A stretch of 32,000 nucleotides of DNA, taken from an archaeon. GTDB taxonomy: Archaea > Asgardarchaeota > Thorarchaeia > Thorarchaeales > Thorarchaeaceae. Every line of letters starts with the position of its first letter. Positions within the stretch are counted from its first letter, which is position 1. Of the stretch, positions 1-32,000 are shown in pieces. The position numbers and the translations under genes are program-made. The DNA is taken from positions 1-32,000 of the forward strand of contig JAJRZD010000033.1 of the NCBI GenBank assembly GCA_024275415.1, read 5' to 3'. The notes beneath the pieces are model-generated. The model worked only from the letters and a program-made list of their open reading frames with translations, did not search any database and was not told the DNA's origin.

Positions 1-299
1 GCATCACCCAGCTCGTCCTTGTTCACATCGAGGACAATAGGGATAGTCCAAGGCGTATTGTCAGCCAATCGCCCCTTCTCTAGTACTGCAATGAAATCCT
101 TCTGGTTAAGGAAGCCCTCAAGAGGACTGAATACACCATAGGCGATATTATCAATCTCCTGTGCATCTTCTTTATCAAGCATTATCTTGTGTAGTATATC
201 GAAGGACTCCAAGAAACGTACTCGTTGTTCGATTGTTGCTTTTCGATCTATCAATTTTCCACCGTGTGCAGGTATCATATTCTTTTCCTCGTTTGACAT
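1..299 (-). CDS. sat: Sulfate adenylyltransferase (ATP sulfurylase), N-terminal part; runs off the left edge
   Basis: Not in the ORF track. Manual translation of the minus strand gives MSNEEKNMIPAHGGKLIDR...EIDNIAYGVFSPLEGFLNQKDF...GRLADNTPWTIPIVLDV. PAHGG, G.FSPLEGF and W.IPI.LDV are Sat hallmarks. Alternative start ATG at 278. Confidence 0.93.
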   Translation of the reverse strand, partial: MSNEEKNMIPAHGGKLIDRKATIEQRVRFLESFDILHKIMLDKEDAQEIDNIAYGVFSPLEGFLNQKDFIAVLEKGRLADNTPWTIPIVLDVNKDELGD

Positions 300-409
300 A
301 AGACACGAATCCTCAAGCTTTTGGCCAAACTTGATACGGATTGGCTCGTATCGTTCTTTCTTGATGAACAGGTATCGTGATCGTCTAGGTTACTCATATC
401 ATCAACTCG

Positions 410-1177
410 CTAACCCACTGGACCGATTAGGACATACACTAGACTTGCAAATCCAATCAGTATTATAGCAGTGGCGACAATTCCTCTCAGATGTTCTTGC
501 TTTAATGACTTAGTTGTAAAGGCAGAAAACGGAGCGGCAGATATCCCTCCTACAGTGATGCCTATTAGGAGCAACAAGTCGTAGTTAATCACCAACAGCC
601 AGTACAAGATAACTCCGACTGCGCAGATGATTCCCTCGACCAGTGCAGTTATCGCAATTGCAGCTCGCGGTTCGACCCCACAAATCATCTGTCCCGCAGT
701 AGATATCGGGCCATACCCCCCTCCTGAAATACCTTTGTTGAAGGCTGCAACTATTCCAATTGTTGCAAGTTTTGATGTCGAGAAAGCCACTTTTCTATGG
801 CCGTTCATCAAGGATAGAAATCCAACGATGATGACAGTCAGAGCGATATAGACTTTCACCACGAGAGTCGGTAGGGTTATGCTTACCATGATGGAAACAA
901 TGACTCCTACTACTCCAGTAGTAGCAAAAATCGCAAGGGAACGTCGTTCTCGTGAATTCGACAGATCCATATTCCTAAATTTGTGGTGGAACAATGATGC
1001 AACCGTAGCGGCAAAAAGCTGACTGAAGAGGATTACTGGAACTATAACAAGAGGATCATATCCAATAATGATAAGGATGGGAGCAAGTGTTGTCCCATAA
1101 CCCATTCCAAGTGTGGCTGCGGCGAATTCAGCCAAGAATGCAATTGTGAAAAGTATTAGAAATACTTGAAGCATCAT
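410..1177 (-). CDS. TSUP family (TauE/SafE) sulfite/sulfur-anion transporter
   Basis: Multi-pass hydrophobic protein with two repeats of the family motifs (LGMGYGTTLAP and GISGGGYGP). Co-oriented directly upstream of sat. Start is probably ATG 1177 or 1174; the ORF extends to GTG 1204. Confidence 0.88.
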   Translation of the reverse strand: MMLQVFLILFTIAFLAEFAAATLGMGYGTTLAPILIIIGYDPLVIVPVILFSQLFAATVASLFHHKFRNMDLSNSRERRSLAIFATTGVVGVIVSIMVSITLPTLVVKVYIALTVIIVGFLSLMNGHRKVAFSTSKLATIGIVAAFNKGISGGGYGPISTAGQMICGVEPRAAIAITALVEGIICAVGVILYWLLVINYDLLLLIGITVGGISAAPFSAFTTKSLKQEHLRGIVATAIILIGFASLVYVLIGPVG

Positions 1178-1235
1178 ACGCCCCTCAGAATGGTTGGTTC
1201 TCACCTGTCAATTTCGCCCCTCGGTTAATTAATTG

Positions 1236-1250
1236 TAATTAAACCTTTCT
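1236..1250 (-). promoter_or_regulatory. Candidate BRE/TATA promoter for the tauE-sat unit
   Basis: Minus strand reads AGAAAGG-TTTAATTA about 30-60 bp upstream of the possible starts. It lies inside an imperfect AT-rich palindrome at 1223-1245. Confidence 0.4.
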
Positions 1251-1278
1251 GTGTTCCGGTCATTGAGATAGGCTCCTA

Positions 1279-1363
1279 GCAGAAGACCTGAAGGATAGCA
1301 ATCCTCATGGTATGATGGATTGATGTGGGCAAGAACACGAAATCATCATACCAGTTCTTCTGC
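1279..1363. ncRNA. Candidate structured RNA or DNA element (three-way junction) in a divergent intergenic region
   Basis: Pairings read by eye: 1279-1286 with 1356-1363 (8 bp); hairpin 1289-1307; 1308-1317 with 1344-1353 (10 bp perfect, extendable). The stems abut with almost no linker. Confidence 0.35.
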
Positions 1364-1478
1364 AAATTTGTGACGCTTGGTATTCAAATTGCTAATGTGC
1401 GCATAACAAGCTAAATAGTATGCGATAGAATGAAATACTATATATCATAGCTCAATCAGAGGTATTCGCTAGGAGAGG

Positions 1479-2057
1479 ATGCACATGTCTAGAGCAAAGA
1501 AGGATACACGACCTCGGAAAAGGAAAGAGGAAACCAAAGAGATCATTAGTGTCACTATCAGCCTCCCAATAAAGAAAAGGATTGACGATCTGGTCGAAGC
1601 TGGTGTTGCAAGGTCGCGAGCACAGCTTATCGAGGATGCGATGAACATCTATTTGGAGTTGAATGTTGATAAGTGGACTGACCGCGGGATCTATGTAGAT
1701 GATGTACGAGTCCTTCTGATGCCAGAAACCATCTCATCCCTATTCTTCTCCACACTCACTCCCGAGCAGCAGTATGAGATTGGAATCACGGCAGGGAGGC
1801 AAGCTCCTGAAGCAGATGTCCTGACCATAAAACATCGAATGGATCCAAGAAGCCCAAAAAGCCGAGAGAAACTATTCGAGATCCTGAAGAAATCTGGCTG
1901 GGGCGAGATCACTCCTAACGAAGATCTGATAGTCATCGGAAGTCCCTTCTATCCAGCATCGTTCATACGGGGTTACCTTGAGGCATTGATGGGTGTCAAA
2001 TTGGAGTTTATGGAAACCAATGTGAAGGACAATGTGGTATTGAGAATTCTTGAATGA
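1479..2057 (+). CDS. Ribbon-helix-helix (CopG/Arc-like) regulator fused to a V4R-like ligand-binding domain
   Basis: N-terminal ISVTISLPIKKRIDDLVEAGVARSRAQLIEDAM is an RHH pattern. C-terminal YEIGITAGR, GWGEI and FIRGYLEALMG are V4R-type motifs. TATA-like TATATAT at about 1439-1445. Confidence 0.7.
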   Translation: MHMSRAKKDTRPRKRKEETKEIISVTISLPIKKRIDDLVEAGVARSRAQLIEDAMNIYLELNVDKWTDRGIYVDDVRVLLMPETISSLFFSTLTPEQQYEIGITAGRQAPEADVLTIKHRMDPRSPKSREKLFEILKKSGWGEITPNEDLIVIGSPFYPASFIRGYLEALMGVKLEFMETNVKDNVVLRILE

Positions 2058-2058
2058 T

Positions 2059-2514
2059 CTACCATCCTTTTCCAATCTCAAGCACTTCGAACTCGCTCTC
2101 GAAGAGACCTGGAATGCTGTCAATAGTACTCCTGATGCGTGCCTCCTTCTCCTCGATGTTATCGGTTTCAAAGAAGACCTCATACACACATCGGTTCTGT
2201 TCGAAGCAAAATCCTGTTGTGAACAGGACTTTCAGGTCATGCTGTTTGAACAGTTGAGTCATGATCTGCATGAGGGCCGGATTCACTTTTTCGACTTCGA
2301 GCCTGACTCTTGCCCCTCCCATCTTCATCATAGGAATAAGCCTGATCTCCCCCGAACGTTCGAAGTATATCACCATGGCAGCCTTCATCTCGGCCAGTAT
2401 CGGATTCTTGAAGAAAACATCGGGTAGAGTTATCTGTTTCTCCTTTCGTACGTCCGCAATCATTCCCTTTGTTAGTCCAGCCAAGCGAATCGCCTCGTCC
2501 CGTATATCAAACAT
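2059..2514 (-). CDS. Hypothetical protein, putative AbrB/SpoVT-like N-terminus plus ACT-like C-terminal domain
   Basis: MIADVRKEKQITLP resembles the AbrB start (V...GQITIP). The C-terminal ~80 aa has an ACT-like alternating pattern with TTGFCFEQNRCVYEVFFE. Convergent with the RHH-V4R gene across a 1-bp gap. Confidence 0.5.
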   Translation of the reverse strand: MFDIRDEAIRLAGLTKGMIADVRKEKQITLPDVFFKNPILAEMKAAMVIYFERSGEIRLIPMMKMGGARVRLEVEKVNPALMQIMTQLFKQHDLKVLFTTGFCFEQNRCVYEVFFETDNIEEKEARIRSTIDSIPGLFESEFEVLEIGKGW

Positions 2515-2560
2515 TGCCCATGGGACTATTTGAAACTATCTTTGCTGTTATCATGTCAGG

Positions 2561-2589
2561 TTTTGCGTATTTTTTCGGAAACGCATAAA
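2561..2589. promoter_or_regulatory. Inverted repeat, candidate operator between divergent genes
   Basis: TTTTGCGT-N12-ACGCATAAA, with core TGCGT 2564-2568 and ACGCA 2581-2585 and matching T/A flanks, adjacent to TATA-like ATAAATTTAT. Confidence 0.35.
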
Positions 2590-2635
2590 TTTATCCATAG
2601 ACGAATAGGCATATGACCTAGCGGAGGACAATCTC

Positions 2636-2758
2636 ATGGCAAAAGAAGGAGCTACCTATGTTTGTGATATCTGCCAACAAGTCGTTGTTGTACAAAAGGC
2701 TGGTGCTGGCACTCTAGTGTGCTGCAATCAGCCCATGCGAGAATATACTGGGGACTGA
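2636..2758 (+). CDS. Stand-alone desulforedoxin (desulfoferrodoxin N-terminal Fe(Cys)4 domain), 40 aa
   Basis: Below the ORF-track cutoff. MAKEGATYVCDICQQVVVVQKAGAGTLVCCNQPMREYTGD has the CxxC...G.G.L.CC..PM signature. Ribosome-binding site GGAGG at 2623-2627. Confidence 0.92.
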   Translation: MAKEGATYVCDICQQVVVVQKAGAGTLVCCNQPMREYTGD

Positions 2759-2860
2759 CCGCAATCAGCTGTCCGTGTTTGGCATGGATGGGGCAGCACC
2801 TCGTTGACGCTTGGCAATGCTTATATGCCATAAGAAAAGCAAGCCATTTCAGCACCTAGG

Positions 2861-3430
2861 GTGAATACTTTGGTCGAGCTTCCTGAGATTATTATCAAGA
2901 CACGCAAACTTCTCACTCTGAGAAGTTACGAGGTTAATGAGCTATTGGAATATGAGAATCGCTGGGTGATGTTTCCTACAAGAAAAGTAAAGGACATGAT
3001 TGTGAAAAAGGTGGTCTGGATATTCAAGGAGCCGAAAGTCGTCGGTGTTGCACTGATTCGTGACCTCGTACGGGCAATGGAAGAGAACGAAGCTCAGGAA
3101 GGTATGCTCGTTGGGGGGATCAGATTCACGCCAGCGGCCAAGAAGCAGGCTCGCCAATCAAGAGTCGAGCTTGTTGAAGGTGGTTATGCATCATTCGACC
3201 TTTTTGGGCACGAGCTTGTTCCTATGCATGTCATTGCTTCAGAGGATGAAGTATCAATGGTACTGGATCACTATGGGATAAAGAAGACACAGCTTCCAAG
3301 GATTGCACGAGAGGATCCCGCTGCACGTGTCTTGGGTGCAAGAATTGGGCAAGTCTTACGTATAGAGCGAGATAGCCAGACCGCAGGAAAGGTCTACTAT
3401 TACAGGCTGGTCGTCGATCCAGGGCGCTAA
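2861..3430 (+). CDS. rpo5: DNA-directed RNA polymerase subunit Rpo5 (RpoH), long form with an RPB5-like N-terminal domain
   Basis: C-terminal HELVPMH...LPRIAREDPAARVLGARIGQVLRIERDSQTAGKVYYYRLVV is the Rpo5/RPB5 signature. A ~110 aa N-terminal extension carries VVGVALIRDL...GMLV...FTPAAKK. GTG start. Confidence 0.95.
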   Translation: MNTLVELPEIIIKTRKLLTLRSYEVNELLEYENRWVMFPTRKVKDMIVKKVVWIFKEPKVVGVALIRDLVRAMEENEAQEGMLVGGIRFTPAAKKQARQSRVELVEGGYASFDLFGHELVPMHVIASEDEVSMVLDHYGIKKTQLPRIAREDPAARVLGARIGQVLRIERDSQTAGKVYYYRLVVDPGR

Positions 3431-4197
3431 AATACGACAATTCCTAACATGACTCCCAACAATAGCATAATGATACAGGTTGTATAAGGCAATAGGATAT
3501 TGTCTGTACCTTTTGGGCTGACCAGTTCGACCAGGGTAGCAGTCACACTGCCAACGAACGCCAAGATGAATATCTCGTTCCATAGGATTGTTCCGCTAGG
3601 AGCAAGTGTGCCATAGTTGAGGACTCCGAAGAACCAGAAGGCAAGCAGCGCTCCAAGAAACGAGAAGATAAACAGTGCTGCTGACCCATGTAGGCTTCTT
3701 TTAGACCCTAGGATTGTCCGTGTGTAGTTTTTGCCGTATTTCATGCCAACTGGTGCGGACATCCCGTCACCAAACATCATCATCTGGATTGCCGCTGCTG
3801 CTATGAAATAGATCTCGTTCAGTTGGAGGAATGTGAATATGCCTGTCAGAACCGTTATCGATACCGCATACCAGAATGGCCCCCTGACACTGCCATGCTC
3901 CAAGTCCTCGGGTCTGGCCATTGCTGAGAAGAATTTGCTAAAACGCTCATTGTTTGCCATGAGAAGGAAGACGGCAAATAGAAGCGCAACAACCGTCGCC
4001 CACCACGAGTGTGTATAGTAGGGAACAGTCCATATGGCTAGACCCGCGAAAAGGTGTACAATCTTTCTTGTGAAGTCGGATCCCATGTTGAGCTTTCTTC
4101 TTGCCACATCGGCAATGGTCAGAACGAGGACCGCATAGATCACCGCGATGAGGAACACTATAATATCGATTGGTGTCAGGAGAAGGTTCAGTTGCAT
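3427..4197 (-). CDS. Polyprenol kinase of the phytol kinase VTE5 / dolichol kinase Sec59 (CTP_transf_1) family
   Basis: Membrane protein with FTRKIVH, GDGMSAPVG, SKRSLHGS and VEL.SPKGTDNILLP motifs. Confidence 0.85.
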   Translation of the reverse strand: MQLNLLLTPIDIIVFLIAVIYAVLVLTIADVARRKLNMGSDFTRKIVHLFAGLAIWTVPYYTHSWWATVVALLFAVFLLMANNERFSKFFSAMARPEDLEHGSVRGPFWYAVSITVLTGIFTFLQLNEIYFIAAAAIQMMMFGDGMSAPVGMKYGKNYTRTILGSKRSLHGSAALFIFSFLGALLAFWFFGVLNYGTLAPSGTILWNEIFILAFVGSVTATLVELVSPKGTDNILLPYTTCIIMLLLGVMLGIVVF

Positions 4198-4261
4198 CTC
4201 ATCTCAACCTAGGACAGTCTTGAGAGGAAAGCAGGGAATATACTTATCGGCTGGTTCCGAA

Positions 4262-5098
4262 TCAGGTTTTGACATCACGGATTCTGGCATGGGACACGCT
4301 TTGAAGGTTTTTGATGGCGTCCTTCACTTTCTGTTTGACCTCTTCTTCATCATCGCTTCTACAGGATACCCAGACTCTCATCACCCTTGTTGAACCATAC
4401 CTCTTGGGCAACGACTTGATCCAGATGCCTGGAAACTCGGTCATGACCTCATCAATGTACGGTGAGAATGTAGACTCATCGATGACCTCGAATTCTACAA
4501 TCTCTTGGTAGTACCTTCCAACGACATGATTCTTTAGCCACGGCTCAACGCTGCTCTTCCAGATGTCCTTCAGTTCTGCCGGCACACCTGGCAGACAGAA
4601 GATTGTGCTCTTGCCCACCCTCAACATGACTCCTGGGGCTCCTCCAACTCTATTATCGAGGGGAACTGATCCCTTTGGTATGTGAGCCATTTTCCTTCTG
4701 GATTCAGTAAGGTCACCATTGGAGATGATACCCCTCTCATGAAGTAGTCTATATTGTCTTTCTACAATGGCCAACGCCTCTGGGTTTTCCTCAAGTTCCA
4801 ATCCAAGATGCGATGCGATAGCCTTCAGTGTCATATCATCATGGGTCGGACCCAGACCACCCGATGTAACAACCACATCGCAATGGTCAGTGAGGAAATC
4901 CAGCCCTGACCCTATTTCCTCTAACTCGTCACGAACAGAAACCACTCTTCGTACTTCGACCCCAAGTTCGACAAATCTCTGTTCCATCCAATTCGCATTC
5001 GTATCGAGGACAATGCCGTCTAATACCTCATTCCCGATTATCAGGATTCCTGCTTTCAGACTTGGTTGTTCCATTGAGATGGTCTCCCTGTCATTCAT
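4262..5098 (-). CDS. CinA-like molybdopterin-binding-domain protein without an NMN deamidase domain
   Basis: IGNEVLDG..LDTN, GGLGPTHDDMT and LPGVPAE motifs. Start uncertain (5110, 5098 or 5074); 5098 overlaps the HD gene stop. Confidence 0.88.
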   Translation of the reverse strand: MNDRETISMEQPSLKAGILIIGNEVLDGIVLDTNANWMEQRFVELGVEVRRVVSVRDELEEIGSGLDFLTDHCDVVVTSGGLGPTHDDMTLKAIASHLGLELEENPEALAIVERQYRLLHERGIISNGDLTESRRKMAHIPKGSVPLDNRVGGAPGVMLRVGKSTIFCLPGVPAELKDIWKSSVEPWLKNHVVGRYYQEIVEFEVIDESTFSPYIDEVMTEFPGIWIKSLPKRYGSTRVMRVWVSCRSDDEEEVKQKVKDAIKNLQSVSHARIRDVKT

Positions 5099-5732
5099 TT
5101 GGCTTTTCATACTCGAACATGGCTGACATAGCGCGCAGGTTGTTTAATCGCTCGTCTGCCATCTTGCGGGCTGGCTCAGTGTGCATACTTCGTGCAATAT
5201 CCTCAGCGAGAGGCAGGAAATCCTTAATGGTTCTTGCAATTGCGTCCAGTAACATTCCCGGCCTCATACGAATACCATTTATGATATAATGCACGAAGCC
5301 TGTCACTCCTAATTTCGTTAATTTGTCCGCCTCCCAAACCACCTGTGCCTCCAGTGGTTCCAATGGCGATTCCAGAGTCAATCCAACATGCTTCACTATC
5401 ACATCTGTCACTTTCTCGATGGTTTCATGTCTAATGCCATATGACTGCATGATGGTTCGTGCTATCTTTGCACTTTCTATCCCGTGATCTTTCACTCCCC
5501 CTAAACCTGGCTTCGCAATATCATGTAGCCAAGCCGATAGAATGATTATTTCCATGTCCGCTTCCAGACTCATCCCGATTCTCTTGGCTAATTCCACCAC
5601 TTGGCATACGTGGTCGTACCTATAGTCGAAGAGAGGCTCTTGCGAATCGCGTTGAGCACTGGTCCATTCTTCACGAGCAGCAATTCTAGTCTGTTCCCTG
5701 ACCACATGGGATAGAATGTCCTCTGGTATCAT
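5091..5732 (-). CDS. HD-domain metal-dependent phosphohydrolase
   Basis: YRYDHV...WLHDIAK...KHVG...EADKL. True start is probably ATG 5732; the 5840 extension overlaps tatD out of frame. Confidence 0.88.
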   Translation of the reverse strand: MIPEDILSHVVREQTRIAAREEWTSAQRDSQEPLFDYRYDHVCQVVELAKRIGMSLEADMEIIILSAWLHDIAKPGLGGVKDHGIESAKIARTIMQSYGIRHETIEKVTDVIVKHVGLTLESPLEPLEAQVVWEADKLTKLGVTGFVHYIINGIRMRPGMLLDAIARTIKDFLPLAEDIARSMHTEPARKMADERLNNLRAMSAMFEYEKPNE

Positions 5733-5766
5733 CTTGAGTGACCTGTGGGTCGGTTTGAGTATAAGA

Positions 5767-6534
5767 CTATCGTGATGAAGCAATGTTTCTGTACAGGTTG
5801 AGTGTGTTCTCAAGGATGATCTGCTGCATCTCCTCCTCATCCCTTCTTAGAATCCGGGCAATCTCTTTAATCGCAATAGGGAGATTTGAAGGCTCATTCC
5901 GAGTCCCTCTAACCGCGGAAAGCACTGGACTATCTGTTTCAACAAGGATTCTTTCGATATCAAGAGCTTTGACAAGCTTCTGTTTCTGAGGAGAACGAAC
6001 CACTGACGTGGGAATCGAGAAGTAGTAGTCTAACTCTCGCGATGCAACCCTCGCGAAACTCGCCCTCCCATCAAAGGCATGCATATGGACAGATGACGCA
6101 CCATTCTTCTCTAGTATCTCTAGGCATCTTTTTCCTGCTGATCGAGAGTGTATCTGTAGGGGGAGCCCAGTTTCGATTGCGAAATGAATCGCAGACACGA
6201 AATTCCTTTCCTGCAAGTTTCTCTGTGAATGATCCCGTTCGCGATAATAATCCAGCCCGACCTCTCCCACTGCAATAATTTCGCTTCGATGGGTTCGTAT
6301 GAAGTTTATCATTTCTCCAGTGAATTCACTTTGCATGGGGTCTAATCCTATTGATGCGTACACATTAGAGGCTGCTTTTGAGATGGATAGGGTTCTTTCC
6401 CAATCGCTTGGGGCTATCCCAGATGATATGCAGCAAATCCCACCTTCCTGCGCTCGCTGAATCACTTCATTAAGGTCTACTACAAAGTCATCCTGTTCAA
6501 GGTGGCAATGAGTGTCAATCATACACATGTTCAT
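5767..6534 (-). CDS. tatD: TatD family hydrolase/DNase
   Basis: DTHCHL, GEVGLDY, HSR, HAF and ETDSP motifs. Confidence 0.95.
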   Translation of the reverse strand: MNMCMIDTHCHLEQDDFVVDLNEVIQRAQEGGICCISSGIAPSDWERTLSISKAASNVYASIGLDPMQSEFTGEMINFIRTHRSEIIAVGEVGLDYYRERDHSQRNLQERNFVSAIHFAIETGLPLQIHSRSAGKRCLEILEKNGASSVHMHAFDGRASFARVASRELDYYFSIPTSVVRSPQKQKLVKALDIERILVETDSPVLSAVRGTRNEPSNLPIAIKEIARILRRDEEEMQQIILENTLNLYRNIASSR

Positions 6535-6686
6535 TGGTCAGACCTTTTCCTATTAAGATGGAATCTGCAATCCGAATGGGATAAGCCTATTGGTGCATTG
6601 GCAGTAACATTACAAAACCATTAATTAGACTCAAGATGCTTCTGCAACCTGTTCAGGTAACCACCTATTCGGGTCTTGATAAAACC

Positions 6687-7301
6687 ATGATTACAATTAT
6701 CGATTATGGTATGGGAAACTTGGGTTCGATACAAAACATGCTGAAGCGGATGAACTTTGAAGCTGAGATAACCTCTGATCTTGACCGTATCGTAGATGCC
6801 GAGAAGCTGATCCTCCCCGGAGTGGGGGCATTTGACCATGCTATGACGAGTCTGGATGAACGAGGAATGATTCCGCTGCTGAATGACTTGGTGGTGCGAA
6901 AGAAAGTACCTATCTTGGGCATTTGTCTTGGGATGCAACTTCTTTCAAAGAGAAGTGAGGAAGGTGAGCTTGAGGGCTTCGGATGGATTGATGCTGAAAC
7001 CATCCGTTTTAAGATCCCTCCAGATGCAGGACTTCGGATTCCCCACATGGGGTGGAATACCCTCATTATAAAGAAGGACTCTCCACTCTTCGAGGATATG
7101 TACGATGAACCCCGGTTCTATTTTGTTCATTCGTATCATGTATGTTGCGCTTCCGAACAGGATGTGTTGGCTGTAACAACTCATGGAATCGAGTTCACAT
7201 CTGCTGTGATGCATGACAACATATTTGGGTTGCAGTTCCACCCTGAAAAGAGCCACAAGTTTGGGATGAAGGTACTGAATAATTATGCGGAGCTAGTTTG
7301 A
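6687..7301 (+). CDS. hisH: Glutamine amidotransferase, HisH-like (glycan acetamidino type, AglY/WbuY-like)
   Basis: IIDYGMGN, LILPGVGAF, GICLGMQ (catalytic Cys), PHMGWN, YFVHSY and FHPEKS. Clustered with WbuX, so probably for glycan modification rather than histidine synthesis. Confidence 0.93.
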   Translation: MITIIDYGMGNLGSIQNMLKRMNFEAEITSDLDRIVDAEKLILPGVGAFDHAMTSLDERGMIPLLNDLVVRKKVPILGICLGMQLLSKRSEEGELEGFGWIDAETIRFKIPPDAGLRIPHMGWNTLIIKKDSPLFEDMYDEPRFYFVHSYHVCCASEQDVLAVTTHGIEFTSAVMHDNIFGLQFHPEKSHKFGMKVLNNYAELV

Positions 7302-8059
7302 TGCTTAGAACAAGAGTCATTCCCTGTCTTCTGTTAAAGGGCAGAGGACTTGTCAAGACGGTGAAGTTCCGAGATCCTGTCTATGTTGGAGACCCCATAA
7401 ACGCTGTACGGATATTCAACGATAAAGAGGTTGACGAACTCGTCTTCCTCGATATCACAGCAACTATCGAGAAACGTCCTCCCCAGTTCGATTTAATTGG
7501 TGACATTGCCACGGAGTGCTTCATGCCATTTGGCATTGGTGGTGGCATTCATGATATCGAAACAGCAAATAGGTTGCTTAAGATGGGCTCCGAGAAAGTC
7601 ATATTCAATTCAGCCGCTACTGATTTGAACCTGATACGCGAAGCAGCCAATCTTTTTGGCAGTCAAAGCGTTGTCGCATCGATAGACGTGAAACGGAGCA
7701 GATTTGGGAAATATCAAGTCTACACACACTCTGGACGAGTGAACACGAAGAAAGATCCTGTCGAATTCGCAAAGGAACTGGAAAGTGCTGGGGCAGGTGA
7801 GATATTCTTGAATTCTATCGATCGGGACGGCACAATGATTGGTTATGACATCCAATTGCTCAAGTCAGTGACAGAATCCATCAACATACCCGTTGTAGCC
7901 TGTGGAGGTGCAGGAAAGCTGGATGATTTTAGGGAAGCAGTAATAAATGGTGGAGCATCAGCTGTTGCAGCCGGGAGCATGTTCGTGTTTCATGGCCCCC
8001 ATAGAGCTGTATTAATTAACTATCCTACTCAAGAGCAACTCAAACAGTATCTCAACTAG
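7301..8059 (+). CDS. hisF: AglZ/HisF2 family cyclase-like subunit for acetamidino modification
   Basis: RVIPCLLL..GLVKTVKF..P.YVGDPINAVRIFN.KEVDEL and SIDRDGT..GYD. The C-terminal GSMFVFHGPHRAVLINYP is typical of the glycan-associated HisF2. Start overlaps the hisH stop. Confidence 0.93.
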   Translation: MLRTRVIPCLLLKGRGLVKTVKFRDPVYVGDPINAVRIFNDKEVDELVFLDITATIEKRPPQFDLIGDIATECFMPFGIGGGIHDIETANRLLKMGSEKVIFNSAATDLNLIREAANLFGSQSVVASIDVKRSRFGKYQVYTHSGRVNTKKDPVEFAKELESAGAGEIFLNSIDRDGTMIGYDIQLLKSVTESINIPVVACGGAGKLDDFREAVINGGASAVAAGSMFVFHGPHRAVLINYPTQEQLKQYLN

Positions 8060-8075
8060 CACACGAGGGAAGAAA

Positions 8076-9167
8076 TTGACTCAGGAATATCAGATGTGCA
8101 AACGATGCGTAATGGACACTACAGATCCAAAAATACAATTCGATGAGAACGGTATTTGCAATCATTGCACTAACTATCTAGCGCGAGCTGAGAAGGTACT
8201 CTTACCTCCTGAAAGACGAGAGGCGAAGTTGAAGGAATATATCAACAAGATAAAAGAATGGGGGAGAGGCAAAGAATACGACTGCATCGCCGGTGTTTCT
8301 GGGGGCGTTGATAGCACGTATATGGTGTATATTGCAAAAGAGCTGGGTCTTCGACCCCTTGCAGTCCATCTTGACAACGGATGGAATTCCAGACTGGCAG
8401 TTACCAATATTGAACGCGTGCTGAACCAGTTGGATGTCGACCTATACACCCACGTCATCGACTGGGAGGAATTCAAGGATATCCAAATGGCATATTTCAA
8501 GGCATCCGTTGTGGACATTGAGGTCGCATCTGACCACGCTATAGTAGCAATGATACACAATATAGCTGCTGATAGGAGAATCAAGTACATTCTAAGAGGT
8601 AGCAACTTCGCAACCGAAGGGATAATGCCAAGAAGCTGGGTCTGGGTCAAGAATGACCTTGCCAACCTCAAGGATATCCATCGCTACTATGGAACCCGGA
8701 AACTAAAGACATATCCTACCCTTGGGTTCCTGCGTCTTGTGTATCTGAGGAAAATCAGGGGCATAGAGCGATTCCCGTTATTGAACTACATTGACTACAA
8801 TCGGGATGAGGCAAAGAGGTTTCTCATCGAGGAACTTGGATGGGAAGATTATGGCGGGAAACATCACGAATCAATCTTCACCAAGTTCTATCAGAGTTAC
8901 ATCCTCCCAACAAAGTTCAACATCGACAAGAGGAAGGCACATCTTTCAACATTAATCTGTTCAGGACAGATAACGCGAGAAGACGCCCTCAAGCGCCTTG
9001 AAGAGCCTCTCTATGACGAGTCCGAGCTTAAGAGAGATACCGAGTACGTGCTGAAAAAGTTCGGTTGGACTGAAGAAGAGTTCCGAGAGATAATGAATCT
9101 GCCAATAAGGCAGCATGATGAATTCAAAACCGATGTATGGATAAGGAAATTCTTAGGTTCTGGATGA
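8076..9167 (+). CDS. N-acetyl sugar amidotransferase (WbuX/AglX/PseA family)
   Basis: CKRCVMDT...CNHC, PP-loop SGGVDS, HLDNGWNS and YGGKHHES. TTG start with GAGGG upstream. Confidence 0.93.
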   Translation: MTQEYQMCKRCVMDTTDPKIQFDENGICNHCTNYLARAEKVLLPPERREAKLKEYINKIKEWGRGKEYDCIAGVSGGVDSTYMVYIAKELGLRPLAVHLDNGWNSRLAVTNIERVLNQLDVDLYTHVIDWEEFKDIQMAYFKASVVDIEVASDHAIVAMIHNIAADRRIKYILRGSNFATEGIMPRSWVWVKNDLANLKDIHRYYGTRKLKTYPTLGFLRLVYLRKIRGIERFPLLNYIDYNRDEAKRFLIEELGWEDYGGKHHESIFTKFYQSYILPTKFNIDKRKAHLSTLICSGQITREDALKRLEEPLYDESELKRDTEYVLKKFGWTEEEFREIMNLPIRQHDEFKTDVWIRKFLGSG

Positions 9168-9176
9168 ATTTATAGG

Positions 9177-9899
9177 ATGACGGAGGCAGTGCCATTGAGA
9201 ACACTTGCAACAATTTGTGCAAGAGGAGGGTCGAGAGGGCTAAAGGACAAGAATATCCTTTCTTTGAATGGCAAACCACTAATCGCCTATACAATTGATG
9301 CAGTAAAGAGCTGGGGAGGGGCAAATCGAATCATAGTTTCCACTGATTCACGAGTGATTGCCAGTATTGCCAACAAGTATGGGGCTGAAACTCCTTTTCT
9401 ACGACCCCCTGAGTTGGCCACTGACACGGCAGCAAAGCTTCCCGTCATTCAGCACGCTGTGAGGTTCTGTGAAGAAGAATCAGGACTCCGTTATGATGTA
9501 GTCATTGATTTGCAGCCTACCTCTCCATTGCGGTCAGTCGATGATATTCAAGGCGCATTTGACCTATTCATGGAAACCCGACCAGATGTACTGTATACTG
9601 TGAAAGAATCAAAAGATAACCCCTATTTCACAATGGTAGAACTTGATGAATCTGGATTTGCACGATTATCAAAAAAAACTGAGAGCGAAGTGTTTCGAAG
9701 ACAGGATGTACCTAAGGTATATACAATAAATGGCTCTCTCTATATCTTCGATCGTGACTTTCTAATGAACACAAGTTCTCTCCATAATGGAAATGCAAGA
9801 GTCTACATTATGGATGAACTATCTTCTGTCGATATTGATACAGAGCTTGATTTCAGATTCATTGAATTCCTATTGCGTGACAAGACTTATTCACCATAA
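9177..9899 (+). CDS. neuA: CMP-nonulosonic acid synthetase (acylneuraminate cytidylyltransferase, NeuA/LegF)
   Basis: ICARGGSRGLKDKNI, LQPTSPLR and DIDTELD. Confidence 0.95.
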   Translation: MTEAVPLRTLATICARGGSRGLKDKNILSLNGKPLIAYTIDAVKSWGGANRIIVSTDSRVIASIANKYGAETPFLRPPELATDTAAKLPVIQHAVRFCEEESGLRYDVVIDLQPTSPLRSVDDIQGAFDLFMETRPDVLYTVKESKDNPYFTMVELDESGFARLSKKTESEVFRRQDVPKVYTINGSLYIFDRDFLMNTSSLHNGNARVYIMDELSSVDIDTELDFRFIEFLLRDKTYSP

Positions 9900-9959
9900 G
9901 ACCGGAATTCATTTAGACCCGTATCTACTACTATTGGTCTAGAACAAAGTCTGATTGAT

Positions 9960-10766
9960 ATGAGATTGAGGTATTTCATTATGGATGATTCAAACATTCT
10001 TTTGGGCAGAAATGTATTCGTTCATCCTACTGCACAAATATCTGGTGCTGATATCGAGATTGGGGATTTCGCTTGGATTGGTCCCAACGTTTTGATTAGT
10101 GGTCGGAGTATCAATATAGGACGCGAGGCTTGGATTGGAGCGTCCGCAATTATTGGAGGCGGTCGGGCTGAGATGGGGTCTTTGGAGTGTGGTGATTTTC
10201 TTCATTTAGGGATACGAGGTCAAATTAACACCGCCAACACTGTGCTCATCGGTGACGAGGTCGGGATTGGGATGAATGGTATGGTTTTCTCCCACGGTGC
10301 ATATCTTTCAGAATATGATGGCTTTCCCTATCAAGACTCGCCAGTCAGTATCGGCTCTAATGTCTGGCTTCCATATGCAATTGTAACTCCTGGTGTTAAA
10401 ATCGGTAGTAATGTTGTAGTTGCAGCTATGTCCCTCGTCAACAGGGATCTGCCATCTGGCTGCATCGCAGGTGGAATCCCAGCTAAAGTGTTGAAGGAAC
10501 ATGTTTACCCTCGAAACATCACTCAGGAGCAACGGATTGCTGTTCTGGATCGGATCATACAGGAGGCAGCATTTTATGGGGTCGAGGTGTCTCGTGACTC
10601 GATAGGAGAAACTCTTACCCAGGGAAGAACAGTTTTCGATCTTCCGAAGCGAAGAATTGAGGGTCCTGCAAATAGTGCTACCGAGCGTTTGAAGAACCTT
10701 CTTCGACGACATGGAATTAGGTTCAGGTTTTATAATGATGGAGAACAATACCGAGAGTGGGACTAG
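9960..10766 (+). CDS. Left-handed beta-helix (hexapeptide repeat) acyltransferase with a C-terminal extension
   Basis: Repeated [IV]GxxxxIG hexads, PVSIGSNVWL...PGVKIGSNVVVAAMSLV..DLP and GGIPAKVLK. Confidence 0.85.
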   Translation: MRLRYFIMDDSNILLGRNVFVHPTAQISGADIEIGDFAWIGPNVLISGRSINIGREAWIGASAIIGGGRAEMGSLECGDFLHLGIRGQINTANTVLIGDEVGIGMNGMVFSHGAYLSEYDGFPYQDSPVSIGSNVWLPYAIVTPGVKIGSNVVVAAMSLVNRDLPSGCIAGGIPAKVLKEHVYPRNITQEQRIAVLDRIIQEAAFYGVEVSRDSIGETLTQGRTVFDLPKRRIEGPANSATERLKNLLRRHGIRFRFYNDGEQYREWD

Positions 10767-11914
10767 TGCGTGATTGTCTTCTTCATAAATGCTTCATCGA
10801 TCTCTAAATTCTTTAGGATTTCCACGATTCTCTCAGCAGTCCTCCCGTCCCCGTACGGATTCTGGATATCCTCTAATGAACCTCTGAATTCTTTGCTCAA
10901 TGCCTTTTTGATTCCTTCAATTATCTTTTCTTTCTTCGCTTCAATATTGATGATGTTCTCGCCACGCGCTCTAGAATCTTGTCTTGTGCCAATATTGACG
11001 ACAGGCAGTTTGACTGAGGCTGCTTCAATTATACCACTGCTAGAATTTCCAACCATTACCGCAACGTGTTTCATCAGGTCTATGTAATCATCATGCGGCA
11101 GGCTTTTTATGATTTTTATGTTCTTTCGTCCTCTTAACTTCTCTATCTCTTTGATTATCTCTTCACATCCAATGTCGTTGTTTGGATATATTATGACGGA
11201 CTTCAGTCCAATCTCTTTGAGGGCTTCTGCAATTTGATTCATCTGGTATCCCATATTTGTTTCATGATGAACCGGATGAAATATCACCAGCAATGATTGG
11301 TCGTCTAATTGCATTCCAATCCTATTGGATATGTCCTCCTTCTTTATGACTCCTTTTGCAACAATTGTATCTAATCCCATAGATCCAACAACATGAATTC
11401 TCCAAGGTTCTTCACCCATTTGTATGAGCCTTTCTTTATGCTCATCGATTGCCACAAGATGAAGATGTGCGAATCGTGAAATTGAGTGGCGAATGCTTTC
11501 ATCGATGGTTCCACTATTTGTTTTATCTCCGCCATGGACATGAATCACTGGGATTCTGAGAAACACTGCTGCAAGAGTCGCAGCCAAGGGTTCGAGACGG
11601 TCTCCCAGCACCACTAACATGTCAGCATCAATCATATCAAGTTCGATAGTAAACCCTTTGATTCCTCTTGCAAGTGCCAGCCCGTGATATCTTGTCGTGG
11701 GGTCGGTTTCATCATACATTTCGACAACGGATCGAATTGGAATTCCTTCCCTTCTAATATCTCCTATCGTTTCCCCGAATTTCTTTAGCAGGTGAAGTCC
11801 TGTGACAATCAAAGATAATTCAATGCTCTCATCGGCTTCTAGGATCTTCAACAAAGGCTTCAAAATACCATACTCTGCTCTTGAGCCTGTCACGACAGCA
11901 ATCTTTCTCCTCAT
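10763..11914 (-). CDS. neuC: Hydrolysing UDP-N-acetylhexosamine 2-epimerase (NeuC/LegG)
   Basis: VVTGSRAEYG, VLGDRLE, HVHGGD..SGTIDESIRHSIS, GNSSSGIIEA and NPYGDG. Probable start 11914. Confidence 0.94.
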   Translation of the reverse strand: MRRKIAVVTGSRAEYGILKPLLKILEADESIELSLIVTGLHLLKKFGETIGDIRREGIPIRSVVEMYDETDPTTRYHGLALARGIKGFTIELDMIDADMLVVLGDRLEPLAATLAAVFLRIPVIHVHGGDKTNSGTIDESIRHSISRFAHLHLVAIDEHKERLIQMGEEPWRIHVVGSMGLDTIVAKGVIKKEDISNRIGMQLDDQSLLVIFHPVHHETNMGYQMNQIAEALKEIGLKSVIIYPNNDIGCEEIIKEIEKLRGRKNIKIIKSLPHDDYIDLMKHVAVMVGNSSSGIIEAASVKLPVVNIGTRQDSRARGENIINIEAKKEKIIEGIKKALSKEFRGSLEDIQNPYGDGRTAERIVEILKNLEIDEAFMKKTITH

Positions 11915-11976
11915 AATATCGACCGTCTTTTTTGTGGATATGGATAACTCGGCCAAATCCAAACCAGTGTCATACG

Positions 11977-13023
11977 TTACTCTATCATATCCCTTACTAT
12001 CACATGATCCTTGCTTATATTGGTTCTAGCTCTCTTTCCAATGACATTTCTTAGTTCTTTTGGTCGCATTCCTGTCTGTGGTCTCTTGATGTCAATCATG
12101 TCTTTTGAGATGATACAACCCTCCGGTATGTCCACTTTTGCGACAAGGCTTTTTCTGGCTACCGATGCGATTTGGATTTCTTCTGGTGTAGGCTTCTTGA
12201 CACCATCTCCCAATGCAGATTCAACAGTTCTAACGAGGGCAACTAACCGTTTGAAGTCATCAGGTTCTATTGAGGCAATGTGGTCAGGCCCTGGAAGATT
12301 CCTGTCTAGTGTGATGTGCTTTGCAATGACACATGCACCTAACGACACTGCAATCAAAGCTGCTGTTTCACCAATGGTATGATCGGAATATCCTGTCAGC
12401 AAACCGAATCGTTCTCTTAGCGTCTTTATTGTCAACATATTTTGGTCTTCGATATTTGAAGGATAATTTGACACACACTGCAATAAGACTATTTTTTCAT
12501 TTCCTTGGTTCTGGATTGCATCCACTGCCTCTACTATCTCATCTAATGTCCCCATGCCTGTAGAAAGCAGGATAGGTTTTCCAGTCGATGCCATTTCTTC
12601 TATGGCTGGGATGTTTGTCAAGTCACTAGAGCTTACCTTGTGGGCTGGGACAAGAGGGTCGAGAAACTCGATGGCGTCAGAGGAGTGTGGAGTTGACATG
12701 AACAAAATGTCCTTTTCTTTACAGTATTCTTCAAGCAAAGGGAAAAATGAATAATCCATCTCTAAATTCTGTAGCATTCCTAGCTGACTATCCTTTTTTC
12801 CGGTATTTGACTTTTGATACGCTGCCATATCTGCTGATGCAGTGACCACACCTTCTGCTTTGAAGGTCTGGAACTTGACGACATCAGCCCCTGCATCTTT
12901 TGATACATCAATCAATCTCTTGGCTAATTCGAAATTTCCATTGTGATTCACACCAACCTCTGCAATAATCAGACATGGCTCACCATCTCCAATGTACCTA
13001 TTCCCGATTTGTATTCGATTCAT
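11977..13023 (-). CDS. neuB: Nonulosonic acid synthase (NeuB/LegI family) with C-terminal SAF domain
   Basis: IIAEVGVNHNG, VKFQTF, STGM, GYSDHT, KHITLD and ARKSLVA. Probable start 13023. The usual EKH motif reads AKH here. Confidence 0.95.
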   Translation of the reverse strand: MNRIQIGNRYIGDGEPCLIIAEVGVNHNGNFELAKRLIDVSKDAGADVVKFQTFKAEGVVTASADMAAYQKSNTGKKDSQLGMLQNLEMDYSFFPLLEEYCKEKDILFMSTPHSSDAIEFLDPLVPAHKVSSSDLTNIPAIEEMASTGKPILLSTGMGTLDEIVEAVDAIQNQGNEKIVLLQCVSNYPSNIEDQNMLTIKTLRERFGLLTGYSDHTIGETAALIAVSLGACVIAKHITLDRNLPGPDHIASIEPDDFKRLVALVRTVESALGDGVKKPTPEEIQIASVARKSLVAKVDIPEGCIISKDMIDIKRPQTGMRPKELRNVIGKRARTNISKDHVIVRDMIE

Positions 13024-13164
13024 ATCTCTTCCACCTTCTTCAGTGAACACATGGAAACTCGATTATTTTCGAGGTTATCATGTGCATCTGCTTGCTGCAT
13101 ATAGTTTTTCTAAGATTGGTTAGTTAGACCGAATGATATAAGTTGTATCTCTAAATCTTCGAAC

Positions 13165-14328
13165 TTGTGGCAACCTGAAGTCTTGGTGACCCCTATTACG
13201 ACTGAATGGAAAATCCCTCTCTACAAGATTTTCTGGGATGAGGACGATGTCGAGTCGGTCGCGAGTGTGATTCGACGGGGCATGTTCTGGACGGGAGGAT
13301 CTTCTGTTTCTATGTTTGAAAATGAAGTAGCAGGTCTGGTTGGCATAGAATATGGTGTTGCGTTCAATTCTGGCACTTCTGCACAATCCGCTATTTTAAC
13401 CGCTCTAGGAATTGGTTCTGGTGATGAGGTAATTGTCCCATCATTCACGTTCATATCTACTTGCAACACAGTAGTACATCATGATGCAACACCGATTTTT
13501 GCAGAAATTGAAACTGAAACTTTCGGGTTAGATGCAAATGATGTCGAAAGAAAAATCACTGCAAAGACAAAGGCTGTGATACCAGTACATTACGCTGGAG
13601 CAAGCTGCAGAATTGATGAGATTATCAAGATAGCAGATGAACACGACTTATATGTGATAGAAGATGCAGCTGAAGCACTTGGGGCATATTACAATGACAA
13701 TCCTGTTGGTTCATTCGGGATAGGTGCCATGTTCAGTTTTTGTGGAAACAAAGTCATTACGACTGGCGAGGCCGGAATGCTAGTAACTGACGATGAAAAA
13801 CTTGCTGAAACCCTCCGTCTAGTAAGATCCCATGGCAGGGTCGATAAGGGTTCGTACTTCTCGTCCTCTGACTCGTTTGACTATGTTTCTTTCGGGCACA
13901 ATTGGAGAATTTCTGAGATAACTGCCGAGTTAGGCCGATCCCAGCTGCGTAAATTACACACAGTCATCAAACTAAGAAGAGAAGTGGCAAAACTTTATGC
14001 GGAATCATTGAATGACTTACCACTTACTTGCCCAAACCCGACTGAGATGCCGGGTCACATTTTCCAGATGTATACTGTTCTTTTTGACTCGCACTCAGAT
14101 CGCGAAAAAGCGAGGGCGCATCTGACTCGTGAAGGAATCATGTCCAAGATATATTTTGATTGTGTCCATCTCACATCAGCTTACAGGTCGATGTTTAACA
14201 CCACTGAAGGTATGCTTCCTGTTACAGAGGATATAGCTCGGAGAGTTTTGACTTTGCCAATTTTCCCGACCATGACCTCTGAAGAAGTGCAGATGGTCAG
14301 TAAAACGATACAGCATTCTATTGCCTGA
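13165..14328 (+). CDS. DegT/DnrJ/EryC1/StrS PLP aminotransferase (LegC/PglE-like)
   Basis: FNSGTSA, GDEVIVPSFTF, VIPVHYAG, IEDAAEALG and FSFCGNKVITTGEAG (PLP lysine). Exact start uncertain. Confidence 0.94.
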   Translation: MWQPEVLVTPITTEWKIPLYKIFWDEDDVESVASVIRRGMFWTGGSSVSMFENEVAGLVGIEYGVAFNSGTSAQSAILTALGIGSGDEVIVPSFTFISTCNTVVHHDATPIFAEIETETFGLDANDVERKITAKTKAVIPVHYAGASCRIDEIIKIADEHDLYVIEDAAEALGAYYNDNPVGSFGIGAMFSFCGNKVITTGEAGMLVTDDEKLAETLRLVRSHGRVDKGSYFSSSDSFDYVSFGHNWRISEITAELGRSQLRKLHTVIKLRREVAKLYAESLNDLPLTCPNPTEMPGHIFQMYTVLFDSHSDREKARAHLTREGIMSKIYFDCVHLTSAYRSMFNTTEGMLPVTEDIARRVLTLPIFPTMTSEEVQMVSKTIQHSIA

Positions 14329-14336
14329 ATGTCAAT

Positions 14337-14987
14337 TCACACAACAATCCTACCTACAACAAACCCCTCCGCAAATTGGGTTCCCGCTTCTGCGCCTCTC
14401 ATTTTTGCCAAGGTTCTAATAGCTTCGATTGACCTTGGGTGAGGGAACTGTTCGATTTCCGAATCATAGGCGTTGAATGCTTTGACTTTAAGGTCGATGT
14501 ATGTTGTGATGTCAACATAATATTTTGCCTGAAATGGAACCTGTTTCATGCTTGACGTTTCGTAGAACAAGACTGTGCCTTTTTTGAACACATCAAGATA
14601 CGGCCGAGTAACTACTTGAGTTGCCTCATAGACGAACCTGTGATCCATATGCAATTCGCTAATATCCGGAGCATATACAACATCCGGCTTGAACTCTTGC
14701 ATTGCCTTACTCATTACAGCGGTTATCTCTACCAAGCCGGTTTCCATCAATCTGGCATCAGGTAGATCAAAGAAACGAATGTTTTTTGTCCCTAGAATCT
14801 CACAAGCTTTCTTGCAAGCATCTCTTCTCACTTGAAGCATCTGGGGATTATCATATTGCGCACTTACCCCCTCGCTTATGACGACAACACTTACGACATC
14901 GCCATTATCGGTGTGTTTTGCAATGGTTCCTCCAACTCCAAGAACCTCATCATCAGGGTGCGGAGCAAATACGAGTACATGTTTCAA
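14337..14987 (-). CDS. PIG-L/LmbE family N-deacetylase (copy 1)
   Basis: APHPDDEVLGVGG and LHMDH metal-binding motifs. Confidence 0.92.
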   Translation of the reverse strand: MKHVLVFAPHPDDEVLGVGGTIAKHTDNGDVVSVVVISEGVSAQYDNPQMLQVRRDACKKACEILGTKNIRFFDLPDARLMETGLVEITAVMSKAMQEFKPDVVYAPDISELHMDHRFVYEATQVVTRPYLDVFKKGTVLFYETSSMKQVPFQAKYYVDITTYIDLKVKAFNAYDSEIEQFPHPRSIEAIRTLAKMRGAEAGTQFAEGFVVGRIVV

Positions 14988-15061
14988 TATCTTTTCTCCT
15001 CCAGTGTGTTCAATGAGAATCTATCTTTCTCCTTATCTTTTCTTGTAACGTGTCTTCAACT

Positions 15062-15718
15062 CTATAATTTTCGAATGACTTCTGCAGGGTTTCCTGCAAC
15101 TAGCGATCGTTCAGAAGTGTCTTCTGTTACTACTGCACCCATTGGCACAACGCAGTCTCGATGGATTGTTATGTCATCTCTCACTATCGCACCTGCTCCG
15201 ATGAACACACGTTCTTCGATTGTGACCCCTCCTAGCAGAACCGAGTTCGGGCTAAGATTGGCATATGGGTTAACTTTCACATCATGCTCGATATTGACAT
15301 AATTGTTGATGATAACTCCTTCATGGATTGTTGCGTCAGAACCCACAGAGGCATTGATTCCGACACTGACATTCCGATCTATTTTTGAAGTACTCACGAT
15401 TACAGCACTAGGATCTATAACTGTCGCGAACTCGAAAGCAAAATCCGTGAAGGTTCTGACAATTTCAGCAGCCTTTTGTCGTTCGGCGTTTCCATCATAT
15501 GCACTCCCCCCATATGCAATGATAACCTCTGCGTAGTCGAAAGGCGACTCGATTCCATTTGTAAGGTCTCCCACGACGGGACATTCTTGTAACGACTCCG
15601 ACCTTTTCTCAAATATATCTACGAATGCGATGTATTTCTTGTGGATTCCGTTTCTTTCAAGATATCCTAAGACGACCTTCCCGTGTCCGCCTGTCCCTAC
15701 AATTATGTAATTTGTCAT
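15062..15718 (-). CDS. NeuD/PglD family sugar acetyltransferase (LegH-like)
   Basis: IIVGTGGHGKVV, hexapeptide repeats, IEHDV (catalytic His) and VAGNPA. Probable start 15718. Confidence 0.9.
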   Translation of the reverse strand: MTNYIIVGTGGHGKVVLGYLERNGIHKKYIAFVDIFEKRSESLQECPVVGDLTNGIESPFDYAEVIIAYGGSAYDGNAERQKAAEIVRTFTDFAFEFATVIDPSAVIVSTSKIDRNVSVGINASVGSDATIHEGVIINNYVNIEHDVKVNPYANLSPNSVLLGGVTIEERVFIGAGAIVRDDITIHRDCVVPMGAVVTEDTSERSLVAGNPAEVIRKL

Positions 15719-15857
15719 CGAACTCTCTACTATCAATGCAGTGAATGGCTTGTAATCTTTTTCATTCCAATATGCAATTAGCTCTTCTCTTCAACTCGTT
15801 CATCTCTCGACCGAAAACAACAAAAAGGCAAACCAAGTGGGTTGGGTTTGAAAACAT

Positions 15858-16778
15858 ATGACTCAAGTAAAACCAGCTATTTTGGTGACCGGTGGGGCCG
15901 GTGCTATTGGTTCTGCATTAGTTGAGCGTATTTTAGAAACATTGGGTGACGAATTCACAATAAGGGTCTTCGATAGCGATGAATATGGCTTATGGCAACT
16001 GCAGCAACGGCTCAAGAACAATCCCATTGTCCGATACTTGCTGGGAAGTGTCAGAGAATACTCTCGAATTGAAGAGGCCATGAAAGGTGTGAAATACGTT
16101 TGTCATGCAGCCGCATACAAACATGTAGGACTTTGCGAGTACAACCCATTTGATGCAGTTGAAACCAACATCATTGGAACCCAGAACACAATTCGTGCAG
16201 CGATTGCAACAGATAGTGTAGAGAAGTTTCTCTTTGTTAGCACTGACAAAGCAGTCAATCCTACAAGCCTAATGGGAGCTACTAAATTGATTGGTGAACG
16301 ATTAGTTGTAGCATCAAATCAGATAAAGGGCACTAGGGATATAGGATTGAGTGCTTCTCGGTTTCCCAATGTGATTCAGACGAGGGGTAATGTGTTTGAA
16401 GCCTGGCAAAAGCAGCTGCAAACTGACGGCAAGATTGTTGTAACGCATCCCGATATGACTAGGTATTTTTTGCCGATTCAATCTGCAGTTGACTTTCTAA
16501 TCGAGTGTTTTGGATTAATGAAAGGTGGGGAGATTTTTATCCCTAACTTGACTGAGAAAGATACCCGTAAGATTGTGGATGTAGCAGAAGAGTGGTTGGC
16601 AAAACAAGACAAGAGTGGTGAGATTATCTTTGGTTCTCCTCAATATGGCGAGAAACTCTCTGAAGTGTTATACTCCGAAGCTGAGAAACCCTATCTGGAA
16701 AAACTAACAGAGCGTGTTCAAGTTATACGCTCACCTATCTATGATTTTCTACACTGGAATAACCCCCTCGAGTCATAA
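15858..16778 (+). CDS. UDP-GlcNAc 4,6-dehydratase, PglF/CapD-type catalytic domain only (LegB-like)
   Basis: TGGAGAIG, HAAAYKHV, STDKAVNPTSLMGATK (Met-type MxxxK) and HPDMTRYF. Confidence 0.9.
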   Translation: MTQVKPAILVTGGAGAIGSALVERILETLGDEFTIRVFDSDEYGLWQLQQRLKNNPIVRYLLGSVREYSRIEEAMKGVKYVCHAAAYKHVGLCEYNPFDAVETNIIGTQNTIRAAIATDSVEKFLFVSTDKAVNPTSLMGATKLIGERLVVASNQIKGTRDIGLSASRFPNVIQTRGNVFEAWQKQLQTDGKIVVTHPDMTRYFLPIQSAVDFLIECFGLMKGGEIFIPNLTEKDTRKIVDVAEEWLAKQDKSGEIIFGSPQYGEKLSEVLYSEAEKPYLEKLTERVQVIRSPIYDFLHWNNPLES

Positions 16779-16886
16779 CAGGAATGCACTCAAAACTAGC
16801 TTGTGTTTCTCTTATTATGTACAACACGAGAAAGTACTATTGCATTGACACATACTTTGCAATACGTATCTCATTGATTTCGGAAG

Positions 16887-18323
16887 CTAGGTGTGTTTCT
16901 CTTTTGAGATATGCGATTCTCTTATGCGCTGGATTTCAGAAATCATGTTCTCAATGGCGTTACTCTTGAAGAGGAACCCTGTATCGAATGTTTCTCTTGA
17001 CTTGTTATCTGACAGCTTACCAATCAAGTCTTCTGGACTTTTGACGCTTTCCACAAATCCTTCTTGTATTATGTGGTTCATTATCTCAGCACCCTTGATG
17101 TCAACAATAAAAGTTCGTAACCCAAATGCTAATCCCTCATATAGGGCGGTCGAACCAACACCCACAATAACCTTGGACTTGGAAAATAGTTCGTATAATG
17201 ATGCATCCAATCTGTCGATGACATTGATATCTGTGTGAAGCAACCAAGGATATTTCTCCTGCCATCCGTGTACTTCTTGTGGATGCAACTTGTACAATAT
17301 CTCGTGATCCAAATCTAGCTGAGTACTTAATTTGGCTGCAAACTTAGATAGATCCTCACCTATGGTGTCTTGAGAGATAAACAAAATATAATCACCATCT
17401 CCATGTTTTCTGAATTCCTCTTTCTGCATTTCCAGATATGGGAATCCCACCGATATTATTCGTGACTCATCAACTGGGAAATCAGCAACGGTTCTCCAGT
17501 AGTCGCCCCAGACAAAGAGATAGTCTGCAAAAGATTTTTTCGTTCCATTAGGGAAAGAATAACCAACATGGTATGGTGATATCACTCCATGTTGGAGTTC
17601 TATGGTGACCACACCCAATTTTTTGCAGGCCTCTATGAGATCCTCCCATCCATATCCTTGCGTCAAAATCACGATTTCTGGCTCAATCTTCATAAGAAGT
17701 TTCAAGAACAGCGGCAGTCGGGCCTTTCTTTCCTGTAGCGTCCGTTTTGTCATAGATATGAGGTTAACCGAAACACCAAAGGTCGATTTCAGAATGGTTC
17801 TTATCTCCTCAAGTTTACCATATTCCTCCTCTGTGAGTTTGATTTTGACCCGTCTTAGAATTCGTTTCAGATAGGTTCTCATTTCGATGAAGTCGAAATA
17901 TCGGAGGTTTTTTGTCTTTGCGGGAGAATAATGCTTGTTATCGAAATGGGATTCTATTGCTATAATACTATCCTGCATCCGATCGATTAGGAGGTCTGAA
18001 TAAATGTCCCACCACACACCACCTTGAAACTTTCTTCTCGCACTACTGATTACAATGATTGATGATTTAGGAGATAGAAAGGGGTTTTTTGATACTCGGA
18101 ATACGGATAGCATCAACCGTTTTATCCGCGACCCATTGCTTTTTTTTCCCCCATGACTACTGTCTGTGGTTGTACCTTCCCTGATAATTTTTGAATATAC
18201 TTGGAAACGCACTCGTTCCCAGAACAGGACATCCTGGATTTTGAGGTTGAACAAATCGTGTTGCCTTTCAATTTGCGAAAGCATCTCGTAAACTTCTACC
18301 CAGTCCATTGCTTCGGCCTTCAT
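16887..18323 (-). CDS. Putative GT-B glycosyltransferase, candidate nonulosonic acid transferase
   Basis: ELQHGVI, YLFVWGDYW, VGFPYL, FISQ, YKLHPQE and STALYEGLAFG resemble capsule/TagF-like and sialyltransferase-like folds. Located within the neu cluster. Start uncertain (18368, 18323 or 18308). Confidence 0.65.
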   Translation of the reverse strand: MKAEAMDWVEVYEMLSQIERQHDLFNLKIQDVLFWERVRFQVYSKIIREGTTTDSSHGGKKSNGSRIKRLMLSVFRVSKNPFLSPKSSIIVISSARRKFQGGVWWDIYSDLLIDRMQDSIIAIESHFDNKHYSPAKTKNLRYFDFIEMRTYLKRILRRVKIKLTEEEYGKLEEIRTILKSTFGVSVNLISMTKRTLQERKARLPLFLKLLMKIEPEIVILTQGYGWEDLIEACKKLGVVTIELQHGVISPYHVGYSFPNGTKKSFADYLFVWGDYWRTVADFPVDESRIISVGFPYLEMQKEEFRKHGDGDYILFISQDTIGEDLSKFAAKLSTQLDLDHEILYKLHPQEVHGWQEKYPWLLHTDINVIDRLDASLYELFSKSKVIVGVGSTALYEGLAFGLRTFIVDIKGAEIMNHIIQEGFVESVKSPEDLIGKLSDNKSRETFDTGFLFKSNAIENMISEIQRIRESHISKEKHT

Positions 18324-18671
18324 TATTGTTTTTGGATAAAGTGTGCAGGATTGTCCGGAATATCTCATAACTCCTTTTATTTTGTTGCCAATGCAAGGCT
18401 CTTGTGAAAAACCAGCTATAAGTTTCTGTTTGAAATCCGCATGAATGACTGCGTGTCAGAATTCCAACACCTCGGTTCTTACCACAATCAATCTTATGAC
18501 ATCCGGTTGGTTTTTTCACACATCTTCGCAATGCAATATGTCAATGATTGGCACTTCTCAGAAATGATGGGGTTTTTGACTTACACATTGTCTGTGTGCT
18601 TGTTCATTGCCGGATAGATTAAATATGGTGACCAAGGACTTCAATTTGCTTATTCCACGAGGGTCTACTCA

Positions 18672-19724
18672 ATGGGTATAAAGAAGTTCATCATGAAACA
18701 GTATTGGCGTATTGGCACTATAAGAGCACTGCTAAGCCTTGCTCTTGCAATGTTGGTCATTGGTCGTCTTTACTATCAGTTCATCCCAGGGCTTAAAGAC
18801 ATGGGCATGTATGGTGCATTAATACTGGGCACGTTTCTAGTCTTTATTTTCATGGGAATCGGCTGGGCATATGATGTCAAGGCAAAGATGTGGAGTCAGA
18901 AGGAACAAGCTATCACCGAACGCAATGCATACTCTTACATACCAAGTTATTGGGAAATTGTGGTACACTATGCAATCTATCGTTCAATGGTACGCACGTT
19001 CAAGCAGATTCTGTCCAAGAACGGACTTGATAGTGACTACCTAGATGACGCACAACGATATCTGGATGGATACTTTGGACGCAAGCTCACACGTGAGGAT
19101 ATTTTTTCATCTTTGTCTGCCGGACTTGCATTCTGTCAAAAACATCCTTTTTCAACAACAACATCTCAGGAACAAAAGAGAGTTCCGATAAGGAGTAGAA
19201 TAAAGCTTGGTTTTCAGGTCATGATGCTTCGACTTAACTGGATTCAATCTCTGACAGGATTGGTTCAAGAGGTGTTGGTCTTTGGAACTTTCTTTATCGC
19301 GTTAATCTATTTACAGGGTAAAGAGGTTGTTGATGAAATCCTGCCCTTTGATATTCTAGTAATTGGTTTCTTTCTAGTGTCAATTCCCTTGTTTGCTGTG
19401 TTGGTTTCTTTAGGATGGCTCTATGACAGGAAGTTCAAGATTTGGGCCCCTGATTTCGTGGTTAGAATCGAACGGAACCCGTATACGTATCTGGCTGAAC
19501 CAAAATTACACGTAATGTACTTTCCCTTCTATTTCGCCCTTCTTCAAACTATGAAAAAGATATTCATTTCCCATCAAATGGATGTGACCGAGTTGGATCG
19601 GATACAGCAGTTTCTTGGCTCTTACCAGAACTTAGATGTAGCCAAAGATGAACACATGATAATCGCTAAAGAGTTACGGAAAACTTACGGAGAATTATTT
19701 GGTAATCAAAAGCGGGGGCATTGA
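18672..19724 (+). CDS. Hypothetical membrane protein made of two tandem copies of a ~170 aa module
   Basis: Both halves have about two hydrophobic segments followed by G[WY]xYDx5Wx8ERN[AP]YxY. Confidence 0.85.
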   Translation: MGIKKFIMKQYWRIGTIRALLSLALAMLVIGRLYYQFIPGLKDMGMYGALILGTFLVFIFMGIGWAYDVKAKMWSQKEQAITERNAYSYIPSYWEIVVHYAIYRSMVRTFKQILSKNGLDSDYLDDAQRYLDGYFGRKLTREDIFSSLSAGLAFCQKHPFSTTTSQEQKRVPIRSRIKLGFQVMMLRLNWIQSLTGLVQEVLVFGTFFIALIYLQGKEVVDEILPFDILVIGFFLVSIPLFAVLVSLGWLYDRKFKIWAPDFVVRIERNPYTYLAEPKLHVMYFPFYFALLQTMKKIFISHQMDVTELDRIQQFLGSYQNLDVAKDEHMIIAKELRKTYGELFGNQKRGH

Positions 19725-19728
19725 ATAG

Positions 19729-20238
19729 ATGCGAATAAGAAAGTGGTTTATGAAACAACAATGGCGGATTGTACAGATCCGTGGAATCTGGGGATTGTTC
19801 TATGGCATATTCCTTTTGGCTTATGCATATTTCGAATACATCCCAATATTTGCAGGTCTTGGCATGTGGGGCCCTGTCGTGTTCTCGGGAGTGCTTTTAG
19901 TTGTGTTTCTAATACTGGGTTATTTGTACGACCGAGTATTTGTCCTCTGGGCCCCATCACAAGAGGTTGTGATTGAACGTAACCCATATCAGTACGTGCC
20001 TAGTCCAAAAGAGCATATATTCTGGTTTCCTCTTTATTCCAGTCTTTTAGACAGTATAGAGAAACTTGCAATGGAGTATGGCATTGACACATCTGACATT
20101 CAAGAAACAAAGGAATATTATGCGGAAATACAGAAACTTCGGCCTGATATACCTGATGATTTAGAACGGGCTGTGGAGCTAAGGAACGACTTCGTTTCAA
20201 AGCACCGGTATTGGAATGGGAACGCTCAAGACAACTGA
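19729..20238 (+). CDS. Hypothetical membrane protein, single-module paralogue of the upstream gene
   Basis: Aligns without gaps to the first half of 18672-19724 (MxIxKxxMKQxWRIxxIR...GYLYD...ERNPYQY). 4-bp gap from the upstream gene. Confidence 0.85.
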   Translation: MRIRKWFMKQQWRIVQIRGIWGLFYGIFLLAYAYFEYIPIFAGLGMWGPVVFSGVLLVVFLILGYLYDRVFVLWAPSQEVVIERNPYQYVPSPKEHIFWFPLYSSLLDSIEKLAMEYGIDTSDIQETKEYYAEIQKLRPDIPDDLERAVELRNDFVSKHRYWNGNAQDN

Positions 20239-20324
20239 GCACCCTTTAGTGGATCTAATAAGTCCTATGCAAGATGGGAAAGTATTAATCAGACACGAAA
20301 TCCCCTTGACATGAGGATTCTGGA

Positions 20325-21650
20325 ATGGCCCTCGGTAAATTATGTGTAGTTGGTCTTGGATATGTAGGCTTGCCAGTAGCCGCAAAATTCGCAGAGGTCG
20401 GTTTTAACGTTGCAGGGATTGATATCGTCAAGAACAAGGTTACCCTCATAAATGAAGGGAAATCTCCCATTGAAGGGAACGAGCCAGATCTTGCAGAACT
20501 GGTTGCCAAGGTAGTATCTGACGGCAGCCTGCGCGCTTTTACTTCTTACGAGTCTGTCAAGGACGCAGACTTTGTTATCATCGTTGTGGAAACCCCGTTC
20601 GATAATGGTGCACACAAGCCAATCTACGGTGCATTGATATCCGCCACAAAAAGCGTTGGTCAACATATCAAGAAGGGCGTATTAGTCATCATCGAATCGA
20701 CAGTTGCTCCGGGCACGGTCAAGAACATTGTTCAGCCACTTCTAGAGTCTGAATCAGGGATGGTAGCTGGCACGGACTTCATGCTTGCCACAGCGCCTGA
20801 AAGAGTAATGCCTGGCAAGCTGTTACATAATCTAGTACACATGGATCGTGTGGTTGGCGGAATAGATGAGGCAAGCACATCGAAGGCAGTAGAACTCTAC
20901 AAACATATCGTCAAGGGCCACCTGTATCCGGTCGATAGTACCACAGCTGAGGTCGTGAAGACTGTAGAGAATGCATATAGGGATGTCCAGATAGCATTTG
21001 CAAACGAGATTGCCCTTTTGTGTGAGAACATTGGTGTTGATGTTTGGCAGGTACGGGATCTGGTCAATAGGGCCCCAAGTCGCAATATGCATCTTCCTGG
21101 AGCTGGTGTAGGTGGGCATTGTCTTCCGAAGGACTCGTGGTTACTCGCCTTCGGTGCAAAGGGGAAGTACAAGCCCAAACTGATATCATTGGCACGTGAC
21201 ATAAACGATGCAATGCCTGCCCACATGAGTGACCTGTGTGAGGAGGCACTTCAATCCCATAATCTGAGGCTGCATGGAAGCAATGTCACCATACTAGGTG
21301 TCGCATATCTTGAGAACTCTGATGACACTCGAAACTCGCCTGCATTGATACTGAAACAGAATCTTGAGGTGCTTGGAATCAATACAACACTTCATGATCC
21401 GCATGTGAAGTCAACTGACACGTTTCGGGTCTTGAGCGACTTTGAGGAAGCAGTGGAAAACTCTGACTGTGTTGCGATTGTCACCGCTCATGACGAGTAC
21501 AGAAAAATCGACTTGGACAGGTTAAAGGGACTGATGCGGACGCCAATTCTAGTCGATGGTCGGAACGTGTTGGATCCTGATGAATGCTCCCACAAGGGAT
21601 TCTCGTTCCGGGCGATTGGGCGTCCGATTAGGAATGCACGAAATCACTGA
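20325..21650 (+). CDS. UDP-N-acetylhexosamine 6-dehydrogenase (WecC/WbpA family)
   Basis: VVGLGYVGLP, IESTVAPGT, PERVMPG, EVVKTVENAYRDVQIAFANE, GVGGHCLPKD (catalytic Cys) and DTRNSP. Confidence 0.95.
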   Translation: MALGKLCVVGLGYVGLPVAAKFAEVGFNVAGIDIVKNKVTLINEGKSPIEGNEPDLAELVAKVVSDGSLRAFTSYESVKDADFVIIVVETPFDNGAHKPIYGALISATKSVGQHIKKGVLVIIESTVAPGTVKNIVQPLLESESGMVAGTDFMLATAPERVMPGKLLHNLVHMDRVVGGIDEASTSKAVELYKHIVKGHLYPVDSTTAEVVKTVENAYRDVQIAFANEIALLCENIGVDVWQVRDLVNRAPSRNMHLPGAGVGGHCLPKDSWLLAFGAKGKYKPKLISLARDINDAMPAHMSDLCEEALQSHNLRLHGSNVTILGVAYLENSDDTRNSPALILKQNLEVLGINTTLHDPHVKSTDTFRVLSDFEEAVENSDCVAIVTAHDEYRKIDLDRLKGLMRTPILVDGRNVLDPDECSHKGFSFRAIGRPIRNARNH

Positions 21651-22287
21651 ATACCAACTTCTCTATCTCGAAGGCTTCAGCATATTCAGTCCCGATGAAT
21701 GTGCCCCCATAGTTCAGGAATGCCCGTATCTTGTCAGGCTCGAAATAGTCCCTCCTAATCACTTGGGATTCGTATTTGTGGAGCATTTCGATTTTCTTGC
21801 TCACATCCTCCTCATCGAACTTGATAAACACACTCGGGGTGAATCCAGGCACGGTTCCTGGGACCTGATACATCCAGATACTTGTTCCTGTTCGCATAAA
21901 TGCCCGTCTGGTTTCTTCTCCGATTGTCTTGTGATCTTGATGGAGGTCATTAATGGATGGCGTTATCACAAGATCCGGCCTGAATTCCTTCCTTTCGAGA
22001 TAGATACGCTCAAGGATGTCTTGCCTGTAGTCAGGGAATCTCCTGACAGGGTATTCAAGGATCGTAAGGTCATTGATTCCTAGATGCTGGGCGGCGGCCT
22101 TGCATTCCTTTATCAGAACATCTTCATCATGTTTTGACCTGTCGACACTTTCTTTACAATCGCTGAAAACAAGGGACTTAACAGTGATACCACTTTCCAC
22201 CAGTTTCCTGACAGTACTACCAGCCCCAAGTTCCATATCGTCTGTATGTGGTGAGAGAACCAATACCCTATCCATGTTTAACTTCAT
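21628..22287 (-). CDS. PIG-L/LmbE family N-deacetylase (copy 2)
   Basis: SPHTDDMELGAG and DLHQDH motifs. Its 3' end overlaps the convergent dehydrogenase by 23 bp. Confidence 0.9.
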   Translation of the reverse strand: MKLNMDRVLVLSPHTDDMELGAGSTVRKLVESGITVKSLVFSDCKESVDRSKHDEDVLIKECKAAAQHLGINDLTILEYPVRRFPDYRQDILERIYLERKEFRPDLVITPSINDLHQDHKTIGEETRRAFMRTGTSIWMYQVPGTVPGFTPSVFIKFDEEDVSKKIEMLHKYESQVIRRDYFEPDKIRAFLNYGGTFIGTEYAEAFEIEKLVFSDFVHS

Positions 22288-22409
22288 TGTTCCAACCTCG
22301 CTTCACGAAGGTCAACCGAGCATGTTGAGAGTGAAAGATAACGTTTATGGCAATACTGATGACACCATATTCTTTTTATCGAGGAGTCAAGAGGAGATGG
22401 TAGTCTACC

Positions 22410-23075
22410 ATGAAGCTAACCGTTCACCAACCTAATTTCCTTCCTTATCTGGGCTTCTTTGACAAAATCCGGCAAGTCGACATCTTTGTCGTTATGGACG
22501 ATGTTCAATACACGAAAAGAGGTTTCACGAATCGGAATCGGATCAAGAAACCTGATGGAGCAATGTGGCTCACCGTTCCAGTGAAGAGTGAACGAGATAG
22601 TCTGGTGAACGAGGTGCGAATCTCAAACCACGTTGACTGGAAAAGCCGTCACCTCAAGACATTGGAACATATGTATAGCAAAGCAGGCCACTTCGATGAG
22701 GTATTTCCGGTCATACAGGATGTGTATTCACAGGACTGGTCGTTGCTATCAGACCTAAATATCGAGATGATTCGACGATGCTTCTATTTTCTGGGCATCA
22801 CCGTAAGAATGGTAATGAGTTCTTCATTGGACATAAGTGACAAGTTTGGTGGGGAACGTATCATCGAGATATGTAAGCGTCTTGACTGCCCCGAGTACTT
22901 CTCAGGAAAATCTGGGAGAAACTATCTGGATCTATCCGCCTTTGAGGATAAGGATATTCGAGTCACCTTCCAAGATTTCGAGCATCCTGTCTATCTCCAG
23001 CAGTTTGGAGAATTCATCCCTAACCTTTCAGTGATTGACTATCTTTTCAACGTTGGAGGACAACCGTTCTGGTAG
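22410..23075 (+). CDS. WbqC family protein
   Basis: HQPNFLPYLGFFDKI...DDVQY...NRNRI...WLTVPV, YFSGKSG.NYL and LSVIDYLFN. Confidence 0.93.
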   Translation: MKLTVHQPNFLPYLGFFDKIRQVDIFVVMDDVQYTKRGFTNRNRIKKPDGAMWLTVPVKSERDSLVNEVRISNHVDWKSRHLKTLEHMYSKAGHFDEVFPVIQDVYSQDWSLLSDLNIEMIRRCFYFLGITVRMVMSSSLDISDKFGGERIIEICKRLDCPEYFSGKSGRNYLDLSAFEDKDIRVTFQDFEHPVYLQQFGEFIPNLSVIDYLFNVGGQPFW

Positions 23076-23108
23076 ATGAATCTAGAGCTACAAGCGTGGT
23101 CGGTTTCG

Positions 23109-24110
23109 ATGAATGAACAAAGAACTTCGGAGTTCCGGAAAGATGTGACTCAAGAGGAACAATTGCAGAGGATGAACGAACTCCTTTGGCCCTACGAAAA
23201 AGATGCGATATCACAATTCACAGAGCCCGCGAAGCCGACGTTGTTCATAGTCGGTGCACCACGAAGTGCGACAACCCTTGTCTACCAGTTAGTTTCAGAT
23301 ACGGGCCTTTTCGGATACATCTCGAATTATATTGCTAGGTTCTACGCTGCCCCGTTCATCGGTGCACTCCAAGCAAAGACACTGGGGATGGTTCATTCTT
23401 CGAAGATGTCTTTTGAATCGAAATTCGGGCGGACTAAGGGTTGGCATGAACCTCATCAGTTCAACTATTTCTGGAGAAAGTGGTTCCGATATGATAAAGA
23501 TCACCAGATGAATCAAAGTTTTATCGAATCTATGGACAAGATAACGTTCAGACGGGAGATTGCCGCTTTGGAGAATGTGTTTCAGCAGCCCATGGCTTTC
23601 AAAAGCCTCTACTGCGGATTGCAGGTTGAATTTCTCAAGAGGACATTGCCCAAATCTAGATTCGTGATATGCACTAGAAACCCTCTTTATCAAGCTCAGT
23701 CAATTCTCTCTGGACGCAAGGCGTTCTTCGGCACATATGAGGGATGGTTCTCTTTGAAGCCTGCCGAGTACTCGTCCCTTAAAGAGATGGATGTCTTTCA
23801 TCAAGTTGCGGGACAGATCTACTACATCTTAAAATCAATTGGAAGTGGGTTAAAGGCAGTGGGTGAACACGAGTATCAAATAATCGATCAGGAAGACCTG
23901 ATACGTGACCCACGAGGAGTCATGTCGAACATCATCAAATTAGGTGGTCAGGATCCCACGAAGGCGAATCTATCCAATCTGCCAGAATCTTTCGAGAATC
24001 GAAATGAGCAGAAGCTACCAGATGAAGAATGGGAACAGCTCAAGGAAGCCATAGATGACTTCTTTGGCGATATGAGCTGCCGTGACGTTCTTCTTGACTC
24101 CTCTCATTGA
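23109..24110 (+). CDS. PAPS-dependent sulfotransferase family protein
   Basis: 5'-PSB loop FIVGAPRSATT and 3'-PB motif TRNPLYQAQS. Probable start 23109; the ORF extends to 23076. Confidence 0.88.
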   Translation: MNEQRTSEFRKDVTQEEQLQRMNELLWPYEKDAISQFTEPAKPTLFIVGAPRSATTLVYQLVSDTGLFGYISNYIARFYAAPFIGALQAKTLGMVHSSKMSFESKFGRTKGWHEPHQFNYFWRKWFRYDKDHQMNQSFIESMDKITFRREIAALENVFQQPMAFKSLYCGLQVEFLKRTLPKSRFVICTRNPLYQAQSILSGRKAFFGTYEGWFSLKPAEYSSLKEMDVFHQVAGQIYYILKSIGSGLKAVGEHEYQIIDQEDLIRDPRGVMSNIIKLGGQDPTKANLSNLPESFENRNEQKLPDEEWEQLKEAIDDFFGDMSCRDVLLDSSH

Positions 24111-25219
24111 GCCCGTGAAATAACCTCTCGTAACGTACCAACATAGTTGTCCATTAGCATGTTCTGCCCAGCCCAATCTTGAAGATAGATCCTACGTTCT
24201 AGGATTTCCTCCGGACTCATTTTCTTCATGGTACGGATGGTTTCTAAAAACTCTCTCTCATTTCCGTATGTGAGGCAGCTCCCCTTTGGCAAGAAGTTGA
24301 TGATGGACACAAAATCCCGATTCAACACGAAAATCAGACCAGCGTGAGAATATGTAGCAGCCTTATTTGGGAATGAATATCGATGATACCAGAAGTCAGT
24401 CCAAGGGATCAAACCAAACTGATATTCGTTCGTCAAAACATCCATCAGAACTGAAGGATGTATCCAATCACGATGCCTGATCCATTTCCAGTGTTCAGGT
24501 GGCTTTCTCCCGACCCAATCCACTATGATTCCTCCTTCCTCTTCAATCATCTCTCTATGTCTTCCAGGAAACCTGTGTTCGAGAAATCCCTCGTAGTCCC
24601 GTGCCAGACAGATTGACTTGAGAGGTCCGGAGTGCAATGATGGTTTCGCAAGATTCCCGACTTCGCTTTTGAATGGGAAATTCGGAATCACTTCGCAGGT
24701 CGCAATATGCCGTCTGTGTTCTCTTGCAATTGCTTCACTTACTGTCACGATCGATGCTGCAGAACGAAGTATCTGGCGTTCCCATTTTCTATATATTCTT
24801 GGAACGATGAAATATCGCGCAGAGTTTTTCATTCTGGCTGGCAGTGATTTGGCTTTCATCCTCTTGATCATGGTCTGTCGCGACCAATACTCGTGGTCAT
24901 CATATACGTATGGGATCCCGAGGTCATAGGCTATCTTTCCAGAAATCACATTATGGGCATACACTATATCTGGCTGGATCTTGTCCACGACATCTTCAGC
25001 CTCTTTCTTAAGGCGTTGATAGAATGGGGGTATTCCAAGGTTGTTAAGGGTTCTAAATGCCTTGGAGTGGTAGGTTTCTTCAAATGCCTCCTCGTACAGA
25101 GGAGTCCCCCTTCTCATTGACCCGAAGAAATAGGATTTGGAGAATCCTCTAGCAAGCATTGCCAGCCGCTCAACACGGGGGTCTGGCAATCCTTCGTGCG
25201 ATATGTGAAGTATCTTCAT
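24104..25219 (-). CDS. Glycosyltransferase, divergent GT4-like (GT-B)
   Basis: DPRVER, DIVYAHN, YVYDDHEYW, IVTVSEAIA, VIPNFP and FGLIPW...FPNK. Probable start 25219. Confidence 0.8.
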   Translation of the reverse strand: MKILHISHEGLPDPRVERLAMLARGFSKSYFFGSMRRGTPLYEEAFEETYHSKAFRTLNNLGIPPFYQRLKKEAEDVVDKIQPDIVYAHNVISGKIAYDLGIPYVYDDHEYWSRQTMIKRMKAKSLPARMKNSARYFIVPRIYRKWERQILRSAASIVTVSEAIAREHRRHIATCEVIPNFPFKSEVGNLAKPSLHSGPLKSICLARDYEGFLEHRFPGRHREMIEEEGGIIVDWVGRKPPEHWKWIRHRDWIHPSVLMDVLTNEYQFGLIPWTDFWYHRYSFPNKAATYSHAGLIFVLNRDFVSIINFLPKGSCLTYGNEREFLETIRTMKKMSPEEILERRIYLQDWAGQNMLMDNYVGTLREVISRAQ

Positions 25220-25293
25220 TGATTGAACACCCATTCGTTCTTGCTGTGTATCATCAGTATGTCTTGCCGTTGTCCTTCTATTTACTCTATCCC

Positions 25294-26100
25294 TCAGAGA
25301 AGACGTTTGATCAATCTTCGGATATTGCGTTGCACGAGAGAACCGTAGAATTCTCGCACATCCTCATCCTCACACCGCCACGACCCGCGAAAGAACTCAT
25401 ACCAATACCCCCTCATGTATGCCATGTCATTCTTTGTGATTGCCTTGCTTGTAGCATATAGCGGTCCTATTCCTGCATAGAATGCCAACCGTCCTGACCT
25501 GAACCGACCTGCTCCGGATTCTAGGTGTGATGGAGGTGTCTTGACCTTCATCATGTCTAGGATTTTCAACTCGTAGCCGAGCTTCAGAGCCTTGATGTTG
25601 AGGAACGAGTCTATCGAGATATCCCAATACTTGTCAATATACAGTATGACTTCAGATCGCACAACCTTTCCTGTGAACATTGGGAATGAGCGCTGGAGTC
25701 CGTCTTCTATCTGTCCAGCAGCCACTCCTATTCTCGGATGCGAGTCAAGGTATTTCACCATGTCTTCAAAGTAGGTTTTTGGAAAGATCGTATCGACGTC
25801 AGCTGTAGCAACATACTTGTACTCTCTGGCCAACTCCTTGAGGACTGGTTGAGCTTTTGTCCAAGCCCTACCCAGTGTGTCTAGATTTCCTTTCGTTTTC
25901 TTGGGCATTGACACAATCCTGAAATTCAATCCATACTGTTCAGCGATTTCCCTTGCAACAACCTCACTTCTATCAGTCGAACCATCGTTCACAAATAGGA
26001 TGACGCTAGGCCTGAGGGTCTGTTGTGCGATATTCCTGATAAACACTGGAAGAGCCTCCTCCTCATTATAGAACTTTGTTGCAAGCACATATTCGCTCAA
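25294..26100 (-). CDS. Glycosyltransferase family 2 (GT-A)
   Basis: YNEEEAL, VNDGSTDRS and ATADVD (DxD). TTG start. Confidence 0.88.
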   Translation of the reverse strand: MSEYVLATKFYNEEEALPVFIRNIAQQTLRPSVILFVNDGSTDRSEVVAREIAEQYGLNFRIVSMPKKTKGNLDTLGRAWTKAQPVLKELAREYKYVATADVDTIFPKTYFEDMVKYLDSHPRIGVAAGQIEDGLQRSFPMFTGKVVRSEVILYIDKYWDISIDSFLNIKALKLGYELKILDMMKVKTPPSHLESGAGRFRSGRLAFYAGIGPLYATSKAITKNDMAYMRGYWYEFFRGSWRCEDEDVREFYGSLVQRNIRRLIKRLL

Positions 26101-26225
26101 TGGAATTGACCTCTTTGAAATCTCGACTGCTCTGATTGAATCCGCCTTCTGTCAGACTTTCCGATATTTCATATCGTGATTGATGATGTTTCTTCAGATA
26201 GCGGATTTTACAGCATTTGATTTTA

Positions 26226-26241
26226 AGAAACGGTTATTAAC
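26226..26241 (+). promoter_or_regulatory. Candidate BRE/TATA promoter of the DUF2341 gene
   Basis: AGAAACGG-TTATTAAC about 45 bp upstream of ATG 26283. Confidence 0.45.
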
Positions 26242-26282
26242 CCTCTGTCCACCATAATAGACGAGGTAGACGAGGTTTGGGC

Positions 26283-27554
26283 ATGAAAAATGATTTGATT
26301 TCCAAATGGCTAATCATTGTGATTCTTCACACCCTTGTGATACCCCTTTCAGCTGGCATAGGTGTAGTGACAGCAACCAACTCAGAATATGCTCCTTCGC
26401 AATCCGGAAGTTGGCTTGTGGGATGGGACTATCGGATATCACATACGATAAATGGTACAATAGGTGCTGGTTTCAACTATCAGATAGAGATCGATGTTCG
26501 ATACGGAAGCGGGACGAGTTCAGGAAATATCGTTTATCTTGGTTTGCATAGCAACACTGACTTCTCAGACATCCGTTTTACTGATGACGATGGGATAACC
26601 CTCCTTGACTACTGGCTTGAGGCGTACGAGCCAGGCGTTTCTGCTGTTTTTTGGGTAGAGGTGTCCGACTCGCTGGATACCACAAGCACCATCTTCATCT
26701 ACTATGGGAATCCAAGTGCGATGTCAATGAGCAATGGTGATGCCACCTTCATCTTTTTTGATGACTTTGAAGATGGCACTCTAAACAAATGGACCACTGT
26801 TGATTCCATGTGGGGAATCAGCAATACGATTTCTGCAAATGGAAGATATTCGGCTTGGGCTGACACATTTACGTCAATAGACAATCGTGAGCTATCCAAG
26901 GAAGTATCAATCTCTCAAAACGTGATGATACACGTTTGGATACGAACGCAAGGGGATCCTAATTGGCCAATCCATCCTGCAAACGATAGGGGCTATTCCA
27001 TCTATACGATATCATTGATGGAGGATTCTGATATCAAGTACTACGATGGTTCTCTTTATCACACCTGGCCCCAAAACTCGAAGTATATGGTTGATACTTG
27101 GCAAAGATTCGAAGTCGGATATGACTTTGATGCTGATGTTATGCTTGCTTGGAAAGATCGAATGGCATTACATGGCACTGATTCCATTGACCTGCTTGAT
27201 GATACGGGCACTACGGGCGACGGACTCAGCAAAATCAGTAGCATCTGTAGCAGATTTGAAGGCAGGGATCTGTGGTTGGATGACTATTATGTCCGAAAAT
27301 GGGTTCAAAATGAACCCACCCACGGTGTTTGGGGTTCCGTAGAAAGCAATGCGGAATCCACTCAGACCACGCAATCACCTTCTTGGTTTGTGATGGCACC
27401 CTTCATGTATTTAGCAGTGGGTGCCGGATTGGGGGTTGTTGCAATAGTGGTTATTGTTTTAATAGTAGTCATAAGGAACCAGGCTCCACCAGATTATGTT
27501 CCGTATCAAGTACTCGATGACAAAAAGCCAGTCCGAGAGGGGCATAACTACTGA
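26283..27554 (+). CDS. DUF2341-domain secreted, membrane-anchored (type I) surface protein
   Basis: N-terminal signal-like hydrophobic stretch, WDYRISHTING, DFSDIRFTD...LLDYWLE and FWVEV...IYYGNP...FIFFDDFE. Followed by a Ser/Thr linker, one C-terminal TM helix and a short tail. Confidence 0.88.
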   Translation: MKNDLISKWLIIVILHTLVIPLSAGIGVVTATNSEYAPSQSGSWLVGWDYRISHTINGTIGAGFNYQIEIDVRYGSGTSSGNIVYLGLHSNTDFSDIRFTDDDGITLLDYWLEAYEPGVSAVFWVEVSDSLDTTSTIFIYYGNPSAMSMSNGDATFIFFDDFEDGTLNKWTTVDSMWGISNTISANGRYSAWADTFTSIDNRELSKEVSISQNVMIHVWIRTQGDPNWPIHPANDRGYSIYTISLMEDSDIKYYDGSLYHTWPQNSKYMVDTWQRFEVGYDFDADVMLAWKDRMALHGTDSIDLLDDTGTTGDGLSKISSICSRFEGRDLWLDDYYVRKWVQNEPTHGVWGSVESNAESTQTTQSPSWFVMAPFMYLAVGAGLGVVAIVVIVLIVVIRNQAPPDYVPYQVLDDKKPVREGHNY

Positions 27555-27560
27555 AACTTC

Positions 27561-27588
27561 AAAAAAGCGTCCGACCGATACAGTCGGA
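27561..27588 (-). terminator. Candidate hairpin plus T-tract terminator for the Fe-S/FAD operon
   Basis: TCCGAC-N7-GTCGGA stem (27570-27588) followed on the minus strand by CGC-TTTTTT, between convergent genes. Confidence 0.4.
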
Positions 27589-27721
27589 AAGAAAACCTGT
27601 CTGGTAGACACTTGCTCAAAACGTTGAGGGAATCTTGATTTGAACGCTATCTGTGACGATAGGGTCTATCGTTGCGTATTTTGCCGGGCAATCCGAAAGA
27701 CATCTTCCTAGTTATAGCATT

Positions 27722-29293
27722 TCAAATCAAGCCCGCCTTCTGTGCAAATCTCCGGTATCCTTTCATGAGCAGCTTGACGATGTTCCGTCTGAGGTTGAAC
27801 TTTATCCATTCCTCATCAGTTGGCTCCTTGAAGAACAATCCGAACTGCGCTGCATACTCGTCCTCTGACTTCTGAGATATCAACCTCTCCACAGCCTTGG
27901 GAGAAAACGTCAACTCTACATCAGGATTTTCTCCACGGATCGGGTTCACCTCTATTCTGCCTTTTCCCAAGACCAGAACATGGAACCTGTCATCCCCGAT
28001 GATATAATCAATCAGTGCATCTCTCTTCAGGCCATCGAAGATAAGTGGATGATCCACCAGATACCTCATGAATCTCTCTTTCAATGGATTTTTTTCTTCT
28101 TGTCTTGGTTTCTTTGACTCTTTAATGAAAGGCAAAAGGAACGATGGTAGGTCTTGAACGGTAAGACCTGTTTCCACAAGAGGTAGTCCATCTCCAAGAC
28201 CCTTGTGACAGAACGGACATGCAGTGAGGAGAACCTCGGCCCCTGTTTCTGTTGCCTCTGTAATTCGGTCTGCTGAAATCTGGTTGGCGAGGTCACCAAA
28301 CGTGCCCTTCAATCCGCCTCCGCTTCCGCAGCAGTGGGCATACCGTCTGTTCGTCATCATTTCCACAAGCTCGACATTGCCTACAGCTTGGATGACTCTT
28401 CTGGGTGCTTCGTAGACCTCAGCGTGCCTGCCTAGATGACAAGGGTCATGATATGTTACCACCAGTCGTTTTGGCGATTCGAAAGACACTTTCCCGTCAC
28501 GAACCAGATTGTCTAAGAACTCTGTGACATGGAGGAGCTTGAAAGGCAGTTCGATGTTCTGCTCAGCAGTATCTATCTTCATCGTCCTGAAGCATCCCGC
28601 ACACGCAGTGATGACTGCTCTGGCACCTGTCTTCTTTATCGCATCGATATTGTCGTTCGTAATCCCAACAAATGCATCAGTGTGTCCTAGTCGCAAGAGA
28701 ACAGACCCACAACATTTCTCCTCTGGGAGGATGGTATAGTCGATTCCAATCTTATCAAGGAGTGCCACAGTGTCTTGTGCGATCTGCTTCTCGCGATACG
28801 AACTGGTACACCCAACGAAGTACACATATTCGGCGGTTTCAGGCCACACTCTATCGTCAAAGAGATCTTTCCTCATTGATGCCGGTTCATTGTACGGGTT
28901 GTTCTCCGTCTTGATGGAACTCTCGATGGCATTGTGCTTTTCTAACGAATGCCCACTTTCGAAGAGGTCTCTCCGCAACGCCTCTATCATATCAGGCAAT
29001 CGTATCCCGTCTGCTGTTGCAGTGCAAGTTTCCTGACAGTTCTTGCAAGTCGTACAACTATACGCCCAATCAATGACACTATCGTCAATATCTAGCTCGC
29101 CTTGCAACAAGTCGTTCATTACCATGACCCTCCCACGGGAGGCATAGGTCTCGAACCCTAGAACATTCTTGACTGCACAAGGATGAAAGACATCCCGATT
29201 TGATGCCACGATTTTGTCAGCTAAGGAGCAGTCACCACAACGGGCGCATAGCCATAGATCATCGCTGAATCTTGAAAGATGCCTGAATTCCAT
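27722..29293 (-). CDS. CCG-domain Fe-S protein (GlpC/HdrD/GlcF-like) with an extra C-terminal SCP2-like domain
   Basis: CARCGDC..PC and CTTCKNCQETC clusters, plus two CCG domains (YFVGC...EKCCG...TACAGC and YHDPCHLGR...CCGSGGG...TACPFC). About 125 aa extra C-terminus. Confidence 0.9.
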   Translation of the reverse strand: MEFRHLSRFSDDLWLCARCGDCSLADKIVASNRDVFHPCAVKNVLGFETYASRGRVMVMNDLLQGELDIDDSVIDWAYSCTTCKNCQETCTATADGIRLPDMIEALRRDLFESGHSLEKHNAIESSIKTENNPYNEPASMRKDLFDDRVWPETAEYVYFVGCTSSYREKQIAQDTVALLDKIGIDYTILPEEKCCGSVLLRLGHTDAFVGITNDNIDAIKKTGARAVITACAGCFRTMKIDTAEQNIELPFKLLHVTEFLDNLVRDGKVSFESPKRLVVTYHDPCHLGRHAEVYEAPRRVIQAVGNVELVEMMTNRRYAHCCGSGGGLKGTFGDLANQISADRITEATETGAEVLLTACPFCHKGLGDGLPLVETGLTVQDLPSFLLPFIKESKKPRQEEKNPLKERFMRYLVDHPLIFDGLKRDALIDYIIGDDRFHVLVLGKGRIEVNPIRGENPDVELTFSPKAVERLISQKSEDEYAAQFGLFFKEPTDEEWIKFNLRRNIVKLLMKGYRRFAQKAGLI

Positions 29294-30694
29294 CTATTCT
29301 ACCCCCTTAAACACACCTGGTGCAAAGATGTTGTCCGGATCCAATGCGTTCTTTATCTTCCTGTAGGTTTCAAGGAAGACCTTGTTGGTTCTCTCCAATA
29401 CGCGGTTCTCCCAGAGTAGTCCACTCCAATAAGGACAGCCGCCAGTTTCAAGAATGGCGTCGAGAAGCTCGTTCCACGCTGTCATGGCAAGATCCATCTT
29501 GTCCGGTGTTGGGGCAAATATCGTTATCCACCCTGTGGCATATGTCCGTTCGGCACCAAGGCAGCTTGCAATCCACTTTATCCCATTTTTGAGGAGCTTG
29601 TGCTTGTCGAAGATGCTCCACGCTTTTTCCATCACATCGGGTATCCTCGAGATTGGCCGCAGGTGACATGTGTTCAGCCAGAATCCATTGTTGTACAGCG
29701 GCTGCACGAGGTTGAACAGCTCGCCCCAGTGCATCTGTGACGCAAAATTGCCTAGGTCTTTGCCTCCATGCTCAAGGGCAATCTCTCTTATGATCTCCAT
29801 CTTACGGGATGCCAATTCTTCGTCAATCTCTTGGACAATCGACGCGAACATAGCATTGATCTCAGGATGATTGTCAAGAAAACCTGGGAAGAACGTGTCA
29901 GTCGATTGTCTGTCGGCGAGGAGATTGAGCTCCTCTGTCAGTCCCCTTTTCTGCACCTCGTAAAATGCCTTTGTCGCATCCTCAAGTGTCCTGAAGCCGA
30001 AGTCCCCATAAGTGATGTGTTCCGCTTTCGGGTATATCTTGAGGGTAACCTTCGTCTTTATCCCCAGCGTGCCATGATCCCCGAGGAACACACCTGTGAG
30101 GTCGTTGTACGTGGAGTATCTCCCGAAGAGTTGCGCTGATGTGTTCCATCCCGTACCTGTCCTTATGACATCACCATTCGCCAAGACGACCTCAAGTGAA
30201 ACCGTGCCTTCGGTAGAGGGCCCGAATTTTGATGCCGCGTAGCCGATGCTGTTGATGCTGGTCGAGCCTCCTACAGTCCCAACATTCCCTCCGTACGGCC
30301 CTCTGAAACCTATCTTGTAGCCTTTCTCGTCTAACCTGTGGATTAGCTCTGCCCATCTCAATCCTGCTTCCACAGTTACGGTCATCGCATCTTCATCAAG
30401 TTCCACGACCTTGTCCATCTTCACCATATCGAGCATGACTGCACCCCTCTGCCTTGGCAAGCATGCCCCGCAGATGCCGTTTCGCCCCCCTGCTGCAATG
30501 ATTGGGGTTTTTGAGTTGCCGCACAACTTGACGATTGCTTGGACTTCCTCGACTGTTTCTGGCATCACAACGATACCCGGACGCTCGGCCGTAAGATGGC
30601 TTGCATCCATCCTGTACGAGGAGATTATGACCTTGTCATCACTGACTCGTTCTTTGCCTACAATCGCTACAATGTCGTCGTAGAGGGGATGCAT
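29294..30694 (-). CDS. FAD-binding oxidoreductase (GlcD / D-lactate dehydrogenase / alkyl-DHAP synthase superfamily)
   Basis: PGIVVMPETVEEV, TVTVEAG, TVGG, LEVVLANGDVI, GDHGTLGIKT and KNALDPDNIFAPG. True start is probably 30694 (or 30718/30724); the extension to 31162 is a shadow of alg14. Its stop abuts the Fe-S gene start. Confidence 0.92.
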   Translation of the reverse strand: MHPLYDDIVAIVGKERVSDDKVIISSYRMDASHLTAERPGIVVMPETVEEVQAIVKLCGNSKTPIIAAGGRNGICGACLPRQRGAVMLDMVKMDKVVELDEDAMTVTVEAGLRWAELIHRLDEKGYKIGFRGPYGGNVGTVGGSTSINSIGYAASKFGPSTEGTVSLEVVLANGDVIRTGTGWNTSAQLFGRYSTYNDLTGVFLGDHGTLGIKTKVTLKIYPKAEHITYGDFGFRTLEDATKAFYEVQKRGLTEELNLLADRQSTDTFFPGFLDNHPEINAMFASIVQEIDEELASRKMEIIREIALEHGGKDLGNFASQMHWGELFNLVQPLYNNGFWLNTCHLRPISRIPDVMEKAWSIFDKHKLLKNGIKWIASCLGAERTYATGWITIFAPTPDKMDLAMTAWNELLDAILETGGCPYWSGLLWENRVLERTNKVFLETYRKIKNALDPDNIFAPGVFKGVE

Positions 30695-30806
30695 CCCAGA
30701 GAAGGGTATAATGGTCATCTTCATCACACGACTGATTCTGGAACGTTCTCCCCTATAAGTAGGTAACTCTATATGTGGCATCCCTCGACTTTGCTTCCGA
30801 GCGAAG

Positions 30807-31289
30807 GTGACACGAATCGGGGTTGTTCTTGGCAGAGGCGGCCATACGGCACAGACATTCTCACTCGTTGACCTACTCGGTCGGAAATTCGAGTATCTGT
30901 ACTTTATCGGTCTTTTCGACAAGCTTACGCCCAAGAAGATCAGGATTCCCGGCAAGAAGCTGCTGATGATCACACCTCGTTTGCTGCCACAGGACTCAAA
31001 GGTCATGTCAGTCTTGCGTACTCTGTTCTCATTCATTCTTTCACTGACATATTTGCTCGTGTATAGACCTACTGTCATCGTTTCTTGTGGGACTGGGTTG
31101 ACTGTCCCAATATTCTTCGTTGCCCGGTTCTTGGGAATCCGTACGGTATTCATAGAGAGCATGTCACGTGTGGAAAGCCTGTCTCAGACTGGCAGGATCC
31201 TTTTGGGCAAGACCTCACTCTTCTTTGTCCAGTGGAAAGACCTCGCTGCACAGGTTCCTGGTGTGCTATACGGAGGACAGCTATTATGA
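30807..31289 (+). CDS. alg14: ALG14/PssD/Cps14F-like glycosyltransferase acceptor-binding subunit
   Basis: LGRGGHT, RPTVIVSCGTG, FIESMSRVESLSQTGRIL and FVQW. GTG start. Confidence 0.92.
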   Translation: MTRIGVVLGRGGHTAQTFSLVDLLGRKFEYLYFIGLFDKLTPKKIRIPGKKLLMITPRLLPQDSKVMSVLRTLFSFILSLTYLLVYRPTVIVSCGTGLTVPIFFVARFLGIRTVFIESMSRVESLSQTGRILLGKTSLFFVQWKDLAAQVPGVLYGGQLL

Positions 31290-31738
31290 TCTTTTTGACA
31301 GTCGGGACAGCGTCCTACGACCCCCTCATCCAGAAGGTGGATCAACTTGTCGCAGAAGGCGAAATCACAGATACGGTGATAGCTCAGATTGGACGAGGAA
31401 CGTATATCCCCACGCACTTCAAGTATTTCAGATTCATGAGGAACCTGTCTAAGGCATACTCTCTTGCGGATGTGATAGTGAGTACTGGCGGAGCAGGAAC
31501 TACGATGGAGTGTGTGACTCAAGGTTTGCGTCTTGTGGTCGTTGAGAATACATCGTTGGCCGAGGGACACCAGGCTCAGCTCATCGGCGAGATGGCACGT
31601 CGTGGGCATCTCATCTGGTGTAAGGATCTCGATACTATCCATATTTCTATCACACAAGCGCTGCGTCAGGAGTTCAAGCCCTTCGTATCTGACCCCCCTA
31701 TCATTCACAAGCATATCCTGAAGCTGTTGTCAGAATAA
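31286..31738 (+). CDS. alg13: ALG13/PssE/Cps14G-like glycosyltransferase nucleotide-sugar-binding subunit (GT28 C-terminal domain)
   Basis: MIFLTVGT, AQIG, DVIVSTGGAGT and GHQ. ATGA overlap with the alg14 stop. Confidence 0.92.
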   Translation: MIFLTVGTASYDPLIQKVDQLVAEGEITDTVIAQIGRGTYIPTHFKYFRFMRNLSKAYSLADVIVSTGGAGTTMECVTQGLRLVVVENTSLAEGHQAQLIGEMARRGHLIWCKDLDTIHISITQALRQEFKPFVSDPPIIHKHILKLLSE

Positions 31739-31969
31739 GAGCCATACACACTAACTGTTTGGCGCCAAATCTGACACATGCAGACCGCGATTCTGACGGC
31801 TCCGATTCAATTTGATACCCCCGTATGTATGCAGGTAATATCTGGATGGATATGCTGCTAATGTCTGGATTTGATGTGCTCTTTATATTGGGATTTTACC
31901 TAGTTTCCAATGGAAGTTAAGGTTAGTGATACTCGAAAACTAGCCTGAGAACCACCGAGGTGTACCCAC

Positions 31970-32000
31970 ATGAGCAAGAAAGTAAATCTCATCCGCACTC
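31970..32000 (+). CDS. Possible start of the next gene (MSKKVNLIRT...), truncated by the window edge
   Basis: ATG at 31970, open to the window end, with GAGGTG ribosome-binding-site-like sequence at 31957-31962. Confidence 0.4.
   Translation, partial: MSKKVNLIRT

Follow-up and report, generated by a model that had tools for sequence, protein, structure and literature searches.

A Thorarchaeota gene island that most likely directs the synthesis of a legionaminic-acid-type, sialic-acid-like surface sugar

The stretch of DNA considered here (the window) covers 32,000 nucleotides of contig JAJRZD010000033.1. The best named relatives of RpoH encoded on the same contig are from Thorarchaeota (Asgard) MAGs, with 67-73% identity. 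The window carries an accessory glycan island with the following genes (model scores are given with their cut-offs where these apply):

6636..7301 (likely true start ATG 6687), + strand: HisH-type glutaminase subunit; TIGR01855 236.5 (cut-off 105.4)
7298..8059, + strand: AglZ/HisF2-type cyclase-like subunit, ammonia supply; NF038364 367.4 (310)
8076..9167, + strand: WbuX/WbpG/AglX-type N-acetyl sugar amidotransferase, PP-loop ATPase; TIGR03573 321.8 (203.2)
9177..9899, + strand: CMP-nonulosonate synthetase, NeuA/LegF-like; PF02348 73.4 (22.6)
9960..10766, + strand: hexapeptide-repeat (LbH) acetyltransferase, WcaF/LacA/Vat type; PF00132, weak NF007797 match
10763..11962, - strand: hydrolysing NDP-sugar 2-epimerase, NeuC/LegG-like; TIGR03568 424.6 (235.9)
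11977..13050 (likely start 13023), - strand: nonulosonate synthase, NeuB/LegI-like; TIGR03569 408.1 (399.65)
13165..14328, + strand: DegT-family sugar 4-aminotransferase; PF01041 360.4
14337..14987, - strand: PIG-L family de-N-acetylase; PF02585 102.5, HPDD and HxxH present
15062..15736, - strand: PglD/NeuD/VioB-type N-acetyltransferase; TIGR03570 165.8 (160.8)
15858..16778, + strand: soluble UDP-GlcNAc 4,6-dehydratase, Polysacc_synt_2; PF02719 256.3, TDK and MxxxK (MGATK)
16887..18368, - strand: GT-B fold protein of an uncharacterised family, 493 aa; AF2 model pLDDT 82
18672..20238, + strand: two paralogous predicted membrane proteins (350 and 169 aa) without Pfam or NCBIfam match
20325..26100: rest of the glycan island, with an NDP-sugar 6-dehydrogenase, a second PIG-L, WbqC, a sulfotransferase, GT4 and GT2

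All genes reported in a preliminary description, six for the pathway and three for the HisH/HisF2/WbuX trio, are present at these positions as uninterrupted reading frames, most of them scoring above curated family cut-offs; the direct observations concern enzyme families, intact motifs and conserved linkage. The co-transcription of hisH-hisF2-wbuX-neuA proposed there agrees with the spacing (hisH and hisF2 overlap by 4 nt, and the next two gaps measure 16 and 9 nt), and the same argument extends to the second LbH acetyltransferase gene, which starts 60 nt after neuA and closes the operon as its last gene. Overall, the module genes of the window lie on alternating strands. Three genes located within 6687-18323 had not been mentioned before: the PIG-L deacetylase, the second hexapeptide acetyltransferase and the 493-aa GT-B reading frame. 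The two membrane proteins resemble each other, and such a pair is also found beside the module in the Thor relatives G011, G016, G385, G348 and G362. A genome search, suggested earlier, returned a single STT3/AglB for N-glycosylation.

Among the enzymes of the early steps, the dehydratase scores 229 with the PseB model, below its cut-off of 407.75. A LegB identity was also considered and rejected (TIGR04180, 54 bits vs a cut-off of 475). The Met-type MxxxK motif had been read as the mark of a non-inverting dehydratase. Within nonulosonate clusters this holds empirically, as all 23 aligned NeuC-linked dehydratases, the one from the E. coli O161 Leg cluster among them, carry Met, whereas Klebsiella PseB carries Tyr; the motif is not diagnostic alone, since the inverting FnlA and CapE structures have Met at the same position. 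The DegT aminotransferase falls below the equivalog cut-offs of both PseC and LegC. Among solved structures, its top relative is 7B0D, whose deposited name is glutamine--scyllo-inositol transaminase; perosamine synthetases and ArnB come next, and PglE is more distant from it than perosamine synthases, ArnB and PseC. The best solved relatives of the PglD-type enzyme (PerB, VioB and PglB) are all 4-amino-sugar N-acetyltransferases.

As for the late steps, the best solved relative of NeuC is the GDP/UDP-diNAcBac hydrolysing 2-epimerase 5XVS/5ZLR (243 bits, vs 176 bits for human GNE). NeuB has intact metal-site motifs (NHNG, SDH and EKH) and passes TIGR03569, a model named N-acetylneuraminate synthase, by a margin of only 8 bits. 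The NeuA-like gene is the sole one above cut-off in the genome. The phylogenies of NeuB and NeuC had been proposed as a way to tell Leg, Pse and Neu enzymes apart. NeuB lies outside the Pse anchors, which are split off by branches with 99% SH-aLRT support. Leg and Neu, on the other hand, are not separated by these trees, since the archaeal NeuB and NeuC sequences form clades of their own, outside a bacterial clade in which Leg and Neu anchors occur together. The Asgard NeuC clade also includes a haloarchaeal sequence from Haladaptatus; the archaeal NeuB clade contains no characterised member among the tree sequences.

Such a picture leaves hardly any room for pseudaminic acid as the island product. 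It is true that the best NCBIfam models for the dehydratase, DegT and NeuA are PseB, PseC and PseF, but all three are below cut-off (for NeuA and PseF, 145 vs 205.7). The same applies to NeuB with the PseI model (286.8 vs 340.25), besides its position in the tree. Met replaces the PseB tyrosine in the dehydratase, and the acetyltransferase is of LbH type, not GNAT. The absence of PseG, noted previously for the window, extends to the whole 92.9%-complete genome: neither PseG nor PseH was found anywhere in it, a fused PseG-PseH reference gave no match there, and NeuC is present instead. The gene set is complete, NeuC-type and non-Pse.

The UDP-linked start proposed in the preliminary description also stands as the best reading, because the dehydratase belongs to Polysacc_synt_2 and is not LegB, and because a genome search for a PtmE-like enzyme found none, the best match being an archaeal GlmU (25% identity). 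In the resulting scheme, whose reaction order we infer from the enzyme families, UDP-GlcNAc would come from this GlmU, encoded on another contig, and be dehydrated by the Met-type Polysacc_synt_2 enzyme; the DegT enzyme would then aminate C4, and the PglD-type enzyme would N-acetylate the aminated sugar to UDP-diNAc-bacillosamine. NeuC would hydrolyse and 2-epimerise this intermediate, NeuB would condense the product with PEP, and NeuA would activate the nonulosonate with CTP. We consider that a UDP-linked legionaminic-acid-type pathway, leading to a 5,7-diamino nonulosonate, forms the core of the island, with a probability of about 0.6; for the legionaminic reading, most of the support is comparative.

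Part of this evidence comes from other Asgard genomes. Of 400 genomes of the phylum, 101 have NeuB and 42 have NeuC, so that the rarity of archaeal nonulosonates stressed earlier appears softer than claimed. Since the pathway belongs to an established type and roughly one-tenth of Asgard genomes have similar modules, we regard the result as a solid annotation and not as a new system. The dehydratase and DegT genes were present in 15 of the 19 Asgard loci having both NeuB and NeuC, always together with NeuA, and two of the remaining four loci are cut by contig ends. In some loci the genes form a one-strand operon. One such case is G385, where hisH-hisF-wbuX-neuA-neuB-neuC-LbH-degT-dehydratase occupy the same chromosomal position beside TatD.

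This linkage bears on the idea of two adjoining pathways, with NeuC, NeuB and NeuA making Neu5Ac and the dehydratase, aminotransferase and acetyltransferase making a separate di-N-acetylbacillosamine. The alternating strands in the window, the name of the model passed by NeuB and the failure of the trees to set the archaeal clade apart from Neu-type enzymes would all allow it. Yet the five genes stay together in the loci just described, including same-strand runs in G011, G385, G348 and others, NeuC is closer to the diNAcBac epimerase than to GNE, and Leg is the product in the archaeal case that has been characterised, where the gene set is the same (PMC6137143); we find such a split improbable. 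A little less so, though still unlikely, is that the same enzyme families produce another stereoisomer, such as 4-epi-Leg, 8-epi-Leg or an acinetaminic- or fusaminic-type acid. The stereochemistry of amination and aldol addition is not fixed by sequence, and both the affinities of DegT and the lack of a characterised member in the archaeal NeuB clade leave scope for it. The 8-epi-Leg and Aci routes need additional SDR epimerase or oxidoreductase genes, and the module holds no extra gene of this kind. Besides, Leg is the isomer of the one archaeon studied (PMC6137143).

The trio itself is a genuine acetamidino module of the AglZ/WbuX type, as described initially. Both the AglZ/HisF2 and WbuX models were passed, while the canonical hisF model was not (227 vs 294.55); HisH retains GICLG and HPE, and WbuX has the PP-loop SGGVDS and two CxxC motifs. 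The aglZ/hisF2 gene is the only full-length PF00977 gene of the genome, in which no other HisH was found. WbuX orthologues with 68-77% identity occur in 7 other Asgard genomes.

Because the operon partner of the trio is neuA, to which it is translationally coupled, its target may be the nonulosonate. An acetamidino decoration on the island's sugar is probable, and we lean slightly towards the trio converting one N-acetyl group of the nonulosonate. The competing view, less favoured although it deserves serious attention, keeps the nonulosonate pathway but has the trio act on a different sugar in that glycan. This could be either an N-acetylated hexuronic acid or a 6-deoxy-HexNAc, in the manner of M. 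maripaludis AglXYZ, P. aeruginosa WbpG or E. coli O145 WbuXYZ. Genetic characterisation of an archaeal homologue is limited to MMP1081, whose substrate is a ManNAc-uronic acid derivative (PMC2952790); an NDP-sugar 6-dehydrogenase in the window and a WecB-like epimerase in the genome also speak for this view. The window and one relative have the trio joined to neuA, and in others it stands alone. In three relatives (G130, G132 and G135) it is away from any nonulosonate gene: in G130 it sits between CorA/MscS genes and amidohydrolase and Snf7 genes with no sugar genes near, and in G135 the NeuB cluster lies on another contig. At E<=1e-30, six of the 15 WbuX-bearing genomes (G130, G132, G152, G190, G103 and G171) lack NeuB. 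Against this, wbuX ends 9 nt before neuA and the order hisH-hisF-wbuX-neuA recurs in G385; NeuB is found in 9/15 WbuX-bearing genomes vs 101/400 overall, which is no independent test since these genomes are related. The window has no WbpB/E/D-type 3-oxidoreductase, 3-aminotransferase or 3-N-acetyltransferase, and the only other DegT gene stands alone. The amidino-legionaminic product of the preliminary description is plausible given the position of the trio next to neuA, but it has to be weighed against the behaviour of the trio as a mobile three-gene unit.

The additional genes suggest further tailoring. The PIG-L deacetylase, homologues of which lie within NeuB/NeuC clusters in one Asgard locus and two Bacteroidota loci, may serve in N-acyl editing, and the second LbH acetyltransferase in O-acetylation or alternative N-acylation; together they would probably alter existing acyl groups or introduce new ones. 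The AF2 model of the 493-aa protein gives GT-B matches at Z 15-17.6; in Foldseek, NeuC-type 2-epimerases (5XVS/5ZLR) and TagF came best, with TarL and WaaA further down. Of the 48 Asgard genomes encoding this protein, 40 also have NeuB, often adjacent. Linkage and predicted fold make it a candidate nonulosonate transferase. The acceptor of the CMP-sugar would probably be a surface glycan, which may hold uronic acid and sulfate too.

Several known systems resemble the island. Campylobacter PseA and PtmG show that a nonulosonate can be an amidination target, and the L. pneumophila O-antigen consists of 5-acetamidino Leg, its cluster also having HisH/HisF-like genes. The UDP-linked CMP-Leg pathway of L. 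pneumophila, as outlined in PMC6137143 after Glaze et al. 2008, employs PglF/E/D-like enzymes with NeuC, NeuB and NeuA. To the extent of that outline, the island follows the same logic with the same six enzyme families, including a Polysacc_synt_2 dehydratase, an LbH acetyltransferase and a hydrolysing NeuC-type epimerase, and likewise has no dedicated GDP-sugar-forming enzyme. It differs in its short soluble 306-aa dehydratase, in the archaeal clades of its NeuB and NeuC, in the spread of its genes over five transcription units and in the embedded PIG-L deacetylase and second LbH. The E. coli O161 O-antigen Leg cluster (L052) similarly unites a Met-type dehydratase, whose STDK...M..SK motif is identical in kind, with DegT, NeuB, NeuC and a cytidylyltransferase; identities between its enzymes and those of the window are in the range 27-47%. 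Unlike the island, it has a PtmE-like nucleotidyltransferase and a FemAB-type acyltransferase, and its NeuB and NeuC fall into the bacterial clade. AglX/AglY/AglZ of M. maripaludis (MMP1081-1083), WbuX/Y/Z of E. coli O145 and WbpG/HisH2/HisF2 of P. aeruginosa O5 share the three-protein architecture of the trio (a PP-loop amidotransferase, a glutaminase and a HisF-like subunit), but they amidinate a mannuronic acid derivative or FucNAc, while the operon partner here is neuA. Finally, the archaeon Halorubrum sp. PV6 synthesises Leg using the same set of genes (LegB, C, H, G, I, F), clustered with N-glycosylation genes, and caps with it a sulfated, uronic-acid-containing N-glycan, for which the island has a matching 6-dehydrogenase and sulfotransferase; compared by gene set, Halorubrum N-formylates via a formyltransferase, whereas the island carries the acetamidino trio and a deacetylase instead (PMC6137143).

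Each gene named in the preliminary description of this glycan island proved to be an intact ORF at its reported position, and motif inspection found the catalytic motifs unbroken in the proteins of the nonulosonate module and of the hisH-hisF2(aglZ)-wbuX trio upstream of neuA. Within the very range it covered, the description had not mentioned a second hexapeptide acetyltransferase, a PIG-L gene or an ORF of 493 aa. The island runs on downstream to about 27.5 kb and contains the following features (model scores, with cut-offs in brackets):

Upstream of neuA: hisH, TIGR01855 236.5 (105.4)
Upstream of neuA: AglZ/HisF2-type subunit, NF038364 367.4 (310); canonical hisF model failed
Upstream of neuA: wbuX, TIGR03573 321.8 (203.2)
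9177: neuA, CTP_transf_3 cytidylyltransferase
9960-10766: second hexapeptide acetyltransferase (268-aa LbH protein), ending the hisH-neuA operon
10763: neuC, hydrolysing, TIGR03568 424.6 (235.9)
11977: neuB, TIGR03569 408.1 (399.65); PseI model TIGR03586 286.8 (340.25)
13165: DegT aminotransferase, DegT family 360.4 bits
14337-14987: PIG-L de-N-acetylase
15062: PglD/NeuD/VioB-type acetyltransferase, TIGR03570 165.8 (160.8), PglD_N domain present
15858: Polysacc_synt_2 dehydratase, 306 aa, PF02719 256.3; motifs GxGxxG, TDK and MxxxK
16887-18368: 493-aa ORF
Downstream part: two paralogous membrane proteins, NDP-sugar 6-dehydrogenase, second PIG-L, WbqC, sulfotransferase, GT4 and GT2

The two predicted membrane proteins (18672-20238, + strand) have no known family; the 350-aa member looks like the 169-aa unit repeated within one protein, and both are kept beside the nonulosonate module and the predicted GT-B gene in several Thorarchaeota relatives. 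At 21628-23075, the second PIG-L deacetylase gene stands back to back with the WbqC-family gene and is followed by the sulfotransferase gene.

The contig is 82.5 kb long, the window being its first 32 kb, and the genome (3.5 Mb), that of an uncultured archaeon, is 92.9% complete and 4.46% contaminated. We rejected contamination as the origin of the island because the contig carries a Thorarchaeota-type RpoH and the island is syntenic with those of relatives. Among named relatives, those closest to this RpoH come from Thorarchaeota MAGs (67-73%), with Promethearchaeota and Lokiarchaeota next; the nearest named relative of NeuB is from a Thorarchaeota MAG (62%), and its closest metagenomic relatives stand at 64%. 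We take the host to belong to Thorarchaeota. A search of a genome-contig collection for related loci returned bacterial loci only (40-49% identity) and no Asgard records. RpoH itself (2861-3430, + strand) is a long form of 189 aa, in which a restriction-endonuclease-like (Mrr_cat) domain precedes the C-terminal Rpb5-type domain. This architecture recalls the two-domain eukaryotic Rpb5, and over 100 relatives of the Thor, Loki and Promethearchaeota types share the long form. Elsewhere in the genome, contig C22 (locus L004, 4.3 kb) encodes a second, very divergent NeuB with 38% identity to that of the window, together with a PseB/FnlA-like Met-type dehydratase, a UDP-sulfoquinovose-synthase-like gene and an IS5 transposase fragment. 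C22 could represent another, incomplete sugar cluster, or else contamination.

It is linkage, not phylogeny, that decides how the module is to be read, and the evidence from NeuC, the acetyltransferase and the dehydratase agrees. We fetched 19 Asgard loci, all with both NeuB and NeuC, and found homologues of the dehydratase and DegT in the same stretch in 15 of them, two others being cut by contig ends and two ambiguous. One-strand operons occur in two Asgard genomes, G385 and G011. In G385, a single strand carries nine genes (hisH-hisF-wbuX-neuA-neuB-neuC-small LbH-degT-dehydratase) beside TatD, a chromosomal position shared with the island of the window. Alongside this linkage, the island holds what marks a legionaminic (Leg) route of the NeuC type, leading to a 5,7-diamino nonulosonate: a 4,6-dehydratase, an LbH 4-N-acetyltransferase of the PglD/LegH type, and NeuC replacing PseG. 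DegT, which scores below the cut-offs of both the LegC model (243.8, cut-off 420) and the PseC model (301.8, cut-off 423.5), may be a 4-aminotransferase of the LegC/PglE type. The best solved relative of NeuC is a GDP/UDP-diNAc-bacillosamine hydrolysing 2-epimerase at 243 bits, with human GNE at 176 bits, and those of the acetyltransferase are PerB, VioB and PglB, all 4-amino-sugar N-acetyltransferases. NeuB matches the solved structures of SpsE, PseI and NeuB nearly equally (188, 180 and 175 bits), so that this comparison does not discriminate.

A pseudaminic (Pse) pathway, running through PseB, C, H, G, I and F, was rejected. For PseG, there is no match to TIGR03590 in the 92.9%-complete genome and no tblastn match there to a fused PseG-PseH reference. 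NeuB, moreover, is not a PseI-type synthase, falling below the TIGR03586 cut-off and standing apart from the Pse anchors in the tree, nor is the dehydratase a Tyr-type PseB, since it has Met at the Tyr position and scores 229.4 with the PseB model (cut-off 407.75). The GDP-linked Leg route of Campylobacter jejuni would require a LegB-type dehydratase and a PtmE nucleotidyltransferase, and here the LegB model TIGR04180 reaches 54 against a cut-off of 475 and no PtmE-like enzyme was found. The genome-wide search for ptmE that the preliminary description had proposed gave an archaeal GlmU as the best PtmE-like match (25% identity), while the parallel search for aglB found one STT3/AglB; a single cytidylyltransferase in the genome is above cut-off. 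A Neu5Ac pathway of NeuC, NeuB and NeuA alone is disfavoured as well: the synthase and the epimerase fall outside the clade with the E. coli K1, O104 and O171 anchors, and the genes keep their linkage to those for the dehydratase and DegT.

The preliminary description had also relied on the Met-type motif of the dehydratase as the sign of a non-inverting enzyme. When 30 dehydratases were aligned, all those linked to NeuC, the O161 Leg and Haladaptatus enzymes among them, had Met in MxxxK; Tyr takes its place in the Klebsiella PseB and in a dehydratase of Asgard genome G005, whose gene neighbours that of a NeuB on a NeuC-less contig. Thus, the rule works within nonulosonate clusters. It does not mark retention in general, since the structures of FnlA and CapE, which are inverting enzymes, also align with Met. 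The dehydratase of the window may be retaining at C5, to judge from the Met that it shares with the O161 Leg enzyme, but also with FnlA and CapE.

For the NeuB and NeuC phylogenies, we anchored Leg with the E. coli O161 cluster, Neu with E. coli K1, O104 and O171, and Pse with a Klebsiella plasmid carrying annotated pseBCFGI and with S. fredii NGR234, adding the haloarchaeal Haladaptatus cluster. The NeuB tree is a quick tree with SH-aLRT supports. In it, the NeuB of the window belongs to a clade of 16 sequences, of which the named ones come from Thorarchaeota, Promethearchaeota, ANME-1 and Methanophagales. Branches with 99% SH-aLRT separate this clade from the Pse anchors, and it lies outside a bacterial clade (96%) that contains the Leg (O161) and Neu (K1, O104, O171) anchors together. 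In the NeuC tree, likewise, Asgard and Haladaptatus sequences form one clade and bacterial sequences another, the latter with anchors of both the Leg and Neu kinds. With the archaeal sequences outside a bacterial clade in which Leg and Neu anchors are mixed, the phylogenetic check suggested earlier excludes Pse and cannot alone choose between Leg and Neu. Labelling the bacterial NeuB relatives by gene context gave mixed, uninformative labels.

Identity to the G385 operon is uneven, being 65-81% for HisH, HisF, WbuX, NeuA and the dehydratase, 54% for NeuB, 43% for DegT and 39% for NeuC. G385 has neither PIG-L nor a full-length PglD gene, and in the NeuC tree the window's sequence clusters with those from a different Asgard family, away from its Thorarchaeota kin. 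Overall, the central block at 10.7-15.7 kb looks exchanged. Of six further genomes belonging to this genus, none has NeuC. Such mosaic and patchy behaviour is that expected of a variable surface-antigen locus. In the G385 island (locus L089, 4129-5520), a B12-binding radical SAM enzyme absent from the window adjoins the dehydratase. In another Asgard genome (G012, contig C5, 81.5-83.7 kb, locus L044), in-frame stops interrupt the homologous neuB (one TGA) and neuC (four), and the module there appears to be decaying.

Among 400 genomes of the phylum, NeuB is encoded in 101 (27 of the 90 high-quality ones) and NeuC in 42, 40 of these above cut-off, so the feature is common but patchy. About 60 of the 101 NeuB-bearing genomes are without NeuC, and their NeuB sequences form separate long-branch groups. 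The NeuA-like ORFs beside such NeuB genes (L048, L049, L050, L051 and other loci) encode proteins of about 390-560 aa, compared with 240 aa for the NeuA of the window. These features suggest that the NeuC-less loci encode nonulosonate-like routes of other, undefined kinds.

The trio had been read as an acetamidino module, and it is a genuine one of the AglXYZ/WbuXYZ type: a PP-loop amidotransferase with HisH-like and HisF2-like subunits, all above the cut-offs of TIGR03573, TIGR01855 and NF038364 and with intact motifs. Its HisH and HisF are the only such pair in the genome. We rejected a role in histidine biosynthesis, given that its HisF scores above cut-off with the AglZ/HisF2 model but below cut-off with the hisF one. 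The target of the trio is a less settled part of the earlier reading. WbuX is present in 15 of the 400 Asgard genomes. Its gene directly precedes neuA both in the window and in G385, and three further genomes (G139, G348 and G105) have it a few kb at most from the module. By contrast, the trio is separate from all sugar genes in G130, G132 and G135, and no NeuB was found in six WbuX-bearing genomes. Weighing the neuA coupling against these unlinked copies and NeuB-less genomes, we favour the nonulosonate as target by a little over even odds (roughly 55%); another glycan sugar is a possible, distinctly less probable target. No second uronic-acid amino-sugar cluster was found near the other DegT gene, on contig C21. 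In G130 (locus L128, 10635-12290), genes for a 551-aa amidohydrolase and two Snf7 (ESCRT-III) proteins come after the lone trio in the same orientation.

To our knowledge, nonulosonate transfer is a poorly known step in any organism. The 493-aa protein has no significant Pfam match (DUF6716, the NeuE family, at E 0.03), and the K1 NeuE protein as query had no match in the genome. Its confidently predicted fold (pLDDT 82) is that of a GT-B enzyme; Foldseek placed NeuC-type 2-epimerases (5XVS/5ZLR) and TagF best, with TarL and WaaA lower, while VIA-align gave Z of 15-17.6 to many GT-B enzymes, a polysialyltransferase among them. Together, these comparisons of the model show a generic GT-B fold only. 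Homologues occur in 48 of the 400 Asgard genomes, 40 of which also encode NeuB, often adjacent on the same contig. On the basis of linkage and predicted fold, we propose this protein as a candidate nonulosonate transferase. The Pse and Leg transferases of Tannerella have been described as GT-B/TagB-like (PMC5420450).

Overall, the earlier interpretation of a Leg pathway of the NeuC type, and not a Pse one, is largely right, the Met rule and the target of the trio being its weaker parts. As the biochemistry is textbook and public annotation of Thorarchaeota MAGs already names these genes, the gain is incremental. Our survey supplies a testable expectation, namely that NeuB is encoded in about one Asgard genome in four and a complete NeuC-type module in about one in ten; it finds that even members of a single genus differ in the module, as would be expected of a surface antigen exposed to pressure from viruses or neighbours; and it nominates a conserved GT-B protein as transferase. 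It is tempting, and in our opinion improbable, to suppose that surface glycoproteins of Asgard archaea are commonly capped by a Leg-type sugar of archaeal lineage, edited with both acetamidino and acyl groups and installed by the uncharacterised GT-B family of the 493-aa protein, a family also widespread in bacteria under the label "hypothetical protein". On the same reading, the distinct clades formed by archaeal NeuB and NeuC might cast light on the origin of eukaryotic sialic acid enzymes.

Our literature search on Asgard archaea and nonulosonic acids found no paper linking the two; protein glycans have been analysed in only one Asgard archaeon, with nonulosonic acids not mentioned (PMC11284389). 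An archaeal precedent comes from Halorubrum sp. PV6, in which LegI and LegF activities were shown and the N-glycan is Leg-capped, sulfated and uronic-acid-containing (PMC6137143). The predicted pathway of the window matches that Leg pathway, as it does the UDP-linked Leg route of L. pneumophila.

Follow-up and report, generated by a model that had tools for sequence, protein, structure and literature searches.

A triplicated two-helix membrane module that alternates with Wzx in Thorarchaeotal surface-glycan islands and may take part in glycan translocation

The window analysed here is a stretch of 32,000 nucleotides from a Thorarchaeal genome (contig JAJRZD010000033.1). It holds a variable surface-glycan island in which two adjacent genes encode the membrane proteins P0001 and P0002, hereafter the pair. 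The features on which the analysis relies are the following:

4262..6534, minus strand: island flank with MoCF-biosynthesis-like, HD-domain and TatD-like genes (labelled by BLAST against annotated loci)
6636..27554, no strand: variable surface-glycan island holding the pair (Pfam scans; relatives have other contents between the same flanks)
Left part of the island: GATase, HisF-like, QueC-like, CMP-synthetase, NeuB, 2-epimerase, DegT, PglD-like and PseB-like genes (Pfam scans)
16887..18368, minus strand: 493-aa soluble protein, divergent neighbour of the pair
18369..18671, no strand: divergent intergenic region of 303 nt between the 493-aa gene and the pair (direct sequence reading)
18619-18626: TATA-like TTAAATAT, 46 nt before the ATG
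18672..19724, plus strand: P0001 gene, 350-aa two-module protein (ORF and translation)
18672-19187, plus strand: N-module of P0001, residues 1-172
18861..18932, plus strand: motif copy 1, G64-W-A-Y-D68-x5-W74-x8-E83-R-N-A-Y87 of P0001 (translation, alignment)
19188-19721, plus strand: C-module of P0001, residues 173-350
19413..19484, plus strand: motif copy 2, GWLYD-x5-W-x8-ERNPY, residues 248-271 of P0001 (DNA pattern match)
19729..20238, plus strand: P0002 gene, 169-aa single-module protein (ORF and translation)
19918..19989, plus strand: motif copy 3, GYLYD-x5-W-x8-ERNPY, residues 64-87 of P0002 (DNA pattern match)
Right part of the island: UDP-sugar dehydrogenase, PIG-L, WbqC, sulfotransferase (23076-24110), GT4, GT2 and DUF2341 genes (Pfam scans)
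27722..31162, minus strand: other island flank, with a CCG-domain iron-sulfur protein and an FAD-linked oxidase

The two genes of the pair lie on the plus strand with a gap of 4 nt and are probably co-transcribed, and the TATA-like element may be their promoter. As described in the first-pass annotation, a UDP-sugar dehydrogenase lies downstream. A full nonulosonate set lies upstream (NeuB, 2-epimerase, DegT, PglD-like, PseB-like and CMP-synthetase); the 493-aa neighbour, which had been taken for a candidate nonulosonate transferase, has no family match in a Pfam scan. No polytopic membrane protein other than the pair was found inside the source island. The source genome encodes AglB.

P0001 and P0002 are built from three old, paralogous copies of one module of ~170 aa. 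Their mutual homology, first seen by eye as three units in two adjacent co-oriented genes, is clear in BLASTP: the N-half of P0001 matches P0002 with an E of 8e-28, its C-half matches P0002 with an E of 4e-23, and the two halves match each other with an E of 3e-15, revealing an internal duplication (26-31% identity for all three module pairs). Each module consists of a basic N-helix, two hydrophobic TM segments and the motif G-x2-Y-D-x5-W-x8-ERN[AP]Y. Translations and alignment place this motif three times with identical spacing (GWAYD/ERNAY, GWLYD/ERNPY and GYLYD/ERNPY), just as had been proposed. A hand-written degenerate DNA pattern, used as a search query, matched copies 2 and 3 (chance expectation of 0 in 100 shuffles) and misses copy 1 because this copy reads ERNAY and not ERNPY. 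Copies 1 and 3 had been described as aligning without gaps; this holds for the core, to about residue 123, while gaps are confined to the C-terminal tail. The whole source genome contains exactly three module copies, all of them at this locus.

Database comparisons support the view that the module defines an undescribed, widespread archaeal family. Pfam gave no match for P0001 and P0002 at E up to 10 and no recurrent family among 71 members at E up to 1, NCBIfam matched neither protein, and a PDB sequence profile search returned nothing below E 0.3. Neither the Wzx/MOP families (PF01943, PF13440, PF03023, PF01554), nor DPM3/DPM2 (PF08285, PF07297), nor the known sulfate permeases (SulP, CysZ, TauE) match the two proteins in Pfam or recur in the 71 members. 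Fold searches gave rows at background level: Foldseek of the module protein models against the PDB, a check suggested with the first-pass annotation, had a best E of 1.8 and assigned no family, a wide VIA-align search with both models reached best Z values of 6.9 and 7.1, which is under the noise threshold that the tool gives for helical models, and every TM-score of an ESM Atlas shape search with both models was <0.5. The oligosaccharyltransferase subunits DAD1/Ost2 (Z 6.3-6.5, rmsd 5.9-7.8) were treated as noise. Altogether, the Pfam, NCBIfam and PDB-sequence searches leave the family as unrecognised as it was on first reading.

P0001 has 65 homologues of 313-358 aa, sharing 35-52% identity, in Thorarchaeota-type MAGs. 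For P0002, 153 homologues were found; among the 120 matches listed, identities range from 56 to 73% and every protein is named hypothetical. Single-copy forms of the module occur in Poseidoniales (MGII), Heimdallarchaeota and other Asgard lineages. Module genes are found almost always amid surface-glycan genes, and the check on distribution and neighbourhood tied archaeal homologues strongly to glycan loci in several phyla. In a quick tree with SH-aLRT support, the Thorarchaeotal paralogues fall into three clades that have been kept since before the divergence of the sampled Thorarchaeota. This retention, together with the 4-nt gene spacing, fits an obligate hetero-oligomer.

The AlphaFold2 model of P0001 is all-helical (pLDDT 78, pTM 0.64), and that of P0002 has a pLDDT of 80. 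In 71 family members the loop between the two TM segments averages 14.6 residues and the mean number of charged residues per TM segment is 0.03-0.34; family-wide, charged residues and conserved polar residues are all but absent from the TM helices. In the predicted topology, every conserved polar residue, Arg residues present across the family included, is located at the cytoplasmic interface. The helical tail, predicted to be cytoplasmic, is the most variable part of the module. The module has no evident hydrophilic route across the membrane, unlike MOP or ABC flippases, an observation that speaks against translocation. Prediction of the P0001-P0002 complex with alignments gave a score of 0.20 (mark 0.32), a result that counts neither towards binding nor against it. 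The retention of three distinct paralogue clades is the sole feature that points towards a pseudo-three-fold arrangement.

What stays constant in the hypervariable glycan island of Thorarchaeota is the 2+1 pair. Its neighbours change across 34 module-bearing Asgard loci (sulfotransferases, NeuB sets, TagF-like plus nucleotidyltransferase, UDP-sugar dehydrogenase, CapK, GT4), with GT2 genes adjoining the pair only in some of them. A constant pair amid changing neighbours is the behaviour expected of structure-independent machinery. In none of these 34 loci does the DNA within about 10 kb encode an island-type Wzx, or any ORF carrying Walker A together with LSGGQ, the ABC-ATPase signature. Among the module-negative islands with usable coverage, 10/12 encode Wzx (10-12 predicted TM, confirmed as Polysacc_synt/MatE), and traces of the module were found in none of the module-negative islands. 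Our census of 86 genomes of the family, in which related genomes are non-independent observations, counted the pair in 28, an island-type Wzx in 19 and both in 0; when the count is restricted to genomes of 90% completeness or more, 16 have the module, 13 the island Wzx and again 0 have both. Both states are found within each of three genera (g1, g10 and g11). In one genome (G335), Wzx directly adjoins UDPG_DH, in the exact slot that the pair occupies in the source, and the neighbouring collinear block is 55-68% identical. Relatives of the 493-aa protein adjoin the pair in some islands and Wzx in others. Orthologues of the MoCF/HD/TatD flank were located in 60/86 family genomes and those of the CCG-domain/FAD-linked oxidase flank, which is followed by Alg14 in relatives, in 42/86. 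The same comparison in a second Asgard family (f13) bears neither way on the alternation of module and Wzx: at the flank compared there, the genomes that lack the module carry solute-transport genes in place of a glycan island.

The islands being allelic alternatives at one locus, the exclusivity of pair and island Wzx indicates alternative pathway types and not equivalent function. At such an allelic locus, any two island-type-specific genes would exclude each other. PF01943 matches number about 1.0 per module-bearing genome vs about 2.1 per Wzx-island genome; there is no compensation for the missing island Wzx, an observation on the side of translocation. PF01943, PF13440 and PF03023 have no match anywhere in four module-bearing genomes that are 94-96% complete (G323, G356, G386 and G388). 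Three or four genes of Wzx type, located on other contigs of the source genome, could serve the source island, and this speaks against translocation by the pair. The first-pass argument from a missing flippase was thus weak alone, and it is the mutual exclusion of pair and island Wzx across the 86 genomes that gives it substance.

We tentatively favour, at somewhat less than even probability, a role of the pair as a Wzx-independent translocation component for lipid-linked glycans. P0001 and P0002 would form a hetero-oligomeric membrane complex of three non-equivalent two-TM hairpins, with six TM helices per 1:1 pair, and the module would be homo-oligomeric where it is single-copy. Each module is predicted to be N-in/C-in, with a basic amphipathic N-helix carrying an invariant Arg on the cytoplasmic face, the juxtamembrane motif YD...W...ERNPY at the cytoplasmic face of the membrane and then a variable three-helix cytoplasmic tail. 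In a surface-glycan pathway that does without Wzx, the complex may carry out the membrane step that does not depend on the sugar, most likely by flipping or scrambling a finished dolichol-phosphate-linked glycan towards the outer face for use by AglB or another transferase. The conserved interfacial Arg/Asp/Glu/Asn/Trp residues could form the binding site for the anionic phosphate-sugar head group in the cytoplasmic leaflet. A more ambitious proposal, which we hold with greater reserve, is that these proteins make up a new class of translocators, which would move lipid-linked glycans without ATP and replace Wzx in many archaea. Such a translocator would be made of three two-helix hairpins, homo-trimeric in Poseidoniales, Heimdallarchaeota and other Asgard lineages and a fused 2+1 hetero-trimer in Thorarchaeota, and would act by head-group binding at the cytoplasmic interface and local perturbation of the bilayer, with no polar cavity.

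As the main alternative, the module might be a membrane scaffold or adaptor, a reading that we consider somewhat less probable than translocation: the hairpin would anchor the cytoplasmic three-helix domain, and the interfacial motif would bring to the lipid-linked acceptor soluble enzymes that build or decorate glycans (sulfotransferases, nonulosonate or glycerol-phosphate transferases), flipping being left to a translocator encoded elsewhere. The cytoplasmic orientation of the conserved polar residues and of the helical tail argues for such recruitment, and a tail that is the most variable part is expected if partners differ. Moreover, in about 25-30 Poseidoniales loci of MGIIb type the module gene leads a soluble-enzyme cassette (Sulfotransfer_3, module, CysQ-like, Sulfotransfer_1, CysD, CysN/C), and at least 9 Thorarchaeotal genomes encode a PF13469 sulfotransferase no more than a few kb from the pair, PF13469 being present in 14/28 module-bearing genomes vs about 12/58 without the module. 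Recruitment nonetheless leaves unexplained why pair and island Wzx do not coexist and why four near-complete module-bearing genomes have no detectable MOP flippase; the neighbours are too diverse for one partner, and DPM3/DPM2 is absent from the recurrent Pfam matches of the family. In six Poseidoniales loci the module gene, a 94-aa gene and Wzx follow each other in that order, all co-oriented. There the module accompanies Wzx and does not replace it, which speaks against translocation; this coexistence suits a scaffold, and the co-oriented order suits an accessory of polymerisation or export, a chain-length, assembly or organising factor that would be Wzz-like in function and work with a translocator or polymerase. 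A small, predicted bitopic or hairpin-type oligomeric membrane protein in glycan loci would fit this improbable role, and Wzx islands of Thorarchaeota encode a second polytopic protein without a Pfam family that could be a polymerase, so that the two island types may differ in assembly mode. However, an inter-TM loop this short leaves no room for the extracytoplasmic domain that is the working part of Wzz, and the module-bearing Thorarchaeotal islands have no Wzy-like or Wzx-like partner.

The same MGIIb-type cassette, which the module heads and which serves PAPS synthesis, raises the question of anion supply for glycan decoration, by sulfate uptake or PAPS/PAP handling. In MGIIb, cysDNC was reported, and no known sulfate transporters in MGIIa (PMC6864105); the conserved Arg residues would also suit an anion. 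We regard this role as very improbable. Indeed, 4/5 module-bearing Poseidoniaceae genomes lack a real APS kinase and PF13469 is found in none of the five, half of the module-bearing Thorarchaeota have no PF13469, many module-bearing loci have no sulfation genes, and the TM helices are uncharged. As a general role, sulfate uptake or sulfation was rejected on the Poseidoniaceae data and is largely disfavoured by the phyletic distribution. A monotopic phosphoglycosyltransferase (PglC-like), brought to mind by the interfacial Asp/Glu, was also rejected: PF02397 is absent, the module's cytoplasmic region varies and is entirely helical, and the exclusion of Wzx would be unexplained. Prokaryotes make and use nucleotide sugars in the cytoplasm and do not need to transport them. 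The sugar-nucleotide translocation envisaged in the first-pass annotation was set aside on this first principle.

Whichever of translocation and scaffolding applies, the module family merits a name and a profile model, and the locus where module and Wzx alternate offers a natural experiment ready for use. In several near-complete Thorarchaeotal genomes whose glycan islands are rich, the pair is present and no MOP flippase is recognisable. If the pair is a translocator, it would define a new, very small flippase architecture, fill a gap in the cell-surface biology of Asgard archaea and Marine Group II, and offer a compact system for studies of lipid scrambling; the family is abundant in ocean archaea. 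A scaffold role would show how archaea deliver their soluble sulfotransferases, and their nonulosonate or glycerol-phosphate transferases, to membrane-bound substrates.

Among known systems, the Wzx/MOP flippases (PF01943, PF13440; relatives Rft1 and MurJ) are the functional reference. Like them, the pair fills the same island slot, in alternation with Wzx, does not depend on the island's sugar chemistry and has no ATPase partner. It shows no sequence similarity to the group and no fold match above background. MOP flippases have 12-14 TM and a charged central cavity, whereas the pair has three 2-TM hairpins that are uncharged in the membrane, with conserved residues at the cytoplasmic interface only. 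ABC export (Wzm/Wzt, PglK) differs by its ATPase, which has no counterpart in the 34 module-bearing loci. ArnE/ArnF (heterodimeric) and GtrA are small, oligomerising membrane proteins encoded in glycan-modification loci that translocate lipid-linked sugars without ATP. The pair resembles them, a likeness resting on general knowledge, in small size and location in glycan loci; they have four TM per subunit and belong to SMR/DMT-like or GtrA families, to which Pfam scans give the module no match. Wzz and other PCP proteins are oligomeric, as is proposed for the module, and share with it two TM and surface-polysaccharide loci, but carry a large helical extracellular domain between the TMs where the module has a loop of about 10-15 residues, the rest being cytoplasmic; the sole PCP row of the fold search (6rbg, Z 6.0) covers 55 residues of the TM hairpin only. 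Finally, DPM3/DPM2 of the eukaryotic dolichol-phosphate-mannose synthase differ from the module, which is roughly double their length, carries an invariant motif of its own, is triplicated in the source, shows no detected homology and is not consistently beside a DPM1-like GT2. They are nonetheless alike in small size, two TM with a cytoplasmic helical segment and a dolichol-linked pathway, and an adaptor role is plausible for the module; as a scaffold, it would act as DPM3 does for DPM1, or Alg14 for Alg13.

The window genome, a Thorarchaeota-type Asgard assembly of 3.5 Mb in 127 contigs that is 93% complete, encodes the pair in two neighbouring open reading frames, both confirmed:

18672-19724, + strand, gene of P0001, a two-module protein of 350 aa
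19729-20238, + strand, gene of P0002, a one-module protein of 169 aa, 4 nt after P0001

P0001 is internally duplicated and either half is homologous to P0002, with BLASTP E-values between modules of 8e-28, 4e-23 and 3e-15 and identities of 26-31%. The motif G-[WY]-x-Y-D-x5-W-x8-E-R-N-[AP]-Y is found with the same spacing in all three copies of the alignment, and the genome contains exactly three modules, those of the pair. The ORFs, the BLASTP matches and the motif spacing uphold the first-pass annotation, which had described three copies of one module in two neighbouring genes. Its only statement to be corrected is that copies 1 and 3 align without gaps: this is true of the core and not of the tail, where the BLASTP alignment has gaps.

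AlphaFold2 models of P0001 and P0002 (pLDDT 78 and 80) are helical throughout. In each module, a long N-terminal helix continues into TM1 and is followed by a short turn, TM2, the motif-bearing stretch, which is of lower confidence, and three cytoplasmic helices. Among 71 divergent members, the mean number of K+R per module is 5.0 before TM1, 1.0 in the inter-TM loop of about 15 residues and 4.4 after TM2, while charge is virtually absent from both TM segments. By the positive-inside rule, the N- and C-termini are both predicted to be cytoplasmic, which would place all polar residues conserved family-wide (R13, Q16, D68, W74, E83, R84 and N85 in P0002) at the cytoplasmic membrane face.

Neither protein has a match in Pfam or NCBIfam, no Pfam family recurs among the 71 members at E up to 1, and a sequence profile search of the PDB returned no match. 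Fold searches with the models, among them the Foldseek search suggested in the first-pass annotation, stayed at background level (lowest Foldseek E 1.8; highest VIA-align Z 6.9 and 7.1; every Atlas TM-score under 0.5). Named homologues are in every case "hypothetical protein", and our literature search found no paper describing the family. The distribution is far wider than the window: an exhaustive profile search with the single-module alignment, a check also proposed at first pass, retrieved 186 representative clusters, mostly one-module proteins of 150-220 aa. They share the MKxxWRxQQ helix at the N-terminus, the hairpin and the motif G[WYF]xYD...W...ERNPY. A degenerate DNA motif pattern found at least 120 loci in species-representative genomes. 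Among the matches listed, all motif-bearing ORFs (123/123) pass the family HMM and most loci belong to Poseidoniales (Marine Group II, Thermoplasmatota), the remainder to Heimdallarchaeota, other Thermoplasmatota and Thorarchaeota; an ESM Atlas feature search pointed to unnamed Thermoplasmatota clusters as well. The module family is real, conserved and widespread in archaea, a family of membrane proteins without a described relative.

In a quick maximum-likelihood tree, the N, C and small Thorarchaeotal modules form three separate clades (SH-aLRT 99-100), so that the triplication is old, with none of the three paralogues lost. This would fit an oligomer with three non-equivalent positions, presumably homo-oligomeric where the gene is single. 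One 321-aa member (P0274, at 10001-10966 of locus L020, on a 3.0-Mb contig) is extended at its N-terminus by acidic tandem repeats. Its gene has a DegT and an ATP-grasp gene nearby and adjoins a phage-type integrase and a DNA methylase; from this locus, mobile islands may carry the module. Locus L023, on a contig labelled as a Yoonia sp. MAG (a bacterial bin), holds HerA-like, DegT, CYTH and beta-propeller genes typical of Poseidoniaceae along with the module, and is probably a mis-binned archaeal contig.

In the window, the pair lies in an island of about 6.6-27.5 kb (6636-27554), bounded by TatD/HD/MoCF at one end and by CCG/FAD-oxidase at the other, beyond which relatives have Alg14. The island encodes a complete nonulosonate pathway, a UDP-sugar dehydrogenase, PIG-L, WbqC, a sulfotransferase and glycosyltransferases. 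In all 34 module-bearing Asgard loci the pair keeps its layout, a gene for ~350 aa followed by one for ~170 aa in the same direction, while its neighbours vary by genome: sulfotransferases, NeuB sets, TagF-like plus nucleotidyltransferase, UDP-sugar dehydrogenase, CapK or GT4.

In Thorarchaeota, the chromosomal site of this surface-glycan island is fixed between Alg14/FAD-oxidase/CCG and TatD/HD/MoCF, and the island itself is hypervariable (window; L001, L003, L005, L143-L195), from ~6 kb (G319, G333) to ~25 kb (G332), with contents differing even inside genera. In G384 the two flanks abut, and the pair and its glycan genes are on a different contig. A GATase/HisF-like/QueC-like trio (window 6636-9167, +) adjoins the nonulosonate genes and recurs in L003, L144, L146 and L148; we take this combination to resemble amidotransferase sets making acetamidino sugars. 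In L143 (G344), a TauE/SafE-family (sulfite-exporter-type) membrane protein (8392-9153) directly follows the pair, and a sulfotransferase directly precedes it. Three further groups of proteins without a Pfam family or match accompany the site:

Soluble proteins of ~460-490 aa, adjoining the pair and also Wzx in module-negative islands, candidates for an undescribed glycosyltransferase: window 16887-18368 (- strand); L001 10521-11921; L003 3402-4835; L186; L190
A protein of 256 aa, predicted to have five TM, beside MoCF: window 3427-4197 (- strand); most of the other Thorarchaeotal loci examined have an ORF of 254-257 aa, likewise with five predicted TM, at this place, and the protein is part of the conserved flank, outside the island
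Second polytopic proteins of Wzx islands, which have either 438-447 aa and 7-8 predicted TM or 573-586 aa and 12 predicted TM and may be Wzy-like polymerases or ligases: L186 12099-13418; L178 4328-5671; L190 14785-16101; L180 10032-11753; L185 5461-7221

In the DISCRIMINATING result, the module is patchy in the window's family, being present in 27 of the 85 other genomes and in none of six congeners. We located both flanks across the family and retrieved module-negative islands, 12 of which had usable coverage. Ten encode a Wzx-type protein, predicted to have 10-12 TM segments and confirmed to be Polysacc_synt/MatE, often joined by one of the second polytopic proteins, and the other two are minimal (~6 kb). 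Neither an HMM search at E up to 10 nor a six-frame scan with a relaxed motif detected the module in any of these 12 islands. In turn, an island-type Wzx or an ABC-ATPase signature is absent from all 34 module-bearing loci. A genome-wide island-Wzx profile divides the 86 genomes into 28 with the module, 19 with Wzx, none with both and 39 with neither (16, 13, 0 and 11 among genomes at least 90% complete), with a naive Fisher p of 2e-4, which is too strong given that related genomes are not independent. Genera g1, g10 and g11 each contain both states, so that the switch happened repeatedly. In G335, Wzx directly adjoins UDPG_DH, in the exact place of the pair in the window, beside a UDPG_DH/PIG-L/WbqC/sulfotransferase/GT4 block that is collinear with the window's and 55-68% identical. 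Loss of the island Wzx is not made up elsewhere: module-bearing genomes average ~1.0 PF01943 matches against ~2.1 in Wzx-island genomes, and four of them (G323, G356, G386 and G388, 94-96% complete) have no match anywhere to PF01943, PF13440 or PF03023.

In Poseidoniales, the module's neighbours are also of glycan type (DegT, GT4, GFO/IDH oxidoreductase, a NeuB/CMP-synthetase/HAD set, MBOAT). From the inspection of homologue neighbourhoods advised at first pass, the tie of the module to glycan assembly thus holds in at least two phyla. A large lineage-specific Poseidoniales cassette comprises Sulfotransfer_3, the module, CysQ-like, Sulfotransfer_1, CysD and CysN/C in this order, only Sulfotransfer_1 being reversed. 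It is a compact glycan-sulfation cassette, common to many MGIIb-type Poseidoniales (L031, L052, L071, L076, L089, L102, L105, L112, L119, L125, L128 and others), and its insertion site has ribosomal protein L18Ae on one side and prefoldin/FtsY on the other. The cysDNC genes, discussed as sulfur assimilation genes in PMC6864105, look in this cassette dedicated to PAPS for the sulfotransferases instead. The link between module and sulfation is real, yet not obligate: PF13469 occurs in 14/28 module-bearing Thorarchaeota genomes against about 12/58 module-negative ones, and among five module-bearing Poseidoniaceae genomes it is absent from all and a true APS kinase from four, in agreement with the reported lack of cysDNC in MGIIa (PMC6864105).

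Altogether, islands come in two alternative types, one Wzx-based and one in which the pair behaves as the membrane component that does not depend on the sugars. As the most economical reading, we tentatively propose that the pair carries out the translocation of the finished lipid-linked glycan by a Wzx-independent route, or is indispensable to it; AglB, present in the genome, would then use the translocated glycan. We hold this loosely because the hairpins are uncharged, the conserved residues are all cytoplasmic-interfacial and no polar conduit is visible, which also makes unlikely the pore lined by YD/ERNPY residues imagined at first pass. Moreover, the module adjoins a Wzx in six Poseidoniales loci, further Wzx genes exist elsewhere in the window genome, and where islands are allelic, any gene specific to one type will exclude any gene specific to the other, so that exclusivity alone does not prove equivalent function. 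The main rival, to which we give slightly less credence, is a membrane scaffold that recruits soluble enzymes of glycan decoration to the lipid-linked acceptor. A scaffold accounts for the variable tail, for the orientation towards the cytoplasm and for the sulfation cassette of Poseidoniales, but leaves the alternation of pair and Wzx unexplained. Ranked below both, a Wzz-like accessory role seems improbable and anion supply very improbable.

With translocation as the preferred reading, the module family offers a specific functional hypothesis resting on a natural either/or experiment, pair or Wzx. The MOP protein Rft1 now has support as the eukaryotic scramblase (PMC11182771, PMC12714016), and the matches of our profile, homologue and motif searches include no module homologue from eukaryotes; the significance of the module therefore lies in archaeal rather than eukaryotic glycobiology.
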